From: an uncultured Clostridia bacterium | Lineage (GTDB): Bacteria; Bacillota; Clostridia; TANB77; CAG-508 | DNA length: 64,000 bases | Direction of reading: 5' to 3' | Assembly (NCBI GenBank): GCA_934120395.1 | Contig: CAKOTZ010000002.1 | Location: 33,645 to 97,644 of the forward strand | Shown here: positions 1-64,000 of the stretch, in pieces | How positions within the stretch are numbered: position 1 is the first letter of the stretch | Layout of the letters: every line of letters begins with the position of its first letter | Notes under the pieces: model-generated | What the model was told of the DNA's origin: nothing | Database searches by the model: none | Seen by the model: only the letters and a program-made list of their open reading frames with translations | Position numbers and translations under genes: made by a program

Positions 1-302
1 AGGAATTTCTTTAATACACTAATACTTGTAATACCATCTACATCATAGTCTCCATAAATAATTATCTTGCTCTTTTGACTTATAGCATCTATTATTCTAT
101 CTACAGCTAATTTCATATCCTGTAATAAAAATGGATCGTGAAAATCGTTTCTAGTAGGGTTTAAAAACAATTTTATTTCTTCTGTTTCTGTAATATGTCT
201 GTTAACAAGAACTTTTGCTACTAATTCAGATACCTTACACTCATCAACAATTTTTGCTACTTTTTCTTTATCTGGTGTATAATATTCCCATTTTTTATTC
301 AT
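1..302 (-). CDS. recJ: Single-stranded-DNA-specific exonuclease RecJ, N-terminal fragment (gene continues beyond window start)
   Basis: Reverse-strand translation from ATG at 300-302: MNKKWEYYTPDKEKVAKIVDECKVSELVAKVLVNRHITETEEIKLFLNPTRNDFHDPFLLQDMKLAVDRIIDAI...IIIYGDYDVDGITSISVL. This matches the DHH-family RecJ N-terminus. No stop codon before the window edge. Confidence 0.7.
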   Translation of the reverse strand, partial: MNKKWEYYTPDKEKVAKIVDECKVSELVAKVLVNRHITETEEIKLFLNPTRNDFHDPFLLQDMKLAVDRIIDAISQKSKIIIYGDYDVDGITSISVLKKF

Positions 303-430
303 TTATCTCTCCTGTGAACTTTTTATAGTTTATTTTATAACATTTTTTTATTTTTTAAAAGCCCTTTTGCTATTTTTTTAATAATTTGTATTTCAAAAGG
401 ACTAGCAAATGCTAGTCCTTTCCCCTTGAA

Positions 431-976
431 TTATTCCAAATACTTAAGCTGTAAACTTTTAGCCTGAATAATTAACTCTTCGTGTCTTAATTTAAGCTTT
501 TTCCATTCTAAACTGTCCCACTGCTTTTCATGTTTTTCAACTATCTCCCACTGTTCTTTATCCTCCTTAATATACTCGCTTAAGACCTTATCGTTAATCT
601 GCTCATAGTTCCGCTGATAGCGGTCAAGTACACTCTTTGAAGCAATAACCCTATTGGCATCAGAATGAAAATCTTTATGTACTAAATATTGTTGCATTTC
701 TCTTACATTTTTATCTGTTTCCTCCATAAAAAGTTTTAGTTCATAATTTTCATTTCTTTTCTGATAATGCTCTTCTGCACGCTGGCTTGATTCTGCTTTC
801 TGTGTTCTACTACTTTGGGTAGTTTGAATACTAGATCGCTTTTTTAGGTCAATCTGCCGATTAATATCAGAATCTATTAAAAGTGCCAGTAAAACTCCAA
901 TAACAAATCCTACCAAAAGTATAATAGCCATCTTTTTTAGAGTAATATCACTTACCCAGTCTATGATTTTCCTCAT
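431..976 (-). CDS. Hypothetical membrane-anchored coiled-coil protein
   Basis: 181-aa ORF. Single N-terminal TM helix (MAIILLVGFVIGVLLALLI), then a charged and heptad-rich region. No recognisable catalytic motif. Confidence 0.45.
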   Translation of the reverse strand: MRKIIDWVSDITLKKMAIILLVGFVIGVLLALLIDSDINRQIDLKKRSSIQTTQSSRTQKAESSQRAEEHYQKRNENYELKLFMEETDKNVREMQQYLVHKDFHSDANRVIASKSVLDRYQRNYEQINDKVLSEYIKEDKEQWEIVEKHEKQWDSLEWKKLKLRHEELIIQAKSLQLKYLE

Positions 977-1056
977 GTTGCTCTCCTCCTGTCATATTCA
1001 AGGACTTAAAATTTAATTCTAATGCTATTTTACCACCTTTGTCCGAATTTTGCAAA

Positions 1057-1755
1057 TTAAATTCCAATTTTAAAATATGCAACTATCATAAATATTATAA
1101 TTTTTACTAAAATATTAAAAATTAAATTGTAATTTACATATTGAACCCCTATTTTATTTAAAACATCATAGTTTCCAACTATTTCTTCGACTTCTTCTGG
1201 TTTAATTAATCTTTCTGTTCGCATATATGCTTTTGCTAAATATCTAGCCTTAACCATAGCATCTGTTTCTAAATAGCTTCTTACCATATAATAAACTAAT
1301 CCAAACAAGCAAAGCAAGAAAGCGTGAAGCCATATATTTTGTACTATCCCCAACAATACCAGTAATGTGATTACAGCAAAATATATTAGATATAAATTTG
1401 AGAATATAAAATGAAACCATAAATTTTTTTTATCCTGCATAGAATGAATACATTCATGCGCTATAGTTTGAATTCTTGTGTATTTATTTTTTAAATTTGC
1501 TATTGCTATCTTGTCCGTCATAACCAAATATAAGCAAAGATCAGTTTTATCGTCCTCTTCTATTTTTGTTGTTTTATTTCCAAGCATAGACAAAATTTTC
1601 TTACCAATTTCTATATTATCTGGAAATACATCCGTAAGTTTATTTAATTTTTCATTTTCAGATAATTGTTTTATTTTGTCTACGGATGTATGAAATAATA
1701 GTCGTAATGTTATTAACACTACGACCATAGTAATTATAGCAATTATTATTTGCAT
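1057..1755 (-). CDS. Putative membrane zinc metallopeptidase (HExxH motif)
   Basis: 232-aa ORF with several TM segments and an HECIH (HExxH) motif. Family not identified. Confidence 0.45.
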   Translation of the reverse strand: MQIIIAIITMVVVLITLRLLFHTSVDKIKQLSENEKLNKLTDVFPDNIEIGKKILSMLGNKTTKIEEDDKTDLCLYLVMTDKIAIANLKNKYTRIQTIAHECIHSMQDKKNLWFHFIFSNLYLIYFAVITLLVLLGIVQNIWLHAFLLCLFGLVYYMVRSYLETDAMVKARYLAKAYMRTERLIKPEEVEEIVGNYDVLNKIGVQYVNYNLIFNILVKIIIFMIVAYFKIGI

Positions 1756-1786
1756 ATATTTTACCTCTTTCTATCATTTTATAAAA

Positions 1787-2119
1787 TTATAAAACGTCTT
1801 TTACTGCATCTCCAATAATCTTGTTTATGTCTGCTAACATTACGTTAAATCTAACCTCGGTATCAAAAAACTTTTTAATATCCTTGTTTTCTAGTAAAAT
1901 CATATATAGTTCTTGTAATCTCTTCATTTTTTCTTCATTTTGCTTTTCACCCTGAATTTCAAGCACTTGAGTTTCGTATCTTATTTTTTCAAATTCCTCT
2001 ACCTTTTCCTTTAATTCTGGGTTTGCATATACCATGTCCTTCATTTCTTTATATTCAATATATTCTCTGCTCTGACGTATTTGTCTTGCTAATTCATGAG
2101 TTGTATCATATACAGTCAT
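1787..2119 (-). CDS. YlbF/YmcA-family regulatory protein
   Basis: 110-aa, helical and charged. Resembles the UPF0342 YlbF/YmcA family (ARQIRQSREYIEYKEMKDMVYANPELKEKVEEFEKIR...). Confidence 0.55.
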   Translation of the reverse strand: MTVYDTTHELARQIRQSREYIEYKEMKDMVYANPELKEKVEEFEKIRYETQVLEIQGEKQNEEKMKRLQELYMILLENKDIKKFFDTEVRFNVMLADINKIIGDAVKDVL

Positions 2120-2133
2120 TTTGCACCTCCAAT

Positions 2134-3426
2134 TTAAGCATAAGCTTGTCTTTTCTTAAATCCTAATAAACTTGTAATTTCTGCTTCTGTATTTTTAGCC
2201 TTTTTAGTTTTCTTTGCTTTTTCTTGAGCAATTTGTTTTGCTTGTCTTTCAGCCATTGTTTCACAAATTGCTTTTTGATATACAAAATGTGTATCTTGAG
2301 CAATTTTTGTCCAGTTAAATTCATTCTTCACCTTCAATTTTGCTTGTTTCACAACGCTATCGCATAATTGTGGATTATATAATAGTTCCAAAATAGAATC
2401 TGCAAGTGAATTTGGATTTCCAGCATAGCTTTTCATTCCATTTACTTTATGCTCTACTGTTTCATTTAAACCACCAACATCAGAAACAACTGTTGGAACT
2501 CCTGCAAGCATTGCTTCCAATGCAACAATTCCAAAAGGTTCGTATGTACTTGGAAATACTGCTACATCAGCAACTTTATACATTTTACAAACTTGCTTTG
2601 AGTCTAAGTATCCAGTAAAGTAAACCTTGTTCTCAATACCCAAATATTTAACTTGTGCCTTTAATTCATCAAGCATTCCACCTTTTCCAGCAATTATCAG
2701 TTTGCTATCATGGTATCTATCTAATATTTTCGGCATTGCAGATATTAGATGTTGAACTCCTTTTTCATATACAAGTCTGCCCATAAATAAAATTATTTTT
2801 TCATTATCTAGGGCATATTTTCTTCTAAACTCGTAATCCTTTTCTACATTATTGAATGTCGTTAAATTAACACCATTTGGTACTACATTAATTTTTTCGA
2901 ATGGTAAACCAAATAAACGTTGTAATTCATTCTTCATATAATTACTATTTACTAATACTTCAGATGCTTCATAAGTTAAAAGCCATTCTGTATCATTAAT
3001 ATATCTTTGTACTTCATCATGAATTCCTGAATTTCTTCCTGCTTCAGTTGCATGTATTGTTGCTACCAAAGGAATATTATATGAATTTTTTAATGTTTTA
3101 GCTGCATAAGCAACTAACCAATCATGTGCGTGAATGACATCAAAATTACCCTCTTTTGCAATTATCTCATTTGCCTTTGCAATTAAATTAAAATTCATTT
3201 GCATAATCCAATCAATAAAATTGTTTGGATTAATCATATAGTTATCTACACGGTGAATTTTTACTCCTTTATCATTTTCAAACTCAGGCATATTACCTTC
3301 TCTATATGTTATAACATGTACCTCATGACCATCTTTTATTAATCTCTTAGATAAATCATGAACAACCCTTGCTATTCCTCCCACAATTCTTGGTGGATAT
3401 TCCCATGTTAACATTAAAATTTTCAT
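2134..3426 (-). CDS. Family-4 glycosyltransferase (glycogen-synthase-like, alpha-glucan synthesis)
   Basis: GT4 signatures (MKILMLTWEYPPRIVGGIARVVHDLS...; C-terminal FPSTYEPFGIVALEAMLAGVPTVVSDVGGL). RBS GAAGGGAG 9 nt upstream of the ATG at 3426. The track ORF extends to 3465. Confidence 0.8.
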   Translation of the reverse strand: MKILMLTWEYPPRIVGGIARVVHDLSKRLIKDGHEVHVITYREGNMPEFENDKGVKIHRVDNYMINPNNFIDWIMQMNFNLIAKANEIIAKEGNFDVIHAHDWLVAYAAKTLKNSYNIPLVATIHATEAGRNSGIHDEVQRYINDTEWLLTYEASEVLVNSNYMKNELQRLFGLPFEKINVVPNGVNLTTFNNVEKDYEFRRKYALDNEKIILFMGRLVYEKGVQHLISAMPKILDRYHDSKLIIAGKGGMLDELKAQVKYLGIENKVYFTGYLDSKQVCKMYKVADVAVFPSTYEPFGIVALEAMLAGVPTVVSDVGGLNETVEHKVNGMKSYAGNPNSLADSILELLYNPQLCDSVVKQAKLKVKNEFNWTKIAQDTHFVYQKAICETMAERQAKQIAQEKAKKTKKAKNTEAEITSLLGFKKRQAYA

Positions 3427-3550
3427 TTTAGCATACTCCCTTCGACTTTCTTTCGTATCTAGCAACTTTTTTCGTTTTAATTAGCTTAATTTTATATTAT
3501 AATATGTAAAAAGTAAATATTATTTTATAATTTTTATAATTTGTAACAAT

Positions 3551-3582
3551 ATTACATTTATGTTACATTTTTGTTACATTTT
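3551..3582. promoter_or_regulatory. Triple direct repeat TTACATTT / TGTTACATTT in the divergent GT4 / DUF4912 promoter region
   Basis: Sequence ttacatttatgttacatttttgttacattt lies between the divergently transcribed glucan genes. Candidate transcription-factor binding sites. Confidence 0.3.
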
Positions 3583-3686
3583 ATACTTTTAAAATTCTAA
3601 ATAAATTCTATCTAATCTATTGAATTTAATCTTATTTTGATATAGTATAGTAATAATTAAAATGTATTTTACCAAGGAGGAAAATA

Positions 3687-4529
3687 ATGCCAGCCAAAAA
3701 AACAAACGATAAAAACGTAAAACCTACGAAGCAATCAGGCATAGATTCAAAAGTTACAAAATCTAAACCAAAAGCAAGCACTAAAACTTCAAAAAAGACT
3801 AATACAACTAAAAAAATGGCTTCTTCAACAAAAAGTAACAAAAGAACCATTTTTAAGTCTATTACCTTAAAAAATGTAACAAAAGTAAATAAAAAGGTTA
3901 AAAAAATCAACCCAAAAAGTCTATTACATGAAGACTTAACAAAAGATTTTAATTTATCTGAATACTATGATTTACCAGCAAAATACGAACAAACTGTCGT
4001 TAAGATATTGGCTCAAACGCCAGATACCCTTTTTATTTATTGGGATATATCTGAAAAAGATCGCCAACATTTAATTGATGTTTACGGTCCAGATGTTTTT
4101 TCATGCACAAAGCCTGTTTTAATTATAACAAATAAAACTATGAATTATAGCTTCGAAATGGATATAAATGACTTTGCTAATTGTTGGTATTTGCATGTTA
4201 ATGATGCAAAATGTGAATATAGTGTTGAATTAGGCAGACGACCTAACAATACTAATTTTCACTTAACTAACAACTATCTTTATATATCGTCATCAAATAA
4301 AATTGAAGCACCTAACGACCACGTTTTATTAGAAAAAGAGCAAAAAATGGTATACTTCAAAAATGTAAAAACAAATGTAGTTTCTTCTAAATCAGTTGCT
4401 AGACTTCATTTCTTGCAAAATTTAGGAAAATTCTACAATATTTATGACTTTTATAAAAATACCTACAAAGAAGAAAATTTAGATTCTGTAATGGACTTTA
4501 CAAAGAATACTTCATCTTTCTTCAAATAA
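3687..4529 (+). CDS. DUF4912-domain protein with a Lys/Thr-rich N-terminal low-complexity region
   Basis: RBS AAGGAGG. The C-terminal part (TLFIYWDISEKDRQHLIDVYG...) matches the DUF4912 family that typically sits beside GH57 genes. Confidence 0.7.
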   Translation: MPAKKTNDKNVKPTKQSGIDSKVTKSKPKASTKTSKKTNTTKKMASSTKSNKRTIFKSITLKNVTKVNKKVKKINPKSLLHEDLTKDFNLSEYYDLPAKYEQTVVKILAQTPDTLFIYWDISEKDRQHLIDVYGPDVFSCTKPVLIITNKTMNYSFEMDINDFANCWYLHVNDAKCEYSVELGRRPNNTNFHLTNNYLYISSSNKIEAPNDHVLLEKEQKMVYFKNVKTNVVSSKSVARLHFLQNLGKFYNIYDFYKNTYKEENLDSVMDFTKNTSSFFK

Positions 4530-4551
4530 ATTTATTACAAAGGAGAATCAC

Positions 4552-6141
4552 ATGAAAAATATTAAAGGCTATGTTAGTTTTGTTTTACATGCCCACTTAC
4601 CTTTTGTTTATCATCCAGAAAGCGAAGACTATTTAGAAGAACAATGGTTATTTGAAGCTATTTCTGAAACTTACATACCATTATTACTAAATTTCAAAAA
4701 ATTAGAGGAGGAAAATGTTGACTTCCGTATTACAATGTCGCTTACTCCCCCTCTTCTTTCTATGTTAGACAATAAGCTTTTACAACAAAGATATATAAAA
4801 TATCTTGAAACTCATATTGAGCTTTGTCAAAAGGAAGTTAAAAGAACTGCTTATGATGAACGTTTAAATCAATTATCTCATTATTACTTAGACCGTTATT
4901 CAAATGATTTACATGTTTTTCGCGATATTTATAATTGTAATTTAATTACAGGTTTTAAACATTTTCAAGATATAGGTGTTTTGGAGATAATTACCTGTGG
5001 CGCTACTCATGGATACTTCCCTATTTTATATGTAAATGAACATACGGTTCGAGCTCAAATTGCTGTTGGTGTTCAAACTTACGAAAAATATTTTGGAAGA
5101 AAACCTAGAGGTATATGGCTACCAGAATGTGGCTATGTTCCACAAGCTGACAAATATTTAAGAGAATTTGGTATTGAATATGTACTCACAGAATCACACG
5201 GTATTCTATATGCAGATCCTACCCCTCTTTATGGAACTTTTGCTCCTATTGTTTCTCCTGGTGGAGTTGTTGCATTCGGACGTGATATAGAATCTTCAAA
5301 ACAAGTTTGGAGCTCTATAATTGGTTATCCTGGTGATTTTAATTACCGCGAATATTATAGAGATATTGGATATGAAACAGACTATGACTATATTAAGCCT
5401 TATATAGCAAAAAATGGTGTTCGTGTTCATACAGGAATAAAATATTATAGAATTACTTCTAAAGGAGATTTTAAAGATTATTACAATTTGCAATGGGCAA
5501 AGGATACAGCTGAACGCCAAGCTGGCCACTTCTTTGACTCTCGTGTTAATCAAATTAACTACTTATCTGAACAAATGCATATTCCTCCTATTGTTGTATG
5601 TCCTTATGATGCTGAATTATATGGTCACTGGTGGTATGAAGGCCCATATTGGCTTTATACCCTATTTAAAAAAATATATTATGATGATTGTAATTTTAAA
5701 CTAATTACACCTGGTGAATATATTGACCAATATCCTGAAATTCAAGTGGCATCGCCTTGTATATCTAGTTGGGGTAAAAACGGATATAGCGAAGTATGGT
5801 TAAATGGAACTAACGATTATGTTCACAAACATCTTCATGTAGCCGGAGATAGAATGGTTGAGTTAGCTCATGAATTCTACAACGAAACTGACGAATTAAA
5901 ACTTCGTACTCTAAACCAATGTGCTAGAGAACTTTTACTTGCACAAAGTAGCGATTGGTTATTTATTATTACAAATGGAACTATGGTCGACTATGCTAAA
6001 AAACGTATTAAAGACCATATTGGTCGATTTACAAAATTATATAATCAACTAAAAGAAAATAATGTTGAGGAAGAGTTTTTAGAAATGCTTGAAGAAAAGG
6101 ATGCCATCTTCCCTGAAATTGATTATCATATTTATGCTTAA
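4552..6141 (+). CDS. GH57-family 1,4-alpha-glucan branching enzyme (DUF1957)
   Basis: 529 aa. N-terminus FVLHAHLPFVYHPE and ELYGHWWYEGPYWL are typical of GH57 branching enzymes. RBS AAAGGAG. Terminator hairpin follows at 6142-6172. Confidence 0.85.
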   Translation: MKNIKGYVSFVLHAHLPFVYHPESEDYLEEQWLFEAISETYIPLLLNFKKLEEENVDFRITMSLTPPLLSMLDNKLLQQRYIKYLETHIELCQKEVKRTAYDERLNQLSHYYLDRYSNDLHVFRDIYNCNLITGFKHFQDIGVLEIITCGATHGYFPILYVNEHTVRAQIAVGVQTYEKYFGRKPRGIWLPECGYVPQADKYLREFGIEYVLTESHGILYADPTPLYGTFAPIVSPGGVVAFGRDIESSKQVWSSIIGYPGDFNYREYYRDIGYETDYDYIKPYIAKNGVRVHTGIKYYRITSKGDFKDYYNLQWAKDTAERQAGHFFDSRVNQINYLSEQMHIPPIVVCPYDAELYGHWWYEGPYWLYTLFKKIYYDDCNFKLITPGEYIDQYPEIQVASPCISSWGKNGYSEVWLNGTNDYVHKHLHVAGDRMVELAHEFYNETDELKLRTLNQCARELLLAQSSDWLFIITNGTMVDYAKKRIKDHIGRFTKLYNQLKENNVEEEFLEMLEEKDAIFPEIDYHIYA

Positions 6142-6172
6142 AAAGTGGGTTTTACCACTTTTTTTGTTTTTT
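6142..6172 (+). terminator. Rho-independent terminator after the GH57 gene
   Basis: aaaagtgggttttaccacttttttt: a 7-bp stem followed by a T-run. Confidence 0.6.
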
Positions 6173-6275
6173 ACTATTATACAAGTTTCCTTTTTCCAAA
6201 AATTGAATAAAATAGGTATATCTAAAGGTATTTTAGTAGATAATATTTACATATTTATGGAAGGAGTCTTGTATC

Positions 6276-7136
6276 GTGTTAAAATCATTTTGTATAAAAA
6301 CCAATAATTCATCTATTATAGATTATCTATTAAGTACTTTCAAAAAGGATACACCAGAGAATTTTTATTTATCTAAAAATAGTTTTAAAATATATGACAA
6401 TGTTATTTTTCATTATGTTGGTAATTCTGAGGAATTATTTTACGATTATGTTTCTGAATGCTTAAAAAATGTAATTATTAGATTTTATGAACCCAAACTA
6501 TTTTCCAATTTAATTAATTATAATTATTTTTATTTTTCTGATTCTGAAAAGAAATTGATTTTAGATTCTTGTATTGATATTTTGTTAGAAGAGGATAATC
6601 ATAATGTGTTTGAAAGAAAAAAAGTTGCATTCTATCTTTGTAAAGAATATGTGAAAGAAAATAAAGCTGTTATTTTAGATGGATTAGTACATTTTCGCTT
6701 GAAGGAATATATTAATATTTTGGATTCTATTGTTGAATCTTGCGTTAATAGCTATATTATTGAAAAAGAATATATGGAGTTTGTTGATTTACTAAAATAT
6801 TACATTGATTCTAAATCCTCTTCTAATGAAATTTTACATTTAATTTACTTTAATCAAGAATCTATATTACTAGATAATGAAAAAAATGTGATACCTTTTG
6901 ACTCTGACATTTATAATGCCAAATATCTCTCTGATATCACATTTTCTTCAAATGATTATTGTTTAAATACCTTGCTTAACATTCTTCCAAATAAGTTATA
7001 TATACATTTATTAGATGAGGTTGAAGATGAATTTATTAATACCTTAAAATCTATTTTTGGGAAAAGGGCTATTGTTTGTATAGATTGTAAAATGTGCCAA
7101 TATTATAAAACTCAAAGACTTATCACCAAAAAATAA
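6276..7136 (+). CDS. Hypothetical protein, possibly YtxC-like sporulation protein; GTG start
   Basis: 286 aa, Cys-rich C-terminus (CIDCKMCQYY). RBS GGAAGGAG 9 nt before the GTG at 6276. Weak resemblance to the YtxC-like family. Confidence 0.4.
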   Translation: MLKSFCIKTNNSSIIDYLLSTFKKDTPENFYLSKNSFKIYDNVIFHYVGNSEELFYDYVSECLKNVIIRFYEPKLFSNLINYNYFYFSDSEKKLILDSCIDILLEEDNHNVFERKKVAFYLCKEYVKENKAVILDGLVHFRLKEYINILDSIVESCVNSYIIEKEYMEFVDLLKYYIDSKSSSNEILHLIYFNQESILLDNEKNVIPFDSDIYNAKYLSDITFSSNDYCLNTLLNILPNKLYIHLLDEVEDEFINTLKSIFGKRAIVCIDCKMCQYYKTQRLITKK

Positions 7137-7138
7137 AC

Positions 7139-7474
7139 CTAATTATTATCTAATCCGCCTCTAATATTATAAACGTTTTCGTAACCCATTTTTTTAAGTG
7201 TAGCTTCCGCCTTTTTGCTTCGTCCGCCGTATTGGCAATATACTATTATTAAGGTTCTTTTATCTGGTACTATGCTAAAAATTTTTGAGCCTAGTTCATA
7301 TAGTGGCAATGATATTGCGCCCTCAAGATGATATTCATTATATTCTTGAGGGCTTCTTACATCTATTAAAACTGCTGTTCTATCTTGGCTTAGTATGTGT
7401 CTTGCTTCTTGCAAGTTTATGTCGTTTGCACTTGTTCTATACATACGATATCTTATTTTGTCCAATATTTTCAT
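7139..7474 (-). CDS. Rhodanese-domain sulfurtransferase
   Basis: LIDVRSPQEYNEYHLEGAISLPL...VYCQYGGRSKKAEATLKKMGYENVYNIRGG. Active-site Cys in a CQYGGRS loop. Confidence 0.85.
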   Translation of the reverse strand: MKILDKIRYRMYRTSANDINLQEARHILSQDRTAVLIDVRSPQEYNEYHLEGAISLPLYELGSKIFSIVPDKRTLIIVYCQYGGRSKKAEATLKKMGYENVYNIRGGLDNN

Positions 7475-7602
7475 TGTGTGTCGCCTCCTTTTTAGGCATT
7501 AATGCCTAATATAGTATATGAAGGCGTGAGTATTTTGTCACAGTATGGTTTTATAATTAACTTGCAATATACTAAACTATTATTTCCCACATAAATAATT
7601 TT

Positions 7603-8508
7603 TTATAGTAATTTTGATTTTAGTAATATTACAACCGGTCGAACATAGTTTTTGTATGTCTTCCAGCCATTACTTCCTGGGTCAGCTCCGCTTGCAACAC
7701 TTCCTTTATACTCTTGTGCTATTAAAGCTGTAACACTGTTTCCACTTACTCCATATACCTTATTGCTCCCATAATTATCATTAAGCCAATATACAGCTCC
7801 AATATTTCTATAGCTTGCTGCAACTCCTTCTGCTTCTGCTTTTGTTAAAAGTCGTCCACTACCTCCTAAGTTGCTCCCAAATGAGCTTGCTTGACTTTTT
7901 GCGTCACCCCAATTTGCACTTCCTATAGTTGTTTTACATAGCAATGTTACATTAGTTCCATCATCTCCTATTACATAAAAATCATATCCTCCAACGCTTA
8001 CTGTTTCTCCATTTGAATACGTTGTTTTTTTGTTTACCTTTAATGTATACTCAACTGACTTCTCTTTATATTCTTTTGTTCCTGCACTTGTTACTTTTAT
8101 TATAACAGTTTCATCTACATTCTTTGGTGTTACTGTTATTTTATTTCCGCTTATAGTAGCTGTTGCAATATCTTCGTTTAATGTTTTTACGCTTAAATCT
8201 CCTCCACTTATATTTTTTATTACGTCAAATGTTATTGTATTCGGATAAGTACATTCTCCACTTGTTGCTGAAAGTTCTATTTCTCCTTCTTTTCTATTTA
8301 ATAAATCAAAGTATTCTTCTACTTTATTTAACAAATTTTGTTCATTTGTTGCCTTTTCTTGATATTTATCAACACTAGACTGTGCCTTGTTAATTAATCC
8401 ATTCTCTCCTAGCAACATTGACAAACTCACTCCTGCTAGAATTAGCAAAACAATAATTGTAATTATCAATGCTACCAATGTGATTGCTTTGTTACTTTTC
8501 AAGTTCAT
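7603..8508 (-). CDS. Pilin-like (class-III-signal-like N-terminus) surface protein, short paralog 1, with Ig-like domain
   Basis: N-terminus MNLKSNKAITLVALIITIIVLLILAGVSLSMLLGENGLINKAQSS resembles a prepilin leader plus hydrophobic helix. aa 1-235 are near-identical to the gene at 10770-11645; the last ~65 aa diverge. RBS AAAGGAAAGAGG. Confidence 0.8.
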   Translation of the reverse strand: MNLKSNKAITLVALIITIIVLLILAGVSLSMLLGENGLINKAQSSVDKYQEKATNEQNLLNKVEEYFDLLNRKEGEIELSATSGECTYPNTITFDVIKNISGGDLSVKTLNEDIATATISGNKITVTPKNVDETVIIKVTSAGTKEYKEKSVEYTLKVNKKTTYSNGETVSVGGYDFYVIGDDGTNVTLLCKTTIGSANWGDAKSQASSFGSNLGGSGRLLTKAEAEGVAASYRNIGAVYWLNDNYGSNKVYGVSGNSVTALIAQEYKGSVASGADPGSNGWKTYKNYVRPVVILLKSKLL

Positions 8509-8605
8509 TTTTATACCTCTTTCCTTTGTATTTATACATAAAATTATAATTTTAGTTTATCCGTATATAATCAATATTATGTAATTCTATGTTAATTAGT
8601 TAACC

Positions 8606-8637
8606 GTATTTTATACTATTATTTTGAACTTGTAAAG
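8606..8637 (-). promoter_or_regulatory. Sigma-A-type promoter of pilin-like paralog 1
   Basis: Minus strand: TTTACA, 17 nt, TAAAAT (extended TATAAAAT). Conserved in all four modules. Confidence 0.55.
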
Positions 8638-8644
8638 TAAAATT

Positions 8645-8680
8645 GAAAAAAACTTACCTTTACATGGTAAGTTTTTTGTT
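8645..8680. terminator. Bidirectional rho-independent terminator hairpin (module A)
   Basis: gaaaaaaacttacctttacatggtaagttttttg: acttacc/ggtaagt stem, flanked by an A-run and a T-run. Confidence 0.65.
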
Positions 8681-8985
8681 CTTCGCTTTCTTTTCCGCGA
8701 TTTATCACAAATATCATTTTTTCCATTCGGTTCTTCCCACTGGAGCTGTAACATTGCTCCCGCAATTAACAGCTCTCAGCGGTCCCCACGGAAAACCTCA
8801 TTTCAAAAATATATTTGTTCTTCTCGCTAATGAGATGCTAATTTTTAAGCATTAAAAATGCCTCTTACTAGCCGTAAGAAAAATATTTGCACTCTCACGG
8901 AACGGCTAAATTTTCATATATTTTTGTGTAGGCGGTAACACGTATGAAAAAAAGCATAAAAAAATCAAGCAATTTCGTATTAATG

Positions 8986-10227
8986 CTACTTTAAATATAA
9001 TACAACTCTAAATCCAAGACCACAATCAGTTCCGGTTAAATTTCCATCACAATGCCTATAACAAACTGGATGAATATTTGATGGGTCACGGAAACTTCCC
9101 CCTCTAAAAACATGCTCTATTTCACTATTGCCAATCTCATCAGTATATTCCCAAAGATTTCCTGCTATATCATAAGTATGATACATTTCCGAAACTTTAC
9201 TTGCTCCTATTGTAAACAAAGTATATCTTTCTGTTTCACCTGTTATTTTATTTTTAAAATCTGTAATATACCATTTTGTATCATTAAGAGTTGCTGTAGC
9301 ACTTCTACCACTATACGATATTGAATTTAATCCGTAATTTCCAATTAGACCTGAATCGAACAAATCATTTTTAGAAAATATAATTCCACTTTCGTTAGTT
9401 TTTCCAATACATTTTTGTATCATTACGTCCCATTGGGTTCCTGAAATTAATTTACTTGACACTGTTTCGCTTTTTTCATACATTTTCTCTGCATTCTTTT
9501 TGCAAAATTCATAACTTATAAAATTCCAAGGTATCTTTCCTGCTTTTGATAACGGAATTCCATCAATATTATAACCCACATTACTTGTACTTAATACTGT
9601 TCCACTATATTCTATAATTTCATCAGCTAATCCAGCTTCGTATCTTCCTATATAAAAACCTCCGTACTTTTTTATTTGTTCAACTTCCTTTGTTGATATA
9701 CCACTAGTATCATAATTTCCTCCAATCATATAATTTGAACCCCAATCTGTTTTGTGATACTCTTCCTCTGTGCATGGAATCCATACAAATTGATTTCCTG
9801 CCAAGCTTGTCGTATATTCCCATGTTGTTTTGTCTATTTTTCCATCATAGGCATCAGCTGGGTCGTCTGATATGATTACTCCATTATCTAAATTTCCACC
9901 AACATAGTAAAAATTCTTAGGTACTGGTATTATATTTTTCTTATCATCAAGTACAGCATCTACTGCGTCTTTATTCCAGCCACCTGGCAAATCTACTTTT
10001 GTGCCTGGTGATTTCAGTTGTAAATCCATATAACTTTCTATACTGTTTAATAATTTTTGTTCATTTTCACTACTTTCTTTATATCTATTCACACTTGACT
10101 GTGCCTTGTTAATCAAGCCATTTTCTCCTAGTACCATTGATAAACTTACTCCTGCTAGAATTAGCAAAACAATAATTGTAATTATCAATGCTACTAATGT
10201 GATAGCTTTATTACTTTTCAAATTCAT
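8986..10227 (-). CDS. Pilin-like N-terminus protein with C-terminal FGE-sulfatase (SUMF1/DUF323)-like domain, long paralog 2
   Basis: Same N-terminus as paralog 1. C-terminus ...YDIAGNLWEYTDE...VFRGGSFRD...CYRHCDG...GLGFRVVLYLK carries FGE-sulfatase family motifs. The first ~170 aa are ~95% identical to the 12112-13368 gene. Confidence 0.8.
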   Translation of the reverse strand: MNLKSNKAITLVALIITIIVLLILAGVSLSMVLGENGLINKAQSSVNRYKESSENEQKLLNSIESYMDLQLKSPGTKVDLPGGWNKDAVDAVLDDKKNIIPVPKNFYYVGGNLDNGVIISDDPADAYDGKIDKTTWEYTTSLAGNQFVWIPCTEEEYHKTDWGSNYMIGGNYDTSGISTKEVEQIKKYGGFYIGRYEAGLADEIIEYSGTVLSTSNVGYNIDGIPLSKAGKIPWNFISYEFCKKNAEKMYEKSETVSSKLISGTQWDVMIQKCIGKTNESGIIFSKNDLFDSGLIGNYGLNSISYSGRSATATLNDTKWYITDFKNKITGETERYTLFTIGASKVSEMYHTYDIAGNLWEYTDEIGNSEIEHVFRGGSFRDPSNIHPVCYRHCDGNLTGTDCGLGFRVVLYLK

Positions 10228-10769
10228 TTTTATACCTCTTTCCTTTGTGTTTCTATATAAAATTATAATTTTAGCTTATCCATCTTTAATCAATATTATG
10301 TAATTCTATGTTAATTAGTTAACTGTATTTTATACTATTATCTTGAACTTGTAAAGTACAATTGAAAAAAACTTACCTTTACAATGGTAAGCTTTTGTTC
10401 TTCGCTTTCTTTTCCGCGATTTATCACAAATATCATTTTTTCCATTCGGTTCTTCCCACTGGAGCTGTAACATTGCTTTCGCAATTAACAGCTCTCAGCG
10501 GTCCCCACGGAAAACCTCATTTCAAAAATATATTTGTTCTTCTCGCTAATGCATTGCTAATTTTAAAACACTTGAATAAGTCTATCACTAGCCGAAGACA
10601 AAAATATATAAAATTTAAAAGTGAGTTCGACCTTGAAGCAGTTATTCACTACACAAGTTTAGAATGTGTTCAATAGAATTTGAAAAGGCTGTCTCTCAAG
10701 CGCCTTGGAGAACGGAACGGCTAAATTTTCATATATTTTTGTGTAGGCGGTAACACTGTAGTAAAAAAA
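10228..10769. repeat. Duplicated intergenic module B (carries a ~100-nt insertion relative to module A)
   Basis: Aligned with 8509-8985. The extra segment ...aaaatttaaaagtgagttcgaccttgaagcag...ctctcaagcgccttggagaacgg is shared with module C. Confidence 0.85.
10325..10357 (-). promoter_or_regulatory. Sigma-A-type promoter of pilin-like paralog 2
   Basis: Same TTTACA-N17-TAAAAT arrangement as module A. Confidence 0.5.
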
Positions 10770-11645
10770 CTACAATTTAGATTTAGAGATAACTACAACT
10801 GGGCGCACATATAATGGTCCAGTTCCACTACTCCTATCTATATAAAAATAGTTAATGAATTTATCATAATCAACATACCATGCACATTTAGAACCATTTG
10901 CATACCCGTAATAATCATTAAGCCAGTAATGTATTCCAATGTCGCGATATTTCACTGCAACCCCTTCTGCTTCTGCTTTTGTTAAAAGTCGTCCACTTCC
11001 ACCTAAGTTGCTTCCAAATGTACTTGCTTGACTTTTTGCACCGTTCCAATTATTACTACCTATAGTTGTTTTACATAGCAAGGTCACATTAGTTCCATCA
11101 TCTCCTATTACATAAAAACTATATCCTCCAACGCTTACTGTTTCTCCATTTGAATACGTTGTTTTTTTGTTTACCTTTAATGTATACTCAACTGACTTTT
11201 CTTTATATTCTTTTGTTCCTGCACTTGTTACTTTTATTATTACAGTTTCATCTACATTTTTTGGCGTTACCGTTATTGTATTTCCGCTTATAGTAGCTGT
11301 TGCAATATCTTCGTTTAATGTTTTTACGCTTAAATCTCCTCCACTTGTATTTTTTATTACATCAAATGTTATTGTATTTGGATAAGTACATTCTCCACTT
11401 GTTGCTGAAAGTTCTATTTCTCCTTCTTTTCTATTTAGTAAGTCAAAGTATTCTTCTACTTTATTTAACAAATTTTGTTCATTTGTTGCCTTTTCTTGGT
11501 ATTTATTCACACTAGACTGTACTTTGTTAATTAATCCATTCTCTCCTAGCACCATTGACAAACTCACTCCTGCTAATATTAAAAGTATAATTATTGTAAT
11601 TATCAATGCTACTAATGTGATTGCTTTGTTACTTTTCAAGTTCAT
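10770..11645 (-). CDS. Pilin-like surface protein, short paralog 3 (Ig-like domain, divergent C-terminal 65 aa)
   Basis: True start is MNLKSNKAITL at 11645, with the conserved RBS. The track's 22-codon upstream extension (MFRCEQNKTIILCRNTKERGIK) overlaps the leader and RBS. Confidence 0.8.
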   Translation of the reverse strand: MNLKSNKAITLVALIITIIILLILAGVSLSMVLGENGLINKVQSSVNKYQEKATNEQNLLNKVEEYFDLLNRKEGEIELSATSGECTYPNTITFDVIKNTSGGDLSVKTLNEDIATATISGNTITVTPKNVDETVIIKVTSAGTKEYKEKSVEYTLKVNKKTTYSNGETVSVGGYSFYVIGDDGTNVTLLCKTTIGSNNWNGAKSQASTFGSNLGGSGRLLTKAEAEGVAVKYRDIGIHYWLNDYYGYANGSKCAWYVDYDKFINYFYIDRSSGTGPLYVRPVVVISKSKL

Positions 11646-12111
11646 TTTTATACCTCTTTCCTTTGTGTTTCTACATAAAATTATAGTTTTATTTTGTTCA
11701 CATCTAAACAATATTATGTAATTCTATGTTAATCAGTTAACCGTATTTTATACTATTATCTTGAACTTGTAAAGTACAATTGAAAAAAACTCACCTTTGT
11801 ATGGTAAGCTTTTCGTTTCTTGACTTTCTTTTCCGCGATTTATCACAAATATCATTTTTTCCATTCGGTTCTTCCTAGTCGAAAGCAAAAATATATAAAA
11901 TTTAAAAGTGAGTTCGACCTTGAAGCAGTAATTCACTACACAAGTTTAGAATGTGTTCAATAAAATCTGAAAAGGCTGTCTCTCAAGCGCCTTGGAGAAC
12001 GGAACGGCTAAATTTTCATATATTTTTGTGTAGGCGGTAACACGGCAATAGACTAGAAAACACACAAATTCAATATATCAGCTTATGTTACTATTAATCT
12101 ACACATTTCCA
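11646..12111. repeat. Duplicated intergenic module C (terminator hairpin degenerate: actcacc/ggtaagc)
   Basis: Aligned with modules A and B. Lacks part of the central GC-rich segment but has the module-B insertion. Confidence 0.8.
11744..11776 (-). promoter_or_regulatory. Sigma-A-type promoter of pilin-like paralog 3
   Basis: Conserved TTTACA / TATAAAAT elements. Confidence 0.5.
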
Positions 12112-13368
12112 CTATTTTATATAAAGTGCAACTCGAAATCCGAAAGTACAAACCATATAAGAAACAGCGTAATTCCCCAAACGACAACATGCTGGACAAA
12201 TCTCTGAAACATCATAAGAAGAACCTCCTCGAAGAACCTTATAACCGCTCCCATGTCCTACTTCATCTGTCCATTCCCATACATTTCCTGCTACATCATA
12301 AACATGATATACCTCTGTGTCTTTACATGCTCCAGTTGTAAATTCTATACGTGTATTTTCCTTTATAGATGCATTTGTTTGTTTTTCTCCCCATTGCTTT
12401 ATATACCAATTATTTCCACTTTGAAATATTGTCGCTGACCTTCCTGTATATGTTAGACTATTATTATAATAATTTCCCCATTTGCTTGAATCTTTTATGT
12501 CTACTTCTGTAAATGCTAGTCCTTTTGTATTTGTTGTTCCCATAAATTTATTTAACATTACATCCCATTGCGTTCCTGTTATTAATCCACTCGTTACGCA
12601 ATCGTTATTCTCATACATTTTTTCTGCACTTGCTTTACTATTAGTATAACTAATATAACTCCATGGCAATTTTTCCGCTTTCGATTTTGGTATTCCTATT
12701 GAATTATATCCAGCAGGACTACTAACTCCATCGCTTATCTGTTCTTTTATATACTCTGCTATTCCATCTGCTAAGCCAGCTTCATATCTTGCTACATAAA
12801 AACCATTATATTTCTTTACCTTATCTATCTCAGCTTGATTTGGTCCTGTTTTGTCATATCCAACACCAACATACTTGCTTCCCCAATCTGTTTTGTGATA
12901 CTCTTCCTCTGTGCATGGTATCCATACAAATTGATTTCCTGCCAAGCTTGTCGTATATTCCCATGTTGTTTTGTCAATTTTACCATCATAGGCATCTGCT
13001 GAATTATCTGATATGATTACTCCATTATCTAAATTTCCACCTACATAATAAAAATTCTTAGGCACTGGTATTATATTTTTCTTATCATCAAGTACAGCAT
13101 CTACTGTGTCTTTATTCCAGCCATCTGGAACATCTATTTTTGTTCCTGGTGATTTTAGTTGTAAATCCATATAACTTTCTATACTGTTTAATAATTTTTG
13201 TTCATTTTCACTACTTTCTTTATATCTATTCACACTAGACTGTGCTTTGTTAATTAATCCATTCTCTCCTAGCACCATTGACAAACTCACTCCTGCTAGA
13301 ATTAGCAAAACAATAATTGTAATTATCAATGCTACTAATGTGATTGCTCTGTTACTTTTCAAGTTCAT
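12112..13368 (-). CDS. Pilin-like N-terminus protein with C-terminal FGE-sulfatase-like domain, long paralog 4
   Basis: True start is MNLKSNRAITL at 13368. C-terminus ...VYDVAGNVWEWTDE...VLRGGSSYD...FGFRVALYIK. The N-terminal ~170 aa are near-identical to paralog 2. Confidence 0.8.
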   Translation of the reverse strand: MNLKSNRAITLVALIITIIVLLILAGVSLSMVLGENGLINKAQSSVNRYKESSENEQKLLNSIESYMDLQLKSPGTKIDVPDGWNKDTVDAVLDDKKNIIPVPKNFYYVGGNLDNGVIISDNSADAYDGKIDKTTWEYTTSLAGNQFVWIPCTEEEYHKTDWGSKYVGVGYDKTGPNQAEIDKVKKYNGFYVARYEAGLADGIAEYIKEQISDGVSSPAGYNSIGIPKSKAEKLPWSYISYTNSKASAEKMYENNDCVTSGLITGTQWDVMLNKFMGTTNTKGLAFTEVDIKDSSKWGNYYNNSLTYTGRSATIFQSGNNWYIKQWGEKQTNASIKENTRIEFTTGACKDTEVYHVYDVAGNVWEWTDEVGHGSGYKVLRGGSSYDVSEICPACCRLGNYAVSYMVCTFGFRVALYIK

Positions 13369-13556
13369 TTTTATACCTCTTTCCTTTGTGTTTCTACATA
13401 AAATTACTGTTTTATTTTGTTCACATTTAAACAATATTATGTAATTCTATATTAATCAGTTAACCGTATTTTATACTATTATCTTGAACTTGTAAAGTAC
13501 AATTTAAAAAAACTTACCTTCAACATGGTAAGTTTTTTGTTGTTTTATATTTTTTC
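13369..13556. repeat. Partial module D (terminator, promoter and leader only)
   Basis: Contains the acttacc...ggtaagt hairpin (13512-13533), the TTTACA/TATAAAAT promoter (13466-13497), and the conserved leader and RBS. Confidence 0.8.
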
Positions 13557-14204
13557 CTATTCTTCATTTTCCTCAGCTTTTAACTCTAGTAGTTTTTTAT
13601 CAAAATGTAGTGCAGTTGCTGTAACTGTAAGTCCAAATACAAATAATGCAATTGGCATTGCTAAAGCATTAACTGGTATTCTAGCAATTGTATAAATACT
13701 TGCTAGCACTGCTTCTGCTGCAACAGATGTTACAATAGTCCATAATGCAACCTTCCAAAATGTTAATTTCCAATAACGAACCGCCATATATACAACAATT
13801 ATTGCAAGCACAATTAAACTTGGTACTATATAGTTTTTTACAATATTTTTTATTTCAATAGCAGGGCTTTTTATAATATTAATATCTGATACACTATATT
13901 CTAAAGAATACTTTTCATTAACCAACTGTATTAATTTTTCTAGTTGCTCATCAGATGCGGACTTTACCGTTATTGCTGCCATATCCTCAAAAATTTCTAT
14001 AGTTTGTACTCTTACATTTTCATTTTCAAATACTTGATTTGCTATTTCTTTTATTTCGTCTTTGTTTATACTTTTTCCAATATATATTTCTATTTTTTCA
14101 TTTTCACCATAAGCTAGTCCTAAATTAAAACCTTTTGTTACTCCCATAACAATTCCAAGAATGATTATTATAGTAACAATTCCATATAGTATTTTTTTGC
14201 TCAT
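13557..14204 (-). CDS. SecF-like protein-export membrane protein (short, divergent)
   Basis: 215 aa. N-terminal TM, soluble domain, then C-terminal TM bundle ...VYMAVRYWKLTFWKVALWTIV... This recalls SecF topology, and it sits beside the SecD-like gene. Confidence 0.4.
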   Translation of the reverse strand: MSKKILYGIVTIIIILGIVMGVTKGFNLGLAYGENEKIEIYIGKSINKDEIKEIANQVFENENVRVQTIEIFEDMAAITVKSASDEQLEKLIQLVNEKYSLEYSVSDINIIKSPAIEIKNIVKNYIVPSLIVLAIIVVYMAVRYWKLTFWKVALWTIVTSVAAEAVLASIYTIARIPVNALAMPIALFVFGLTVTATALHFDKKLLELKAEENEE

Positions 14205-14222
14205 TTATTTATCCTCCCATTT

Positions 14223-15536
14223 TTAATCTTTCAATAGATTTCTAACAATTAAATAATTGTATGCAGTTTCTATTATTAGTCCCCAGAATAGTGCTGTTCC
14301 AAAGCTTACCATTGGTAACCATGTAACAAAACAAAATACAATAGAAATTACATATAACGGAATTTGAGCTAAAGTCATTTTTAAAATATTATCATCCATT
14401 TTTTTGCTATTTGTATCTTTTGCCAATTTAGCTAAGAATACAAGTTCCATAATACCTGCTAGCAAAATTGCAAACATGCTTCCAATAGCTAGTGGTACAT
14501 TTGTAAAACGTATTAATAACATTACTATTGCAAAATAACCAACTAAGCTTATAGCAGCTAAAAGCCCATTCTTTTTGTAACGAATAATTAAATATAGCAT
14601 TGAAAGTACAACTAATACTACAGCTATTAAAACGATTCTATTTAATGCAGTACTATCAATTATAGGTGATACATATTGATTTTCTCCTGATGTATATACA
14701 ATTGGTAATGTTTGATTATTTAATATCATAGCAATATATGATGCTGTTGTTGCTGTATCACTAATTTCTGTGCTATCAGTACTAGCATCTCCCATTGGGA
14801 TTTGAATTTGTCCGTCAGATATTGTCTCTCCAAAATAAGTTGTTAATAATGTTTGGTCATCAATTTTTATTGTGATTGTCTTTTTAGTTTTTGTTCCATC
14901 CTCGCCTGTTGTTTCTATATATTCGTTTGTAACATCTTCTAATTTTTTAACGGCATCTTTATTAAATTTTAAATTCAAATAAACTGTAGTGCCTTTTTCA
15001 CTAGAATAGTACATAACTTGTGCTTTTTCTAAATCACTTTTGCTTAATAATACTTCTTTTGAATCTGTACCTATTATGTTAAAGTCTCCCTGCTCCATTA
15101 AGAATTGTAAAACATTATCTGTTGTAGTACTATCAGGCATATCCACGATTATTTTTCCATCTTCTTCGTTTACTCGTATATCGTATTCTTCAATTTTTGC
15201 TTCTTGCAATCTTTTTTCAATAATATCTTTACATAGTTTATAATTATCTGTATTTAGCACCTCAGCTGAATTTACAGTTTCTTTTGTCTCTTCACTGTTT
15301 TCTGTATTATCACTTGCTGTTTCGTCTGTACTTGCTTTATCACTTTTTTTCTCAGAAGTATCTACCTTAAATGTAATTAATCTTGACCCCTTCAACTCTT
15401 TACCTAAAGCATAATCAGGTAAAATATTTTTCATACTTCCCTTATCGTATTGATAAATTCCTACAAAAGCAATTAATGATACTAGTATAATTGCAACAAG
15501 TATTACTAGTATTTTTAAATTTTTTCTCTCTTTCAC
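14223..15536 (-). CDS. SecD-like protein-export membrane protein (divergent)
   Basis: 437 aa. N-terminal TM, a ~250-aa extracytoplasmic domain, and a C-terminal TM bundle with YLIIRYKKNGLLAAISLVGYFAIVMLL...IGSMFAILLAGIM. The pattern resembles the SecD core. Confidence 0.45.
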   Translation of the reverse strand: MKERKNLKILVILVAIILVSLIAFVGIYQYDKGSMKNILPDYALGKELKGSRLITFKVDTSEKKSDKASTDETASDNTENSEETKETVNSAEVLNTDNYKLCKDIIEKRLQEAKIEEYDIRVNEEDGKIIVDMPDSTTTDNVLQFLMEQGDFNIIGTDSKEVLLSKSDLEKAQVMYYSSEKGTTVYLNLKFNKDAVKKLEDVTNEYIETTGEDGTKTKKTITIKIDDQTLLTTYFGETISDGQIQIPMGDASTDSTEISDTATTASYIAMILNNQTLPIVYTSGENQYVSPIIDSTALNRIVLIAVVLVVLSMLYLIIRYKKNGLLAAISLVGYFAIVMLLIRFTNVPLAIGSMFAILLAGIMELVFLAKLAKDTNSKKMDDNILKMTLAQIPLYVISIVFCFVTWLPMVSFGTALFWGLIIETAYNYLIVRNLLKD

Positions 15537-15554
15537 TTTTTTCTTCCTCCTAAA

Positions 15555-16214
15555 TTATAATAATCTTGTATCATTTATTAATAACTCAAACCAAACATTT
15601 AAATATTTCGCCGCATATTTGCTCATCATAGTTCTTTCCATAAATATTTCAAAATAGTCAAGAACAGGGCAAATTTTTGTGTCTATAGTTAATTGTAAAG
15701 TAATAACTCGCTTTTCCTTATTTAATATTAATTTTGAATCTGTTACGGCATAATTTACTTTATCATGTATACCAAAACTTGCCATGTTTTGATTTCTTAC
15801 TCTGTTTCTATGCGCATCTGACTTATCTGCAATAATAAGTGCTGCTGAAATATCACTAACTGCTGTTCCTGTAGCTTCATCATGATTTCCAATAGCCATC
15901 ATAATTTCTACTCTTTCATTTATTGGCATACCCATTCTTTCTAAAATATGATACGCTAAAATAGCGCCATTATGAGCATGGTCTGTCCTATTAACACAGT
16001 TTCCAATATCATGCAAATAGCCAGCAATTCTAGCTAATTCCACTTCTCTTTCACTATATCCTAGCACTTCTAATATATTGCTTGCTCTTTCAGATACAAT
16101 AGTTATATGTCTAACAGAATGTTCTGTAAATCCAAGTGCATCAAGTTGCTTTTGAGCTCCCATAACTAATTCCTTAACTTCTGCATCATTTTTTACATCT
16201 TCTAAAGTAACCAA
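15555..16214 (-). CDS. HD-domain phosphohydrolase
   Basis: H...HD motif (LARIAGYLHDIGN...DHAHNGA). Confidence 0.7.
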   Translation of the reverse strand: MVTLEDVKNDAEVKELVMGAQKQLDALGFTEHSVRHITIVSERASNILEVLGYSEREVELARIAGYLHDIGNCVNRTDHAHNGAILAYHILERMGMPINERVEIMMAIGNHDEATGTAVSDISAALIIADKSDAHRNRVRNQNMASFGIHDKVNYAVTDSKLILNKEKRVITLQLTIDTKICPVLDYFEIFMERTMMSKYAAKYLNVWFELLINDTRLL

Positions 16215-16340
16215 GCTATACGCCTCCTAAATATATAAATCTGTTTAAGATTTTATATTAAATTAAAGAAAATAGCAACCATTTTTCGAAAAAAATAGTT
16301 GCTATAGCTGATAAATTTGTACTCTTTTCGGTTTATATTC

Positions 16341-16748
16341 TTATCTTTTGTTCCCACTATTTACACCAACAATTCCACCTATCATTCCTACAATAACGCT
16401 TAATACTATCATAATTATTGCGTTTGTATTTAATGTAAAACCTGTTCCTAAACTACTAGATGTTAAATATAATATAAACACATAAAAAAATCCAACTAAT
16501 CCACCATTTAAAAGGCCATTTTTAGTTAGCTTCAATGTACTAATTGTTGTACCCGCAAAAATACTTATTGCTACAATTCCTATCATAACGGGTACTATCC
16601 AATGTTCCGAAAAATTTGTGTATGTTATAATTATAGAAAAAATAAAAATAGCTACCAAAGTACTAATAATTGATATTGCAACACCTTTTATAAGCGACAT
16701 AAATGACTTGTTCATCTCAATACTACTACCTTCTAATACATTTTTCAC
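16341..16748 (-). CDS. Small polytopic membrane protein (TIGR04086/YrzE-like)
   Basis: 135 aa with four predicted TM helices and a Gly-rich C-terminus. Confidence 0.5.
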   Translation of the reverse strand: MKNVLEGSSIEMNKSFMSLIKGVAISIISTLVAIFIFSIIITYTNFSEHWIVPVMIGIVAISIFAGTTISTLKLTKNGLLNGGLVGFFYVFILYLTSSSLGTGFTLNTNAIIMIVLSVIVGMIGGIVGVNSGNKR

Positions 16749-16797
16749 CGTCTATCCCTCCTATTATAAATATATATTAAATTTACATGCTATATAT

Positions 16798-16834
16798 TAC
16801 AAAAAGAACATTTTCGCCATTGAAAATGTTCTTT
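16798..16834 (-). terminator. Rho-independent terminator of the dnaK operon
   Basis: agaacattttcgccattgaaaatgttct: a 10-bp stem followed by a U-run on the minus strand. Confidence 0.7.
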
Positions 16835-16852
16835 AATTTTATAACTACGTAA

Positions 16853-17994
16853 TTAAAAATCAAAAAATCCTCTTTTTTTAACTGGTGGTTGCTCATTCAT
16901 TGTTTTAGCTAGTTTTGTTAATAACTCTCTCTGTTCACCAGATAATTTTTTTGGAACCTGAACTGTTACTGTAAAAATAAAGTCTCCTCTAAAACTTCCA
17001 TTTACACTTTTAAATCCCTTATTTTTGATAGTAAACTTTGTACCTGTTTGTGTTCCATCTGGTATACGATATTTTTCACTTGTTCCATCAACCATTGGTA
17101 TTTGTAAATCAGCTCCCAAAGTTGCTTGTGTAAATGTTATTGGTATTTCACAAAAAACATTTTGACCCTTTCTTGTATATATACTGTGTCTCTTAAGGTG
17201 AACTACAATATATAAATCTCCCTTTGGTGCGTCTTTATCTCCAGCTTCTCCTTCATTTCTTAATATTATAGTTTGACCATCATCAATTCCTGCTGGAATT
17301 TTTACACTAATTTTTGTTTGTTTTCTTACTTTTCCTTTGCCTCTACATTCTGGACAAGGTTCTTTTATAATTTTACCTTCACCACGGCAAGCATTACATG
17401 TTTTAGAAGTTTTCATTTGTCCTAAAATAGTTGTAACAACTTGTTGTATTCTACCAGTTCCACCACACACAGTACATGTTTGTGCCTGTGTTCCTGGTTT
17501 AGCTTTTTCACCATGACAAGTATTACATTGCTCGTAGCGATTAATAGAAATTTCTTTTTCAACCCCTAAAAATGCTTCCTCAAAACTTATTTCAATATTG
17601 TATTTTAAATCAGCACCTCTTTTAGGTCCTTGATTTCTGGCAGAATTTCCTCCTCCGAAATCAAATCCGAAACCTTTAAATATATCTGAAAAAATATCAT
17701 CTCCAAAGCCACCATAATTAGAATATGTATAGCTTCCATTTTGGCCATTGAACCCGCCAAAACCTGCGGGTCCTTCATGTCCAAATTGATCATACATTTT
17801 TCTTTTTTGACTATCTGATAAAACCTCATAAGCCTCATTTACTTCTTTAAATTTAGCCTCAGCTTCTTTTTTATTATCTGGATTTGCATCTGGATGATAT
17901 TTTTTAGCTAATTTTCTATATGCTTTTTTTAATTCCTCATCCGTTGCATTTTTATCTACTCCTAAAACTTCATAATAGTCTCTTTTATCTGCCA

Positions 17995-17995
<1 letters not shown>
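16853..17995 (-). CDS. dnaJ: Chaperone DnaJ
   Basis: J-domain (YYEVLGV...HPD), G/F region, and four CxxCxGxG zinc-finger repeats. Confidence 0.95.
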
Positions 17996-19881
<1,886 letters not shown>

Positions 19882-19900
19882 CTATTCTTTTGTTTTTATA

Positions 19901-20410
19901 TTAATTAGCTACTACAACCATTGAATGGCGTACTACCTTATTACCTATTTTGTATCCTGTTCTAAACTCTTCTTTAATTTCTTGTTCACCCATATTCTCA
20001 TCTTCAACATGACTAACAGCTTCATGTAACTCTGGATCGAAAGTTTGTCCAACAGTTTCTATTTTTTGTACTCCCAAAGATGTTAAAACATCATGCATTT
20101 GTTTTGATACTAATTCAACACCTTGTTTATATTGTTGATCTTTAGTATCAGTTGTAACAGCTTTTTCCAAATTATCAATGACTGGTAAAATTGAAACTAT
20201 AACATCTGCTAAAATTGAATTATATAGACTTTCTCTTTCTTTTGCACTTCTTTTTTTATAATTCTCAAATTCAGCCATTAATCTTTTTAATCTATCCGTA
20301 GTGTCTTCTAGCTCTTTTTTCATCTGCTCTAAGGCTACAGTATCTGTTTCCTGAATTTCTGCGTTTTCTTCTTGCAATTCATCCATTAATTCTTCTTTGT
20401 TTTCTCCCAC
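19901..20410 (-). CDS. grpE: Nucleotide exchange factor GrpE
   Basis: Coiled-coil N-terminus plus the C-terminal GrpE fold. Lies between hrcA and dnaK. Confidence 0.9.
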   Translation of the reverse strand: MGENKEELMDELQEENAEIQETDTVALEQMKKELEDTTDRLKRLMAEFENYKKRSAKERESLYNSILADVIVSILPVIDNLEKAVTTDTKDQQYKQGVELVSKQMHDVLTSLGVQKIETVGQTFDPELHEAVSHVEDENMGEQEIKEEFRTGYKIGNKVVRHSMVVVAN

Positions 20411-20428
20411 TTTTATACCTTCTTTCTA

Positions 20429-21454
20429 TTAAATATCTCCCATTTTGCTCCATTTATCATTTAGCTCTTTTTTTATATATTTCATTACTGAAATTACTTT
20501 TGAATAGTCCATTCTTGTTGGGCCAATAATTCCAATTGTTCCCAAGTCTTTATCCTCTAATACATTTCTAAAAGTAATTACACTTAAATTTTTAAGTTCA
20601 TCATAAGCATTTTCGTTCCCAATATAAACATTTATATATTGAGTTGTACCACTATTCAATATACTTGAAACTAGTTCTTTTGTATCTAATATTTTTAACA
20701 AATTTTTTGCTGTAACTAAATCGCTGAACTCAGGAAAATCAAATACTTTATCTCTTCCCTCTAAATAGATTTCACTACTACTTTCTACAGCCTTATTTAT
20801 TTCTTGAATAATCGGTTTTATAATTTTAAGCTCACAATTCATTTCAGAACGTATAAATTCTTCCATTGGCAAGTCAATTTGTCCTAATGACTTACCTCTT
20901 AATTTCATATTAAATATATAATTCAAATTTTCAACTTGCAATTGAGTAATATCTGAATCAAATTTGATTATTGATTCTTTTATCATTCCAGTATCCGTTA
21001 ATATAACAGCCATTAAAACTCTTGTACCAAGCAAAACAAATTTGATGTCAATAATAATGTGATTTGCCGTTTTAGGTCCCAAAGCTACTGATGTATAGTG
21101 AGTAATTTCTGATAAAGTATGTGTAGCAATTTTAGTTAAGTCCTCCATTTCATTTGCTCTTGATTGTAACATTTTATTAATATAACGAACTTCATCAAAA
21201 CTAAGATTATCATCTTTTAATAGTTCATCTACATAAAAACGATATCCTTTAGCTGATGGAATTCTTCCTGCCGAAGTATGTGGTTTTTCTAAATAACCAT
21301 TTTTCTCTAAGTCGCTCATTTCATTTCTAATGGTTGCACTACTAAAATTTATGTCATAATTTTGAATTATACTTGCAGAGCTAACTGGTTCTGCAGTTCC
21401 AATATATTCTTCAATGATTGCTTGCAATATCCTTTTTTTCCTATTATCAAGCAT
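20429..21454 (-). CDS. hrcA: Heat-inducible transcription repressor HrcA
   Basis: MLDNRKKRILQAIIEEYIGTAEPVSS... Typical HrcA, with a CIRCE element immediately upstream. Confidence 0.92.
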   Translation of the reverse strand: MLDNRKKRILQAIIEEYIGTAEPVSSASIIQNYDINFSSATIRNEMSDLEKNGYLEKPHTSAGRIPSAKGYRFYVDELLKDDNLSFDEVRYINKMLQSRANEMEDLTKIATHTLSEITHYTSVALGPKTANHIIIDIKFVLLGTRVLMAVILTDTGMIKESIIKFDSDITQLQVENLNYIFNMKLRGKSLGQIDLPMEEFIRSEMNCELKIIKPIIQEINKAVESSSEIYLEGRDKVFDFPEFSDLVTAKNLLKILDTKELVSSILNSGTTQYINVYIGNENAYDELKNLSVITFRNVLEDKDLGTIGIIGPTRMDYSKVISVMKYIKKELNDKWSKMGDI

Positions 21455-21467
21455 ATTATCACCTCTT

Positions 21468-21494
21468 TTAGCACTTTATTGTGTCGAGTGCTAA
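21468..21494. promoter_or_regulatory. CIRCE operator (HrcA binding site)
   Basis: TTAGCACTT-TATTGTGTC-GAGTGCTAA, a perfect 9-N9-9 inverted repeat between the promoter and the hrcA RBS. Confidence 0.9.
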
Positions 21495-21502
21495 CTTGTT
21501 AA

Positions 21503-21531
21503 TATATTATATCCATTATTTAGCTTTGTCA
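21503..21531 (-). promoter_or_regulatory. Sigma-A promoter of the hrcA operon
   Basis: Minus strand: TTGACA aagctaaataatggata TAATAT. Confidence 0.6.
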
Positions 21532-21578
21532 ATACTTTTTGCATAAAATTCACAAAAAGCACACAAAAGTCTTTTTAC

Positions 21579-21815
21579 TTATAATATTTTTATTATTTCT
21601 CCCATATCTTTTACCTGTCTTTCAGGTATTTTCAATATCTCAAACTTCGATATTTTATCTCCAAATTTTATAGCTACTATATCACCTATCTTAACTTCAT
21701 AGCTTGGTTTTACAATTTTATTATTAACTGTAACTCTCCCTGCATCAGCTACTTCGTTTGCTACTGTTCTTCTTTTTATTACTCTACTAACTTTTAAAAA
21801 TTTATCCAATCTCAT
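21579..21815 (-). CDS. S4-domain RNA-binding protein
   Basis: 78 aa. MRLDKFLKVSRVIKRRTVANEVADAGRVTVNNKIVKPSYEVKIGD matches the S4 fold. Confidence 0.75.
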   Translation of the reverse strand: MRLDKFLKVSRVIKRRTVANEVADAGRVTVNNKIVKPSYEVKIGDIVAIKFGDKISKFEILKIPERQVKDMGEIIKIL

Positions 21816-21832
21816 AGTTTTCTCTCCTCATC

Positions 21833-23458
21833 TTATCCATTCCTTAATGCTTGTGCATGACTAAGAGATATTTCGTTTATATCCCCACTTGCTATTCGTG
21901 CTATTTCTTTTATAAGCTCTTTTTCATTTAATTTTCTTACTCTAGTTTTGGTTTGTTCATCAACAACTTCCTTATATATATAGTAATTTGCATTCCCTTT
22001 TGCTGCAATTACTGCTAAGTGTGTAATGCATAAAACCTGATGTTTCTCAGAAATCCATTTTAATTTTTCTGCAACCTTGTTTGCTGCAACACCACTAATT
22101 CCAGTATCTATTTCGTCAAATACTAAAATTGGAACCTCATCTATATCAGCTAAAACTTTTTTAATTCCAAGCATAATTCTTGACATCTCGCCTCCAGATG
22201 CAATTTTTATTAGTGACTTGTATGTATCTCCAACATTTGTTTGAATTAAAAATTCTACTTTATCTAGTCCATTTTTTGTAAATCTTCCCGCTTCCTCTCT
22301 TTCTATATTTACTTTAAATTTAGCGTTTTTCATTTCTAAATCTACTAGCTCTGTTGTTATTTTTTCATTTAAAATCTCTGCAACCTCTACGCGAATGTTA
22401 TGCATAATCATAGCTAGGTCATTCATTTCTAGTTCCAAACCTTGTATTTGTTCTTTTAGTTTATTATTGTATTCTTCAACATTTTCAATTGTTTCAAGTT
22501 CTTCTCTAACCTTTTCTCCATATTCTAAAATTTCAGCAATACTATTTCCATATTTTCTTTTTAGCATAAATATTAAATCTAAACGTTCTTCTACGATTTT
22601 TCTCGTACCTTCGTCAAACTCAACATTCTCTTGACTACCATTTACATCTCTTGCTATCTCTTCTAAATTATAATACATTTCTTGTATATTTGTTAAATAC
22701 TGTTTATAAGTTTCATCATATTCTTCTATTTTCTCTAAATTCCTTCGAGCAATATTTATTGCATCCATTGCAATATTTGATAATTGATAGCTGGCACTTG
22801 ATAAATTTTCTTTTATTGTTTCTGAATTTTGCAAAAGCTTTCTTTGTGTTTCAAGTTCTTCCTCTTCTCCAGCTTTTAATCTCGCCTCATCTATCTCATT
22901 CAATTCATATCTTAGCAAATCAATTCTTCTTTGCTTCTCTTTTTCATCTCCATAATTGTTTTCTAATTCCTGTTTTAATTCAGTCCATTTCTCGTATTTT
23001 TCTAAATACTGTTTTTTAGTCTCAAGTATTTTCTTTCCAGCAAAACAATCCAAGTAATGTATATGTGTTTGTATTTCTAATATAGATTGATTGTCGTGCT
23101 GTCCATGTATATCAATAATGTTTTTCATATACTCTTTTAATTCACTTACAGTAACCATCCTACCATTGATTTTGCATACATTTTTTCCATTTAAATTAAT
23201 TTCTCTTGAAACTATAACATCTTCTTCACATTCTTTTAAATTTAAACTCATTTCTATAAACGAATATTCTTGTCCGCTTCGTATCATTTCTTTTGAAAAT
23301 CTTCCACCACACAATATTTGAAGTGAATCAATAATTAACGTTTTCCCAGCACCCGTTTCTCCTGTTAGCACATTAAATTTCTTTTCAAAATCAATGCTTA
23401 AATCATCTATAATTCCTATATTTTTTATGTGTAAACTTGTTATCATTTCTTCTCCCAC
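21833..23458 (-). CDS. recN: DNA repair protein RecN
   Basis: Walker A (GETGAGKT), long coiled coil, and C-terminal signature. The start may be the downstream MITSL. Confidence 0.9.
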   Translation of the reverse strand: MGEEMITSLHIKNIGIIDDLSIDFEKKFNVLTGETGAGKTLIIDSLQILCGGRFSKEMIRSGQEYSFIEMSLNLKECEEDVIVSREINLNGKNVCKINGRMVTVSELKEYMKNIIDIHGQHDNQSILEIQTHIHYLDCFAGKKILETKKQYLEKYEKWTELKQELENNYGDEKEKQRRIDLLRYELNEIDEARLKAGEEEELETQRKLLQNSETIKENLSSASYQLSNIAMDAINIARRNLEKIEEYDETYKQYLTNIQEMYYNLEEIARDVNGSQENVEFDEGTRKIVEERLDLIFMLKRKYGNSIAEILEYGEKVREELETIENVEEYNNKLKEQIQGLELEMNDLAMIMHNIRVEVAEILNEKITTELVDLEMKNAKFKVNIEREEAGRFTKNGLDKVEFLIQTNVGDTYKSLIKIASGGEMSRIMLGIKKVLADIDEVPILVFDEIDTGISGVAANKVAEKLKWISEKHQVLCITHLAVIAAKGNANYYIYKEVVDEQTKTRVRKLNEKELIKEIARIASGDINEISLSHAQALRNG

Positions 23459-23572
23459 ACTAACTTTTATTTTCTAAAGTTAAATTATTTTTCCTTAATT
23501 ATTATAATACAATTGTTTGCCTCTAGCAACTTTTATTCCAAGTAAATTTTTAAATTTTTATAATATTTCATA

Positions 23573-23854
23573 TTAATATCTTCTTTTTTGCACTATATCA
23601 ATAATATCTGCTATATATTCTCCAATAATAGGAATATTTAATTTTACAATTTTCTGTAATGCCCAAACTATTATAGCTGTTATAATGGTTACTCCAATTC
23701 CTATTCCAACCCCTCTTGATATACCAGCCAAAATATTTCTAACTATTATCTCTTTTCTATTTCCTAAAATATATACCAATTCTGTTAAATTTGCCTTTGA
23801 CATCATACTATTTAATTCATCTATTTTCTTATATAACTTTTTTCTACTATACAA
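23573..23854 (-). CDS. Small membrane protein (DUF5665-like); start uncertain (TTG at 23854 or internal ATG)
   Basis: 93 aa with a Gly-rich TM (GISRGVGIGIGVTIITAIIVWAL). The TTG start overlaps the upstream terminator hairpin. Confidence 0.4.
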   Translation of the reverse strand: MYSRKKLYKKIDELNSMMSKANLTELVYILGNRKEIIVRNILAGISRGVGIGIGVTIITAIIVWALQKIVKLNIPIIGEYIADIIDIVQKRRY

Positions 23855-23884
23855 AAAACCACCTATTTATATGGTGGTTTTTTA
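23851..23884 (-). terminator. Rho-independent terminator after the UPF0182 gene
   Basis: aaccacctatttatatggtggtt hairpin followed by a U-run on the minus strand. Confidence 0.65.
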
Positions 23885-23903
23885 TTTGAATTCTATTCCT
23901 TTT

Positions 23904-26747
23904 TTAATTTAAAATATTTGATTCTATTGAATTTTCATCAATTATGTTTTCATCAATAATATTAATTTTGTTAGAATCTATTAAATTTTTTTCTTTTTCT
24001 TGTTTTTCAACTAATTGTTGTAATTGCAAAATTAGGTTCTGCAAACGACTAATATCTTTACCCATCAATTCCCAATCTTTATTATTAGTTGATTCAGCTA
24101 AATTATTATTTGCCTTTATAATAGATTTTATTAATCCTTCTTGGCTGTCCGTATTCTGTACATCTAATTCAACAGCTTGTTGTGATAGCAAATTGTTTAT
24201 TGCTTCATTTAGATTATTTCCAATTGCCACTCTGTTTCCAGAAGCAACAATTACTTTTTTTAATATTGGTACTTGTGATTCGTTTAACAAAACTTGATAA
24301 ATAGGTTCGACATAAAGTAAGGTGTTATCTATAGGCACAACAATCATGTTTTTAATCAATCTGGTTCCTGTAGTATTTATTGCATCTAATTCTTGTGATA
24401 TCTTTTCATCTCTCTCAATCTGACTTTCTAATTGCATTGCACCTAAAACATTGTCGTCAGCCTTAAATTTATAAAGAGTCAATTTATTTTGACCATTATA
24501 ACTTCCTACTAAATATGCACTAATATTTTGCTTTTTATCTGGTGTGTATGGAATTACCAAACCTAACTTTTCGCTAGATGAATCTGCTGCTTTTAACATA
24601 GTATAATATGCTTCCATTGTATTTCCAACAGTTTGTAAACTTGTCTTACTTCCATTTGTTTTTGCAATATTCCATACATCGTCATTTCTATATAATATTT
24701 CTGTTTGTACATTGTGATATCTTGTTAACATTTGAGCCTGTATATTATACAAGTATTTTGGATAAACCAAGTGTTTTTCAATATCATCTGGTATACTTTC
24801 TTCCAATGGCATAAATAAGTTCGGATAAATATTTCTATATGCCATTGCAATTGGATCTGTCCTATCTGTTAAATAGAATTTTACACTGCCATTATATGCA
24901 TCTATTAATACTTTTACAGAATTTCTTATATAGTTAATTTTCGTTTTAGTTCCATCAATATCTATTATAGATTCTTGAGAATATGGGTAATTATCACTTG
25001 TTGTATATGCATCTAATACCCATACTAAACTGCCATCTTCCCTTATTACCATATAAGGATTTGAATCATAATTTAAATACGGCATAATTGTTTTAGCTCT
25101 TTGAATAACGTTTCTATTTGTAATTATTTTAGAACTACTATTTATATCAGTATTAAAAATTAGTTTCCAATCACCATTTTTTATTCCAAGTATGCATCTA
25201 TCAATAAAATTTAAATTAAGACCTGCTTCTCCATTATATGTGTGTTCTGCATTTGTACTACTAGTAATTGGATAGTCAAATTCTGAGTTGTTTTTAACAT
25301 TCGTAATTATTGTATTATTTGTTTGTAATCCAAAATAAATTTGTGGTTTTACAATATTAATTAATGCATCACTACCATCATAATTTTTTTGAATATATTT
25401 AATATTTCCATTTTCGTCTGTTTGATTTGCATCAGATAAAATCGCACCATATCCATGTGTATATTCGTATGTTTTACTATTATATGACCTACTATTATCA
25501 TTCATCATTTCTCTTGGTGATACATAAATTAGCTTATTAACTCCAGCTATAGAATAAGTAGCTAAATTCGCATTTCTATATGTATAATAACCTGTAGCTT
25601 TTTGATATTCTTCTAATGTTTTTAACGTAACATCTGATGTTACAATTGGTATATTTTCAATTAAATTTTTGTTATTGCTAATTTGATCTACTGTAACAGT
25701 ACCTGAATTTTCTATTTCATTTTCTTCTATATTAATTTGATACGCTTTTTTGGTGTTTTCAATATTATATGCAATGTATTTCTTTTCTCTATCTAATTCA
25801 TTTGTGCTTACAAAAGCCAATTGGAAAACTGTCATAACCACAAAAAGTACAACTAAATATGCTGGTATAGAAATTAAAGCTATAGCAGCCTTCTTTTTTT
25901 GCTGTTTTTTGAAGAATTTTAATGCTAATATAATAGCAACAACAATTAATATTGCAAATATTCTATATCCCCACAATTTAATAGTAACATCAGTTATTCC
26001 TGCTCCATATATTGACGTATCTATGTTACTATCATTACTAACACTTAAGAACTTTTGAAACACAATATTTTGCGTGTTAATTAAAGTAATTCCAGCAATA
26101 ATTATAGAAATTACTGCAATTCCAACTGTCACCTGTTTTAACAACATACTCTTCTTTAACGTTTCTGCATTTATTCCATCAAAATAAACATTAAAAGCAA
26201 CTATATAGTATATTGCTGTATATATTGTAAGTACTACCACTAATGCTAGCAAGTAATATAAGCCTAATTCAACAAATGGCTTTTGAAAAAAATAATATCC
26301 TATATCCATATTAAATATTGGATCGTTTATTCCAAACCATGCCGTATTAAACGCTAGCATTGCCTTTTCAGTAATAAATCCTGATGTTAATATACTTATA
26401 ACAGCAGAAATTACAAGTGCAATTGATTTGTTTGGTAGTTTTGGCATTTCAATTTTATCTTCTTCAAAAAATGGTTTTAATCCCTTTTTAATAAATTTAT
26501 TTGTTATATACACTGCAATAAACACTATTGCAAAGTTAATCGCCATAACTATACTTCGATAATACAAATTTTGTTTAAAAACATCTGCATATTCTTGACC
26601 AACTTCTATTATATTTAAATATTCTCCTCTTAGGCTAATTCCCATATAAATAGCTACTAATGCCACAAACAATAAAACTAATAGCATCCTTTTCTTAGAT
26701 TTTTTTGGTTTTTCTTTAGTTGTTTCTTTCATTTTTGTATTTTCCAT
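23904..26747 (-). CDS. UPF0182-family large membrane protein
   Basis: 947 aa. N-terminal polytopic region followed by a large extracytoplasmic domain. Typical UPF0182/COG1615 layout. Confidence 0.75.
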   Translation of the reverse strand: MENTKMKETTKEKPKKSKKRMLLVLLFVALVAIYMGISLRGEYLNIIEVGQEYADVFKQNLYYRSIVMAINFAIVFIAVYITNKFIKKGLKPFFEEDKIEMPKLPNKSIALVISAVISILTSGFITEKAMLAFNTAWFGINDPIFNMDIGYYFFQKPFVELGLYYLLALVVVLTIYTAIYYIVAFNVYFDGINAETLKKSMLLKQVTVGIAVISIIIAGITLINTQNIVFQKFLSVSNDSNIDTSIYGAGITDVTIKLWGYRIFAILIVVAIILALKFFKKQQKKKAAIALISIPAYLVVLFVVMTVFQLAFVSTNELDREKKYIAYNIENTKKAYQINIEENEIENSGTVTVDQISNNKNLIENIPIVTSDVTLKTLEEYQKATGYYTYRNANLATYSIAGVNKLIYVSPREMMNDNSRSYNSKTYEYTHGYGAILSDANQTDENGNIKYIQKNYDGSDALINIVKPQIYFGLQTNNTIITNVKNNSEFDYPITSSTNAEHTYNGEAGLNLNFIDRCILGIKNGDWKLIFNTDINSSSKIITNRNVIQRAKTIMPYLNYDSNPYMVIREDGSLVWVLDAYTTSDNYPYSQESIIDIDGTKTKINYIRNSVKVLIDAYNGSVKFYLTDRTDPIAMAYRNIYPNLFMPLEESIPDDIEKHLVYPKYLYNIQAQMLTRYHNVQTEILYRNDDVWNIAKTNGSKTSLQTVGNTMEAYYTMLKAADSSSEKLGLVIPYTPDKKQNISAYLVGSYNGQNKLTLYKFKADDNVLGAMQLESQIERDEKISQELDAINTTGTRLIKNMIVVPIDNTLLYVEPIYQVLLNESQVPILKKVIVASGNRVAIGNNLNEAINNLLSQQAVELDVQNTDSQEGLIKSIIKANNNLAESTNNKDWELMGKDISRLQNLILQLQQLVEKQEKEKNLIDSNKINIIDENIIDENSIESNILN

Positions 26748-26765
26748 TTTTCTCTCCTCAACAAA

Positions 26766-27671
26766 TTAAATAATAGCTTTTACAAAGTCTTCTGCACTAA
26801 ATACTTCCATATCTTCCATTTGTTCGCCTACTCCAATAAATTTTACTGGAATTTTATTTTCAGCAACAATTCCAATTACCACTCCGCCTTTTGCTGTTCC
26901 ATCTAGTTTTGTTAAAACAATACCAGTTAATTCAACTGTTGATTTAAATGCTTTCACCTGTTGTATTGCATTTTGACCAGTTGTAGCATCCAAAACAAGC
27001 AATACCTCTTTACTAGCATCTGGTAATTCTTTATCAATAACTCTATTAATTTTTGCAAGTTCGTCCATTAAGTATTTTTTATTGTGCAACCTTCCAGCTG
27101 TGTCGCAAATAATAACATCAGCTTGTTTATCTTCAGCTACCTTTAGAGCTTCATATACAACCGAAGCTGGATCTGCCCCCTCATTTCTCTTTACAATATC
27201 TACCCCAGCTCTTTGTGTCCAAATTTCTAATTGTTCTACTGCTGCTGCACGGAATGTATCTGCCGCTGCCACAACCACCTTTTTTCCTTCATTTTTTAGT
27301 TTGTTTGCAATTTTTCCAATTGATGTTGTTTTTCCAACTCCATTAACCCCAACAACCAAAATAATAGATGGTTTAGTATTTAAATTTAAAGTTGGTTCTT
27401 GCTCTTCTAATATTTTTTTCATTTCATCTCGCAAAGCTTCTTTTACTTGCCCTACATCTTCTATTTTTTCTTTCTTCATTCTTTCTCTTAAACTAGAAAT
27501 TACACTAATAGATGTATCAACACCTAAATCTGACATAATTAATATTTCTTCCAATTCTTCTAATAAGCTTTCATCTACTTTGCGAAAATTACTAAAAACA
27601 TTATTTATTTTTTCATTAAAAGAATCTTTCGTTTTGTTAAGTCCCTCTTTTAATTTATCAAAAAAACCCAT
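26766..27671 (-). CDS. ftsY: Signal recognition particle receptor FtsY
   Basis: NG domain GVNGVGKTTSIGK...DTAGR. RBS GGGAGG before MGFFDKLKEG. The track ORF starts 9 codons upstream. Confidence 0.92.
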   Translation of the reverse strand: MGFFDKLKEGLNKTKDSFNEKINNVFSNFRKVDESLLEELEEILIMSDLGVDTSISVISSLRERMKKEKIEDVGQVKEALRDEMKKILEEQEPTLNLNTKPSIILVVGVNGVGKTTSIGKIANKLKNEGKKVVVAAADTFRAAAVEQLEIWTQRAGVDIVKRNEGADPASVVYEALKVAEDKQADVIICDTAGRLHNKKYLMDELAKINRVIDKELPDASKEVLLVLDATTGQNAIQQVKAFKSTVELTGIVLTKLDGTAKGGVVIGIVAENKIPVKFIGVGEQMEDMEVFSAEDFVKAII

Positions 27672-27821
27672 AACTTTCCTCCCTTTTGTGTGTAGCAAAA
27701 ATTATATCAAATTTATTCGTATTTTTCAATACTTCTAGCTATACTGATATCTGAATTCATAATTTTTTTATTTAAACTCTTGCAATGCGCCATAAAACAG
27801 AATATAATATGAAAGATAATT

Positions 27822-27897
<76 letters not shown>

Positions 27898-27948
27898 ATA
27901 TAAATAACCTAAGTAAATTAATTACTTAGGTTATTTATATTTTTTGTT

Positions 27949-28605
27949 TTATTCTTCATTTAAAGTATATTGACCAATATCAGGTTCATTAAAAACTGAA
28001 TCATCTACATTATCAAATTCATAATCATATTTATTTTCTGTATTCGTATAGCTACCTAGACATAATCCTGTTTCCTTTTCAATATACAAATCATTTCTTT
28101 TTGAATCATATTCATATAGAGAATATGGAGATAAGAAATTTGTTACCTTATAACAGTCCTTTCCATTATATTTAACATTTGTTATTATTGTTGGAATACC
28201 ATACATAAAATTTTGCCATTTATTTTCTGTTTTTAACATATCATTAATACCTATTGCCATAGATTTTGCAGCATTTAAGGTTACAGTTTTCGAATCAGCT
28301 GTCTCTATAAATCTGTCTATTCGTTCGCCATTATTGTACATTGACATTTTAATATTTTCATTGTCTTTATTTCTCTCTATTATTACTAATTCCTTATTTG
28401 ACTTTTTAAAATAATTAGTAGTTACTGTTACACCATTTTCTACTTTTGAAATTAAACTCATATGATAATTTTCACTGCTAATATATTTTCCAACTTTATT
28501 TTGCATTTCAGTAATAATCAGAAAATTCCTAACAGCATGAAGCAAAGCTAGCATAATTAGGATTATTAATATAATTCCTATTATTTTAAACATTTTTTTA
28601 TTCAT
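27949..28605 (-). CDS. Hypothetical secreted / signal-anchored protein
   Basis: Start at MNKKMFKIIGIILIILIML with RBS GGGGGAA. No recognisable domain. Low GC like the rest of the chromosome. Confidence 0.55.
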   Translation of the reverse strand: MNKKMFKIIGIILIILIMLALLHAVRNFLIITEMQNKVGKYISSENYHMSLISKVENGVTVTTNYFKKSNKELVIIERNKDNENIKMSMYNNGERIDRFIETADSKTVTLNAAKSMAIGINDMLKTENKWQNFMYGIPTIITNVKYNGKDCYKVTNFLSPYSLYEYDSKRNDLYIEKETGLCLGSYTNTENKYDYEFDNVDDSVFNEPDIGQYTLNEE

Positions 28606-28796
28606 ATCAAATTCCCCCTTTATTCTTATTATAATGATTGTAGTTTGAACTTGTATATAAATTCTCTTTGCTAATACATATATATATTTTACCATAATTT
28701 GTCGATTTAAGCAAATTATCCTGGCAAAAAGAAAAATAGAGTTTTTGAATTCTCAAAATCTCTATTTCCCTTTTAGCTTAATTACTCAAGCATATC

Positions 28797-29744
28797 TTAC
28801 TTGATACAAAGTACAACCCTAAATCCCACATATGGATAAATGCTACGGGCATCTTCAGCATGCCTAGATGCTGCTGAAAAACCTAATCCAGAATGAAAAT
28901 ACGCACCACCTCTAGTAATATGTCTTGCGCCAAATTTTCCGAAGCTTTCCTGCGTCCATTCCATTACATTGCCAGCTAAATCATAGATTCCATTTACTTT
29001 CCATTTTTCCCTGCTGCCAGTAAGCTCCATCTTGCTAGGTTCGTCACTAATCATTGACTTGTAATTTCCCCAGCCCATAGAATTTGAGGTGAAATCTGTC
29101 CTCTTCTTGGCTCCAGATTCTTCGATCCACTTACATACAGTATCATATTCGGCTCCATAGGTAAGATGACTTTTCACATCTTTGCTACGTTCAAACTTTT
29201 CAGCCAAATCTTCTGCCCTATGAAAGCTGACATCTACCATTGGCTTAACACCAGCAATTGAATGAATATTTCCATCATCTCCTAAAGACATATTATATGC
29301 CGAGATATAAAATCCTCCATGCTTTTTTACACTGGAAATTTGTGCTAATAACTCCGGATTAATGTTTTCATGGTATTTGGAAGGGGAAAAAATTAATCCC
29401 ATGCTGTTAACTCTTCCAAATTTTTCATCAAATACAATGCCATCCAAAGTTGCATTTGCACTTAAATCGCCAACAGGGACCCAGACAAAGCGACTTCCGT
29501 CACTCTCTCTTTCAATGGTATAACCACTGTTCCATTTTCCATCCAAGTATTTATAACCTGCCGGAATAATAGGCTTACTATATTTGCTTGAATAGCCCTC
29601 TGTTCTTGCTTCTCCCTTAACAGCATGAATCTCAACAATTTTATTTGTTTCACTCATATTGCTAAGCTTAACGCCTTCACCTGCAACAATTCTAATCCCT
29701 GTGAGATTCTTCATGTTTGCCTTATCAAGTTCATACCGTTTCAT
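28797..29744 (-). CDS. FGE-sulfatase (SUMF1/DUF323)-domain protein, cytoplasmic or anchor-less paralog of the pilin-like long proteins; GC-rich gene
   Basis: ...RFVWVPVGD...KKHGGFYISAYNMS...IYDLAGNVMEWTQE...ITRGGAYFHSGLGFS...VGFRVVLCIK. Collinear with the C-terminal domain of the 8986 and 12112 proteins. GC is visibly higher (~43%) than the surroundings. Confidence 0.8.
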   Translation of the reverse strand: MKRYELDKANMKNLTGIRIVAGEGVKLSNMSETNKIVEIHAVKGEARTEGYSSKYSKPIIPAGYKYLDGKWNSGYTIERESDGSRFVWVPVGDLSANATLDGIVFDEKFGRVNSMGLIFSPSKYHENINPELLAQISSVKKHGGFYISAYNMSLGDDGNIHSIAGVKPMVDVSFHRAEDLAEKFERSKDVKSHLTYGAEYDTVCKWIEESGAKKRTDFTSNSMGWGNYKSMISDEPSKMELTGSREKWKVNGIYDLAGNVMEWTQESFGKFGARHITRGGAYFHSGLGFSAASRHAEDARSIYPYVGFRVVLCIK

Positions 29745-29850
29745 AATGTGTTACCTCCTAATACTGTCAATACTATAACGGCTTCTAAATAGCATTCGCT
29801 ATACTTTTATATTATAACACATTATTTACATAATTTCTAGTTATATTTAA

Positions 29851-29885
29851 TAAAAAAATAAAAACCAGCTAAAAAGCCGGTCTTG
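29851..29885 (-). terminator. Rho-independent terminator after rplS
   Basis: Minus strand: gaCCGGCuuuuuaGCUGGuuuuuauuuuuuu. Confidence 0.5.
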
Positions 29886-29888
29886 TTT

Positions 29889-30317
29889 TTATTTATTTTC
29901 TTCAGCAGTTGTTTCTTCAACAGGAGCTTCTGGTAATTCTTCCTTTATGATGCGTTCTTTAGTTTCAATTCTAGCACCAATTTTTTCTTTAGTTTTAGCT
30001 GCTTTACCAACTCTATCTCTTAAGTAATATAATTTTGCTCTTCTTGCTTTACCAACTCTAACAACTTCAACTTTTTCAACTGATGGAGCATGAATTAAGA
30101 ATGTTTTTTCAACTCCTACACCATAAGATACTCTTCTTACAGTAAATGTTTCGTTGATTCCTCCACCTTGTTTTTTAATAACGATTCCTTCGAATACTTG
30201 TATTCTCTCTCTGTTTCCTTCTTTAATTCTAACATGAACTTTAACAGTGTCACCTATTTTTAGGTAAGGAATCTTATTCTTTAAGTGTTCATGTTCAATT
30301 GACTTAATAATGTCCAT
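29889..30317 (-). CDS. rplS: 50S ribosomal protein L19 (with Lys/Glu-rich C-terminal extension)
   Basis: [47 protein letters not shown]... Confidence 0.93.
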
Positions 30318-30477
30318 TAAAATTTTCCTCCTTCCAAATAAAATTTACTTTTATTTGTCTTTTATTTCTTTGATAATTTTTTTGTCTTCATCGGATAAAT
30401 CTAGTAGCTCAATTAATTCTGGCCTATTTTTTAATGTTTGCAGAAGCGAATCTCTTCGTCTCCATAATTCAATGTTT

Positions 30478-31065
30478 TTATGGTGTCCGAGACAATAAAA
30501 CTTCTGGAACCTTTTTGTTTAAAAATATTTCTGGTCTTGTATACTGAGAATATTCCAACAATCCATTAGAAAAAGATTCCTCTTGTATTGATTCGTTAGT
30601 GATTACTCCACTTATATGTCTTGCCACAGCATCAATTAATACCATTGATGGCAATTCACCGCCTGTTAATATATAATCTCCAATAGAAATTTCTTCGTCT
30701 ACAATTTCATCTATTACTCTTTGGTCTATGCCTTCATAATGTCCGCAAAGTAAAGTTAAATTTTGTTCTTTTGATAGTTCTTGAACTTTTTTTTGATTTA
30801 ATCTTTTACCTCTTGGTGATAAATATATAACCTTTCCAGGTGTTTCTATAGCAGAATACGCATCATAAACCACATCTGGTTTTATTAACATTCCAGCACC
30901 ACCGCCATAAGGAGTATCATCTACTCTTTTATGTTTGTCCTTGGAAAAATCTCTAATATTTATTATATTTAATATTAGTTGTTTATTTTCTATAGCCCTA
31001 CCTATAATGCTACAGTTGATAGTGTTAAACATCTCTGGAAATAGTGTTAGTATATTAATCTTCAT
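30478..31065 (-). CDS. trmD: tRNA (guanine37-N1)-methyltransferase TrmD; the reading frame breaks 3' of codon 194 (apparent 1-nt insertion) and the expected C-terminus continues in another frame to 30351
   Basis: MKINILTLFPEMF...LTGGELPSMVLIDAV... The canonical tail GHHKNIELWRRRDSLLQTLKNRPELIELLDLSDEDKK is encoded in the +1 frame downstream. Confidence 0.85.
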   Translation of the reverse strand: MKINILTLFPEMFNTINCSIIGRAIENKQLILNIINIRDFSKDKHKRVDDTPYGGGAGMLIKPDVVYDAYSAIETPGKVIYLSPRGKRLNQKKVQELSKEQNLTLLCGHYEGIDQRVIDEIVDEEISIGDYILTGGELPSMVLIDAVARHISGVITNESIQEESFSNGLLEYSQYTRPEIFLNKKVPEVLLSRTP

Positions 31066-31573
31066 CCAGCCTTACTCCTCCATTTACGTCAACTATAATT
31101 TTGCCTTCTTCCAAATTAATATGCTTTATAACAGATGAAATAGCTGGAAGTAGAATTTGTTTACCATTTTCGTTTTTAACAACATATACATCATTGCTTC
31201 CAGTTGGAAATATTTCCTCTAAAATGCCAATTTTTTCTTCTTTTTCATTGTATACATTAATTCCAATCAAATCAGCAATAAAGTAGGTATTTTTATCTAA
31301 TTTTTTAGCATCTTCACGCTTAATCTTCAAAAAACAATTTCTATATTTTTCAGCTTCATTAATGTGGTCAATACCTTTAAGCTTTAATAATACCATACCT
31401 TTTAAATATTTTACTTTTTCTATTTCACATTCGATATTTTCATTTTTATACACAATAATTACTTTTTTTAATTCTTCAAAGCGTTCTATATCATCTGTAT
31501 ATGGAACAACCTTTAAATATCCTTTTAGTCCATGCGTATTAACAATTTGACCAACTTCTAAATATTTTTGCAT
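31055..31573 (-). CDS. rimM: 16S rRNA processing protein RimM
   Basis: MQKYLEVGQIVNTHGLKGYLKVVPYTDD... plus a PRC-barrel C-terminus. Confidence 0.9.
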   Translation of the reverse strand: MQKYLEVGQIVNTHGLKGYLKVVPYTDDIERFEELKKVIIVYKNENIECEIEKVKYLKGMVLLKLKGIDHINEAEKYRNCFLKIKREDAKKLDKNTYFIADLIGINVYNEKEEKIGILEEIFPTGSNDVYVVKNENGKQILLPAISSVIKHINLEEGKIIVDVNGGVRLDED

Positions 31574-31584
31574 ATTATATTCCT

Positions 31585-31815
31585 TTAACCCATAAATTCT
31601 ATTGTTACTTTTTTCTTTTCCTTAGATGCTACAGCTTTTAGTAGCGTTCTAATAGCTTTTGCTACTCTTCCCTGCTTTCCTATTATTCTTCCAACATCAC
31701 TTTCAGCAACTTTCACTTCAAATTTAATAGCACTGTCTGTTTGAATTTCGTTAATAGAAACAGCATTTTTATCAGAAACTAAATTTTTAATTATTGTTTC
31801 TAATATTTCCTTCAT
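31585..31815 (-). CDS. KH-domain RNA-binding protein (YlqC/UPF0109)
   Basis: VGRIIGKQGRVAKAIRTLLKAV: GXXG KH motif. Confidence 0.85.
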   Translation of the reverse strand: MKEILETIIKNLVSDKNAVSINEIQTDSAIKFEVKVAESDVGRIIGKQGRVAKAIRTLLKAVASKEKKKVTIEFMG

Positions 31816-31835
31816 CCTTTTCCTCCCTTGTGAAC

Positions 31836-32069
31836 CTATTGAGCTTTTTCAATTAAAGCTTTTACAGTTTCTGTAGGTTTTGCACCATTTTTTATCCATT
31901 TTTCAACTTTTTCTTTATCTAATTTAATTTCAGATGGTTCTACCATTGGGTTGTATGTTCCTAATTGCTCAATTATTTTGCCATCTCTTGGAGATCTAGA
32001 ATCAGCTACTACAATGTGATAGAATGGAGCTTTTTTAGCACCTACTCTTTTTAATCTAATTTTTACCAT
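31836..32069 (-). CDS. rpsP: 30S ribosomal protein S16
   Basis: [31 protein letters not shown]... RBS GGGAGGTG 5 nt before the ATG. The track ORF adds 5 codons upstream. Confidence 0.93.
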
Positions 32070-32120
32070 GTTTTCACCTCCCACTCATATATTTTTATAT
32101 ATTAAAATTTAAAATCAATG

Positions 32121-33467
32121 TTATTTTAGCTTGTTCAAAGCATTTTTATCTAAACTTTTTAGCATTTTATTTATAGACTTTTCATTCTGCATTTTTTTCA
32201 TTAATTTTTGGGTTTGTTCGTATGATGTCATGAATTTATTTACATCTTGTACACTTGTTCCACTGCCTTTTGCAATTCTAATTCTTCTACTTGCATTTAA
32301 TAATTTTGGTTTTCTTCTTTCTTCGTTTGTCATAGAACAAATTATAGCTTCAATTTTGTTAAATTCTTTATCATCAACATCTATATCCTTTATTTTTCCC
32401 ATCCCTGGTAACATTTTTAAAATAGATGAAAACGAGCCCATTTTTTTTATTTGTCTAAGTTGTGTTAAATAATCATTCAAATCAAAACCATCTTTTTTTA
32501 GTTTTTTTTCTAATTTGATTGCTTCTTCCTCATCAAAAGCCTCTTCAGCCTTTTCAATAATTGAAAGCACATCACCCATACCTAAAATTCTAGATGCCAT
32601 TCGTTCTGGATGAAAAACTTCCATATCATTCAGTTTTTCACCTGTTGCAGCAAATTTAATAGGTCTATTAGTAACTTTTTTTACTGAAAGAGCAGCACCT
32701 CCACGAGTATCACCATCTAATTTTGTTAAAATTACTCCATCTATTCCTAAATTGTCATTAAAACTTTGAGCAACATTTACAGCATCTTGACCAGTCATTG
32801 CATCAACAACTAATAATATTTCGTGTGGTTTTACACCAGCTTTTACCTGTTTTAACTCTTCCATTAAGTTTTCGTCAATATGTAATCTACCAGCAGTATC
32901 AAGTATAACAACATCATTTAATTTTGAAATTGCTTGATTCATAGCCTGTTTAGCAATTAACACCACGTCTGTTGTGCTTTCATTGCTAAACACTGGAATA
33001 TCAAGCTGTTTTCCAACAACTTGTAATTGTTTTATAGCAGCTGGTCTATATACATCGCAGGCAACTAATAATGGTTTTTTGCCATCTTTTCGCAACATAT
33101 TAGCTAATTTGCCGGCAGTTGTTGTTTTTCCAGCTCCTTGCAATCCAACAAGCATAATAACTGTTGGTGGATTAGGTGTAAAATTAATACGACTTTCAGT
33201 TCCACCTAATAATTCTATTAATTCGTCTTTTACGATTTTTACAACCTGTTCTCCTGGTGTTAATGATTTTAGTACATCTTGTCCTAATGCTTTTTCCTGT
33301 ATAACTGCGATGAAATCTTTAACAATTTTATAATTTACATCTGCTTCTAGTAAGGCAAGTTTTACTTCCCTTAAAACCTCTTTTAGGTCTGCTTCTGTAA
33401 TTCTTGCTTTTCCTCTTAGCTTTCTAGTAATTCCTTGTAGTCTTTCTGATAAACCTTCGAAAGCCAT
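32121..33467 (-). CDS. ffh: Signal recognition particle protein Ffh
   Basis: N, G and M domains (GLQGAGKTTTAGKLA..., Met-rich C-terminus). Confidence 0.95.
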   Translation of the reverse strand: MAFEGLSERLQGITRKLRGKARITEADLKEVLREVKLALLEADVNYKIVKDFIAVIQEKALGQDVLKSLTPGEQVVKIVKDELIELLGGTESRINFTPNPPTVIMLVGLQGAGKTTTAGKLANMLRKDGKKPLLVACDVYRPAAIKQLQVVGKQLDIPVFSNESTTDVVLIAKQAMNQAISKLNDVVILDTAGRLHIDENLMEELKQVKAGVKPHEILLVVDAMTGQDAVNVAQSFNDNLGIDGVILTKLDGDTRGGAALSVKKVTNRPIKFAATGEKLNDMEVFHPERMASRILGMGDVLSIIEKAEEAFDEEEAIKLEKKLKKDGFDLNDYLTQLRQIKKMGSFSSILKMLPGMGKIKDIDVDDKEFNKIEAIICSMTNEERRKPKLLNASRRIRIAKGSGTSVQDVNKFMTSYEQTQKLMKKMQNEKSINKMLKSLDKNALNKLK

Positions 33468-33481
33468 TTAAGCACCTCCAT

Positions 33482-33829
33482 TTATACTAAACAATTTATT
33501 TTTTTGTATATATCTTTTATTACTTTCTCTGTTTCTTTGTCTGTATTTTTTCCTTGAAGTAATTTTAAATCATTTAAAATTATTTCTATTTGTTTTTTTT
33601 GCCATGTTTGTTTTTTCATCAAGCCAAGCTTATCTTCCATTTCCATCAATTTATTTTCTGCTTTTTTTATAATGTCTCTAACAGCCTGCCTTGTTATGTT
33701 CTCATTTTCTGCAATTTCTGAAAGAGATAAATCGTTATTATAATAATCTTCTATAAATATATATTGTTTTTCTGTTAACAATTTTCCATACATTTCACAA
33801 AGCATACTTATTTCTACTTTTTTTTCCAT
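33482..33829 (-). CDS. ylxM: YlxM/UPF0122 putative DNA-binding protein
   Basis: 115 aa helix-turn-helix protein immediately upstream of ffh, as in Bacillus. Confidence 0.85.
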   Translation of the reverse strand: MEKKVEISMLCEMYGKLLTEKQYIFIEDYYNNDLSLSEIAENENITRQAVRDIIKKAENKLMEMEDKLGLMKKQTWQKKQIEIILNDLKLLQGKNTDKETEKVIKDIYKKINCLV

Positions 33830-33959
33830 ACATTTACCTCTCTTTTGTAATGCAAATATACTTTACACTATTTTTACTGATTTGTCAAGAGGTTTGGCTA
33901 TAAAATTTATACTCTCACATGTTGCGCTTTTTCCAATTTAGCTTTATAATAATAGCATT

Positions 33960-34847
33960 ATGATAGATTTAATAATAAAAAGAAAAAATAACAATAAAAA
34001 AGTTGTAAACGTTTTACTTTCTGAATATCCTGCACTGAATTCTTCAACTGTATTTAAGGCTTTACGAAAAAAAGATATTTTAATAAATGGTAAGCGAATT
34101 AAGGAAAATATTGTAGTTTTTGAAAATGATAAAATTACTGCATATATTGCTGATAATTTGCTACATCCATGTACTAACGAACTAAATATTGTATATGAAG
34201 ATGAAAATATTATTGTGGTAAATAAAAGTTCTGGTATTCCAGTTACCGAAGATGCAAATAATGAGCAAAACCTAGCTACTTTAGTACAGAAACATTGTAT
34301 CTCAGCCAAGCCTTGCCATCGTTTAGATAGGAATACTGAAGGGTTAGTTGTTTTTGCAAAGAACAAAGAAAGTTTAGATATTTTACTTGATAAATTTAAA
34401 GAAAGACAAATAGATAAACACTACGTATGTCTTGTTTATGGTATTCCTTCTTCTTCATCTAAAACTTTAGTAGCATATCTTTTTAAAGATACAAAAAAAT
34501 CTTTAGTTTATATTAGTGATACACCTAAAAAAGGTTATCAAAAAATTATTACTTCATATAAAATTTTAGATGTAAATAAACAGCAAAACATTGCACTATT
34601 AGAAGTAAAGTTAGAAACAGGCAGAACTCATCAAATTCGTGCACATTTAGCTCATATTGGGCATCCTATTATTGGTGATGGCAAATATGGTATAAATACA
34701 ATTAATAAACATTTCAAAGCCAAATCTCAATTACTTACCAGTTATAAGCTAAAATTTAACTTTTCAAGTGATGCCGGCATATTGAACTACCTAAAAAATA
34801 AAACTATTGAACTTAGCTATTCAAAGTATCTAAAAATATTAAAATAG
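33960..34847 (+). CDS. RluA-family pseudouridine synthase
   Basis: S4-like N-terminus plus catalytic HRLDRNTEGL motif. Confidence 0.85.
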   Translation: MIDLIIKRKNNNKKVVNVLLSEYPALNSSTVFKALRKKDILINGKRIKENIVVFENDKITAYIADNLLHPCTNELNIVYEDENIIVVNKSSGIPVTEDANNEQNLATLVQKHCISAKPCHRLDRNTEGLVVFAKNKESLDILLDKFKERQIDKHYVCLVYGIPSSSSKTLVAYLFKDTKKSLVYISDTPKKGYQKIITSYKILDVNKQQNIALLEVKLETGRTHQIRAHLAHIGHPIIGDGKYGINTINKHFKAKSQLLTSYKLKFNFSSDAGILNYLKNKTIELSYSKYLKILK

Positions 34848-34880
34848 AGAAAACACTAGTGCTTTCTCTATTTTAATATT
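34845..34880. terminator. Bidirectional terminator between convergent rluA-family and acyl-CoA ligase genes
   Basis: tagagaaaacactagtgctttctcta: an 8-bp stem. Confidence 0.55.
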
Positions 34881-36595
34881 TAAACTAATATTTTTTTCAT
34901 TTCCTCATTTCTCTTTATTTTTAATGTAGTTGTTTTTATAAGTTCTTCATCTGTTAAAATCATATTTTTTATATACTTATATGATGGAAATGTTTTATTA
35001 ACCTCTTTAATTTTCTCCCATATTATTTTCTTTATATCATCTTCATTAATTCCTTCATGATTTTTTTCAAAATATTCTTTATTATATACAATTTTTACAG
35101 AAAGTTTTAAATTATTTTGATCACCATTTTCAGGCATCCCAAACACCATACATTCCTTAACTTCCTCTAAATTATTTATCATTATTTCAATTTCTTCTGG
35201 AAATATCTTTTTCCCGTTTTTCAAAACTATCATGTCTTTTTTTCTTCCAGTTATAAAAACAAAACCTTTTTTATCTTTGTATGCTAAATCTCCTGTATAA
35301 AACCATCCATCTCTTATTACTTCATTTGTTGCTTCTGTATTTTCATAATATCCAAGCATTATATTAGGGCCCTTTGCCTTTAATTCTCCAATACCATCAT
35401 CATCTGGATTTTCTATTTCTATTTCCACATTAGGTAATGGAACACCTACCGAACCATATTTTACTTTAAATTCATTCTCTGCTAAAAGAACTGGAGATGT
35501 TTCAGTTAGTCCATATCCTTGTACCAATTTTACTCCTAATTCATTAAAGCCTTTACATACCCTTTTATCCAAAGGTGCACCTCCTGCTATAATAAAACGC
35601 ATGTGTCCGCCTAAAGCTTCTAAAATATCCTTAAATAATTTTTTTCTAACATCTATATTGAAAAATAATAAAAAGTTACTTATTTTTTTTGCTATATTAA
35701 GCATCTTAGTTTTTCCTTGTTTTTGTACTTCATGTTCTATTTTCTTGTATATAGATTCAATTAATAAAGGAACACCTACAAAAACTGATACCTTATATTC
35801 TTTCAAATTTTGTGCAACATAACGCAAACCATCTGGGAAAGCTGTTGCAAGTCCTGCATTAAGCATAACAAGCATAGCTGTAGAGGCAAATATATGATGA
35901 AATGGTAAAAACGCTAAATTTACGTCAGTCTCATAAAATTTCTCAACTAAAAATAAACCATATATATTTGATGCTATATTTTTTTGTGACAACATAACAG
36001 CTTTAGCCTTTGATGTTGTTCCTGATGTAAATAGCAATATATTCATTTTATCATTATCAATTTCCATATCTATGTAATCTCTTCGATTTTGCTCTACTAA
36101 TTTTTTACCTTCTTGCATTATACTTATGATATCCAAATAATTTTCATGTTTGCTCATACAGATATATTCTTGTAAATTTGTATTATTTCTATGTTTGATT
36201 TCTTCGATTTTTTCTATATATTTTTCGTCAAAAACAACTACATCTGCCTTACTTCTTACTAGACAACTTTCCAATTCGTCTATCTGTAATTCCTTATCTA
36301 GAGGAATAGAAACAATACCTCCTAGCAAATTAGTTAGATGTGCCAATACCCATTCATATCGATTTCGCCCAACAATGGCAATTCTTTTATTTTTATATCC
36401 TAATTCAAATAATTTTGTACCTAAGGCATTTATTTCTTCTAATAATCTTTTATAGCTTATATTTTCGTAGCTTACTTCTTTTTCTTTATGTTTCAAAATA
36501 TATGCTGTATTTTCTGCATATTTTTCTACTGAGTTATATAAAAGCTCTTTTATATTGTTATATTTAACTGATTCCAAATATTCTTCTTTTTTCAA
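34880..36595 (-). CDS. AMP-dependent synthetase / long-chain fatty-acid--CoA ligase
   Basis: AMP-binding motif LLFTSGTTSKAKAVMLSQKN plus YGLTE and GWFYTGD motifs. Confidence 0.85.
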   Translation of the reverse strand: MKKEEYLESVKYNNIKELLYNSVEKYAENTAYILKHKEKEVSYENISYKRLLEEINALGTKLFELGYKNKRIAIVGRNRYEWVLAHLTNLLGGIVSIPLDKELQIDELESCLVRSKADVVVFDEKYIEKIEEIKHRNNTNLQEYICMSKHENYLDIISIMQEGKKLVEQNRRDYIDMEIDNDKMNILLFTSGTTSKAKAVMLSQKNIASNIYGLFLVEKFYETDVNLAFLPFHHIFASTAMLVMLNAGLATAFPDGLRYVAQNLKEYKVSVFVGVPLLIESIYKKIEHEVQKQGKTKMLNIAKKISNFLLFFNIDVRKKLFKDILEALGGHMRFIIAGGAPLDKRVCKGFNELGVKLVQGYGLTETSPVLLAENEFKVKYGSVGVPLPNVEIEIENPDDDGIGELKAKGPNIMLGYYENTEATNEVIRDGWFYTGDLAYKDKKGFVFITGRKKDMIVLKNGKKIFPEEIEIMINNLEEVKECMVFGMPENGDQNNLKLSVKIVYNKEYFEKNHEGINEDDIKKIIWEKIKEVNKTFPSYKYIKNMILTDEELIKTTTLKIKRNEEMKKILV

Positions 36596-36710
36596 AAAAT
36601 CACCTTCTTATTTAGTATTGAATACTAGATTATCATGTAGTCAATAACTTGTCAAGTGGTTGACTGCATGTTCTAAAAATGGTATTATAAATGCTAAATG
36701 AGGTGATTAA

Positions 36711-37229
36711 ATGACTGAAAATGTAACTGTTTTAAATAGTGAAATTAAAAACTTTCACATTCCAAGATGGAATGAAATTCCAAGCATTGACCTATATATT
36801 GACCAAGTGGTATCCTACTTAGACAGCTATCTATCAAATTATATTTGTGAAGATGATAAAATAGCTGGCAACGCAATAACTAAAACCATGATTAATAACT
36901 ATGTAAAGCATGGTGTTATTAAACCACCTATTAATAAAAAATATACAAAAGAACATTTAGCCAAACTTTTTACAATATTTATTTTAAAACAAATTTATAG
37001 CATAGATGAAATCAAAAAATTAATTCAACTCGCTTTAAAAACATCAAGTATTGAACAAGCATACGATAAATTTTGTTCAGAGCTAGAGGAATCAATAAAA
37101 ATTACTTTTAATGAAGATTATACTATTCTAAATAAAGAACATCTTTCACATGAGCAATTCATATTGCGCAATGTAGTTCAATCTTTTTCTAGTAAATTGT
37201 ATGTTCAAAAAGTATTTTTGAAAAAATAA
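36711..37229 (+). CDS. DUF1836-domain protein
   Basis: ITKTMINNYVKHGVIKPPINKKYTKEHLAKL, characteristic of DUF1836. Confidence 0.6.
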   Translation: MTENVTVLNSEIKNFHIPRWNEIPSIDLYIDQVVSYLDSYLSNYICEDDKIAGNAITKTMINNYVKHGVIKPPINKKYTKEHLAKLFTIFILKQIYSIDEIKKLIQLALKTSSIEQAYDKFCSELEESIKITFNEDYTILNKEHLSHEQFILRNVVQSFSSKLYVQKVFLKK

Positions 37230-37268
37230 AAATGCACTTCAAAATGAAGTGCACCTTTATTTTTTGTA
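37230..37268. terminator. Bidirectional rho-independent terminator (DUF1836 gene / ftsH)
   Basis: gcacttcaaaatgaagtgc hairpin flanked by A and T runs. Confidence 0.7.
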
Positions 37269-37289
37269 ATTGAATCTTATTCAAACATT

Positions 37290-39077
37290 TTACTCAAAAA
37301 AACTATTAAATTCTTCAGCTGAAATCGTCTCTTTTTCTAATAATCTTTGTGCTACTAAGTGTAACTTATCCATATTGCTTAATAAAATACTTTGTGCGCT
37401 TTGATAAGCAATATCAATAAGCTTTTTAATTTCATCACCAACTATAGAACCAATATCCTCTCCAAATACTTGCATTTCATACGGTTCATTTGTCTTTAAC
37501 GATACTGGGCCTAATTTTTCACTCATACCATAAACAGTAATCATATCCTTAGCAATTCCAGTTGCAACCTCTAAATCATTGCTTGCTCCAGTAGATATAT
37601 CATCTAGTGCTAACTTCTCTGCAGCTCTTCCTCCCATTAAAGCAATCATTTTTTCTTCCATTTCAGTTTTTGAGATATAATATTTGTCTTCATTAGTTTT
37701 ATACATTGTATATCCACCTGCAAGACCTCTTGGAATAATAGACACTTCTTTTACATCTAACTGTGAACCAAGATATTTGCTTACAATGGCGTGTCCAGCC
37801 TCATGATATGCAGTTAAACGTTTATCTTTGTCAGATATAACTCTACTATGTTTTTCAAGTCCCACTGTTACCTTCTTAACAGCACTTTCTAAATCTTCCT
37901 TTTCAATTTGTTCATGTTTATTTCTAGTAGCTAAAATAGCAGCTTCATTTAACACATTGGCAAGTTCAGCTCCTGTAAATCCTGCTGTATCACCTGCAAT
38001 ATCTTCAATTTTAACGTCTGGAGCAAGTTTTTTATTTTTTGTATGAATTTTTAAAATTGCTTCCCTTCCTTTTAAGTCTGGTGCTGCAATTGTTATTTGT
38101 CTGTCAAATCTTCCTGGTCTTAATAATGCTTTGTCTAGCATTTCAGGTCTATTAGTTGCAGCTAAGACTATAATAGTTTGGTTTGTTTCAAATCCATCCA
38201 TTTCAACCAATAACTGATTTAAGGTTTGATTATTTTCAGATTCTGCACCACTTGAGCTTGTTCTTCTCGAACCAATTGCATCTATTTCATCTATAAATAC
38301 AATACAAGGTGCTATTTTCTTTGCCTTTTCAAATAATTTTCTTACCCTTGACGCCCCAAGTCCAGCAAACATTTCTATAAATTCAGAACCACTCATTGAA
38401 ATAAATGGCACTCCTGCTTCCCCTGCAATAGCTTTAGCAATCAATGTTTTTCCTGTACCTGGCTTTCCGTAAAGCAGAATACCTTTTGGAATTTTTGCTC
38501 CCATCGCTTGATATCTCTTCGGATTTTTTAGAAAATCAACAATTTCCATCATTTCTACTTTTTCTTCTTCTAGACCAGCAACATCATCAAAAGTAACATC
38601 TGTCTTATTTTCTTCTCCTCCATAAATCTTACCTTTTTCACCAAGCCCTTGCATTTGCATAAGCACAATAAATAGAGCAACAATCATAATTGTAGGTAAT
38701 AAATTTAAAACAGTAGTTATAATTGTTTTAGCAGGGTTTGGCGCACTTTGGTTTAACTCAATGTGATTTCCAGCTTGTACTTTTTCTTGTACTAGTTCAA
38801 TAAATGCCTGTACACTTGGAACAATACTATGTCTTTCTGTTTCGTCATCTATTAATTTAATTTTTATAGATTGACTACCTGTTGTCATCTTAACCTTTTC
38901 AACTTGATTTTCCTCAATTTTATTAATTAATTCAGTATATGGTATTTCAGTTTTTTTCATTACATTAGTTCCAATTGCTATTCCAATAATAGTTATAGCA
39001 ATTACCACAACTAATAGTACAATACCTAGAACATAATACTTTTTATTGTCATTCTTCTTTTTTGGTTTTTTACTCAT
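37290..39077 (-). CDS. ftsH: ATP-dependent zinc metalloprotease FtsH
   Basis: Walker A GKPGTGKT, SRH, and HEAGHA zinc motif. Confidence 0.95.
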   Translation of the reverse strand: MSKKPKKKNDNKKYYVLGIVLLVVVIAITIIGIAIGTNVMKKTEIPYTELINKIEENQVEKVKMTTGSQSIKIKLIDDETERHSIVPSVQAFIELVQEKVQAGNHIELNQSAPNPAKTIITTVLNLLPTIMIVALFIVLMQMQGLGEKGKIYGGEENKTDVTFDDVAGLEEEKVEMMEIVDFLKNPKRYQAMGAKIPKGILLYGKPGTGKTLIAKAIAGEAGVPFISMSGSEFIEMFAGLGASRVRKLFEKAKKIAPCIVFIDEIDAIGSRRTSSSGAESENNQTLNQLLVEMDGFETNQTIIVLAATNRPEMLDKALLRPGRFDRQITIAAPDLKGREAILKIHTKNKKLAPDVKIEDIAGDTAGFTGAELANVLNEAAILATRNKHEQIEKEDLESAVKKVTVGLEKHSRVISDKDKRLTAYHEAGHAIVSKYLGSQLDVKEVSIIPRGLAGGYTMYKTNEDKYYISKTEMEEKMIALMGGRAAEKLALDDISTGASNDLEVATGIAKDMITVYGMSEKLGPVSLKTNEPYEMQVFGEDIGSIVGDEIKKLIDIAYQSAQSILLSNMDKLHLVAQRLLEKETISAEEFNSFFE

Positions 39078-39100
39078 AAAAATCCCTTTCCTTTTTTAAG

Positions 39101-40111
39101 CTATGCTGTTCCTTCTGGCGCCTGTCCATCTGTTCCAACATCTTTATCTTCTTTCTTTTCCTTCTTATCTTTTTTCTCCTTTTTATCTTCTGTTTTTTTC
39201 TTTTCTTCTATTTCCTGTTTTACCTCTTTTTGTACCTCTTCAATCTTTTTTATTTCTATTTGTTGTTTTATTAAATCAGAACGTATAAGTAAAATTGCTG
39301 TAATTAGGTAAATATATGAAATTGCTGTATACATTACCTGAAAATACTTCACTTCAAATCCAGTTACAACATTTACTGGAATATAAATAGCATTTAACAA
39401 TATAGGTAATGTTAAGGCATACAATGCAATATTATATATTTGATTATTTCTTAATTTAACACTAGCAATTTTAGCTGTTAAGAATCCAAGAATAAATAAC
39501 AACGCAGTCTCAAGCAATGTTGCTAAGAAATAAGCAAGGAATAAGTATATTAGTAAAGCTAAATATAAAGCAATATAAAAAGCTACGCTATTAATACTAG
39601 CTAGTTTTTCTACTAATGCTTGTTTGTCTAAGCTTTGCACTTTATAGGCTTCTGCTAAATCTGCATATGAATATGTTTGAGTTGTTCCCATTTTTAACAT
39701 AGCTTTATCCTTTAGTAAAATAAGACCAACATTATACAAATTCAATTTTTTTGTATATTCTTCAATACTTGTTTCATCTTCTGATATACTTGTATCCATT
39801 ATTATAATGTAAGATGTTCCATCGATTGTCTTTTCTATGACAGTTGGTTGTTCTTCTGCCTTAGATATCAATTGATTATTTTCCAAACTAAAATCTGGCA
39901 TTTCAGTTTTAACCGTATCTGCACCCTGATTTAATATATTTATAAATTTGTATGTCATTGCTATTCCAATAATAATGCAAAAAACAAGGATTAATTTTAC
40001 AAAATATTTTAAAGCAGTACTTGTCTTTTCTAATGCAAAACCTTGATAGCTATCTAAGTTAAATATTGCCAGTTTTAATCTTTTAAAAAATTGCACTTTT
40101 TCATTGTTCAT
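39101..40111 (-). CDS. Polytopic membrane protein with Lys/Glu-rich C-terminal tail (possibly DUF1189-like)
   Basis: 336 aa with 5-6 TM segments. Tail EEKKKTEDKKEKKDKKEKKEDKD. Confidence 0.45.
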   Translation of the reverse strand: MNNEKVQFFKRLKLAIFNLDSYQGFALEKTSTALKYFVKLILVFCIIIGIAMTYKFINILNQGADTVKTEMPDFSLENNQLISKAEEQPTVIEKTIDGTSYIIIMDTSISEDETSIEEYTKKLNLYNVGLILLKDKAMLKMGTTQTYSYADLAEAYKVQSLDKQALVEKLASINSVAFYIALYLALLIYLFLAYFLATLLETALLFILGFLTAKIASVKLRNNQIYNIALYALTLPILLNAIYIPVNVVTGFEVKYFQVMYTAISYIYLITAILLIRSDLIKQQIEIKKIEEVQKEVKQEIEEKKKTEDKKEKKDKKEKKEDKDVGTDGQAPEGTA

Positions 40112-41235
40112 TAGCGATACTCCCTTCTAACACCACTATCTACATACAATGGACTAATGTCTAAATACACTTCATCATTAATCTTTACTTCATCATTTTC
40201 CGTAATATCTATTACTATGTGATACATACCAATTTTCCCAACTACAGTATATTTCTTATCATTTATTCTAACTTTGAAATGCTTGTCCCTAGCAAAATCT
40301 TTCATCGCACCATATAGGTATCTTAGTTTATCACGAAAGCGATAATCGTCATGCATAGCTCTCACATTATATCCATCATAATATCCAACTGGAATTATAG
40401 CCACTTTTGTTTCTCTTTTTGTTTTAAATGCATTAGAATATCCAATATTATATCCCTTTGGCAATGTCTTTATTTCCGTTATATTACTTTTAAGTGTTCC
40501 AATTTTCTTTAATCCATACGTATTTAGAACTATAATTCTACCTGTAAACGCAGAACCAATTCTAGCAGCATTTAAATGCATTGTTGGAAATTTTAAAAAT
40601 GCCGAAGAGTTACATATATGCAACATTCCTGTTTTTATTCCTTCCCTTTGTAGTGTTTCTATTGTATTTATAAAATTATCAAATTGTTGCTTAGTCCATT
40701 TATCCTTTTTATAGAAAGACATTGAAAAATGTGAAAATGTACCTTCAATATTTATATTTGTAACGCTTTGCAATGTTTCAATTATTTTATCTGTTTGGTT
40801 ATATAAAAATCCATAACGACCAAAGCCTGTGTCAATTTTTAAATGTGCTCTTACTGTAACATTTAATCTTCTTGCCACTTCATCAACAGTTTCAGCTGAA
40901 AGTGCTGATCCAATGGTCAAAATAATATTATTTTCTATTAAAAGTTCTATCTCTTTTTTTACAGAAGTTGATGAAAGCATTAAAATATCTTCTTTTATGT
41001 CTGCTTTTCTTAGTGCAATAGCCTCCTCAACAGTAGAAACTGCTAAAAAATTAATTCCACTATCAATTAAAATTTTTGCAAATGAAACTAAGCCTAATCC
41101 ATACCCATTACCTTTAACAACTCCAATAATTTTAAAAGCTTGTCCATTATCTGCTTTTTCGTTTTGTTTTGCTAGTTTTTTTATAATCTCAATATTATGT
41201 TTTAAATCTTTTTTATTTATTACTAAGGATTTCAT
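40111..41235 (-). CDS. alr: Alanine racemase family PLP enzyme
   Basis: PLP-lysine motif [10 protein letters not shown]. Length and layout match Alr. Overlaps neighbouring genes by 1 nt at both ends. Confidence 0.7.
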
Positions 41236-42296
41236 TAGTTACCTCTACTAAAAATTTTTCTTTTAAAAGCTCTTAAACTTCTAAATGTCTTTTCAGAAAT
41301 TTTATAAACTTTATATATAACTGGCTTAAACGGTAAATATACTTCTCCAATAAACTCTGTAAATTCAGCACCAAATCCTTTTTTAAATCTATATAAACCA
41401 TATTGAGGATGATTTTCGTCTACAACTCCAGATACTCCTCTAAAATCATACATATCGCACTCATTTTGTATAGCCTCTTGAATTGCATGCCATTGTAACA
41501 AATAATTTGGCATTAAATTTCTATGTTCATTACTACTTGCTCCATACAAATACCAGGTTTTATTTCCATATCTAATAGGTATTATTCCTGCAATCGGCTT
41601 ATTTTCATAATAAGCCATTAGTACCTTCATGTGTTCTGGTGCTAATTCATCATACATTTTTTCAAAATATGACAAGCTACGAATAATAAATCCATCTCTT
41701 TGTCCAGTAGTAACCATTATACGATGAAAATCTGCTAAATCTTCCTTATTTCCTTCCTTAATAGTTACACCCTTTTTAGTTGCCAACCTTATATTATATC
41801 TTGTCTTTTGATGACAATTCTTTAATATTTCTTCTTCTGTTTTTCCTTTTAGGTTTAGTCTAAAAACATATCTAGGCTGTATTTCCTCCCTAAAATTTTT
41901 AGCATCATCTTTGATTTTATAGCCTATTGATGTAATAATTTTTCTAAATTCCTCATCGTCACTTTTTATGTCTGGTTCTATCGAAAATACAAATGCCTTA
42001 TACTTTTTTGCTAATTCCTTAGCGCCTTCTGTTAATTGTACCAAAGTAGCTTTATCGTGAACATCACACACAGGTCCTCTTGAAGAATACATTAAGTACC
42101 CAAAAATAGGAATTTTCCTAATTAAAATGCTAATAGAACCAATTATGTTTCCCTGTTCATCTTCTGCTAAGATAACCTCATTTTTCCAATTTGACTTGAC
42201 TTTACCCCATTCCAAAGATTGCTGAAAATTACATCTTTCATGTTTCTTTAGAAAATCTGTATATGCCTGTTTATCTTTTTCTTCTAATAACCTCAT
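41235..42296 (-). CDS. FemAB-family peptidoglycan interpeptide-bridge aminoacyltransferase
   Basis: [34 protein letters not shown]... Typical FemAB/MurM-family N-terminus, ~350 aa. Confidence 0.75.
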
Positions 42297-42365
42297 TTTC
42301 TCCTCCGTAAGTATTATATACCTATTTTTTTATTTTACACCATATCTATTAGTATTGCAAGAATT

Positions 42366-43760
42366 CTATTGTCTTATTTTTTGTAATTCAATACCATCTT
42401 TTGTATCTTTTACTTGATATCCAAGTTCTTGTATTCTATCTCTTAATTCGTCTGATTTAGCCCAATCCTTATTAGTTCTTGCTTGTTTTCTTTGTTCTAA
42501 AAGTTTTAATACTTCTTCTGGAATTTCTTCTTTTGCTTTGCTTATTGGCTCTTCAATTTTTAATCCTAAAACTCTATCAAAATCTTTTAAAAGCTCTGCT
42601 AATTGTTTGCTTTTATTTGGATTTTTAGCTACGTCCCATACAACACTCATTGCCAGTGGCATATTTAGATCATCATTAATTGCTTCCAAAAATTTATTTT
42701 TATATTTTTCAATTTCATTTTCTGAAATGAAATCCGTTCCCTGTAAATGCTTTTGATAAGCTTCTTTTAATTTTGCTAATGCCTTACTTGAAGATTCTAT
42801 ACCTTCCCAAGTAAAATTTAATTTATTACGATAATGTGAAGTATAGCAAAATAATTTATATGCTAATGGGTCATATCCCTTGTTTATAATGTCTTCTACT
42901 AGGTATACATTTCCTAAGCTTTTTGACATTTTCCCACCATTAATTAACAAAAACTCTCCATGCATCCAAAATTTTGCTGGAATTTTACCTGTACACCCTT
43001 TACTTTGAGCTATTTCATTTTCGTGATGTGTTGGAACAAGGTCAATTGCACCTGTATGAATATCAAATTGTTCTCCCAAATATTTTTTTCCCATTGCAGA
43101 ACACTCAATATGCCAACCTGGATAACTTGGTCCCCACGGACTATCCCACTTCATCAAATGATTTTCGGGAGCTTTTATCCATAAAGCAAAATCATAAGGG
43201 TTTCTTTTCTCTTCATCAACTTCAACTCTTGCACCTGCCATTTGATTTCTTAAATCAATTCCTGATAATATTCCATATTTGTCTAGCTTTGAAACATCAA
43301 AATATATTGCTGTAGATGTTTCATATGCATAACCATTTTCCATTAATTTTTCGACAAATTCAAGCATTTCTTGTATGTGTTCCGTTGCTTTACAAATAAT
43401 TTCAGGTCTATCAATATTTAATCTATCAAAATCTTTTAAAAATCTCTTTGTATAAAATTCTGATATTTCCAATGGTGTTTTGCCTTCTTCTCTTGCAGAT
43501 TTTAGCATTTTATCTTCTCCCTCGTCACCATCTGAAACTAAATGTCCAACATCAGTAATATTCATAGCATGTTTTAATTTATAGCCATTATATTTTAAAA
43601 CTCTTCTCAAATTATCCATAAATATAAATGTTCTCATATTTCCAATTGTTGCATCTTTATATACCGTCGGACCGCAAGAGTATATTCTAACAGTATTTCC
43701 ATCTAGAGGTTTAAAAACTTCTTTTTGCTTTGTTAAGGTATTATAAAATTTTATTTCCAT
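42366..43760 (-). CDS. cysS: Cysteine--tRNA ligase
   Basis: CGPTVY...KMSKSLGN plus Zn-binding Cys residues. RBS GAAAGGAAG before MEIKFYNTLT. Confidence 0.92.
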   Translation of the reverse strand: MEIKFYNTLTKQKEVFKPLDGNTVRIYSCGPTVYKDATIGNMRTFIFMDNLRRVLKYNGYKLKHAMNITDVGHLVSDGDEGEDKMLKSAREEGKTPLEISEFYTKRFLKDFDRLNIDRPEIICKATEHIQEMLEFVEKLMENGYAYETSTAIYFDVSKLDKYGILSGIDLRNQMAGARVEVDEEKRNPYDFALWIKAPENHLMKWDSPWGPSYPGWHIECSAMGKKYLGEQFDIHTGAIDLVPTHHENEIAQSKGCTGKIPAKFWMHGEFLLINGGKMSKSLGNVYLVEDIINKGYDPLAYKLFCYTSHYRNKLNFTWEGIESSSKALAKLKEAYQKHLQGTDFISENEIEKYKNKFLEAINDDLNMPLAMSVVWDVAKNPNKSKQLAELLKDFDRVLGLKIEEPISKAKEEIPEEVLKLLEQRKQARTNKDWAKSDELRDRIQELGYQVKDTKDGIELQKIRQ

Positions 43761-43829
43761 TTCTATAATCTTCCTTTCTTTTTCGTACATTTAAAATCAA
43801 AGGCAGTGTTGTTGTCTGCCTTTTTACAT

Positions 43830-46400
43830 TTATTCTTCTTCATCAACTGTATTCGTTGTATTTGCTGTATTTGTCGTATTCGTTGTGTTTGTATTTTCTA
43901 CTGTATTTGTTGTATTTGTTGTGTTTGTCGTATTTGTTTTATTTGTATTTGAGTTTGGCTTATCATCTTTTTTCTCATCTTTTGGCTCATCCTTTGGTTT
44001 ATCTTCTTTTGGTTGTTCTTCCGATTTTTTGTGTTCTGTACATACATCAGTTGGAGCATTAAATTTATCTCCATAATTAGTATTCCACTTTGGATTACGT
44101 TCTTTTTCTGGTTTAGCAGTATAATATCTATCTTCCTTATTTGGGCAATATTCATTAGCTAATTTTCCAGTATCTACACAAATACTTAATGTTAAATGTC
44201 CTTCACATTGTTTTGTAGGTTGCGTACCCTTAATGAATACTTCTGAATACGTTCTAGAACAACTGTCTGTTGCTAAGTCACCTGAGTCTTTACAAATTGT
44301 AGCGCTTACAATATTACTTGGTTTGTCAAACCTTTTCTTTTCTAAGTTTTTATGAATGTCCTTCATTATATTAGACCATATTTGTCCTGCTGGATTTCTA
44401 CCAGGCCATATAATTTCTTCTGGTTGGTCATAACCAAACCATGTTGCAGCTGAATAATATGGTGAAAATCCACAAAGCCATCTATCCTTGCTTCCATTAG
44501 TTGTACCAGTTTTAGCACCTACATCCATTCCAGAAATAGCACAATATGTTGCTGTTCCAGACAAAACAGGCTGTGTTAAAATACTCTTTGTAACATAAGC
44601 TGCTTCTTCTGAAATTACTCTTCTTTTTTCTTGTGTTGGCTCAAGCACAACATTTCCATCTGCATCAGTTACACTAGTATAGAAAATTGGTGTAATATAT
44701 TCTCCTCCATTTGCAATACAGCCGTATGCTGCAGCCATTTCCAATGGACTTATACCATCTGATAGTCCTCCTATTGCAACTGGTAAAGATTCATCATCCT
44801 TTTTTGAGTTTTCTCCATGCTTATATAAAGTAGTTACTCCCATCTTTCTCATATAGTCTATAGACTTTCCTGGTGTTAATTCAGTCATAATTTTTAATGG
44901 TATCATGTTTTGTGATTTAGCAATCGCATCTCTTACAGTTATTAAACCAAGGTATTTATTACCATCATTTTTTGGCTCATATGAACCAAATGTAGTTTTT
45001 GAATCATCATAAACAGTTCCAGCTGTTATAATTTTTTCTTCAATTGCAGGTGCAATAGTTGATATTGGTTTCGTTGCAGAACCCGGTTGTCTTACAGTTT
45101 GAGTTGCTCTATTCAAATCTCCTGAATTTGTTTTTTCTCCTAATCCTCCAACAGTACCAACAACCTTACCTGTTGAATATTCAATAATTGCCATACCTGA
45201 TTGTGTTGTTTGATATTCATTTGTCTCATTTCCTTCTGCATCTTTTAATTTTATTTTCTTAGATTTTTTTATATAAGTACTTTTTGCAAATTCTTCTTCC
45301 ATTCTACTTTGAACTGAAGTATCCTGAGTTGTATGTATTGTGTATCCACCACTTTGTAATTTCATTTTAGCAAAGCTCTTATCCCAGCCATTCTTTTCTG
45401 CTAAATCTTTTACAACTTGGTCTATAGCAGCTTCAGTATGATAAGAATATGAATTTTGAATTGTTTGACCTTTTTGGAATTGCAATCCCTCGTCTACTTT
45501 TGCACTTGCTGTTTCTTTTTCTTCTTGTGTAATTTTTCCTAGTTCGTACATTTTATTAAGAACAACTTTTGTTTTTTTCTTAATATTCTCCATTATTTTA
45601 TCATGGTTCTTCTCTTGGAATGGATTATATGAGTTAGGTGAACTATTTATTCCTGCTAAAAATGCACACTCTTCTAAGCTTAAATCTCCTATATCTTTAT
45701 CAAAATAATATCTAGCACCCATTTGCACGCCATGATTTGATGGTCCTCCTACAAATAGAATATTTAAATAAAGTTCTAAAATTTGATCTTTTGAAATTAA
45801 CTTTTCAATTTGATACGCTTTAGACATTTCTTTTACTTTTCTTATTATACCTGCTATTCCACTATCATCTTTATCTTGAGTTATATTTTTAACTAACTGT
45901 TGTGTAATCGTACTTCCACCAAATGAAGATTCTCCATGATGGAATATGTAATTTACTGCAGCTCTTCCTGTTCTAAAAATATCTACACCATGGTGTTCAT
46001 AAAATCTTTCATCCTCAATTGATACATATGCCATTGGTAAATATTTAGGCATATCAGATAAAGTTACTATTTGCCTTCTTTCATCTCCAGCCAAAGAACC
46101 TATAACGTTTCCATCTTTATCTAATATATTTGAATTTGAATTGTTTATTACCAAGTCCTTTTTACTGATTAAAAATTCATCTCCAAAAAGCCCATAAAAT
46201 ATACCAGCAATAATTCCTCCACCTATTAAAGCAATTACAACTAATGCAATTAATATTATTTTTATTGCTAATTTTAATTTAGGGTGTTTCTTTTTAGTTT
46301 TCTTCTTTCCCTTATATACTATTGTATCGTCCATTTCTTTTGATTTTTGTGTTTTCTTGTTGCCATTTTTATTTTTTTCTTGATTTTTTCCCATTTGCAA
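43830..46400 (-). CDS. Bifunctional class A penicillin-binding protein (PBP1A: transglycosylase + transpeptidase) with C-terminal NTT repeat tail
   Basis: GT51 motifs (EDERFYEHHGVD, RQPGSATKP) plus a transpeptidase domain. C-terminus NTTNTTNTTNT... Confidence 0.9.
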   Translation of the reverse strand: MQMGKNQEKNKNGNKKTQKSKEMDDTIVYKGKKKTKKKHPKLKLAIKIILIALVVIALIGGGIIAGIFYGLFGDEFLISKKDLVINNSNSNILDKDGNVIGSLAGDERRQIVTLSDMPKYLPMAYVSIEDERFYEHHGVDIFRTGRAAVNYIFHHGESSFGGSTITQQLVKNITQDKDDSGIAGIIRKVKEMSKAYQIEKLISKDQILELYLNILFVGGPSNHGVQMGARYYFDKDIGDLSLEECAFLAGINSSPNSYNPFQEKNHDKIMENIKKKTKVVLNKMYELGKITQEEKETASAKVDEGLQFQKGQTIQNSYSYHTEAAIDQVVKDLAEKNGWDKSFAKMKLQSGGYTIHTTQDTSVQSRMEEEFAKSTYIKKSKKIKLKDAEGNETNEYQTTQSGMAIIEYSTGKVVGTVGGLGEKTNSGDLNRATQTVRQPGSATKPISTIAPAIEEKIITAGTVYDDSKTTFGSYEPKNDGNKYLGLITVRDAIAKSQNMIPLKIMTELTPGKSIDYMRKMGVTTLYKHGENSKKDDESLPVAIGGLSDGISPLEMAAAYGCIANGGEYITPIFYTSVTDADGNVVLEPTQEKRRVISEEAAYVTKSILTQPVLSGTATYCAISGMDVGAKTGTTNGSKDRWLCGFSPYYSAATWFGYDQPEEIIWPGRNPAGQIWSNIMKDIHKNLEKKRFDKPSNIVSATICKDSGDLATDSCSRTYSEVFIKGTQPTKQCEGHLTLSICVDTGKLANEYCPNKEDRYYTAKPEKERNPKWNTNYGDKFNAPTDVCTEHKKSEEQPKEDKPKDEPKDEKKDDKPNSNTNKTNTTNTTNTTNTVENTNTTNTTNTANTTNTVDEEE
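43858..43960. repeat. Tandem 9-nt repeat (tgtatttgt-like units) encoding the Asn-Thr-Thr tail of PBP1A
   Basis: Directly visible periodicity: gtattcgttgtatttgctgtatttgtcgtattcgttgtgtttg... Confidence 0.7.
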
Positions 46401-46526
46401 CCTCCCTGCAAATCTTATTTATAAATTTTCGTTATACATTATATTACATATTACTAAATTTTGAAAGTATTTCTTGTTATTTTTTACTAAAGCTCCTCAA
46501 TTATATCATTAACATCAGTTACAATT

Positions 46527-47405
46527 TTAGCACCTTGTTTTAATAATTCGTTTGTTCCAATCGAATTTGCCTGCATTATATTGCCGTGGAACTGCAAACA
46601 CTTCTTTGCCTTGCTCTAAAGCATAATCAACCGTAATTAAACTTCCGCTTCTCTTTTTTGCTTCTACCAATACTATTCCATTTGCCAAACCACTAATAAT
46701 ACGATTTCTTCTTGGGAAATTTTTAGCAAGTGGCTTAGTTCCAACTATATATTCACTAATAACAGCTCCATTATTTTCAACTATTTGCTCAAAAATAGCT
46801 TTATTTTCAGGCGGATAAATATTGTCAATTCCAGAACCCAAAACAGCAATTGTTTTTCCTCCCGCTCTTAAGCAACCAATATGTGACCAGGTATCAATGC
46901 CTCTTGCAAGTCCACTAATAACGACAATATCTTTTTTTGCTAGTTCATATGCTAAATCTTGTGCTACTGTTTTTCCATAATTAGAACATAATCTACATCC
47001 AACCATTCCAACTGAAACTCTATTTAAAATATCTTTATTGCCCTTGCAATATATTACAAGAGGCCAATTAGGAATATTTTTTAACTTTTCTGGATATGAC
47101 TGGTCTTGGTAACTTATAATATTTATGTTTTCTTTTTTAATATAAAAAATATAGTTTTCTAGATTTTGTCTATAAATTATATTTTGCACCTGTGATGCTT
47201 CAAAAAAACTAAGCCCATGTCTAATTAAATCATATTTACTTAAATTCCATATCTTTTCAGGACTTTTATAAAATTCTAATAATTTCTTTAAACTATTTAA
47301 ACTTACAGTATCAATTAATCTAGATAACCAAATCCAATATTTATTTTGCATTTTGTTCCTTTCAAAATGCCCCCATTGTATTTTATACAAACTCTTCCCA
47401 AACAA
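46527..47405 (-). CDS. dprA: DNA processing protein DprA
   Basis: GLARGIDTWSHIGCLRAGGKTIAVLGSGIDNIYPPEN. Confidence 0.88.
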   Translation of the reverse strand: MFGKSLYKIQWGHFERNKMQNKYWIWLSRLIDTVSLNSLKKLLEFYKSPEKIWNLSKYDLIRHGLSFFEASQVQNIIYRQNLENYIFYIKKENINIISYQDQSYPEKLKNIPNWPLVIYCKGNKDILNRVSVGMVGCRLCSNYGKTVAQDLAYELAKKDIVVISGLARGIDTWSHIGCLRAGGKTIAVLGSGIDNIYPPENKAIFEQIVENNGAVISEYIVGTKPLAKNFPRRNRIISGLANGIVLVEAKKRSGSLITVDYALEQGKEVFAVPRQYNAGKFDWNKRIIKTRC

Positions 47406-48549
47406 TATTTGCTAAATCTAAACCTTTTTGGCTTAAACAAATTCTATCATTATCAGCTATAATTAATTCCTCTTTTATTAGTTTTTCAATTGTTTCCTTA
47501 AATACTTCAAACATATTAACATTAAATTTTTCAAAAAATTCTTTTGCCGACACTCCATCAAGCTTTCTTAATCCTAGCAAAATATATTCTTGCATTTGAG
47601 TGTATATATTCTGTTTCTCATGAAAAACTATATTATCTTCTTGTTTATCCTTTTTAAAATTATCTATATACTCTTCTATATCTTCAATATTTGAATATCT
47701 TAAGCCATCTGTATATGAATGTGCAGCACTACCAATTCCAATATATTCTTTTTGTTTCCAACAATTTACATTATGTACAGAATAGTAGTTTGGCATTGCA
47801 AAATTAGAAATTTCATAATGATTATATCCTTGCTGTTCTAACCCATTTTTAACTCTCCAATACATTTGTCGTTCTATATCTTCTGTTGGTAAAATTAATT
47901 TACCTGTTTCTATTTCTTCTTTTATTTTAGTTTTATCTTCCACTATTAAGGAATACACAGAAACATGAGTAGGCTTTTTTTCTTTTATAAAATCAAGCAT
48001 ATCGTCTATATCTTTCATATTTTGATTTGGCAATCCAATCATAAAATCAATATTTATGTTTTGAAATCCCGCTTCTTTGGCTAGGTCATATGTATTTAAA
48101 ATTTCATTTTTGTTATGAATTCTGCCTAATATTTCTAAAAGCTTATCGTTTACAGATTGTGCCCCAATACTACAACGATTTATTCCACATTCTCTATATG
48201 TTTTTAATTTGTCTATATTTACTGTTCCAGGATTTACTTCAATTGTAATTTCAGCATTTTTTATTATGTTAAAATTTTCTTTTGTTATATTTAAAATTTC
48301 GGATATGTATTTAGCATCAATATATGAAGGAGTTCCTCCACCTATGTAAATAGTATCAATTTGAGTCTCTTCACACAATTTTTCTTTAACCTGACTTTTA
48401 ATTCCCTCTCCTACTTCTTTTAGTTCCTGTTTCACGCAATTAATATACTCCAGTATTAATTCATTTTTTTCTTCAAAAGAACAAAAGTCGCAATATTTAC
48501 ACTTTTTCTTACAAAACGGGATATGTATATATATTCCTACTTGCCTCAT
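47383..48549 (-). CDS. hemW: Radical SAM heme chaperone HemW (coproporphyrinogen-III-oxidase-like)
   Basis: YIHIPFCKKKCKYCDF: CxxxCxxC plus HemN-like C-terminus. Confidence 0.85.
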   Translation of the reverse strand: MRQVGIYIHIPFCKKKCKYCDFCSFEEKNELILEYINCVKQELKEVGEGIKSQVKEKLCEETQIDTIYIGGGTPSYIDAKYISEILNITKENFNIIKNAEITIEVNPGTVNIDKLKTYRECGINRCSIGAQSVNDKLLEILGRIHNKNEILNTYDLAKEAGFQNINIDFMIGLPNQNMKDIDDMLDFIKEKKPTHVSVYSLIVEDKTKIKEEIETGKLILPTEDIERQMYWRVKNGLEQQGYNHYEISNFAMPNYYSVHNVNCWKQKEYIGIGSAAHSYTDGLRYSNIEDIEEYIDNFKKDKQEDNIVFHEKQNIYTQMQEYILLGLRKLDGVSAKEFFEKFNVNMFEVFKETIEKLIKEELIIADNDRICLSQKGLDLANIVWEEFV

Positions 48550-49406
48550 GCTCTATCTTCCTTTCTTAGTTCTTCCGCTATTTCTCTTATCTTCTTTAAT
48601 CTGTGGTTTACCCCCGATTTTCCAATTGGCTTCTCCAATAATTTTCCCATTTGCTCTAAACTCATATCTGGATTTTCCATGCGTATCCTTGCAATTTCCT
48701 GCAAATTATTTGGAAGTTCATCAAAATGTTTATTTTTTATTAGATATTTAATATCATCTATTTGTAAAACAGAAACATTAATTATTTTATTTAGATTAGC
48801 CGTTTCACAATTTACGATTCGATTAACTTTATTTTTCATTTCCCTCATAACTCTAACTTCCTCAAAATTTAGTACTGCTTTATTTGCGCCTATTAAAGCT
48901 AAAAAATTGGAAATAGCTTCTCCATCTTTTAAATATACTACATAATTTTTTTTCCTTTTTAATAATTTAGAATATATGTTAAATTGTTCTGTTATATAAA
49001 TTATAAATTTTGCATTCTCTTTACTACTTAAAAAAATTTCTAAGTGATATTTACTGTTTGGGTTATTAATTGTTCCCGTTGCCATAAACGCTCCACGCAA
49101 TACAGCCTTTAATATATCTATTTCTTCTATGTTAATATTAGTTAAGTCTATTTTTTCATCATTATGATACTGTGTTTGAAATATTTTTCCTTTTCTAATA
49201 GTCTCAAATGAAATACCTAAATTTTTTAAAATTTTTTGATATCTTTTTAAGTTACTATCATTTTCAGTAACATAACTTATAATATTTCCATCTATTATGG
49301 TATTGCTAGACATATAATAACCATTTAATTCTGCTTTTAGCTGTTCTGTTTGATTCCAATTATTAAAAGCACTCAATTCTTCCTTTATTTCTGCTGAAAA
49401 AGACAT
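48546..49406 (-). CDS. whiA: Sporulation/cell-division regulator WhiA
   Basis: MSFSAEIKEELSAF...; LAGLIDGDG-like repeats plus a C-terminal HTH. Confidence 0.8.
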   Translation of the reverse strand: MSFSAEIKEELSAFNNWNQTEQLKAELNGYYMSSNTIIDGNIISYVTENDSNLKRYQKILKNLGISFETIRKGKIFQTQYHNDEKIDLTNINIEEIDILKAVLRGAFMATGTINNPNSKYHLEIFLSSKENAKFIIYITEQFNIYSKLLKRKKNYVVYLKDGEAISNFLALIGANKAVLNFEEVRVMREMKNKVNRIVNCETANLNKIINVSVLQIDDIKYLIKNKHFDELPNNLQEIARIRMENPDMSLEQMGKLLEKPIGKSGVNHRLKKIREIAEELRKEDRA

Positions 49407-49414
49407 CTATACAC

Positions 49415-50245
49415 CTACTTTTTTCCTACTACAATTCTATTATTACCGCCATAGTCTTTCTTTGAATAAATATTTACATATCCCTCTTTATTTAAAATCT
49501 CAGTTACCGCTTCTCTTTGATTATATCCTATTTCCAAAGCTAAATACCCATCTTTATTTAAATATTCTTTAACTTCATTTGCAATTATACGATAAAAGTC
49601 TAATCCATCTTTTCCGCCATCTAATGCCATTAGTGGCTCATTTTGTACTTCTACATCTAAAGTTTTTATTACTTCTGTTTCTATATATGGTGGATTTGAT
49701 ACAACAATATCATATTTATGATTTATATTTTTAAAAAGATCTGATTCAATAAAATCAATTTTAACATTATTATTTTTTGCATTTTCCTTTGCAATTTTTA
49801 ATGCTTTAATACTTTTATCACTTGCACTAATCTTTGCATTTGGTAAATACTTTGCTAAAGAAATGGCAATAGCTCCGCTTCCTGTACACATATCCAATAT
49901 TTTAATATTCTCTGTATTTTTTGCAATTTCAATTACTTCCTCTACCAAAATTTCAGTATCCACTCTTGGTATTAAAACATTTTCATCAACATAAAAACAT
50001 AAACCCATAAAGTCTTGTTTGTGAGTAATATATTGTAACGGTATCCCATTTTGTTTTTTTATGATAGCCAATTTAAATTTTTCCTTTGTTTTATCATCAA
50101 TTTCTTCTTTATTATGAATAGCCAAATATGTAATGTTTTTATCAATTTCATTGGCTAATATTTTTTTTGCCAGCCATTGAGGATTGTCTATTTTTGCTCT
50201 TCTAAGTTCTTTTATTCCTAACTCTAATAAATCTTGTATTGTCAT
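49415..50245 (-). CDS. prmC: Release-factor glutamine methyltransferase PrmC (HemK)
   Basis: NPPY motif (VVSNPPYI). RBS GGGAG before MTIQDLL. The track ORF extends 20 codons upstream into a terminator hairpin. Confidence 0.85.
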   Translation of the reverse strand: MTIQDLLELGIKELRRAKIDNPQWLAKKILANEIDKNITYLAIHNKEEIDDKTKEKFKLAIIKKQNGIPLQYITHKQDFMGLCFYVDENVLIPRVDTEILVEEVIEIAKNTENIKILDMCTGSGAIAISLAKYLPNAKISASDKSIKALKIAKENAKNNNVKIDFIESDLFKNINHKYDIVVSNPPYIETEVIKTLDVEVQNEPLMALDGGKDGLDFYRIIANEVKEYLNKDGYLALEIGYNQREAVTEILNKEGYVNIYSKKDYGGNNRIVVGKK

Positions 50246-50310
50246 TTTCTCCCACTTTCTTCTAACATATTTTATCATTGCTTTATACAAAATGCAACAA
50301 AACACTAGTA

Positions 50311-50567
50311 AATTACTAGTGTTTTGTATTTATGATTCATAAAATAACATTTCATATAAAGCCCCGCCTTAGCCGTCTAGTAAGAATTTTTAAGGACCTG
50401 TTGTTCACAGGTGGGTGCCCTCTTAAATACTCTTGGGTTTCTTAAATAAATTCAAGCATACACGCCATATCTAAAGTTAGGCTCCCGTTTCTATCTTGTT
50501 GGTTCTAAAAATTCCATCCTGTCACGAACCATGCAGGGAAAATTAATTTCTTTACCTTTATGTTGTA
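50311..50567 (-). ncRNA. Candidate small RNA (class unknown) with its own sigma-A promoter and rho-independent terminator
   Basis: Promoter TTGAAG-N17-TAATAT at ~50575-50603 (minus strand). A GC-rich structured body at 50340-50530 has no ORF longer than 13 codons. Terminator hairpin aacactagtaa/ttactagtgtt at 50311-50337 is followed by a U-run. Confidence 0.35.
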
Positions 50568-50746
50568 TTTATATTACCATATACATTTTTATTCTTCAAG
50601 TACATTTTTTGTGATTTATATGCTACTATTTTTATTTTTATCTTATTTTCTCATTTTCTTTCTTGTTTTTTTATATAAATTATATAATTTTATTATTGGA
50701 CATTTTTAAATTTCTATGCTAAGCTATTTATATATTTTGTTTATTT

Positions 50747-51649
50747 TTATTCACTTAAATCAAATTTAGGAACATACTCTTCTTCATGTTCACCTAATTC
50801 CTGTATATACCCATTTTCCAATTGCAAATCATACATATAATCTTTAACCTCTTCATACTCTTCAATTCTTAATTTGCGATTTAAATTTTCTATTTGTTTT
50901 GCCTTATAGCATGGAAAATACTGTGCCATAATACTAATATATACATTATTATCCATATTCTCTTTTATCCATTTTAAAATTTTTTTTGAATTTTCAACTT
51001 CATTTGGCAATACCAAATGTCTTATAATCATTCCTCTCTGAATTATGCCACTCCTGTCTATTCTAGGCGCTCCTACCTGTCTATACATTTCTTTTAACGC
51101 TTTTGCTGTTATTTCTTTATATTTTGAAATTTTAGAATATTTTAATGCAAGTTCATCATCAAAATATTTGAAATCAGGTAAATATACATCTATATATCCT
51201 TCTAACATTTTTAATGTCTCAATTTTTTCATATCCGTTAGTATTATATATAATTGGCAATGTAAATCCCTTTTCTCTTGCCATTATTATTGCTTCAATTA
51301 TATGCTGTACATATGGAGTTGGACTAACTAGATTTACATTATGTGCTTTTTTTGATTGTTGTTTTAAGAATAATTCTGCCAAATGTTCAACGCTTATTGA
51401 TTTTCCTTTTCCTAATTGACTTATTTCATAATTTTGGCAATAAACACAATTCATATTACAATGTGAAAAAAATATAGTACCTGATCCATTTGTCCCACTA
51501 ATACACGGTTCCTCATAAAAATGTAAAGAAGATAAAGCAATTTCTACTTCATCCTTACATTTACAAAATCCTAATTCGTTATTTGTTCTATTTACTTTAC
51601 ATTCATGAGGACATAAGTTACAACTCTTTAACATTCCCTTCACCCTCAT
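50747..51649 (-). CDS. PflX-like radical SAM protein (COG1313)
   Basis: CNLCPHEC...CNMNCVYCQN cysteine clusters. Confidence 0.75.
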   Translation of the reverse strand: MRVKGMLKSCNLCPHECKVNRTNNELGFCKCKDEVEIALSSLHFYEEPCISGTNGSGTIFFSHCNMNCVYCQNYEISQLGKGKSISVEHLAELFLKQQSKKAHNVNLVSPTPYVQHIIEAIIMAREKGFTLPIIYNTNGYEKIETLKMLEGYIDVYLPDFKYFDDELALKYSKISKYKEITAKALKEMYRQVGAPRIDRSGIIQRGMIIRHLVLPNEVENSKKILKWIKENMDNNVYISIMAQYFPCYKAKQIENLNRKLRIEEYEEVKDYMYDLQLENGYIQELGEHEEEYVPKFDLSE

Positions 51650-52199
51650 TATTTACATACTTTTCATATACTTCATTTAAATTTTCTCTTGTAATTGTGC
51701 TTTCAACACCATAAACTGCCACCATTCTAAAAATTTCAGTTAGCATATTGTATATTTTTGGATTTAGAATATCCGTATCGCTTCTTTGATTCCAATATTC
51801 CATTGGTGTTGAATCATTCCAGTTTTTGCCTGAATAATTCATAGATGCAGCAATTTTATCACATATCATTTCTGCAACATATACATATGGAATTATAGGA
51901 GTTTTATTTTTTGCAAACTGATCATACCAGTATGATGGATGATGCTTGTTTCTACCTCTGTGATGTAATTTAGCTTTTGAATATCCTTCTTGCTCAATGC
52001 ATGCAAGTATTGGGCTTCTGTCGCCCTGGTAGTATTTTACACCTTCCCAAAATTCAACTGGTGAATATTTAGATAAATCATGTACTAAGCCTCTCCAAGG
52101 AATTCCCGCTCTACAGCATAGTTTGAATACTAACCACCTATGTTTGGTTATAGTTTTTAAATGCAATATAAAATTTTTTATCATTTCTCTTTTGTTCAA
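51618..52199 (-). CDS. Conserved hypothetical protein (His-rich; possibly DUF5662), co-transcribed with the radical SAM gene
   Basis: 193 aa. Overlaps the downstream gene by 32 nt. Confidence 0.45.
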   Translation of the reverse strand: MNKREMIKNFILHLKTITKHRWLVFKLCCRAGIPWRGLVHDLSKYSPVEFWEGVKYYQGDRSPILACIEQEGYSKAKLHHRGRNKHHPSYWYDQFAKNKTPIIPYVYVAEMICDKIAASMNYSGKNWNDSTPMEYWNQRSDTDILNPKIYNMLTEIFRMVAVYGVESTITRENLNEVYEKYVNNEGEGNVKEL

Positions 52200-52388
52200 G
52201 GTAATAATATTATACCTTCAAACTTTTCCTCCTTATTTCTTATAACTCGGCTTATTATATCATTGTCATTATTTGATTGTAAAGTCTCTTTTTTGACAAA
52301 ACATTGCTAGCATACATTCTTTTAGTTGTTATTTCTTCATTTCAATGTTATACTTATGTACATAATTTATTTGAAGGGAGTTTTTAAT

Positions 52389-52850
52389 ATGAACCCATAC
52401 ATGGAAAAAGCACTTAATCAAGCTAACTTTGGCTGGACACACAAGGAAGGAGGCCCATTTGGTGCTGTAATTTTAGACAAAGAAGATAATGTTCTTAGTG
52501 TCGCTAATAACCAAGTAATTTTAAAACATGACCCTACTGCACATGCAGAAGTTCAAGCTATTAGACAGGCTTGTGAAAAACTAGGTACTCATGATTTAAG
52601 TGGTTGCACACTATATACATCTTGCGAACCTTGTCCAATGTGTTTATCAGCCATTATTTGGGCTAACATCAAAAAAGTATACTTTGGTTGCACCAAAAAA
52701 GATGCAGCAAATATTGGCTTTCGTGATGATATGATTTATGAATATCTTAAAGGCAATAAAGAAGATGTTTTAGAGCTTATTCCTATGGATAGAGAATCTT
52801 GTATTCAAGCTTTTAATGATTTCCATAAAGATAAGGGACAATTATATTAA
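52389..52850 (+). CDS. guaD: Guanine deaminase (CDA-fold nucleoside/nucleobase deaminase)
   Basis: GGPFGAVI...DPTAHAEVQAIRQAC...CTLYTSCEPCPMCLSAIIWA closely parallels B. subtilis GuaD. RBS GAAGGGAG before MNPYM. Confidence 0.8.
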   Translation: MNPYMEKALNQANFGWTHKEGGPFGAVILDKEDNVLSVANNQVILKHDPTAHAEVQAIRQACEKLGTHDLSGCTLYTSCEPCPMCLSAIIWANIKKVYFGCTKKDAANIGFRDDMIYEYLKGNKEDVLELIPMDRESCIQAFNDFHKDKGQLY

Positions 52851-52854
52851 AAAG

Positions 52855-52885
52855 ATAAAAGCTTCAGCAATCTGGAGCTTTTATT
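52855..52885. terminator. Bidirectional terminator between guaD and sigK
   Basis: aaaagcttcagcaatctggagctttt: 11-bp stem (one G-U pair). Confidence 0.55.
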
Positions 52886-52895
52886 ATGTATAAAA

Positions 52896-53594
52896 TTATT
52901 CTTTTATTTCTTTTGCTAGTTTATTAATTGCTTTTGTTTCAATTCTAGATACATACGATCGACTTATTCCCAATATATCCGCAATTTGATTTTGCGTTTT
53001 TGGCTTTTGTCCATAAAGTCCATATCTCCATTCCAATATTAACTTTTCCCTCTCTTTTAATACTGCTGACATCTTTTCATATAATTTTTTTATTTTTATT
53101 TTTAAATCAATTTCATCTTCTATATTTCTTTCTTCATTTTCAAGTACATCAATTAATGATACTTCATTATCATCTTTGTCTTTTCCAATTGGTTCATTCA
53201 AAAAAACTTCTGCTCCTAATTTCTTTATACTTCTTAAATACATTAATACTTCGTTATCAATACATTTAGAAACATACGTTGCTAGTTTTACTCCTTTATC
53301 TGAATTAAAGCTATTTATTCCCTTGATTAAACCAATTGTGCCAATTGATATTAAATCGTCATTATTTACATTGGTGCTTGCATATTTTTTGCATACATGT
53401 GCAACTAATCTCAAGTTCCTTTCTATAAGTATATTTCTAGCCTCTTCATCACCTTGGCTGTATTTCTCTAGGTATAGTTTTTCTTCTTCCGGCGACAACG
53501 GTTCTGGAAACAAAGTATTGTTTGTTATAAATCCAAACATAAATACTGTTGAATTTAGAAAAGTCAACAAGCCAGATATAGAAATAGTTAGCAT
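52896..53594 (-). CDS. sigK: Pro-sigma-K (mother-cell late sporulation sigma factor), intact with no skin-like insertion
   Basis: Hydrophobic pro-sequence MLTISISGLLTFLNSTVFMFGFITNNTLFPEPLSPEEEK aligns with B. subtilis pro-sigK (YVKNNAFPQPLSSSEEKK). Sigma-70 regions 2 and 4 present. RBS GGAGGTG. Confidence 0.85.
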   Translation of the reverse strand: MLTISISGLLTFLNSTVFMFGFITNNTLFPEPLSPEEEKLYLEKYSQGDEEARNILIERNLRLVAHVCKKYASTNVNNDDLISIGTIGLIKGINSFNSDKGVKLATYVSKCIDNEVLMYLRSIKKLGAEVFLNEPIGKDKDDNEVSLIDVLENEERNIEDEIDLKIKIKKLYEKMSAVLKEREKLILEWRYGLYGQKPKTQNQIADILGISRSYVSRIETKAINKLAKEIKE

Positions 53595-53769
53595 AAACAA
53601 GCACCTCCATTTGAACTATACTTTAATATATGTATAGTTTTTTATGAAAGTGCCTGACCCTTAATATTTCTTTTTCAATAATTTATATTTCAAATTTTGG
53701 TTATTCCCTCTTGTTTGTATAGAATAATTTTGATATAATTTGACTATATTAATTCTTAGGAGGTAATTT

Positions 53770-54120
53770 ATGGCTTTAATTAGACCTTGTGCTGATTTAC
53801 GTAATAATTATAACGAAATTTCAAAAATTTGCCACGAAACAAATGAACCCATGTATATTACAAAAAATGGTTCAAATGACCTTGTCGTTCTTAGTGATGA
53901 AGCTTATGCAAATTTAGTTAACATTTATACAGAAACTGAAGAAGAACGTATTGACAAACTTGTTGCTGAACATTTTGATAAGCATTATGCTTCATTTGAA
54001 GAATTTCAAAAAGATATTTTACAAAAAATTGACCTTGCTCTTAAAGATATTGAAAACGGCAACTATCGTCCTATGGAAGATTTTTGTGCTGAAATGGAGG
54101 AGAAATATGGAATACAATAA
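53770..54120 (+). CDS. Phd/YefM-family type II antitoxin
   Basis: MALIRPCADLRNNYNEISKICHETNEPMYITKNGSNDLVVLSDEAYANL. RBS AGGAGG. Confidence 0.75.
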   Translation: MALIRPCADLRNNYNEISKICHETNEPMYITKNGSNDLVVLSDEAYANLVNIYTETEEERIDKLVAEHFDKHYASFEEFQKDILQKIDLALKDIENGNYRPMEDFCAEMEEKYGIQ

Positions 54121-54418
54121 AAAATATTTAATATCCCCTTCTCCTTCATTTGAGCAAGAATTTATAAACATCTACAATTATATTGCTTTCACTCTTAACT
54201 CTCCTAATTCTGCCAACAAACTTTATCACCAAATTACAAATGCAATATATTCTTTACAATATTATCCCGAAAGATATACAAAAATTTTAACTTTGCAAAA
54301 CCTCAGAAAATTGACTATACTTAACTATGTTATTATCTATAAAATAAATAATAATTCTAATCAAATTTTTATTCTACATATTTTCCATAATACACAAAAT
54401 TATTTCAAATTTTTATAA
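54107..54418 (+). CDS. RelE/ParE-family type II toxin
   Basis: 104 aa beginning MEYNKKYLISPSPSFEQEF... Overlaps the antitoxin by 14 nt. The track ORF 53951-54418 carries a spurious 5' extension. Confidence 0.65.
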   Translation: MEYNKKYLISPSPSFEQEFINIYNYIAFTLNSPNSANKLYHQITNAIYSLQYYPERYTKILTLQNLRKLTILNYVIIYKINNNSNQIFILHIFHNTQNYFKFL

Positions 54419-54419
54419 A

Positions 54420-56426
54420 TTACGCCATTACTTCTTCTTTGTCTTTAACTAACTTACAAATTAACTCTGCTGATTTTTCAACGCCAACAATGTCACTGTT
54501 AATACATAAATCGTAATTTTCTCTATTGCTCCATTCCTTTTCAGTATAATATTTATAATGATTTGCTCTTAATTTATCAATTCTCTTTATTTCCTTTTCA
54601 GCCTTGTCTTTATCTAAGCCATAAATTTCTGTTGCTCTTTTTATCTTATTCTCCATATTGCTATAAATAAAGATTTTTAATACATTTTTCTTGTCTTTTA
54701 AAATAAAATCTGCACATCTACCAACAATAACACAAGATTCATTGTCAGTAACTTTCTTTATTAGTTCTGCTTCTTTAATGAATAGTTCATCTGAGTTGTT
54801 TAATCCAGAATAATATCCATTGTTTAATGTTGCTAATACATTTCTTTTTTGTTCATTCTTTTCAATATATTCTTCTGATAGACCCGTTTCTTGAGCAATT
54901 TGTGTTATAAATTCCTTGTCATATAATTTTATGCCAAGTTTATCTGCAACAAGTTTTCCAACATATCTACCACCTGAACCATATTCTCTAGCAATTGTTA
55001 TAACAACTTGATTTTTCAATTCACCTGTAACGCTGCTATTTTCAGCAGTTTCAGCTTTACTTTTACTTTTTTGCCCATTTAATTTTTTAATTTCCATAAC
55101 AAGTAATGTACAAGCAATAATAAATGCTAATCCGTCAGCAAAAGGTCCTGCATAAAGAATACCTCTTATGCCAAACATACTTCCAAATATAATCATTGCT
55201 GGAATTAAGAATAACACTTGTCTAGACAATGACAATGTTGCACTTTTTCCACTCTTTCCAATTGCTTGAAAGAATATTCCTGCAGGTATCTGTATTCCAT
55301 TACAAATACATAGCATTAAATATGTTCTAAATGCTATACATGCAAATTGCATATATAATTCTTCTCCACTACCAAATATAGATATAAGCTTATCTGGAAT
55401 TGTTTGGAATAAAATAAATGCAAATGTACTAACTCCTAAACTCATTCCTAATACTAATTTTAATGTTTTCTTTACTCTATCAAACTTACCTGCACCATAA
55501 TTATAACCAATAATTGGTTGTGAACCTGCTGCCATTCCTATTATAATGCTGTTTAAAATCTGACTTATTTTCATTACTATACCAATTACAGTAATAGGAA
55601 TTTCAGCTCCATATTCTGATTGTGCTCCATATTTTGCAAGCAAATTATTTTCGCAAGCCATTACTAGCACAATACTAATTTGTGTAATAAAACTACTAAC
55701 TCCAAGTGTACATATCTTTTGTGATACATTTACTCTTAGCTTAAACTCTTCTTTTCCAAGTTTTATAGATTTAAACTTTTTAATATATGCTATATTTAAC
55801 ATAAAAGTTAATATTTGACTTATAACTGTTGCAATAGCTGCTCCCTCTACTCCCATATTAAATACAAAAATAAATATTGGATCTAAAATAAGATTTAATA
55901 CAGCTCCTGCAATCATTGATATCATTGAGTATTTTGGATTTCCGTCAGCTCTGATAATAGAGTTTAATGATGTTCCAACCATCATAAATGGTAAACCAAT
56001 CGCTATGATATATCCATAGCTCAATGCATAATCTCTTAATACATCTGTACAGCCAAAAACATTTAGTAATTGTGGTAAAAACAATAATACTGAAACACAT
56101 AAAATTATTGAAACTATAACTGCTAATATTATACCGTTTCCAACACCCTTACTTGCTTCGTCTTTCTTTTTTTCTCCTAATTTTAAACTCAAATAAGCAG
56201 ATGTACCATCACCAAACATTAATGCAAATGCTAATGCAACCATTACTAATGGAAACACAACGTTTGTAGCTCCATTTCCTAAATAGCCTACTCCCCATCC
56301 AATAAATATTTGGTCAATAATATTGTACAAGGAATTTACTAATAAGGAAATAATGCAAGGTACTGAAAATTTTAACATTAATCTACTTATTTTTTCTTTC
56401 CCTAAAATGTTCTCTTCTTTTTTCAC
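54420..56426 (-). CDS. MATE-family efflux transporter fused to a C-terminal cytidylate-kinase-like (Cytidylate_kin2) domain
   Basis: 668-aa single ORF. aa 1-450 form a 12-TM MATE fold. aa ~470-668 read VVITIAREYGSGGRYVGKLVADKLGIKLYDKEFI... (P-loop kinase-like). Confidence 0.75.
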   Translation of the reverse strand: MKKEENILGKEKISRLMLKFSVPCIISLLVNSLYNIIDQIFIGWGVGYLGNGATNVVFPLVMVALAFALMFGDGTSAYLSLKLGEKKKDEASKGVGNGIILAVIVSIILCVSVLLFLPQLLNVFGCTDVLRDYALSYGYIIAIGLPFMMVGTSLNSIIRADGNPKYSMISMIAGAVLNLILDPIFIFVFNMGVEGAAIATVISQILTFMLNIAYIKKFKSIKLGKEEFKLRVNVSQKICTLGVSSFITQISIVLVMACENNLLAKYGAQSEYGAEIPITVIGIVMKISQILNSIIIGMAAGSQPIIGYNYGAGKFDRVKKTLKLVLGMSLGVSTFAFILFQTIPDKLISIFGSGEELYMQFACIAFRTYLMLCICNGIQIPAGIFFQAIGKSGKSATLSLSRQVLFLIPAMIIFGSMFGIRGILYAGPFADGLAFIIACTLLVMEIKKLNGQKSKSKAETAENSSVTGELKNQVVITIAREYGSGGRYVGKLVADKLGIKLYDKEFITQIAQETGLSEEYIEKNEQKRNVLATLNNGYYSGLNNSDELFIKEAELIKKVTDNESCVIVGRCADFILKDKKNVLKIFIYSNMENKIKRATEIYGLDKDKAEKEIKRIDKLRANHYKYYTEKEWSNRENYDLCINSDIVGVEKSAELICKLVKDKEEVMA

Positions 56427-56595
56427 CTTTTTCTCCTCCTTATTTTAAGCATAAAAAGACAACACCCTTATTTTGTGTTGTTCGTTAACATTATTTTATA
56501 TAATGTATGTTTCGTTTCCAATATTACCAAAATTTCTATTGTCTTATTTTTGCCAGTTTTGCTATTTTACACTATTTTTATCAGTTTGTCAATGC

Positions 56596-57114
56596 TTACA
56601 AAGGCAATTCGTCTATATTGTGTACAACATGGTACATATTTCGGTCATTTTCATTTGCAAACTTTTCCTTAAAAATTTTTTCTAACATATCAAGCAAATT
56701 ATCAAAGTATCCAAACATATTTACAATTACAAGTTTGCAATGATGTTCATCTGCCCTTTTCGTTTCAATTGAACATAAAATTTCATACAAAGTTCCAATT
56801 CCACCCGGCAAAAATATAGCCATATCACAATTTTGCAACATATAGTCTGTTCTTTGCCCAATAGTATCTGTTATAAGCTCAATATTCTCCGTACTTTTAA
56901 AATAATGTAAATGTGCCTTTGGAATAGCACATTTTACCCTATCTTTCGCTTTTTTCAAAAATGGATTATAAATACTTCCTATTAAACCTACATCACTTGC
57001 ACAGCAATAAATTTCGTGTTCTGTATTTAAAAGCTTTTCACCTAATTTCTCAGTTTCTTTTATGTACTTTTCTGGTATATTTTCGCATGCTGAACCAGCT
57101 ATAAATATTTTCAT
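56596..57114 (-). CDS. LOG-family (TIGR00730) cytokinin-riboside 5'-monophosphate phosphoribohydrolase-like protein
   Basis: PGGIGTLYEI motif; Rossmann-like. Confidence 0.75.
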   Translation of the reverse strand: MKIFIAGSACENIPEKYIKETEKLGEKLLNTEHEIYCCASDVGLIGSIYNPFLKKAKDRVKCAIPKAHLHYFKSTENIELITDTIGQRTDYMLQNCDMAIFLPGGIGTLYEILCSIETKRADEHHCKLVIVNMFGYFDNLLDMLEKIFKEKFANENDRNMYHVVHNIDELPL

Positions 57115-57145
57115 ACTTCCTCCCTTTGTATAAAAAGCAAAGAAC

Positions 57146-58732
<1,587 letters not shown>

Positions 58733-58970
58733 CTATCGTCTCCTTTTTACTTGTTATATTAAACCATATTTTGACTAAAATGTAAATATTTTTATAATCA
58801 GATGCACTATTTTCTATATTTTTACAACATCGGTAAAAATATAATTAATAAAATATCTCAATTTGCTTATACTATTATCGAATAAAATTTAAAATTTATT
58901 CATTTAAGTGTTTTTTAATATTAATTTATTTTAAAACATGAGCTTGTGTCGTATGAGGGGGTTATTGAGC

Positions 58971-59159
58971 ATGGCAGAAAAATCAAGCAAAAGTGTTATG
59001 TCAGAAGCTTTGAAAGAAGAAATTGCCAAAGAATTAGGTGTTTATGAGCAAGTTAAAAACGATGGCGGTTGGAGTAATGTTTCTTCTAAAACCTGTGGTA
59101 AGATTATAACCAAAGCAATTGAAATTGCAAACCGTAATGTTGAGGAAAAACAACATTAG
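58971..59159 (+). CDS. Small acid-soluble spore protein, alpha/beta type
   Basis: MAEKSSKSVMSEALKEEIAKELGV...GGWSNVSSKTCGKIITKAIEIA. RBS GAGGGGG. Terminator at 59205-59234. Confidence 0.8.
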   Translation: MAEKSSKSVMSEALKEEIAKELGVYEQVKNDGGWSNVSSKTCGKIITKAIEIANRNVEEKQH

Positions 59160-59204
59160 CGTATTTTCTTTTTCCTTTAGTTTTATTTAACACTTATCAA
59201 AAAA

Positions 59205-59234
59205 GACTAGAAATCGCAGTTTCTAGTCTTTTAT
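59205..59234 (+). terminator. Rho-independent terminator after the SASP gene
   Basis: agactagaaatcgcagtttctagtct followed by ttttat. Confidence 0.7.
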
Positions 59235-59427
59235 ATTGCAATACAAATGCGCAACTTATAGCAATATTGCTATAGTTATTATAGCATTTATGCTATTCTA
59301 TGTCAAACTAATTTTTTATACCTCTTCCCCATATAATAGTTTTGCATAAAACAAGATTTTTGTGCAAGACCAAGAGAAGGAAGCTTCTCTTCGTCTTGCT
59401 ATAATAAAACAAAGGGAGGAAATTATT

Positions 59428-62400
59428 TTGGATAAGAAAAAAATAATATCATCAATAACATTAGCTGGAATGTTGGCAACAAGCGTTGCAGGTTCTGGAG
59501 TATTTGCTGCAGAAACATCTGACCCAGCAACAAAAGCATTAGGAGAATACTCAAAATTAATCACAGGAAAAGTAGCAGTTCCTTTCATATTACAATCTGA
59601 AACAGATAGAGTAACAGGAAAAGACGTAAAAGCTTCTTTCAAAAATGCAACAACATTTACATTCAATTCATCAGCATTAACAGATGAACAAGTATTAACT
59701 ACAGGAGATGTAGTATATGTAAATGGAGAACCAAGAACAATAGTAATATATGGAGATACAAACTGTGATGGAAAAATCAATATAATGGATGCCGTTACAG
59801 TATTAAATCATGTAAAAGGAAAAACAACATTAACAGATGCAGCATTTGCAGCAGCTGATTTAAACAACAATGGTTCATTAAACATATTAGAAGCAACTGG
59901 AGTATTAAATGTTGCTAAAGGTAAAGCTGATTACCAAAACATTGCAACAGCTCCTACTGTTGAAGTTTCTGTATTAAAAGATGTTGAAATTAGTTCTGGT
60001 AAAATTAAATTAACATTTGACATGAATCCAGATGGATATTCATATAAATTATCTAATAAAGATGGAAGAGTAAGTGGAACAATAATTACAGATTCAAAGA
60101 AGGACACTAATACAGGTTTATATGTAAAAGAAATTTCTGCAGCAACAATGAATAAAAATGACAATGATTATACAATTGCAATATTAGATAAAAATGGAAA
60201 TGAAATTGCATCAAAAACATTTACATATAGAGAAATAAAACCCGTTACAGCAATAGATGCTGGTAAGGGAATTGGTTCAGAAAATGTAAAAGCATTTTCT
60301 GTAAAAGTAAATTTGACAAATTACAATGAGGTTGCTACAAAAGTATTAGCAACATTAAGTGATGGAGAAAAAACAATTGAAACAACAGCTAATTTACCAG
60401 CTAATACAGTTGCAACAGAATTAAATTTTGGAGATGTTAGTGCATTAAAAGATGATGAAAATATAAAAATTAAAACAAAAATTGTTGATGCTGATGGAAA
60501 TTACATTGAGGATACTTTAGATAAAAAAATCATAAAAAAAGTAGAAGCTCCTAAAATATTTGTAGAAAGTACTAGCCGTACAGGAACAAATACTGGAAAA
60601 GTAACTATTAAAAAGACAGCTGCAGACACAGTATATGTAATAGCTAAAAAAGCTGGAGAAACAGCACCAACAGTTGCTGAATTAAAAGAGAGTGCAAATA
60701 AAATTGAACCTACAGATACATTCGCTAATGTTAATATAACAGGCGATGCATACAAAGTATATGTGTTAGCTGTAAATCCACAAGGTACACCTTCTGAAAT
60801 TGTTGTAGCTGACATTGCTTCTTCAACAGCAGAAAAACTAACAAATGTTACAAATCTAAAGATGGATGCAACAAATGGTGTAGCAACATGGAAAGATACT
60901 AATACTAATAAGGTAACCGGATATACAGTACAAATATTAAAAGGTAGTGAAATAATTAAAGAAACAACTGTAAATGAAGCCAAATATGATATTTCCTCAA
61001 TTGCTAAAGAAAACGGAGATGCTACTTATACAGTTAAAGTAAGAGCAAATGGTGATAATACTACAACAGCTAATTCAGAATATGAAACTGCAAAAGGTAG
61101 TGGTTATATAGTAGATCCATTAGAGGTTACTGAAGCAAAATTTGTAGAAGGTATAGTATCATGGAAAGATGTTGATGCTAAAGCAGCTGAAAAAGTAGTT
61201 GTTAAATTATATAAAGTAACTGAAATGAAGAGTGCTGCAGAGATTAAAGATAAAAAATTAGTAAAAGAAGTAAATTGTGCTAATAACACTTATTCATATG
61301 ACATGAATTCTGTAATGAAAGCAGAGGGAAATGGAAGATATGTTGCAACTGTTACTTTAATAGCAAAGGCAGATGAAGCTGAAGTTGATTCTGATGAAAC
61401 TATTGCTACAGGAACATATTATATTGCACCTGCTGTAACAAATGTAAAAGCCACAGCAACAGATAATACTATTACTGTAAGATTTGCTCCAATAGATAAT
61501 ATTGTTGGATTAGATGAAAATTACAAATTAGTATATAGTTCTTATAATGAATCAGATGATACTTGGAGCAGTGAAAATGAGGTTACAATTTCAACAACAG
61601 CAAGCGATGAAAATGATAAAAAAGAATTTACAATAACTAATGCTACAGCTTCTACAAAATACAAATTTAGTATTCAAACACGTAAAGGGACAACTGTTTT
61701 AGCAGAAACATCTACTATGGAAGTTAGCACAAGTGCAACATTAGTTAAAGGCTTAAATGATTATTATACTTTTAAAGATATTTCAGCTAAAAATGCTAAA
61801 TTAGAGACTGATAAAACACTAGGAATTAATTATGAAGGCGAATTGATGATTAAACGCCCTTCAACTACTGCTGCTGAAAATGTTGATACAGCTCCTAATG
61901 CTGCTGAAATTAAATCAGTTATTAAAATGTTAAAAGATGGAGACAAAATTTTAATTGATGCAAATGGAAAAGTAAGTGCAATTGAAATAACTGCAAGTAG
62001 TAGTGTTGATAGAACTGTTAACCTTGGAACTGCTGTAAAAGATGCTGCATTAACAATTAAAGCAAAGGCAAATTATAATGTAATTGTTAATGGTGAAGTT
62101 AAATCAGTTACAGTAGAAAAAGTTACAGGTGAAACTTCTGAAGGAAAAGCTGATTTAGTTGGTTTAACTGTTACAGATAAAGTAACTGTAGAAGATGCAA
62201 CTGTTGATGTAAAAGCTGGAACTACAGTAAATGCGAAAAATGCAACAATAAATGGTGTATTTATTAAGTCAGAAAAAACAAAAGCTCCAGATACTAAAGT
62301 AGTAGTACCAACTGAATTAGTTGCAAACTCAGCTAATGAATTAGCAATTAAAGCTGATAATACAACAACAGTTACTTTAAAAGCTGATGCTGATAAAACT

Positions 62401-62910
62401 GTAAGATTTAATGGAACACAAGGTGATGTTACAATTGCTGATGGTAAAAAAGAAGCTACATTAACATTAAAAACAGATGCTGATTCTTCAATTGGAACAT
62501 TAGCATTAAATTCAGCAAAAACAACTGTAAATATAGTTGATGCTTATGTTACATCGAATTTACATATAACTGCAGGAACTATTGTTACAGATGCAATAGT
62601 TAATGATACAAAAAAGAATATAAAGGTTACTCCAATCACAGGAAATGCAACAGTTGAATATACAAAGGACAGTAGTGGTAAAAATGATATTACAAATATT
62701 TCTGGAAATGTAAAAATTGAATTAACTGGATTAGACGGTATATCTGAAGCAATAACTACAGAAACAAAATTAGAAAAAGATATTAGTGTGGTTGTTGTTA
62801 ATGAAGGTGTTAATGCTACATATAATACACCAAAAGCTACTACTGCAACAGGACATGATGGAGAAATGACAATAACATTAACAGCTGGAACAATTACACT
62901 TAATAGATAA
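59428..62910 (+). CDS. Giant secreted Ig/FN3-like repeat surface protein with N-proximal type I dockerin module; probable TTG start
   Basis: RBS GGGAGG 8 nt before the TTG at 59428. Signal peptide KKKIISSITLAGMLATSVAGSGVFAAE. Dockerin duplicated calcium-binding loops DTNCDGKINIMDAVTVLNHV / DLNNNGSLNILEATGVLNV. Then ~1000 aa of beta-rich repeats. The track places the start at 59362 (GTG). Confidence 0.8.
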   Translation: MDKKKIISSITLAGMLATSVAGSGVFAAETSDPATKALGEYSKLITGKVAVPFILQSETDRVTGKDVKASFKNATTFTFNSSALTDEQVLTTGDVVYVNGEPRTIVIYGDTNCDGKINIMDAVTVLNHVKGKTTLTDAAFAAADLNNNGSLNILEATGVLNVAKGKADYQNIATAPTVEVSVLKDVEISSGKIKLTFDMNPDGYSYKLSNKDGRVSGTIITDSKKDTNTGLYVKEISAATMNKNDNDYTIAILDKNGNEIASKTFTYREIKPVTAIDAGKGIGSENVKAFSVKVNLTNYNEVATKVLATLSDGEKTIETTANLPANTVATELNFGDVSALKDDENIKIKTKIVDADGNYIEDTLDKKIIKKVEAPKIFVESTSRTGTNTGKVTIKKTAADTVYVIAKKAGETAPTVAELKESANKIEPTDTFANVNITGDAYKVYVLAVNPQGTPSEIVVADIASSTAEKLTNVTNLKMDATNGVATWKDTNTNKVTGYTVQILKGSEIIKETTVNEAKYDISSIAKENGDATYTVKVRANGDNTTTANSEYETAKGSGYIVDPLEVTEAKFVEGIVSWKDVDAKAAEKVVVKLYKVTEMKSAAEIKDKKLVKEVNCANNTYSYDMNSVMKAEGNGRYVATVTLIAKADEAEVDSDETIATGTYYIAPAVTNVKATATDNTITVRFAPIDNIVGLDENYKLVYSSYNESDDTWSSENEVTISTTASDENDKKEFTITNATASTKYKFSIQTRKGTTVLAETSTMEVSTSATLVKGLNDYYTFKDISAKNAKLETDKTLGINYEGELMIKRPSTTAAENVDTAPNAAEIKSVIKMLKDGDKILIDANGKVSAIEITASSSVDRTVNLGTAVKDAALTIKAKANYNVIVNGEVKSVTVEKVTGETSEGKADLVGLTVTDKVTVEDATVDVKAGTTVNAKNATINGVFIKSEKTKAPDTKVVVPTELVANSANELAIKADNTTTVTLKADADKTVRFNGTQGDVTIADGKKEATLTLKTDADSSIGTLALNSAKTTVNIVDAYVTSNLHITAGTIVTDAIVNDTKKNIKVTPITGNATVEYTKDSSGKNDITNISGNVKIELTGLDGISEAITTETKLEKDISVVVVNEGVNATYNTPKATTATGHDGEMTITLTAGTITLNR

Positions 62911-62975
62911 TGTGTAAATTTCATTAAATTTACTTCAATATAATTCTTTTAATTTAAGAAGTTTAAAGAAATAAA

Positions 62976-63012
62976 AAAAAGAGAGTAAGCAATTAAGCTT
63001 ATTCTCTTTTTA
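62976..63012. terminator. Bidirectional rho-independent terminator between the convergent surface-protein genes
   Basis: aaaaaaaagagagtaagcaattaagcttattctctttttat. Confidence 0.7.
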
Positions 63013-63060
63013 TACTTTAAACTTCTTAAATTTGAAGTAATATTTAAGTAAATACTAAAA

Positions 63061-64000
63061 TTATTGTGCTGCTTCAACTAAAGTTACATCACCAGACATA
63101 ACAACAGTTGCAGTTTTTTCACTATCTACAGAGTATGTTACAGAACCTTGAACGTTTGTTAAAGTAACTTTATTTGTTGCATCAAGTTTTAAATCTTGGC
63201 TATTGTCAACAACTAAGTTTGTTTCAGCAATTTCATCGTCTTCATTTGTCTTGAATTCTATTGTAGCAATACCACTAACTTTAACATTTTTGCTTGCTGT
63301 ATAGTTAACTGTAACAACACCAGATGTAGGTTTGATTGTTAATGTCATATCATCATATTTGATTGTTTTTTCTTTATTTGTCTTTATAATTCCTGTTGGA
63401 TCAACTTTAATTGTTGAATATGCAACATCTGAAATATTAACATTACCCTTTACAACATCTAATTCAGCTAATGGGTTTGTAGCTAATATTGTAATTACTT
63501 TGTCTGCATCATTTTCAGTTAATGAAACTTTTCCAGATTGAATACCTGTAAAGTTAATTGTTGCATCATCATCAGCAACTATAGCAACATCTTTTTCACT
63601 TCCAGCTATTTCTAAGCCAGTAGCTGTAGCTGTTATTTTTGTATCACCTGCTAATGTAACTTTAATTCCATTGATTGTAACTGTTCCTGTAACTGCTGAT
63701 ACAACTGTTCCAGCTTTTACATTAACTTCATCACTAGCTTTAACAGTTACTTTTTCAGTTACTGTAGCATAAGATAAGTCAGCTTTTGTAGTTGTAGCCA
63801 ATGAAACAGATTTTATTGTTCCAGATATTGTAACAGCTGAAGAAGAGTCAAGAACTAAATCAACATCCTTTAATGTTGTTCCGTAGCTTGAGTTTCCACC
63901 TGTTGTTTTTTCTACTGTAATTTGACCTTTAGCATCTTCTTTAATTGTATCTCCAACGCTTAATACTTTTAATACATTTAATATAGCTGAATAGTTAGCT
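63061..64000 (-). CDS. Beta-repeat surface protein, C-terminal part (ORF open to the window end)
   Basis: Minus-strand frame stays open past 63801 to 64000. Repeats resemble the C-terminal region of the 59428 protein (…TVTLK…DATNKVTLT…). Confidence 0.6.
   Translation of the reverse strand, partial: ANYSAILNVLKVLSVGDTIKEDAKGQITVEKTTGGNSSYGTTLKDVDLVLDSSSAVTISGTIKSVSLATTTKADLSYATVTEKVTVKASDEVNVKAGTVVSAVTGTVTINGIKVTLAGDTKITATATGLEIAGSEKDVAIVADDDATINFTGIQSGKVSLTENDADKVITILATNPLAELDVVKGNVNISDVAYSTIKVDPTGIIKTNKEKTIKYDDMTLTIKPTSGVVTVNYTASKNVKVSGIATIEFKTNEDDEIAETNLVVDNSQDLKLDATNKVTLTNVQGSVTYSVDSEKTATVVMSGDVTLVEAAQ

Follow-up and report, generated by a model that had tools for sequence, protein, structure and literature searches.

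We assign a probability of roughly 60% to the following reading: the region holds four cassettes in tandem, each transcribed on its own, which belong to a very large multigene family of gut Clostridia without a name and encode probable cell-envelope proteins with lectin binding modules of the type found in targets of diversity-generating retroelements (DGRs). We base it on the folds of the proteins, homology to a real DGR target, a peak of variability, separate promoters and presence/absence differences between strains. The binding modules are of the two types that DGRs diversify: the FGE-sulfatase type in the long forms (as in TvpA and Mtd) and, behind an Ig-like spacer, the Lcl_C/DUF6273 type in the short forms. 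DGR-type lectin proteins and modular pilins are kinds already known, and the array is a variant of both. Throughout, the window is the whole 64-kb stretch of DNA that was analysed.

Four tandem cassettes of a widespread family

The ORF list and the alignment both show four consecutive minus-strand genes with one common N-terminus, MNLKSN(K/R)AITLVALIITII(V/I)LLILAGVSLSM(V/L)LGENGLINK(A/V)QSS, as an earlier, sequence-only reading had noted. Of the protein lengths given there, 413 and 301 aa stand; 440 and 313 aa were counted from upstream TTG codons and become 418 and 291 aa when the proteins start at the ATG after the common ribosome-binding site GGAAAGAGG. The same reading inferred private promoters, and an identical promoter-like site, TTTACA-17-TAAAAT, indeed lies ahead of each gene. 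Each site is preceded in turn by a copy of one hairpin-plus-T-run element, and the terminator scan scores three of the four copies.

13501-13557, no strand: terminator-like hairpin (AAAAAACTTACC...GGTAAGTTTTTT) before the long2 promoter (repeat family D5; terminator scan)
13468-13496, minus: promoter-like site of long2, TTTACA-17-TAAAAT, invariant in alignment A1
12112-13368, minus: long2 gene, 418 aa (P0369), carrier module plus FGE/C-type-lectin-fold domain (ORF list, alignment)
11834-12111, minus: conserved non-coding element 3' of long2, a mosaic of modules (alignment A1)
11777-11833, no strand: hairpin copy before the short2 promoter (D5, 75% identical to the reference copy; weaker, unscored by the terminator scan)
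11745-11773, minus: promoter-like site of short2
10770-11645, minus: short2 gene, 291 aa (P0138), carrier module, Ig-like domain, Lcl_C/DUF6273-like lectin domain
10416-10769, minus: conserved non-coding element 3' of short2, the fullest copy (alignment)
10359-10415, no strand: terminator-like hairpin before the long1 promoter (D5; terminator scan)
10327-10355, minus: promoter-like site of long1
8986-10227, minus: long1 gene, 413 aa (P0364), carrier module plus FGE/C-type-lectin-fold domain (AlphaFold2, Foldseek)
8697-8985, minus: conserved non-coding element 3' of long1 (alignment)
8640-8696, no strand: terminator-like hairpin before the short1 promoter (D5; terminator scan)
8608-8636, minus: promoter-like site of short1
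7603-8508, minus: short1 gene, 301 aa, carrier module, Ig-like domain, Lcl_C/DUF6273-like lectin domain

Self-BLAST aligns long1 with long2, and short1 with short2, at 91-92% identity over 660-980 nt, and because of this nucleotide identity within each pair we attribute the pairs to duplication, not chance; over the first 216 nt, pairwise identity among the four genes is 78-94%. Copies of the intergenic elements in arrays at other loci are 80-100% identical, most of them 84-95%. Folding of 10356-10769 on the minus strand (the short2 downstream element with its adjacent hairpin) gave z = -4.66, and a search of the element at 10416-10769 for a coding remnant found none.

All four proteins occur verbatim in a public protein collection. 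The family is not rare: homologues of the long form by itself number more than 4,800, although none bears a name in the sources searched. Nor is the long/short pair a conserved unit: a strain with 98-99% identical flanks has only two long genes at the locus, both short genes being missing, and another array consists of six long genes and no short ones. Related arrays at other sites lie between housekeeping genes, and one family gene is flanked by the endolysin gene and the integrase gene of a temperate phage. The repertoire would shift through duplication and loss of cassettes and, judging from the conserved 5' and 3' flanks, probably through recombination at them.

A near-invariant N-terminal carrier module

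The N-terminal 72 residues, near-identical in the four proteins, constitute a carrier module:

13153-13368, minus: carrier module of long2, 72 aa (translation), with basic leader, K-A|ITLVAL hydrophobic helix, GENG break and amphipathic helix
11430-11645, minus: carrier module of short2 (translation)
10012-10227, minus: carrier module of long1 (translation), modelled helices 4-33 and 38-71
8293-8508, minus: carrier module of short1 (translation), modelled helices 4-33 and 38-70

Among close homologues, entropy at residues 1-40 does not exceed 0.27 bits, and the long1 module as query retrieves 20,843 representative proteins at E<=1e-3. Many different modules follow the carrier in these proteins; in a set of 91 relatives they include LRR_5, FGE-sulfatase, Big_2, H_lectin, Collar and others. 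The array proteins have Ala at -1 and Ala instead of Glu at +5, as observed previously; the top 141 relatives have G (104) or A (37) at -1, I at +1 in 140 cases and A at +5 in 136, and none of the 141 has Glu at +5.

Our preferred, though unproven, view takes the carrier for a class III (type IV pilin-like) module that has diverged and lacks Glu5, a plain uncleaved signal anchor being about equally likely. The noted likeness to a class III leader plus hydrophobic helix holds in that the N-terminus aligns in register with type IV pilin leaders. The carrier profile has few matches in the PDB, and these are marginal; four of seven, the best one included, are type IV pilins matched in register (MshA, E 0.01; geopilin and PilA, E 0.14-0.18). 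The N_methyl HMM, proposed earlier as a check, gave the window proteins only 10.7-12.9 bits against a cut-off of 21.2, and reached E<1e-3 in 16 of 91 proteins with the module.

The strongest competing account, which we hold at somewhat under even odds, is that these are ordinary bitopic membrane proteins, in which the N-terminal segment either stays uncleaved as a signal anchor or is a long Sec signal peptide with cleavage after VLG33, and that the pilin likeness is convergent or vestigial. The basic n-region followed by 26 uncharged residues is what such proteins would have, and the failed curated pilin model, the missing Glu5 and the lack of assembly genes nearby point the same way. NCBIfam matches on the carrier are mostly to generic transmembrane-plus-helix models such as FliL. 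Furthermore, some family members exchange the module for an unrelated transmembrane segment (P0094, P0110 and P0117-P0119) or have no such module at all (28797-29744 in the window; 13475-14413 in L002). Against this account, K-(G/A)-ITLxAL...LILAG and the GxNG-(L/I)-x-x-A after it are extremely well conserved in about 20,000 representatives whose C-terminal domains are unrelated, whereas drift is the norm for plain anchors.

More tentatively, the proteins may be true modular type IV pilins: a prepilin peptidase would cut between Ala8 and Ile9, and the helix would insert the protein, as tip or cap subunit, into a type IV pilus or pseudopilus whose genes lie elsewhere, placing the lectin beyond the wall. 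The motif K-(G/A)-I-T-L-x-x-L, in register with the PDB pilin leaders, and the N_methyl matches in module-bearing proteins favour this, as does the near-invariance of the module, unusual among ordinary signal peptides. The tip pseudopilin GspK lacks Glu5 and PilD tolerates Ala at -1, both of which would accommodate the array proteins. A single carrier with many binding modules also fits the modular-pilin concept (PMC8179133). However, the window proteins fall under the N_methyl cut-off, Glu5 is missing throughout the sampled relatives, the helix breaks at GENG just past its hydrophobic part, and an obvious pilin beta-sheet head is missing from the models. Singly or in arrays, the genes lie scattered and have promoters of their own, including the one in a temperate phage, and at roughly 12 distinct loci no pilus-assembly or prepilin-peptidase genes were found within about 10 kb of family members. 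In the 64-kb window, a search in any frame for GspE-type Walker A, A24 peptidase and sortase motifs found none, in agreement with the earlier statement that it encodes no prepilin peptidase or pilus assembly ATPase; Pfam scans of the array neighbours and 20 further large ORFs (21.8-62.9 kb) returned housekeeping families only and no pilus-assembly family.

The hydrophobic helix would anchor each protein in the cytoplasmic membrane and leave its lectin domain outside. Under our preferred assignment of a diverged class III module, the Glu5-less carrier might also permit cleavage by a prepilin peptidase, with the protein then placed at the tip of a filament like modular pilins and GspK. Display on a pilus is unproven, and surface display is itself an assumption: a stalk of about 35 residues may not span the thick Gram-positive wall.

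Two lectin folds as probable binding modules

The FGE-sulfatase-fold domain postulated for the long forms is borne out by Pfam (in long2 only), structure prediction and Foldseek. Residues 325-415 of long2 score 23.9 bits with Pfam FGE-sulfatase (cut-off 23.3), which makes it the sole array protein above the cut-off, and the long-form sequence profile matches SUMF2 at 3.5e-5. For the AlphaFold2 model of long1 (pLDDT 82, pTM 0.76), the top Foldseek matches in the PDB are Mtd (E 1e-4), PvdO, TvpA, FGE and TaqVP; EgtB is also among the structural matches. The earlier view, which restricted such FGE-fold proteins to gliding proteins and enzymes, is wrong, the FGE-type fold being the largest class of DGR variable proteins (PMC5758913).

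In the short forms, the predicted Ig-like domain was recovered, modelled in short1 as a beta-sandwich, with matches to S-layer and Big_2 Ig-like domains, and Pfam Big_2 is found in 6 of 33 homologues. The sequence-only reading missed the C-terminal C-type-lectin fold of the Lcl_C/DUF6273 type that the short forms also carry: DUF6273 matches short2 weakly and 7 of 21 homologues, with a best E of 1.6e-5. This fold is a known DGR-target scaffold. Among homologues, its tips differ in both sequence and length.

About 11169-11423, minus: Ig-like domain of short2, equivalent to that of short1
10806-10919, minus: hypervariable tip of the short2 lectin domain, between conserved YWL and VRPVV motifs
8031-8286, minus: Ig-like (Big_2-type) domain of short1, modelled beta-sandwich, residues 77-160
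7642-7782, minus: hypervariable tip of the short1 lectin domain, model confidence low at residues 269-278

Kinship to DGR targets and a static repertoire

The homologue P0062, 44% identical to the long form over its full length and with the same N-terminus, is a real DGR target: bAvd and RVT_1 lie directly downstream, and the variable and template repeats of the locus match each other. One 90%-identity cluster of P0062-like homologues (about 43-44% identical to long1) contains proteins that are near-identical except in the variable region, which comes in two haplotypes. The DGR-linked homologue L004 adjoins type IV secretion genes. Variability peaks at the position of the DGR variable region, with entropy at long1 residues 381-400 reaching the protein maximum of 2.0-2.2 bits.

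12133-12231, minus: long2 segment equivalent to the DGR variable region (RGGSSYDVSEICPACCRLGNYAVSYMVCTFGFR), the same C-terminal RGG...GFR segment as the L004 variable region
9007-9105, minus: long1 segment equivalent to the DGR variable region (RGGSFRDPSNIHPVCYRHCDGNLTGTDCGLGFR), highest entropy of the protein

In orthologues from other assemblies, the long2 segment is invariant (three orthologues) and the long1 segment differs at residue 400 alone (T, V or A among three), while the same orthologues differ at 13-23 residues outside these segments. Since the segments are near-invariant and neither a reverse transcriptase, nor Avd, nor a template repeat was found in the 64-kb window, we regard the array as a static paralogue repertoire: the binding tips are static in the source genome, with no sign of ongoing DGR mutagenesis. 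The paralogues may then equip the cell to bind a range of targets, whether glycans, surfaces of the host or of microbes, or phage.

It is unlikely that the long, and perhaps the short, genes are remote targets of an active DGR elsewhere in the genome whose tips are being hypermutated now. Such an arrangement would accord with the linked target P0062, with the three states of long1 residue 400 and with the richness of the variable segments in residues of AAY-codon mutagenesis (N, Y, S, C, D, H and G), and several scattered DGR targets are reported to be diversified in Treponema denticola (PMC5758913). However, besides the missing DGR components and the constancy of the segments relative to the rest of the genes, differences between paralogues include synonymous and non-adenine positions, and the GC-rich 3' recognition sequence of L004 (GGTTTCCGTGCGGTACT) has become AT-rich by drift in the array genes. 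The short-form tips vary in length, which is not a DGR effect.

That the long forms are membrane-tethered formylglycine-generating or related enzymes of the FGE, EgtB or PvdO type, as the Pfam and structural matches to these might suggest, is highly improbable: the profile alignment places variable residues, without cysteines, where human FGE has Cys336/Cys341 (which we take to be the catalytic pair), no other part of the protein varies as much as this stretch, non-enzymatic DGR proteins give the best fold matches, and sulfatase genes are absent nearby. TvpA has the same fold without FGE activity (PMC5758913).

Comparison with known systems

TvpA of Treponema denticola (PDB 2Y3C) belongs to the DGR variable proteins whose C-type-lectin fold is of the FGE-sulfatase type, which form category 'b' in Wu et al. 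2018 (PMC5758913). The long forms share its fold, the C-terminal RGG...GFR scaffold and variability at that place; they likewise have a linked DGR target among their homologues (44% identical), and T. denticola also has multiple scattered paralogues. In contrast to TvpA, described as a lipoprotein, the array proteins have a pilin-like N-terminal helix; their genes are tandem cassettes, each with its own promoter, the window lacks reverse transcriptase, Avd and template repeat, and the variable regions are static between strains. Mtd of Bordetella phage BPP-1 (PDB 1YU0-1YU4) is a trimeric phage tail-fibre tip protein, whereas the array proteins are cellular with a membrane helix; the match has about 11% sequence identity and low TM-scores (0.28-0.30).

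The short forms are related to the Lcl_C (DUF1566) lectin at the C-terminus of Legionella Lcl (PDB 8Q4E). DUF6273/Lcl_C (DUF1566) lectin domains occur in phage 'tentaclins' and in DGR targets of Faecalibacterium prophages (PMC10743442, PMC11792537). Tentaclins have the lectin before the Ig domain, whereas the short forms have the reverse order and are cellular proteins with a membrane helix, not virion proteins; unlike DGR targets of this type, their tips differ in length between paralogues and they have no linked DGR.

Modular type IV pilins of Streptococcus sanguinis comprise PilB with a vWA module and PilC with a lectin module (PMC8179133). They are defined by IPR012902/N_methyl and the pilin fold, whereas the array signature is sub-threshold, with Ile at +1, no Glu5, no evident pilin head and no linked pilus genes. 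Common to the array, modular pilins and GspK is a short carrier with class III-like leader joined to a bulky binding module, one carrier serving many modules.

The Bacteroides type V pilus tip adhesins BfrT, BthT and BunT are DGR-diversified, some of them on conjugative elements (bioRxiv 10.1101/2024.11.15.621889). They belong to another phylum and use a lipoprotein type V pilin carrier instead of a type IV-pilin-like helix, and the window has neither a DGR nor a stalk or anchor operon. They nevertheless resemble the array in presenting a C-type-lectin variable head on a pilus-subunit-like carrier in gut bacteria, and, like some of them, the DGR-linked L004 is carried on a conjugative element, next to type IV secretion genes.

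Four tandem genes with a common N-terminus

The ORF list and an alignment of the translations confirm the tandem minus-strand array of four genes with a common N-terminus that had been proposed from sequence alone:

7603-8508, minus strand: short1, 301 aa
8986-10227, minus strand: long1, 413 aa
10770-11645, minus strand: short2, 291 aa
12112-13368, minus strand: long2, 418 aa

While the lengths of 413 and 301 aa proposed in that sequence-only reading stand, the 313 and 440 aa given for the other two had both been counted from upstream TTG codons; judging by the sequence, the start is likely the ATG that follows a common GGAAAGAGG ribosome-binding site. All four aligned proteins begin MNLKSN(K/R)AITLVALIITII(V/I)LLILAGVSLSM(V/L)LGENGLINK(A/V)QSS, and over the first 216 nt the four genes are pairwise 78-94% identical. 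As judged by self-BLAST, the N-terminal part is ~91-92% identical in DNA within each long or short pair; identity in the long pair goes down to about 70% in the C-terminal part, and in the short pair just the final ~50 codons drop below detection. Ahead of each gene lie a copy of a hairpin-plus-T-run element (three of the four copies were scored by a terminator scan), a promoter-like TTTACA-17-TAAAAT site that is identical at all four genes, and a 5' UTR of about 95 nt that hardly differs between the genes, in agreement with the earlier suggestion that every gene has its own promoter.

Directly upstream of the array, two minus-strand genes (13557-14204 and 14223-15536) encode multi-pass membrane proteins of 215 and 437 aa, and both are conserved in the syntenic strain. 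The two may be a diverged SecD/SecF-like pair; the larger has a sub-threshold SecDF_P1_head match only. A functional tie of these genes (13557-15536) to the array was rejected, since no such association is seen for arrays at other loci.

Long and short forms are lectin-fold proteins of two kinds

The long forms have more than 4,800 homologues, many of them with a precomputed FGE-sulfatase match. The FGE-sulfatase domain ascribed earlier to both long forms was recovered by Pfam in long2 (23.9 bits, cut-off 23.3, with the match spanning just the last third of the model), and long1 gave no match. The AlphaFold2 model of long1 (pLDDT 82, pTM 0.76) has helices at residues 4-33 and 38-71 and, after them, a globular domain, and its best solved-structure matches are Mtd of a Bordetella phage, PvdO, TvpA of Treponema denticola, formylglycine-generating enzymes (FGE) and TaqVP of Thermus; Mtd, TvpA and TaqVP are variable proteins of diversity-generating retroelements (DGRs). 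The long-form sequence profile matches SUMF2 (E 3.5e-5) and, weakly, TvpA. The supposed lack of precedent for such FGE-fold proteins does not hold: no class of DGR target proteins is larger than that with the FGE-sulfatase-type C-type-lectin fold (PMC5758913).

In a profile alignment to SUMF1 (2aft), the catalytic cysteine pair of human FGE is not kept in the long-form family. At the sites equivalent to Cys336 and Cys341, the catalytic pair of human FGE/SUMF1, family members have either an insertion or variable residues other than cysteine, and the stretch aligned to the pair varies, by entropy, more than any other stretch of the protein. As the family is without this pair, an enzymatic role for the long forms appears unlikely from the alignment.

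The short-form model (pLDDT 85.6) has two helices as in long1; residues 77-160 form an Ig-like sandwich, and the C-terminal domain is of alpha/beta type. Pfam DUF6273, matched in 7 of 21 short-form homologues (best E 1.6e-5), is a C-type-lectin fold whose C-terminal end is diversified by gut-phage DGRs (PMC10743442, PMC11792537). The segment between the conserved YWL and VRPVV motifs of the short forms (7642-7782 in short1, 10806-10919 in short2, both minus strand) is hypervariable in both sequence and length. Profile-profile comparison detected no relationship between the long and short lectin domains. [quoted passage not shown] In both, variability is concentrated towards the C-terminus of the lectin domain, where DGR variable regions lie. 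Both gene types thus encode putative binding proteins with lectin folds of the two kinds that serve as DGR scaffolds.

Elsewhere in the window, a minus-strand gene at 28797-29744 encodes a fifth FGE-sulfatase-fold protein (315 aa, 35.9 bits), which shares 27% identity with the C-terminal half of long1 and has no hydrophobic or pilin-like N-terminus. It lies just downstream of a putative rplS in an apparent ffh-rpsP-rimM-trmD-rplS region (ffh was confirmed via Pfam; rpsP, rimM, trmD and rplS were named from reading the translations), and downstream of it a further minus-strand gene (27949-28695) encodes a 248-aa membrane protein without a Pfam match. A pilin-like member of the family in another genome (P0058, locus L018) is encoded about 5 kb downstream of rplS.

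A DGR-linked relative, and no sign of hypermutation in the array

P0062, a homologue of long1 encoded at locus L004, shares the N-terminal module and is 44% identical along its whole length. Its gene is followed directly by those for bAvd and a reverse transcriptase, type IV secretion genes adjoin, and the last ~124 nt of the gene recur 3' of the reverse transcriptase, with most mismatches at template AAY codons. The variable region of this target is the same C-terminal segment as the RGG...GFR segment of the long forms:

9007-9105, minus strand: variable-region equivalent of long1, C-terminal RGG...GFR segment
12133-12231, minus strand: variable-region equivalent of long2, C-terminal RGG...GFR segment

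No other part of the long-form protein varies as much as this segment: entropy among close homologues is 2.0-2.2 bits at long1 residues 381-400, as against at most 0.27 bits at residues 1-40. At L004 itself, six tandem ~316-nt units (12799-14651) lie 3' of the DGR reverse transcriptase, each with a template-repeat-like copy, one of which is 89% identical to the variable region; this multi-template arrangement looks unusual.

That the window genes are currently targeted by an active DGR encoded elsewhere in the genome is improbable. Neither a reverse transcriptase nor Avd was found within the window (tblastn with the L004 proteins), self-BLAST at word size 9 detected no template repeat, that is, no further copy of the genes' 3' ends within the 64 kb, and among 19 related loci reverse transcriptase and Avd occur at L004 and L005 only. 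All four window proteins are present verbatim in a public protein collection. Across three orthologues (the window protein and those of two other assemblies), the variable-region-equivalent segment is identical in long2 and differs in long1 at a single residue, 400 (T, V or A), although the orthologous long genes differ at 13-23 residues outside these segments. A 90%-identity cluster of P0062-like homologues behaves differently, with two quite distinct variable-region haplotypes on proteins that are otherwise nearly the same. Targeting is further disfavoured by the differences between paralogues, which include synonymous positions, and by the 3' sequence of the L004 variable region, GC-rich there and AT-rich in the window genes' counterpart. 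We observed no sign of ongoing hypermutation in the array.

Arrays behave as strain-variable cassettes

A strain with 98-99% identical flanks has only two long genes at the array's locus, and the long/short pair is therefore not obligate; short genes are also missing from related arrays, and the idea of an obligate pair was rejected on these grounds. Further arrays in related genomes lie between unrelated housekeeping genes.

Related arrays
Six long genes and a ToxN gene
Near dnaA
Between valS and aspS
Between tsf and pyrH

The intergenic non-coding elements recur at related arrays with 80-100% identity (most 84-95%) and are far more conserved than the lectin domains. Read from sequence, this pattern fits whole-cassette duplication, loss and recombination at conserved flanks. 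An origin of the intergenic element as a decayed gene was rejected, as blastx shows no coding remnant.

Two of the three intergenic elements hold 19-nt inverted repeats, 89% complementary and 107 nt apart; they may mark an invertible segment or a small insertion of MITE type. The third element (8509-8985) has none.

10598-10616 and 10724-10742: inverted repeat pair
11886-11903 and 12011-12028: inverted repeat pair

A strong conserved minus-strand hairpin, GGAGCUGU..UUGC-GNRA-GCAA..ACAGCUCC, is present in 8509-8985 and in 10228-10769, with the loop GGGA in one copy and GAAA in the other, and matches no Rfam family. The stretch 10356-10769, which includes one hairpin copy, folds on the minus strand better than shuffled sequence (z = -4.66). 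Scans of the window and of the array with Rfam found no riboswitch or known RNA in the array's 5' UTRs or intergenic elements; the sole Rfam matches in the window are a 6S RNA gene (50357-50542, minus strand, 98 bits) and a tRNA gene (27822-27894, plus strand).

A ToxN toxin gene, a HepT/nucleotidyltransferase pair and a transposase lie within or beside arrays of related genomes, which seem to sit in mobile/defence-gene hotspots:

L006, 6626-7165: mobile/defence genes at a related array
L012, 8859-9507: mobile/defence genes at a related array
L013, 3350-4078: mobile/defence genes at a related array

One family member of about 391-400 aa, with a GITLVAL N-terminus and an FGE-type C-terminus, is encoded on a temperate phage contig (L009, 8019-9194) between the endolysin and integrase genes, the usual site of lysogenic-conversion genes. 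A scan of a genome collection returned one distant, frameshifted relative and that of a viral collection three loci; among cultured phages and plasmids, tblastn matched nothing.

The N-terminal module: signal anchor or pilin-type carrier

The first 72 residues, used as a query, match 20,843 representative proteins at E<=1e-3 and 775 at E<=1e-10. On 91 carrier proteins the module bears varied C-terminal modules: BspA-type LRR, FGE-sulfatase, Big_2, H-type lectin, phage Collar and others. Some relatives carry an unrelated transmembrane segment in its place, and others have no anchor at all.

Its pilin-like traits set against the pilin features that it lacks lead us to keep two readings. That the segment is a plain signal anchor is plausible, at somewhat under even odds; that it acts like a pilin-type carrier is slightly less so. 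A prepilin-type leader had been proposed earlier, but against the N_methyl model (PF07963, IPR012902; gathering score 21.2 bits) the four window proteins reach 10.7-12.9 bits; among the 91 proteins with the module, 16 match at E<1e-3, which favours a pilin-type carrier. As the sequence-only reading had seen, all four window proteins have Ala instead of Gly at position -1 and no Glu at +5, where they have Ala. Among the top 141 relatives, position -1 is Gly in 104 and Ala in 37, +1 is Ile in 140, and +5 is Ala in 136, Ser in 3, Val in 1, Thr in 1 and Glu in none. Alanine is the only substitution at -1 that PilD is known to tolerate.

A hydrophobic helix of at least about 20 residues after the putative cleavage site is present in the models of long1 and the short form (residues 4-33). 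It is, however, broken at GENG (34-37), the second helix (38-71) runs straight into the lectin or Ig domain, pilins are absent among the listed fold matches of the long- and short-form models, and no pilin head, with the second half of alpha-1 packed on an antiparallel beta-sheet, is evident in them; together with the missing Glu5, this argues against a pilin-type carrier. Searched against the PDB, the module profile gives seven matches, all marginal. The best of them and three others are type IV pilins, aligned in register, which points to a pilin-type carrier, and the remaining three are fibre proteins aligned outside the leader region. Support for such a carrier also comes from its likeness to modular pilins, where a variety of effector modules are joined to a single pilin carrier (PMC8179133), as one carrier bears many different modules here. 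Against it, there is no pilus gene in the window or beside about 12 distinct related loci; the earlier statement that the 64 kb encode no prepilin peptidase or pilus assembly ATPase is upheld. A match to PamR, a CPR pilus protein, was dropped as a lead, since PamR belongs to an unrelated chaperone-usher-like pilus. We do not class the array proteins as type IV pilins.

Beyond these two readings, we propose tentatively, with a probability of about one in four, that the Glu5-less K-(G/A)↓ITLxAL...LILAG-x(6-8)-GxNG module (arrow, putative cleavage site) marks out type IV-filament tip subunits of a class not yet described, or else a novel display pathway, in gut Clostridia: a universal carrier of binding modules, with the arrays as recombining cassette repertoires. 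The modules borne would include DGR-diversified lectin domains, and cassettes would be swapped via recombination at conserved flanks, altering what the cell adheres to or what adheres to the cell.

Discussion

The array belongs to a large family that is nameless in the sources checked, and its parts are of known kinds: DGR-type lectin scaffolds, an Ig-like spacer and a pilin-like helix. We found no paper in the searchable literature on a DGR-type lectin combined with a prepilin-like N-terminus, and what seems undescribed there is the combination of these three parts, the Glu5-less, Ile+1 class of carrier, and the strain-variable cassettes with a promoter each. Among the roughly 20,800 representative proteins with the carrier module, none is named in those members whose source names were checked. 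If the module does serve as a signal for display, a large set of surface proteins of uncultured gut Firmicutes listed as 'hypothetical' could be annotated through it, with adhesion, colonisation or phage interaction as their likely roles. The source organism also encodes a 1,182-aa protein with dockerin type I and fibronectin type III domains (59362-62910, plus strand), a hint that it may have a cellulosome-like system at its surface.

Few natural scaffolds are made for massive binding variation; DGR-type lectin proteins belong to these, and those of the gut have been tied mainly to phage tail fibres and, lately, to Bacteroides type V pilus tips. The DGR-diversified tip adhesins of these Bacteroides pili are the closest functional parallel to the array. 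We see the locus as their Clostridia counterpart: two lectin scaffolds on one highly conserved pilin-like carrier, laid out in strain-variable arrays, with one distant relative in which a conjugative element carries the carrier-lectin together with a DGR.

Follow-up and report, generated by a model that had tools for sequence, protein, structure and literature searches.

The window analyzed here, a 64-kb stretch of DNA from an uncultured, spore-forming gut Clostridia bacterium, carries a tandem array of four genes on its minus strand. In the order of the array these are long B (12112–13368; 418 aa), short B (10770–11645; 291 aa), long A (8986–10227; 413 aa), and short A (7603–8508; 301 aa), all four ORFs being present where the initial annotation had placed them. 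Long A is a paralog of long B, and short A of short B. Long B combines a pilin-like helix at its N-terminus with an FGE/C-type-lectin-like domain; short B has, besides a pilin-like N-terminus, both an Ig-like and a C-terminal domain. The two-gene units, each comprised of a long and a short gene, are collinear with a spacing of 3137–3141 nt. Because an independent metagenome contig (L001) has the same four units at 99.9% identity across 20 kb, the arrangement is not an assembly artefact.

The four array genes are independently transcribed units, each with its own promoter (TTTACA-17-TAAAAT), RBS, start codon, and intact full ORF. The sigma-70-type promoter of long B lies at 13468–13496 (minus strand), and alignment identified identical modules on the same strand at 11745–11773, 10327–10355, and 8608–8636. 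Each promoter sits behind a terminator hairpin; hairpin, promoter, and leader together form a conserved block, common to all four genes, which begins ~175–230 nt upstream of each ATG, a start that the initial annotation had missed. Downstream of short B, a conserved 3′ element of 388 nt (10366–10753, minus strand) ends in a terminator hairpin. This element is full-length, and alignment revealed deletion variants of it on the minus strand after long A (292 nt; 8647–8938) and after long B (257 nt; 11784–12040). Each gene is a self-contained unit, the 5′ module of which comprises the terminator hairpin, the promoter and leader (near-identical among the genes), and an N-terminal helix resembling that of type IV pilins; within each gene type, this module extends a further 120–190 codons.

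The class III signal peptide has a Gly at position −1, an N-methylatable residue at +1, a Glu at +5, and a hydrophobic helix. Similar to type IV pilins, pseudopilins, and Com pilins, which have this signal, the array proteins begin with a short basic leader and a hydrophobic helix (MNLKSNKA/ITLVALIITIIVLLILAG). The leader is followed by the motif [GA]-[IV]-T-L-[IV]-x-L and a hydrophobic stretch of ~20 residues, and the helix is predicted to be long. In contrast to the conserved Gly-1 and Glu5 of type IV pilins, the array proteins have Ala at both positions in this species; relatives have Gly at −1. Matches to Pfam N_methyl (E 0.03–0.08) and the NCBIfam scores were below their cut-offs, and the Geopilin profile (Geobacter pilin domain 1) was matched weakly (E 0.024). 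No prepilin peptidase or pilus assembly genes were found among the window ORFs scanned.

The four genes are members of a very large family that lacks annotation and whose arrays are dispersed around the chromosome. Long B gave more than 4700 matches and short A 1379, none of them named and several per contig, and arrays adjoin dnaK-secDF, spoIIIA-polC, valS-aspS, spoIVA, and dnaE. Members have the type-IV-pilin-like N-terminus in common and differ in their C-terminal domains.

For long B, the C-terminal domain has a Pfam FGE-sulfatase match (E 4e-5), and the top Foldseek matches of its AF2 model (pLDDT 90.8) are TvpA (E 1e-5), Mtd, and TaqVP, all of which are variable proteins of diversity-generating retroelements (DGRs). 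The AF2 model of short A (pLDDT 86.4) has an Ig-like domain at residues 75–160, and the C-terminal domain of short B has a weak DUF6273 match. From these profiles and models, we infer an FGE/C-type-lectin fold for the long type and an Ig-like plus a DUF6273-like domain for the short type. The 3′ parts may therefore encode surface-exposed ligand-binding domains, and the genes are probable surface lectins. The suggestion that the C-terminal parts act as specificity domains is thus plausible, given that the long type has a fold close to that of the DGR variable proteins. If correct, the array would equip the cell with a set of binding specificities built on a common expression and export platform.

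The last 48 codons of long B (12115–12258, minus strand) resemble a DGR variable region (VR), in that they avoid adenine and are hypervariable across the family; the initial annotation had overlooked this feature of the long genes. In long B, A occupies 9 of 26 4-fold sites in these codons vs. 97 of 132 elsewhere in the gene (p 4e-4). The footprint is weak in long A (A3 of 8/18 in the 3′ end vs. 80/124 elsewhere, not significant), and is hardly seen in the short genes. Across the long-type family, the last 48 codons differ from the rest at 4-fold sites in A (0.35 vs. 0.75) and T (0.46 vs. 0.13), while C and G are unchanged, and adenine avoidance sets in sharply 48 codons before the stop. Additionally, Arg switches from AGR to CGN codons, with AGR used for 29% of Arg in the C-terminal segment vs. 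90% elsewhere. High amino-acid entropy is confined to alignment columns 390–433, between the fixed scaffold residues R, G, G, C, R, and GFR. Variable codons end in T or C (NNY) in 73% of cases, and 94% of the residues at these codons belong to the AAY-derived set of 15, vs. 75% in other variable columns. The adenine footprint also occurs in homologs of 45–49% identity from other species.

These features suggest, by a modest balance of the evidence, that the long type ends in a VR of 44–48 codons that is, or once was, written by a DGR elsewhere in the genome. The long-type proteins resemble DGR variable proteins, their best structural matches, with a hypervariable stretch of the last ~45 residues on the scaffold R-x-RGGS-x...C-x-R...GFR, and the long genes likewise have adenine-avoiding scaffold codons and NNY variable codons. 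For TvpA of Treponema denticola, seven dispersed paralogous targets are known. In that organism, TvpA and the paralogous DGR targets are scattered around the chromosome, and both remote DGR targets and FGE-type CLec1 VRs have been documented (PMC5758913). The array family similarly consists of many chromosome-scattered paralogs. Unlike those targets, the array genes are tandem, with 5′ halves under concerted evolution, and they begin with a pilin-like helix, where DGR variable proteins have a lipoprotein signal or a phage tail domain.

Also in contrast to known DGR systems, the surroundings of ten arrays yielded no reverse transcriptase, Avd, or template repeat. No reverse transcriptase occurs among the window ORFs scanned, and the Pfam lists within 10 kb of arrays contain no RVT family in L001, L003, L016, L017, L020, L021, L143, L144, or L148-151. 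Avd was found neither in the 64-kb window, nor within 10 kb of the nine other arrays, nor in scans of the collection. Scanning the window and every family locus for A-biased repeats gave no template repeat, and pattern and peptide searches of the collection found nothing related. The VR-like regions are identical between the window and L003, between L017 and L018, and within the P0107 cluster, so that current hypermutation is not visible. The C-terminus might alternatively have no relation to a DGR, its hypervariability and scarcity of adenine arising from ordinary diversifying selection on binding loops together with a local compositional or RNA-structure constraint. This is a real possibility, though a doubtful one: the missing reverse transcriptase and template repeat in the window, the array surroundings, and the collection scans fit it, as do the static VRs, and the third positions of the variable codons vary too, with some K, E, Q, and M residues present. 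Selection at the protein level, however, predicts none of the synonymous effects, namely the exchange of A for T with C and G unchanged and an abrupt onset, the switch in Arg codons, and the NNY bias that accompanies the AAY-type residue repertoire; the proximity of the fold to TvpA and Mtd is likewise unaccounted for. A VR written by a DGR would explain the extreme divergence of the very C-terminus, but not the identity boundary at codon 162 of the long genes.

In 30-residue windows, the proteins of the long pair have 87–100% identity up to about residue 165 and 23–63% afterwards, and those of the short pair 83–100% up to about residue 240 and 10–53% afterwards; short A ends in YVRPVVILLKSKLL and short B in YVRPVVVISKSKL. 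At the DNA level, maximum chi-square analysis placed the breakpoint of the long pair at CDS nt 488 (codon 162; window positions 9740 and 12881), where identity falls from 92.0 to 58.3%. The breakpoint of the short pair is at CDS nt 691 (codon 230; window positions 7818 and 10955), with a fall from 92.6 to 44.7%. For the long and the short pair alike, none of 1000 permutations reached the breakpoint statistic. The dS increases about fourfold across the boundary in both pairs (long, 0.29 to 1.22; short, 0.27 to 1.30), which argues for recombination and not constraint alone. Protein windows, DNA breakpoints, and dS thus all confirm the sharp intragenic identity boundary described in the initial annotation; its description of the 5′ parts as 95% identical or near-identical is correct for the proteins, while the DNA identity is ~92%.

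The 5′ conversion tract of long B, as delimited by blastn, the breakpoint, and the dS of 0.29, spans 12881–13544 (minus strand) and includes the terminator hairpin, promoter, leader, and codons 1–162; it aligns with 9740–10402 at 92% identity (blastn). We compared the array with that of a related strain, L003. There, the long paralogs do not differ (0 per 100 nt) in any window over CDS nt 21–320, a region in which the long paralogs of the window strain differ by 4–9 per 100 nt. At sites 191, 194, 197, and 233, variants are common to both long paralogs within each strain. The orthologous 3′ halves differ between strains by 0–3 per 100 nt, except for one ~40-nt patch. Identity of the L003 paralogs in the 5′ part, together with nearly unchanged 3′ halves of the orthologs, indicates that conversion homogenizes the 5′ module; with the dS increase, it bears out the earlier proposal that the boundary is a signature of recombination or gene conversion.

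Frequent gene conversion between neighboring copies holds the 5′ module homogeneous, and the front halves of the four genes are near-identical because the genes copy these onto one another. Conversion tracts are ~350–700 nt long and end inside the ORF; beyond the tract end, the paralogs are old, with saturated dS, and stable between strains, hence the sharp identity boundary. Conversion also takes place between the long and short types, within the ~45 initial codons that the two have in common. Among the four genes the 5′ module forms a patchwork: over nt 1–135, short A has 4 differences from long B and 12 from short B. The pattern holds generally for arrays of the family, in which 11 pairs of array neighbors have 90–99% identity in the 5′ part (except 2 of the 11, at about 76–78%), 61–87% in the middle, and 41–72% in the VR. 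Several genes, namely the window pair, the L020 trio, and L017_3/4, match their array neighbor best in the 5′ part, while in the mid segment the best match is often from another array. L003 lacks both short genes, and the junctions fall inside the repeated 3′ elements; unequal recombination between such repeated flanks adds or removes whole gene units between strains. Taken together, an array of pilin-like lectin genes with a gene-converted 5′ module, old divergent 3′ domains, and turnover of units is the probable explanation for this locus.

The mosaic could also have begun with 3′ replacement from other family members. In its full form, this alternative supposes a recent tandem duplication of two genes, after which both 3′ ends were swapped from other family members and the 5′ parts were never homogenized. 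The equal 5′ dS of the two pairs fits one duplication event, the units are collinear and regularly spaced, and the mid segment of long B has its best match in another array (L020_2, 81%). Such a history is nonetheless unlikely, as it requires two independent 3′ replacements, each without a change in unit length, and the patchwork among long and short 5′ parts needs 5′ conversion in any case; furthermore, the sole dated event, from L003 vs. the window, is a 5′ homogenization.

The initial annotation proposed cassette-type diversification of the C-terminal ends. In the form known from pilE/pilS or vlsE, one or a few expressed genes would take C-terminal segments from silent donors by unidirectional gene conversion. 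The sharp boundary within the gene and the identical upstream modules fit this, the large family might supply donors, and the ~40-nt patch, located within the 3′ half of long B, sets apart strains that are otherwise 98.6% identical; a search for its donor found none. At this locus, however, the proposal is already largely refuted and we consider it very unlikely. The 5′ halves are the converted part, and the 3′ halves are stable orthologs between strains. The initial annotation had named constant C-terminal regions among strains as a refutation, and at the available time depth these regions are indeed largely constant; it is gene content that varies instead. There is no single expression site, since all four copies have a promoter, RBS, start codon, and full ORF. 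Silent C-terminal cassettes were not encountered either: blastn of the 3′ ends gave paralog matches only, with no promoterless 3′ copies in the 64-kb window. A gene fragment in L021 was considered as a silent cassette and rejected, being a frameshifted pseudogene.

A single old duplication without any recombination, the N-terminal half then being held by strong purifying selection while the C-terminal half evolved under relaxed or positive selection, would account for the lower dN/dS of the 5′ parts (0.10 long, 0.17 short) relative to the 3′ parts (0.39 long, 0.65 short) and for the conservation of the N-terminal 165 residues throughout the family, but it is refuted by the jump in dS itself and by the strain comparison, in which L003 paralogs are identical in a 5′ part where orthologs differ, and with the upstream non-coding DNA conserved equally it is hardly credible.

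Gene conversion of a 5′ module has counterparts in surface-protein families that undergo concerted evolution by the same process, including Neisseria opa, Helicobacter babA/babB, the Anaplasma msp2 flanks, and Mycoplasma vsp/vlp. As in the array, the promoter, leader, and signal region is near-identical among paralogs while the mature part diverges, and gene number varies by strain. In contrast to these families, neither phase-variable repeats nor invertible promoters were seen in the array, the tracts reach 160–230 codons into the mature protein, and the variable domains are of a lectin fold. The pilE/pilS system shares with the array a conserved pilin-like N-terminal helix, a variable C-terminal part, and gene conversion, but it has an expression locus and silent loci, whereas all array copies have promoters, and conversion in the array affects the conserved 5′ part, with 3′ parts that stay stable from strain to strain. 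Smaller differences between strains include a variable hairpin patch in the 3′ element after short B (window 10551–10599) and, in strain L001, a nonsense codon in short B at window position 11414.

The array at 7603–13368 consists of four minus-strand ORFs: long B (13368–12112, 418 aa), short B (11645–10770, 291 aa), long A (10227–8986, 413 aa), and short A (8508–7603, 301 aa). Housekeeping genes flank it on both sides; upstream are hrcA-grpE-dnaK-dnaJ, an HD protein, and two unannotated membrane proteins, and the downstream neighbor is a rhodanese gene. The DNA has a G+C content of ∼29%. Because an independent metagenome contig from a near-identical strain (L001) repeats this arrangement with 99.9% identity across 20 kb, the array is not an assembly artifact.

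The most fitting description of the locus is a single array from a large, unannotated family of pilin-like lectin genes. Comparison of the four proteins with Pfam, NCBIfam, and PHROGs returned no meaningful curated annotation for either type, and no named members occur among the database homologs or clusters, which number more than 4700 for long B and 1379 for short A, often with several per contig. Dozens of proteins of 170–520 aa share only their first 65–70 residues (75–90% identity) and differ in their C-terminal domains. Their genes form arrays of two to six or more at many sites on the chromosome, with housekeeping genes on either side (including dnaK-secDF, spoIIIA-polC, valS-aspS, spoIVA, and dnaE), and such arrays were seen in metagenomes, Hadza ones among them. 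The host bacterium is a spore-forming member of the Clostridia, and the closest species-level genomes to long B are uncultured Clostridia MAGs at only 46–49% identity, the remaining matches being unrelated FGE proteins. One six-gene long-paralog array, on a Hadza gut contig, also contains a ToxN-type toxin gene (type III toxin-antitoxin/abortive infection; L017:6626–7165).

The shared N-terminus, MNLKSNKA-ITLVALIITIIVLLILAG, resembles a class III (type IV pilin) signal, with Ala at position -1 (Gly in relatives) and Ala in place of Glu at +5; matches to the N_methyl and Geobacter pilin profiles are sub-threshold. The AlphaFold model of the long type (pLDDT 90.8) places an FGE/C-type-lectin-like domain after a long N-terminal helix, and its best matches among solved structures are the variable proteins of diversity-generating retroelements (DGRs) TvpA, Mtd, and TaqVP, with FGE and EgtB enzymes ranking lower. 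The short-type model (pLDDT 86.4) joins the same helix to an Ig-like domain and a C-terminal alpha/beta domain with only a weak match to DUF6273; its low-confidence loop coincides with the hypervariable stretch. The predicted lectin fold makes it plausible that the C-terminal parts are specificity domains, as the initial annotation had proposed. Elsewhere in the window, a further protein with an FGE-sulfatase domain (28797–29744, minus strand; 315 aa; Pfam E 8.5e-9) ends in GFRVVLCIK, is without the pilin-like N-terminus, and shows no 3′ adenine depletion (9/23 vs 37/94); the adjoining gene (27949–28695) encodes an unannotated 248-aa membrane-anchored protein.

The sharp identity boundary first noticed inside the paralogs is borne out by protein alignments and by a DNA breakpoint scan. 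In 30-residue windows, protein identity of the long pair is 87–100% up to residue ∼165 and 23–63% thereafter, and that of the short pair is 83–100% up to residue ∼240 and 10–53% thereafter, with both short proteins nonetheless ending in VRPVV..KSKL. A maximum chi-square scan with 1000 permutations placed the long-pair breakpoint at CDS nt 488 (codon 162; window 9740/12881), where DNA identity falls from 92.0 to 58.3%, and the short-pair breakpoint at CDS nt 691 (codon 230; window 7818/10955), where it falls from 92.6 to 44.7%. The observed statistic was reached in 0/1000 permutations for both pairs. Synonymous divergence (Nei-Gojobori dS) rises across the boundary from 0.29 to 1.22 in the long pair and from 0.27 to 1.30 in the short pair, a jump that differential purifying selection alone cannot yield. 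The codon-162 breakpoint falls within the lectin-like domain, at the end of the stretch that is conserved family-wide, and conversion tracts are expected to end where homology gives out. A long-type paralog on another contig (L021:4962–6210) is split into ORFs of 171 and 165 aa, and the first piece (P0171) ends in HKTDWGSQYVGGRI, at the same position as the 5′/3′ identity boundary of the window genes.

The conserved block common to all four genes begins not at the ATG but 175–230 nt upstream of it, and comprises a terminator hairpin, a TTTACA-17-TAAAAT promoter, a leader of ∼110 nt, a ribosome-binding site (AGGAAAGAGG), and the first ∼45 codons. Within the window, this 5′ module forms a patchwork that spans the four genes: over nt 1–135, short A differs from long B at four sites and from its counterpart short B at 12, and upstream variants cluster by neighbor, not by gene type. 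In other arrays, neighbors are 90–99% identical in the 5′ part (except two of 11 pairs, at ∼76–78%), 61–87% identical mid-gene, and 41–72% identical in the last 44 codons. In several genes, the 5′ part is most similar to that of an array neighbor, and the middle segment is often most similar to that of a gene in another array.

The long genes of the window strain were aligned with the two from L003, a related strain whose flanks are 98.6–99.2% identical to the window. Over CDS nt 21–320, the L003 paralogs show no differences in any 100-nt window, and those of the window strain show 4–9 per 100 nt. At sites 191, 194, 197, and 233, variants common to both paralogs within one strain are missing from both in the other. 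Past nt 470, orthologs differ between strains by 0–3 per 100 nt and paralogs by 30–50 per 100 nt. The current process is therefore gene conversion that homogenizes the 5′ modules, while the 3′ halves are old, stable orthologs; the family undergoes concerted evolution of its expression and export module. Gene conversion likewise accounts for the boundaries at codons 162 and 230. In a DUF1566-like branch of the family, two adjacent genes on L021 (7162–8106 and 8627–9580) are identical save for the extreme N-terminus, and in a 99.2%-identical strain (L022:1–663) the gene at the second position has a C-terminal half that is very different; this is a further recent conversion or duplication.

Strain-to-strain variation takes the form of gene content. 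Both short gene units are missing from L003, with junctions inside repeated 3′ elements, as expected for unequal homologous recombination. In L001, short B is a pseudogene through a GAA to TAA nonsense change at window 11414 (codon 78). The 3′ halves are constant bar one patch of ∼40 nt in long B (window ∼12490–12530; CDS nt ∼840–880), which reads GTTNTKGLAFTEVD in one strain and GKANQSEVIPSEMD in the other and outside which the long B genes are nearly identical; no donor of this patch was found among the sampled paralogs.

The repeated 3′ element, of up to 388 nt and ending in a terminator hairpin, is conserved downstream of almost every family gene in all arrays. A full copy of 388 nt lies at window 10366–10753 and variant copies at 8647–8938 and 11784–12040, all on the minus strand; others occur at L017:8845–9231 and at L144:13125–13511 and 16168–16556. 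Copy lengths cluster at 388, 300, 292, 257, 205, 155, and 94 nt. Nearly all internal-deletion variants, bar the most truncated, keep the E1 and E4 ends, which are mutually complementary over ∼45 nt in the consensus fold, and the full element folds more stably than shuffled sequence (MFE z = -4.9). A hairpin patch of ∼50 nt inside the element (window 10551–10599) is completely different in L001; beyond it, the two sequences differ over 20 kb by one nonsense and two other single-base changes. The version of this patch differs from copy to copy, and two base pairs in it change compensatorily; these are the only such pairs, the copies being too alike for covariation to support the fold. The homology that the element offers clearly feeds the unequal recombination by which gene units are gained and lost. 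The idea that a riboswitch or another known RNA accounts for the long intergenic regions was rejected, with no Rfam match at E ≤ 1 across window 6500–14500, the 3′ element included.

Several mechanisms of variation were weighed. Phase variation by an invertible promoter or simple repeats was discarded, as the terminator hairpins are the only inverted repeats in the array and no repeat tracts were seen. The initial annotation, which proposed gene conversion or cassette-type diversification of the C-terminal region, was right about gene conversion, as the dS jump and the homogenization in L003 attest; it missed both the direction and the mechanism, since it is the 5′ module that is being homogenized and cassettes do not diversify the 3′ ends. 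The 3′ halves are stable between strains, every copy in the window has its own promoter, ribosome-binding site, and intact ORF, and no promoterless copies of 3′ ends, and hence no silent C-terminal cassettes, occur within the 64 kb.

Past targeting by a DGR at the tip of the lectin domain is probable. Among long-type paralogs that are otherwise 90–95% identical, the last ∼44 residues are hypervariable within a fixed scaffold, R-x-R-G-G-S-C...C-x-R...G-F-R. Across 18 long-type genes, the composition of four-fold degenerate third positions switches abruptly 48 codons from the stop: A is 0.35 in the last 48 codons against 0.75 in the rest of the gene, T 0.46 against 0.13, C 0.07 against 0.05, and G 0.12 against 0.07. 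Arginine is encoded as AGR in 29% of cases there and in 90% elsewhere (14 genes). A GC-richer donor of the 3′ end was considered as the cause of this shift and set aside, as C and G at these sites are unchanged. The third base is T or C in 73% of variable codons, while A is the commonest (50%) in other variable columns, and 94% of residues at variable positions belong to the set of fifteen reachable from AAY, vs 75% in other variable columns. By design, the template and variable regions of DGRs avoid adenine at synonymous sites and use NNY for their variable codons, two traits that protein-level selection does not predict. The adenine footprint recurs in 45–49% identical homologs of other species and in the family's third, DUF1566-like branch. 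Among the window genes, it reaches significance in long B (A at 9/26 sites in the last 48 codons vs 97/132 in the rest), is weak in long A, and is essentially lacking from the short genes.

Published surveys document variable regions (VRs) of FGE-type CLec1 and of DUF1566 type, remote DGR targets, and seven dispersed TvpA paralogs in Treponema denticola (PMC5758913), and place G-type pilin domains among the rare VR-bearing domains (PMC11661182). No reverse transcriptase (RT), Avd, or template repeat (TR) was found in the window or within 10 kb of nine other arrays, and searches for a TR by blastn-short of the 3′ ends against the window and by an A-biased repeat scan of all loci were negative. 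The VR-scaffold pattern had no related match in viral contigs; a looser 17-mer returned 120 loci in metagenome contigs and 21 in viral contigs, all unrelated. A search with an N-rich pseudo-TR peptide recovered C-terminal gene fragments only, and a family-profile scan of viral contigs gave two weak loci, neither with a DGR. The VR-like segments do not differ from strain to strain, nor among samples taken from different hosts. Because RT, Avd, and TR were not found and the VRs are identical in this way, the DGR link is one that we infer. On balance we lean slightly toward past or remote DGR action on the long-type C-termini, and rate present activity lower. Such action would account for the extreme C-terminus being where divergence is greatest (41–47% DNA identity); it does not explain the boundaries at codons 162 and 230.

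For uncultured, spore-forming gut Clostridia, the family is apparently a major surface repertoire, and the locus shows how it is maintained: a shared, gene-converted module serves expression and export, the predicted lectin-fold specificity domains are old and stable, and whole gene units turn over between strains. The last 48 codons, adenine-avoiding and NNY-coded, suggest that DGR action reaches many dispersed Firmicutes targets that have no RT in their vicinity. If true, this would rank among the largest known multi-target DGR systems, or offer a clear set of fossil DGR targets, and DGR targets could be recognized from sequence alone when an assembly is without the retroelement. A bolder reading, which we consider improbable, would treat the dozens of pilin-like lectin genes, arrayed at scattered chromosomal sites in gut Clostridia, as one repertoire rewritten only episodically in trans by a single remote or phage-supplied DGR, with the conserved, highly structured ∼390-nt element serving as a cis target mark or in mRNA control and 5′ conversion holding all members to a single promoter and export chassis.

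On the strand opposite to the array, window 59362–62910 (plus) encodes a protein of 1182 aa that carries dockerin and fibronectin-III domains. GC and AT skew flip sign over 59–63 kb, probably due only to gene orientation.

Follow-up and report, generated by a model that had tools for sequence, protein, structure and literature searches.

A recurrent segment behind paralogous array genes

A conserved segment, richer in GC than its surroundings, recurs behind the genes of a tandem array in an uncultured Clostridia bacterium, and it raises the question of whether it acts as RNA, moves as a repeat or serves recombination. We analysed a 64,000-nt stretch of one contig (hereafter the window) that contains four array genes on the minus strand. 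Gene 1 (7603..8508, minus; 301 aa), the last gene of the array, has a pilin-like N-terminal signal and a DUF1566-like C-terminus, and no element lies behind it. Its paralogue, gene 3 (10770..11645, minus; 291 aa), is likewise DUF1566-like at its C-terminus. Gene 2 (8986..10227, minus; 413 aa) has a C-type-lectin/FGE-sulfatase-like C-terminus, and its paralogue gene 4 (12112..13368, minus; 418 aa) has a Pfam FGE-sulfatase match at residues 325-415, so that genes 2-4 end in two mutually unrelated types of domain.

Copy A of the element (8690..8945, minus; 256 nt) lies 3' of gene 2 and consists of S1, a short linker, S3, the P2 hairpin and S5. Copy B (10409..10760, minus; 352 nt), 3' of gene 3, is the full form with S1, S2, S3, S4 and S5, and copy C (11828..12047, minus; 220 nt), 3' of gene 4, retains S1, S2 and S5, its S3 spacer and P2 being deleted. 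The first-pass annotation had described three copies with an indel. Three copies do lie where it placed them, between the stops of genes 2-4 and the shared terminator in minus sense, but the description understates their differences, because copy A lacks the 104-nt S2 (the ~100-nt insertion correctly noted in B and C) and copy C, in the alignment of the three copies, lacks ~150 nt including the GC-rich hairpin. Head and tail probes (43-44 nt) each gave three exact matches with zero mismatches (shuffles expect 0), and a 33-nt hairpin probe gave two matches, in copies A and B only. The elements are richer in GC (36-38%, with a fraction of 0.379 in copy A; hairpin module 49%) than the window (29.4%), the neighbouring intergenic DNA (20-25%) and the array genes (32-33%), but to call them "much" richer was generous.

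The open reading frames that overlap the elements were rightly dismissed as spurious: none has a Pfam match or similarity to proteins of the window or the family, and a tblastn search of the elements with 120 family proteins and all window ORFs returned self-overlapping ORFs only. Together with element indels whose lengths are not multiples of three, these results led us to reject a degraded coding sequence. We read the segment as a non-coding repeat of composite make-up in a presumed 3' UTR.

As first reported, a terminator-like hairpin stands behind each copy, and a promoter-like site comes next. After copy A, the hairpin (8647..8677, minus), a CTTACC-loop-GGTAAG stem with a T run that is common to the copies, is followed by the TTTACA-17-TAAAAT site of the next gene (8608..8636, minus). 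Consensus scans found this order behind each copy, with equivalent hairpins at ~10366-10397, 11785-11815 and 13507-13538 and equivalent promoter-like sites at 10327-10355, 11745-11773 and 13468-13496, and each unit has its own TTTACA-17-TAAAAT, RBS and full-length ORF. The duplication unit is promoter, gene, element and terminator, and the gene family, present at several loci, encodes surface or secreted proteins that have a pilin-like signal; the earlier view that a non-coding, structured segment between stop and terminator had been propagated with the duplicated unit is borne out. Judged by the same scans, the element would form the end of the mRNA of the gene before it. Elements, genes and leading strand (by GC skew) share one orientation in the window, and an RNA role and a single-stranded-DNA role are therefore inseparable by strand bias.

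Two palindromes, one with a GNRA tip

The element begins with its head, S1 (45 nt), and continues with the imperfect palindrome P1 (146 nt), a hypervariable spacer (37 nt) and P2, an extended hairpin of 112 nt whose tip is of the GNRA type. P1 of copy B (10599..10744, minus; 146 nt) encloses S2 in an AU-rich closing helix of ~20 bp and is 95% identical to P1 of copy C (11886..12031, minus). P2 spans 10426..10537 (minus; 112 nt) in copy B, with a GAAA tip and a covariance-model core at 10446-10518, and 8707..8818 (minus) in copy A, with a GGGA tip and a core at 8727-8799. The nested helices GAGCUGU/ACAGCUC and UUGC/GCAA described at first sight are real, and the GNRA pattern is kept across the tip variants GAAA, GGAA and GGGA. 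The imperfect inverted repeats that had been proposed for the ends (CCGCGATTTATCACAAA and CCGCCTACACAAAAA) were not recovered in ungapped form, nor was any other ungapped terminal inverted repeat, of the kind that marks a MITE, found at the element ends; the inverted repeats that do exist lie inside the element, where they close P1 and P2.

Folding was more stable than expected for copy A (z -5.5), copy B (z -3.4) and P2 itself (z -6.7 to -7.1), and P2 of copy B had a minimum free energy of -43.4 kcal/mol in the sense strand vs -31.4 kcal/mol in the antisense strand. One-sided stem changes in P1 and P2 left G.U in six or seven cases and A.C in one, and one P1 pair was compensated twice independently (UA to CG, UA to AU), although compensatory changes in a palindrome can also arise by template switching without selection. 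Identity among the copies is 96-100% for S1, S4 and S5, ~91% for the promoter and N-terminal region and 72% for the spacer; gene conversion instead of selection could account for the high values. A contig with 99.85% identity to the window shows 22 differences from it, of which 18 fall within the spacer of copy B (S3var, 10551..10599, minus).

A GNRA-tipped hairpin beside genes of this kind recalls two retroelement systems. The 33-nt hairpin, GAGCUGU-UA-AUUGC-GNRA-GCAAU-GU-UACAGCUC, resembles domain 5 of a group II intron in its AGC triad, asymmetric internal loop and tip, and the low-GC genome of Clostridium tetani similarly has, in its C.te.I1 domain 5/6 repeats, a GNRA-tipped hairpin of ~34 nt by surface-protein genes (PMC3919590). 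A remnant of such an intron, repeated together with the genes, is nevertheless refuted, and we give it a negligible probability. No Rfam Intron_gpII or other group II model matched at E up to 10, the helix runs 6 bp below the supposed domain 5, and a homologue on another contig (L025, below) is an unbulged, perfect 15-bp stem with a GUUA loop. A group II intron would have a 34-nt domain 5 with a 2-nt bulge, then domain 6 with a bulged A and a 3' splice site. Here, domain 6, a downstream exon and exon fusion are lacking, a terminator standing there instead; the GUGYG 5' end is absent (the element starts GUGUU); and the element is only 220-352 nt long, with no match to models of D1-D4.

The second system is the diversity-generating retroelement (DGR), whose target hairpin could here serve a retroelement acting in trans on the lectin-like C-termini of the array genes. 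Both C-terminal types, FGE-sulfatase/CLec in genes 2 and 4 and DUF1566-like in genes 1 and 3, invite this reading, and the three loops match the 4-nt sense-strand GRNA consensus of the DGR hairpin/cruciform found 3' of C-type-lectin-type genes. DGR targets, however, have a GC-rich hairpin of 7-10 bp that lies 4-34 bp after the VR and ends in a GRNA loop, and a cognate TR and RT (PMC3240598), whereas the hairpin here lies ~150-280 nt past the stop and its loop-proximal stem is AU-rich. Within the 64 kb, we found neither a YxDD reverse transcriptase motif nor a template repeat of the gene 3' ends, strain differences are neither adenine-specific nor restricted to the C-terminus, and homologues of the hairpin adjoin gap/pgk and ABC transporter genes. 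We regard this reading as largely refuted and highly improbable.

P2 has homologues in unrelated contigs

Two unrelated metagenome contigs also contain the core of P2. In one it lies between gap and pgk, in the other upstream of an ABC-2 permease gene; both homologues are co-oriented with the neighbouring genes and have fold z-scores of -4.7 and -9.5. In the alignment of the three lineages, a 40-nt core is invariant, and the helices around it (outer, inner and apical) covary. The core is composed of an internal loop G(U/G)GGGGA, a helix CCGCUG/CAGUGG with a conserved G.U, a bulged A and the helix GAGCUGU/ACAGCUC. In this alignment, 97.9% of cells are paired and six base pairs are changed on both sides, a count reached in 0 of 500 shuffles, and slid controls were only 28-46% paired; this covariation comes from three independent lineages only. 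The search for homologues and covariation suggested by the first-pass annotation thus had a positive outcome. The sense strand is more stable than the antisense strand by 9-12 kcal/mol in all three lineages, and a left flank, UAGCG(C)GA, is common to the element and the unrelated loci.

Known families do not account for this hairpin. At the gathering threshold, Rfam 15 identified only 6S RNA and one tRNA in the whole window; at E up to 10, region 8600-12150 gave two chance matches, outside or unrelated to the element; and at E up to 1, contigs L024 and L025 gave nothing at the hairpin. We found no matches in phages, plasmids or viral contigs. P2 apparently represents a wider, undescribed hairpin family that lies between genes in other gut-type Clostridia.

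Copies spread with one gene family and decay

The element had been seen as a feature of one array. In ~244 kb of this single uncultured gut species, however, at least 7 dispersed arrays of the same gene family carry it, in at least 17 whole or fragmentary copies. All of the ~17 copies are 3' of a family gene, except one that is 5' of a family gene, and orientation and relative position are uniform among them. No copy lay away from a family gene in the ~244 kb or in a 317-kb covariance-model scan.

The S5 tail with its terminator is the most consistently kept part, and it occurs alone upstream of one family gene (contig L005, 15079-15111). P2 is intact in ~6 of 17 copies and missing or truncated in ~11, S2 is absent from several copies, and some array spacers are without any element; from the losses of P2 and S2, each module is dispensable for the adjacent gene. 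Many copies have been shortened by deletions between short direct repeats. Direct repeats (GCGAGAAGAAC and GCGAAGAAC) flank P2 with the S5 tail, and where P2 is absent the copies are joined exactly there; these junctions are compatible with either target duplication or deletion between direct repeats. Our comparisons show that duplication of the unit spreads the copies, that patchy gene conversion keeps them alike and that they decay through short-direct-repeat deletion.

These data bear on whether P2, perhaps with P1 as a diverged relative, is a non-autonomous selfish hairpin of the REP/BIME, ERIC, BOX, MITE or IS200/IS605-derived PATE kind, inserted once 3' of an ancestral family gene, then copied passively and tolerated in transcribed spacers without a dedicated host function. 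The long imperfect palindromes with AT-rich arms, the weak similarity of P1 to P2 (z 4.4), the P2 core at unrelated intergenic sites in other organisms and the empty-site-like junctions at GCGAGAAGAAC/GCGAAGAAC all suit such an origin. So do the modular deletion and insertion variants, which are described for ERIC and BOX (BOX modularity, PMC3049150). The strand-specific bulge and G.T mismatch suit it as well. Y1 transposases (IS200/IS605, REP/RAYT) read hairpins as single-stranded DNA, typically with these features.

Against a selfish hairpin, there is no copy away from family genes in the sequence searched, all copies share one orientation and relative position, and convincing terminal inverted repeats are absent. 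The interior is conserved while the arms vary by lineage, the reverse of transposase-recognised terminal repeats, and the flank shared with unrelated loci argues against random target duplication. No transposase was identified nearby, and phage, plasmid and viral matches are absent. We consider this reading unlikely but not remote. The terminal repeats behind the MITE-like candidate of the first-pass annotation are not real and no copy lies off family genes in ~244 kb, yet a MITE/REP-like origin keeps some probability.

The enterobacterial REP/BIME and ERIC (IRU) families number tens to hundreds of copies, dispersed over the whole genome in both orientations. Their sequences resemble the present element as imperfect palindromes in transcribed intergenic or 3'-UTR sites, with mosaics and internal indel variants, and ERIC (~127 bp) is close in size to P2 (112-145 nt). 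Here, unlike in those families, one gene family and one orientation are involved, the sequences are unrelated and no link to a RAYT or other transposase is known. The composite, modular pneumococcal BOX (boxA-boxB(n)-boxC; 100-350 nt) can lack or duplicate modules without upsetting the remaining fold, is predicted to form a tight RNA structure and is co-transcribed with its neighbours (PMC3049150). BOX, however, is an interspersed MITE-like repeat with mutually pairing terminal inverted repeats, which are lacking in the present element, tied as it is to one gene family. What we find in common with REP, ERIC and BOX is a stable, imperfect-palindrome stem-loop in a presumably transcribed spacer, with modular variants; many copies at unrelated intergenic sites of one genome, as expected of an interspersed repeat, were not found in the ~244 kb and 317 kb searched.

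Possible exchange between arrays

Strain comparisons place variation inside the arrays. Compared over 1.7 kb, as far as ~200 nt inside the first array gene, contigs L011 and L012 had zero differences; beyond this point gene-body identity is 61-95% and the element type is switched. Contig L003 matches the window at 99-100% in the flanks, with a promoter patch at 73-83% and one gene-body patch at 79%. All 38 differences between L012 and L013 are inside the array, 20 of 22 between the window and L001 are in element B, and whole units are gained and lost between strains' arrays. Chimeras of metagenome assembly could be an alternative source of such patchy differences.

The differences between strains can be counted for a role of the element as a downstream homology block that pairs with the conserved promoter and N-terminal region to bracket variable gene bodies, its palindromes being recombinogenic, so that gene conversion and unequal crossing-over diversify the surface proteins. 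In keeping with this, S1 starts 13-68 nt past the stops of genes 2-4 and is at least 96% identical despite the two unrelated C-terminal types. There is precedent in Borrelia hermsii, where the DHS (214 bp, extragenic, at a variable distance from the stop codon) contains a 31-bp inverted repeat that is required for switching (PMC6011951). As in Borrelia DHS/UHS and Neisseria Sma/Cla, a conserved extragenic block of ~200 bp with an inverted repeat inside follows variable surface-protein genes and, as in Borrelia, an upstream homology partner straddles the start codon and gene conversion occurs between copies (PMC6011951). The defining layout of such systems, a conserved extragenic element behind each variable gene plus a conserved 5' region, is present here.

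The Borrelia and Neisseria systems, however, convert a single expression site from promoterless silent cassettes, whereas every unit here has a promoter-like site, an RBS and a full ORF, so that no silent archive feeds one expression site. Mosaic patches and unit gain and loss were seen between strains, in contigs that may be chimeric; any repeat would recombine likewise, and we could place no crossover in the element itself. The element is missing from some array spacers, and this reading does not account for P2-type hairpins at the gap-pgk junction and in an ABC transporter operon. On balance, we judge a dedicated homology block to be distinctly improbable.

A trans-acting sRNA derived from the 3' UTR, either from the S5 tail and terminator or from P2, could regulate other mRNAs such as those of paralogous family genes. 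The preservation of the S5 tail and terminator, their solitary occurrence on L005 and a U-tailed terminator after an A/G-rich single-stranded stretch are in its favour. The sRNA candidate of the first-pass annotation fared poorly, however: in a crude test, duplex energies of the element with the 5' regions of the four array genes were no better than shuffles (z -0.4 to +0.8), the variable spacer had no significant complement within 244 kb and a promoter scan found no convincing promoter inside the element. An sRNA is thus very unlikely.

A candidate cis-acting mRNA element

The reading that we prefer, with a confidence somewhat short of even, is a co-transcribed 3'-UTR or intercistronic RNA hairpin that acts in cis on its mRNA and has been carried along by cassette duplication and gene conversion. 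Among the three candidates first put forward (sRNA, cis-acting element, MITE-like insertion), the cis-acting mRNA element would, on sequence evidence, be the best fit, and this for the hairpin. Position, fold, strand asymmetry, constraint, non-coding status and the pattern of propagation and decay were counted in its favour. As the hairpin belongs to a wider intergenic family in other gut-type Clostridia, it is probably a transcribed mRNA element and not junk.

We propose that the element has two parts, a species-specific one (S1, the P1 palindrome and the variable spacer) and P2, which would derive from the wider hairpin family. At the two outside loci, P2 would be transcribed as an intercistronic segment. 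It is predicted to fold in the sense RNA and to work in cis, and may be a stem-loop, comparable to those of REP, ERIC and BOX, that a protein recognises and that determines how stable the mRNA 3' end is or how it is processed; REP/BIME and ERIC stem-loops in mRNA are able to alter the stability of the upstream message (overview, PMC3184786; background of PMC3049150). More tentatively, and less likely than not, the uncultured low-GC gut Clostridia may possess in P2 a new class of conserved structured RNA, a 110-145-nt extended hairpin whose invariant, asymmetric core would be read by a dedicated protein controlling mRNA processing or stability. This species would have recruited the class to the 3' UTRs of its surface-protein genes, a family that recombines rapidly.

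Should the hairpin prove functional in mRNA, the uncultured gut Firmicutes would gain an unannotated RNA family, absent from Rfam 15, and its presence and absence behind paralogous genes would form a natural, directly comparable series. If the element is a mere hitch-hiking palindrome, it would be ordinary. The surrounding system is maybe more important than the element. It counts at least 7 dispersed arrays, whose surface-protein genes have promoters of their own, vary in their lectin-like C-termini and stand between a conserved 5' block and a conserved 3' block, and near-identical strains differ almost only inside the arrays. These arrays look like a gene-conversion-driven surface-variation system in a commensal.

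A structured non-coding repeat follows three of the four array genes

The window is low-GC DNA (29.4% GC), and its tandem surface-protein array consists of four minus-strand genes, of which gene 1 (7603-8508) and gene 3 (10770-11645) encode a DUF1566-like C-terminus and gene 2 (8986-10227) and gene 4 (12112-13368) encode a C-terminal FGE-sulfatase/C-type-lectin-like domain. The genes share the start MNLKSNKAITLVALIITIIVLLILAGVS (4/4), a pilin-like signal, and upstream of each lie a conserved terminator-like hairpin (CTTACC-loop-GGTAAG followed by a T run) and a TTTACA-17-TAAAAT promoter-like site. The terminator hairpin at 13507-13538, common to all array units, also ends an unrelated upstream gene (13557-14204), and similarity to the array unit begins exactly at the stop codon of that gene. 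Elsewhere, the window contains a 6S RNA (50357-50542, minus strand; full-length Rfam match, 98 bits) and a tRNA-Thr with anticodon CGU (27822-27897, plus strand).

The first-pass annotation had described a conserved element in the 3' flank of genes 2, 3 and 4. We confirmed three minus-strand copies, each between a stop codon and the next terminator: copy A behind gene 2 (8690-8945), which lacks a 104-nt module; copy B behind gene 3 (10409-10760), the full form; and copy C behind gene 4 (11828-12047), which lacks ~150 nt including a GC-rich hairpin. Head and tail probes of 43-44 nt gave exactly three matches each, where 0 were expected by chance, and a probe for the GC-rich hairpin matched copies A and B only. 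The element is indeed richer in GC (36-38% versus 20-25% in the other intergenic DNA of the array), though less markedly than first described, and the open reading frames over it have no Pfam match and no similarity to proteins of the window or of the family of array-gene homologues. On these grounds a small protein or the relic of a coding sequence was rejected as unlikely.

In gene sense, the full element opens with a 45-nt head, S1 (GUGUUACCGCCUACAC...AGCCGUUCCG), followed by P1, a 146-nt imperfect palindrome in which a ~20-bp AU-rich helix encloses the GC-richer 104-nt module, S2. A 37-nt spacer separates P1 from P2, a 112-nt extended hairpin with an AU-rich outer helix and then a short inner helix; its interior holds a G-rich asymmetric internal loop, the helix CCGCUG/CAGUGG, a bulged A and the helix GAGCUGU/ACAGCUC, and its tip is an apical 5-bp stem with a GNRA loop. 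At the 3' end of the element, an A/G-rich tail (S5) leads into the terminator. An inverted repeat at the element ends, as suggested earlier, was not recovered, and the actual inverted repeats are internal. We do not assign P1 to the P2 family, as the two are only weakly similar (z 4.4) and a model of P2 misses P1.

The shape of P2 recalls domain 5 of a group II intron, a reading that we consider unlikely given the absence of a model match, the extended helix and a homologue without the bulge. Folds of the C-type-lectin/FGE-sulfatase-like and DUF1566-like kinds are typically diversified by diversity-generating retroelements (DGRs). We judged a DGR target hairpin unlikely because its distance and stem composition are wrong, neither a reverse transcriptase motif nor a template repeat is present in the 64 kb, and the mutation spectrum does not fit, strain differences not being adenine-specific. 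An integron attC site also seems unlikely, since the boundaries appear to lack a GTTRRRY core, the cassettes bear promoters and no integrase adjoins the arrays. The 3'-UTR-derived small RNA that had been put forward gave no signal against the 5' UTRs of the family and is unlikely, and in 244 kb the variable spacer has no significant complement of the kind expected of a guide or antisense sequence.

The element is part of the duplication unit of the arrays

Homologues of gene 2 are numerous, and the element recurs in no fewer than seven arrays whose chromosomal sites are unrelated (metagenome contigs L003-L005, L007, L008, L010 and L011-L013), with ~17 non-redundant copies or fragments in ~244 kb of the species. 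Every copy has the orientation of the genes and, with one exception, lies behind a family gene. In L004 the copy at 8609-8855 instead stands ahead of the opening gene of its array, and it shares its 25-nt 5' flank with the copy that follows that gene. No element away from family genes was found in these ~244 kb; the additional copies seen outside the window's array lie in other arrays of the same family. In some array spacers the element is absent or another short module is present. One such 3'-UTR module (AATGCAGTNGGAGNGGACTGAAGGAG...) takes the place of most of the element at L007 7990-8060 and L012 14975-15020, and in L007 a AAATATAT junction links it to the opening 26 nt of S1.

The copies are mosaic: S2 is missing in several and P2 is intact in ~6 of ~17. 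Deletions end at the short direct repeats GAAGAAC, ATATTT and AAATATAT, and others leave one half of P2 fused with one half of the terminator. Identity among copies is 96-100% in S1, S5 and S4 (the latter in the hairpin part) and 90-99% in S2; the promoter and N-terminal region is ~91% identical and the spacer only ~72%. The element is the 3'-UTR part of a duplication unit: it spreads as the unit is duplicated, conversion makes its copies uniform, and deletions erode them.

Differences between near-identical strains fall almost wholly inside the arrays. They form short dense patches (window 10551-10599 and 10096-10147; L012/L013 11822-12158) in the spacer of copy B, N-terminal coding regions and one promoter region of strains that are otherwise 99.6-100% identical. 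Two human-gut metagenome contigs, L001 and L002, are 99.5-99.9% identical to the window. Over 13.2 kb, L001 shows 22 differences from the window, of which copy B accounts for 20 (18 in the spacer, one in the GNRA loop); for L002, 8 of 9 lie within 52 nt of the N-terminal coding region of gene 2; and all 38 differences between L012 and L013 are inside the array. L003 has flanks 99-100% identical to the window, patches (window 13375-13570 and 12475-12574) at 73-83%, and lacks two whole units. At one syntenic locus, the 1.7 kb of L011 and L012 that were compared are free of differences as far as ~200 nt inside the first array gene, beyond which gene body identity falls to 61-95% (8501-11300). This looks like a replaced cassette, for which the loci compared contain no closer donor. 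Such patches suggest gene conversion, apparently frequent, and unequal crossing-over among units, with the caveat that chimeric metagenome assembly of repeats is an alternative source of patchy differences. In L001, a G-to-T difference at window 11414 accompanies the calling of gene 3 as two fragments (77 and 105 aa), so that this strain may carry gene 3 as a pseudogene.

These array dynamics would suit a role as a recombination block like the downstream homology sequence (DHS) of Borrelia hermsii, which provides a precedent (PMC6011951). We regard this role as improbable, as every gene here has its own promoter-like site and a block of this kind does not fit the loci outside the species.

A P2-type hairpin occurs in other lineages

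The S1 head pattern had 0 matches in GTDB species genomes, JGI metagenomes and viral contigs. The sole related match of a protein-guided scan of GTDB species genomes was one locus in a distant 'Clostridia bacterium' MAG, without the element, and the element was undetected in more distant arrays (42% protein identity). In another species with this identity, the 645-nt spacer L022 9353-9998 contains separate terminators and a run of GA dinucleotides; an element homologue was undetected in it, and the only match, 13 nt (ATTTGTGATAAAT) to S5, is probably due to chance.

The core pattern of P2 matched two unrelated metagenome contigs, in both of which the hairpin is co-oriented with the genes: L024, where it lies between gap and pgk, and L025, where it comes immediately after the stop codon of an ORF and an ABC-2 permease gene starts 60 nt further on. 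In L024 a terminator-like GC-rich hairpin (GGTCCGG...CCGGACC and a U-rich tail; 380-425, minus strand) separates the P2-type hairpin from the stop codon of gap, and the P2-type hairpin might there lie at the start of a distinct pgk transcript and not within a read-through spacer. A phage or plasmid origin was rejected because blastn gave no phage or plasmid match for the full element or core and pattern scans of viral contigs gave only chance matches to an unrelated phage gene. Rfam had no match at the element or the P2 homologues (window, element region, L024 and L025 scanned), and a P2 model from the three lineages found nothing further in 317 kb. The core string is absent from full-text-searchable papers and from the first 200 of the 408 supplementary files of a human-microbiome structured-RNA catalogue. 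The repeat is real, non-coding, structured and lineage-restricted, and its hairpin module is part of a wider family absent from Rfam.

Pairing of P2 is conserved

The three lineages fold to the same extended hairpin (z -4.7, -9.5 and -7.1) around an invariant core, G(U/G)GGGGA and CCGCUG-A-GAGCUGU ... ACAGCUC-CAGUGG, including a G.U pair. The outer helix varies in sequence between lineages with pairing kept, as do the 5-bp inner helix (GGUUU/GAACC, ACUUU/AAAGU, GGC/GCC) and the apical stem (AUUGC-GAAA-GCAAU, AGCA-UGAAA-UGCU, ACAGUGC-GUUA-GCACUGU). In the core alignment, 97.9% of cells are paired, versus 28-46% in slid controls. The homologues and covariation named as a check in the first-pass annotation were both obtained, as the two outside homologues and six pairs changed on both sides across the three lineages, a number reached by 0 of 500 shuffles.

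The loop variants GAAA, GGAA and GGGA are all three GNRA. Among one-sided substitutions in the P1 and P2 stems, six or seven produced G.U and one produced A.C, and compensatory changes arose twice independently at one P1 pair, all small counts; template switching can also give palindromes 'compensatory' changes. In every lineage the sense strand of the P2-type hairpin exceeds the antisense in stability by 9-12 kcal/mol, a bias that cannot separate RNA from single-stranded DNA because genes and leading strand are co-oriented here.

In the main rival reading, a selfish palindrome of the REP/ERIC/BOX/MITE-like type inserted into the 3' flank of an ancestral family gene. The direct repeats that bracket P2 and the scatter of loci outside the species speak for such an origin; against it, copies away from family genes were not seen in ~244 kb of the species and conservation lies in the interior, not at the ends. 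We consider this reading rather unlikely. The best-supported reading, which we advance tentatively, joins the 3'-UTR part of the duplication unit with P2 as a cis-acting structured RNA. We infer the RNA role from the position, covariation, invariant asymmetric core and strand bias of P2, which would act in cis on its carrier mRNA as a protein-recognised stem-loop for stability or processing. As a presumably transcribed repeat, the element falls among the transcribed intergenic palindromic elements, a known kind.

Follow-up and report, generated by a model that had tools for sequence, protein, structure and literature searches.

The 64-kb stretch of DNA analysed here (64,000 nt, hereafter the window) contains, between prmC and a gene for a radical-SAM protein, about 500 nt (50246-50746) to which no gene had been assigned, with minus-strand genes on either side, and the question raised by this locus is what the gap encodes. 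The original prediction placed a promoter, a GC-rich RNA body and a terminator on the minus strand, all of which are present, and proposed either a member of a known RNA family or a novel small RNA. We consider it nearly certain that the gap is an ssrS gene, which encodes 6S RNA on the minus strand and is equipped with an extended -10 promoter of the housekeeping-sigma type and an intrinsic terminator (Table 1). 6S RNA is an already known family and the RNA gene found here is an ordinary one, of a kind that protein gene calling does not report.

The gap has no gene called in it, as originally stated, but it is longer than the 440 nt proposed at the time, with prmC most likely starting at ATG 50245, which follows a GGGAG ribosome-binding site, rather than at GTG 50305. 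The longest prmC reading frame begins at this GTG, which falls inside the 6S terminator, and the 276-amino-acid PrmC called in a matching public contig corresponds to the product from ATG 50245. This human-gut metagenome contig from ENA (93 kb; ERZ27287188) is identical to the window over the 6S locus, and its gene calls leave the same 500 nt empty. Within the gap the RNA strand has no ORF of at least 20 amino acids, the GTG-extended prmC reading excepted; the opposite, AT-rich strand has four mechanical ORFs of 24-49 amino acids and one of 52 amino acids. The contrast in base composition with the flanks was likewise recovered, although the body is GC-rich relative to its surroundings only, with a G+C content of 0.38-0.40 over 50350-50549 versus 0.14-0.18 upstream and approximately 0.24-0.29 in the flanking genes.

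Elsewhere in the window, a sigma-70-family factor (52896-53600, minus strand) possesses an N-terminal extension that makes it look, by eye, like the sporulation pro-sigma factors; together with WhiA, it suggests a spore-forming member of the Clostridia as the source of the DNA. The only other RNA gene found in the window with Rfam and ARAGORN is a tRNA-Thr (anticodon CGU; 27822-27897, plus strand).

Table 1. Features of the 6S locus and of its gene neighbourhood, in window coordinates, and the two 6S genes of a related bin, in coordinates of their own loci.
Feature	Position	Strand	Basis or remark
HemN/HemW-like radical-SAM protein	47383-48549	-	neighbour on RNA strand
WhiA	48546-49406	-	neighbour on RNA strand
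PrmC	49415-50245	-	neighbour on RNA strand
Intrinsic terminator	50297-50327	-	14-bp stem (4 G-C pairs), 3-nt loop, then TGCATTTTGT
3' trailer, from Rfam 3' end to terminator	50328-50356	-	pairs with leader in full-transcript fold
6S RNA (SsrS)	50357-50542	-	RF00013 limits; structure kept in relatives
3' strand of central bubble: GGCACCCA, then 5-bp hairpin CCUGU-GAACA-ACAGG	50397-50419	-	fold
Unpaired 5' strand of central bubble (AACAAGAUAGAAAC)	50487-50500	-	unpaired in Rfam consensus, single-sequence fold and RNAalifold
5' strand of helix P2 and start of 5' bubble strand (GAAUUUUUAGAACC)	50501-50514	-	aligns to Rfam consensus CuGAgCCgA
Predicted 5' leader of primary transcript	50543-50564	-	promoter geometry; putative start about 7 nt after the -10
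Extended -10, TGgTAATAT	50571-50579	-	T54, T56, G57, T59, A60, A63 and T64 invariant, 18/18
-35 hexamer, TTGAAG	50594-50599	-	TTG invariant in the alignment of 18/18 relatives (columns T36, T37, G38)
Radical-SAM protein	50747-51649	-	neighbour on RNA strand
6S genes of 'Clostridium sp. 28_12'	L022 2424-2616; L050 1417-1608	+ (both)	

When the whole window was scanned against Rfam 15 at gathering thresholds, two RNAs were returned: the tRNA at 27822 and, on the minus strand, a match to RF00013 (6S/SsrS) running from 50542 to 50357, which scores 98.1 bits (gathering score, 46.4; E-value of 1.9e-18 for the whole window and of 1.7e-20 for the gap). This match covers positions 1-187 of the 187 positions of the model and is not truncated. 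A permissive scan of 50200-50800 (E<=1) gave no family besides 6S, and at that E-value Rfam likewise found no further element in the AT-rich DNA (200 nt) that precedes the promoter. The original prediction had itself named an Rfam match to a housekeeping RNA as the outcome that would speak against novelty, and RF00013 at 98.1 bits is such a match; of the two options that it proposed, the known family was borne out, with 6S as that family, and the novel small RNA was not. Nothing that was observed speaks against the assignment to 6S. The original prediction had recognised no 6S signature in the RNA, yet the GGCACCCACCUG motif that it quoted is a hallmark of the 3' bubble and belongs to the 6S consensus. 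GGGCACCCACC is also present in the RNA body. A novel small RNA of no described family, a reading that was based on this non-recognition and in favour of which testing provided nothing, has practically no chance of being correct, given an end-to-end 6S match at more than twice the curated threshold and relatives that score as 6S and keep the 6S pairing scheme.

These relatives were obtained by scanning a species-representative genome collection with GGCACCCACCTGTNNNNNACAGG, which resulted in 104 loci spread over many phyla, in line with the conservation of this motif across 6S RNAs. Approximately 28 of the 104 loci, mostly from uncultured Clostridia of human and animal guts, can be aligned with the RNA of the window and are 67-78% identical to it; no sequence in this collection is identical to the window at the motif, and the best relative reaches 78%. 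All seven related loci that were scanned with Rfam, five of which were also part of the structure test, represent full-length 6S RNAs (79-115 bits), and a 6S score of 98.1 bits was obtained for the public contig, whose locus is identical to that of the window. RNAalifold, applied to 28 sequences with the Rfam structure not supplied, found 11 pairs with compensatory changes and a consensus comprised of helix P2, an open 5' bubble strand, a 3' hairpin and an apical stem. With the Rfam structure placed on an 18-sequence alignment, 85.2% of the cells were standard pairs, versus 34-47% in slid controls (3' partners moved by 1-3 columns), and 17 pairs were doubly changed, versus 1-9 in the slid controls; none of 500 shuffles reached the observed values. 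All five helices contribute to this pair conservation, the closing stem alone with six doubly changed pairs. The GAAUUUUUAGAACC segment is nearly invariant in the 28 sequences.

Several observations were made on individual relatives. In the bin of 'Clostridium sp. 28_12', two contigs each have a full-length 6S gene, and the two genes differ (scores of 82.8 and 84.6 bits; L022 and L050 in Table 1). The pair may be paralogous, as 6S-1 and 6S-2 of B. subtilis are, or two strains may be mixed in the bin. Four loci (L102, L072, L061 and L096) have an insertion of 21-27 nt in the apical loop (alignment columns 103-127), and L102 with this insertion still scores as a full-length 6S RNA (79.3 bits). 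A TwoAYGGAY RNA (RF01731; 51.8 bits versus a gathering score of 43) is located at 3126-3281 (plus strand) of locus L071, approximately 600 nt from the 6S gene of that Clostridia bin.

Two 6S genes are present in some Firmicutes, as they are in the bin just mentioned, and the visible part of the genome is limited to 64 kb; the gene could on these grounds be a diverged second copy, either of the 6S-2 type or decaying, with the main 6S gene located elsewhere in the genome. We regard this as improbable in view of the high full-length score, the conserved promoter, the 3'-bubble hairpin combined with an open 5' strand, which are features of the 6S-1 type, and the near-invariant template region, which argues for purifying selection.

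Folded as a single sequence, the 186-nt RNA displays a closing stem (CCCUGC pairing with GCGGGG), helix P2 (GAAUUUUUAG pairing with CUUAAAAAUUC), a 5' bubble strand with 18 unpaired nt, a 3' bubble strand with a 5-bp hairpin, and an apical stem-loop. The rod-like 6S layout, with a closing stem, a large central bubble and an apical stem-loop, is found both in this fold and in the 28-sequence RNAalifold consensus, and so is the trait of the 6S-1 subtype, a short 3'-bubble hairpin that is preformed while the 5' strand is open. This hairpin (CCUGU-GAACA-ACAGG, at 50411-50397 of the minus strand), also part of the RNAalifold consensus, had been correctly spotted in the original prediction, except that its loop was given as read on the plus strand. 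The CCUGU/ACAGG stem was fixed by the search pattern and could therefore not show covariation; for this reason, and because it clashes with two Rfam pairs, the hairpin was left out of the pair counting. In the window's RNA, 7 of the 51 pairs of the Rfam structure are not canonical, and most of these are concentrated where the closing stem has its outer end. The core fold is only modestly more stable than shuffles (z = -2.27; equalled by 6 of 200), a common outcome for AU-rich RNAs with bubbles between their helices, and the fold of the full transcript, from promoter to terminator, is clearly more stable (z of -4.08; equalled by 0 of 200 shuffles).

Judged from its sequence signals, the RNA has its own promoter and its own end signal, as befits a stand-alone transcription unit. 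The -10 hexamer TAATAT (50576-50571), preceded by a TG (50579-50578), is separated from the -35 hexamer by a spacer of 17 nt. This promoter agrees with the consensus at 8 of 12 positions, below the cutoff of the consensus scan (9/12), which consequently did not list it and found four other sites, at chance level (4 found versus 4.7 expected); matches of 8/12 are common in such AT-rich DNA. The promoter is nevertheless judged to be real, because all 18 aligned sequences share the TTG of the -35 and the T-TG-TA--AT of the extended -10, although the AT-rich DNA around these elements does not align. Thus the promoter of the original prediction exists and is conserved, while its description as near-consensus was overstated and its placement at approximately 50575-50603 was 4 nt off.

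The predicted end of the transcription unit is marked by the perfect terminator hairpin with its T-rich tail, which had been predicted about 10-14 nt away (50311-50337) from where it was found (50327-50297). A terminator scan gave two sites, corresponding to one palindrome read on both strands, versus 0.2 expected from shuffles. The leader is 12 nt longer in the window than in most relatives, and in the full-transcript fold the 5' leader and the 3' trailer pair, resulting in a longer closing stem; by analogy, both would be trimmed from the primary transcript. In most relatives a T-run directly follows the closing stem and there is no trailer (alignment columns 296-330), so that the closing stem itself may act as the terminator. 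A trailer of approximately 30 nt and a separate hairpin terminator are found in the window and in one relative, L047.

L047 is also the one locus, out of 31 related loci searched, in which PrmC and WhiA are located beside the 6S gene: when the prmC, whiA, radical-SAM and DUF5662 genes were compared by tblastn with the 104 fetched loci, only L047 matched. A functional link between the RNA and prmC, the gene named in the original prediction, is rejected, as the gene order is absent from 30 of the 31 related loci. The RNA does immediately precede prmC, in the same orientation; the terminator stem contains only four G-C pairs and is followed by an interrupted U-tract, so that some read-through is conceivable; and in E. 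coli a common transcript covers ssrS and ygfA, the gene downstream of it (as cited within PMC3879012). These points would favour a cis-acting leader, a riboswitch or attenuator controlling prmC-whiA. That such a leader is present is extremely improbable: the gene neighbourhoods are unrelated in 30 of 31 loci, unlike the behaviour of a cis-regulator, no Rfam family that would represent a cis-regulator of prmC matches in the gap at E<=1, and a candidate promoter for prmC, read by eye, is located after the terminator.

This possible promoter of prmC itself (50262-50297, minus strand) consists of TTGCAT and, 17 nt further, TAAAAT with a preceding TG; it overlaps the tail of the 6S terminator and is separated by 17 nt from the ribosome-binding site of prmC, which follows it. 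With 8 of 12 consensus positions, it falls under the scan cutoff.

With the 6S gene regarded as a unit of its own, a looser connection to its neighbours can still be envisaged. In the lineage of the window, and in L047, the leader and trailer of the 6S gene may have lengthened, extending the closing helix, and a weak, separate terminator may have been gained just upstream of prmC-whiA; read-through could then couple the expression of the release-factor methyltransferase and WhiA to that of 6S, as in E. coli ssrS-ygfA. We consider this scenario unlikely.

6S RNA resembles an open promoter and associates with the primary-sigma RNA polymerase holoenzyme; upon nutrient upshift, a short product RNA (pRNA) is made from the 5' bubble strand, P2 is unwound, the 6S RNA is refolded and the polymerase is released (PMC8876501; PMC3299989). 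In RNAs of the B. subtilis 6S-1 type, the short 3'-bubble hairpin is already formed and the 5' strand is open (PMC8876501). If it behaves like its homologues, E. coli 6S and B. subtilis 6S-1, the mature RNA of approximately 186 nt would form a rod, its closing and apical stems enclosing a bubble that imitates a melted promoter, and would sit in the active-site cleft of the primary-sigma RNA polymerase. Such occupancy of the polymerase would hold back part of the housekeeping transcription as growth slows. On the return of nutrients, the polymerase would transcribe the 5' bubble strand into a short product RNA, approximately 5'-GGUUCUAAAAAUUC, which would unwind helix P2, allow the 6S RNA to refold and set the polymerase free. 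For the window's 6S RNA, polymerase binding as well as the synthesis and start site of the product RNA are thus expectations by analogy, with GAAUUUUUAGAACC (50514-50501) as the predicted pRNA template and a start at C42 that would correspond to nt 40 of B. subtilis 6S-1 (PMC8876501). Refolding with the predicted template strand blocked gave shifted pairings of 3-5 bp and no clear central bubble collapse helix, and the details of release may for that reason differ from those of B. subtilis 6S-1.

The finding matters little beyond annotation. It accounts for 500 nt in which no gene had been called, and it allows the annotation to be amended by an ssrS gene and by a prmC start at ATG 50245. The approximately 28 diverged 6S genes from gut Clostridia, which share an invariant promoter, could be useful as a small data set for comparisons; they raise no new question.

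Among the known systems, the closest likeness is to the Firmicutes 6S-1 (BsrA of B. subtilis), with which the window's RNA shares the rod of closing stem, central bubble and apical stem, the open 5' strand, the preformed 5-bp 3'-bubble hairpin, the GGCACCCACCUG motif and a promoter of the housekeeping type. Compared with RF00013 and 6S-1, it is AU-rich (41% G+C), its apical loop is short beside those of its nearest relatives, its leader is 12 nt longer than in most relatives and its separate hairpin terminator lies approximately 30 nt past the closing stem, where most relatives have a T-run; no clear collapse helix was predicted. The 3' bubble strand of E. coli 6S is unstructured before the product RNA is made (PMC8876501). 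At the level of gene organization, the locus resembles E. coli ssrS-ygfA in that a protein-coding gene of the same orientation immediately follows the 6S gene, but this downstream gene encodes 5-formyltetrahydrofolate cyclo-ligase in E. coli and is prmC in the window, where a hairpin terminator separates it from the 6S gene. The 6S RNA of C. acetobutylicum (sCAC1377), which belongs to another organism and another gene neighbourhood and is likened here by description and not by sequence, also has its own promoter and a rho-independent terminator, and is highly expressed (PMC3879012). Northern analysis of this RNA gave several bands, read by the authors as processed forms (PMC3879012), which agrees with the leader and trailer predicted for the 6S RNA of the window.
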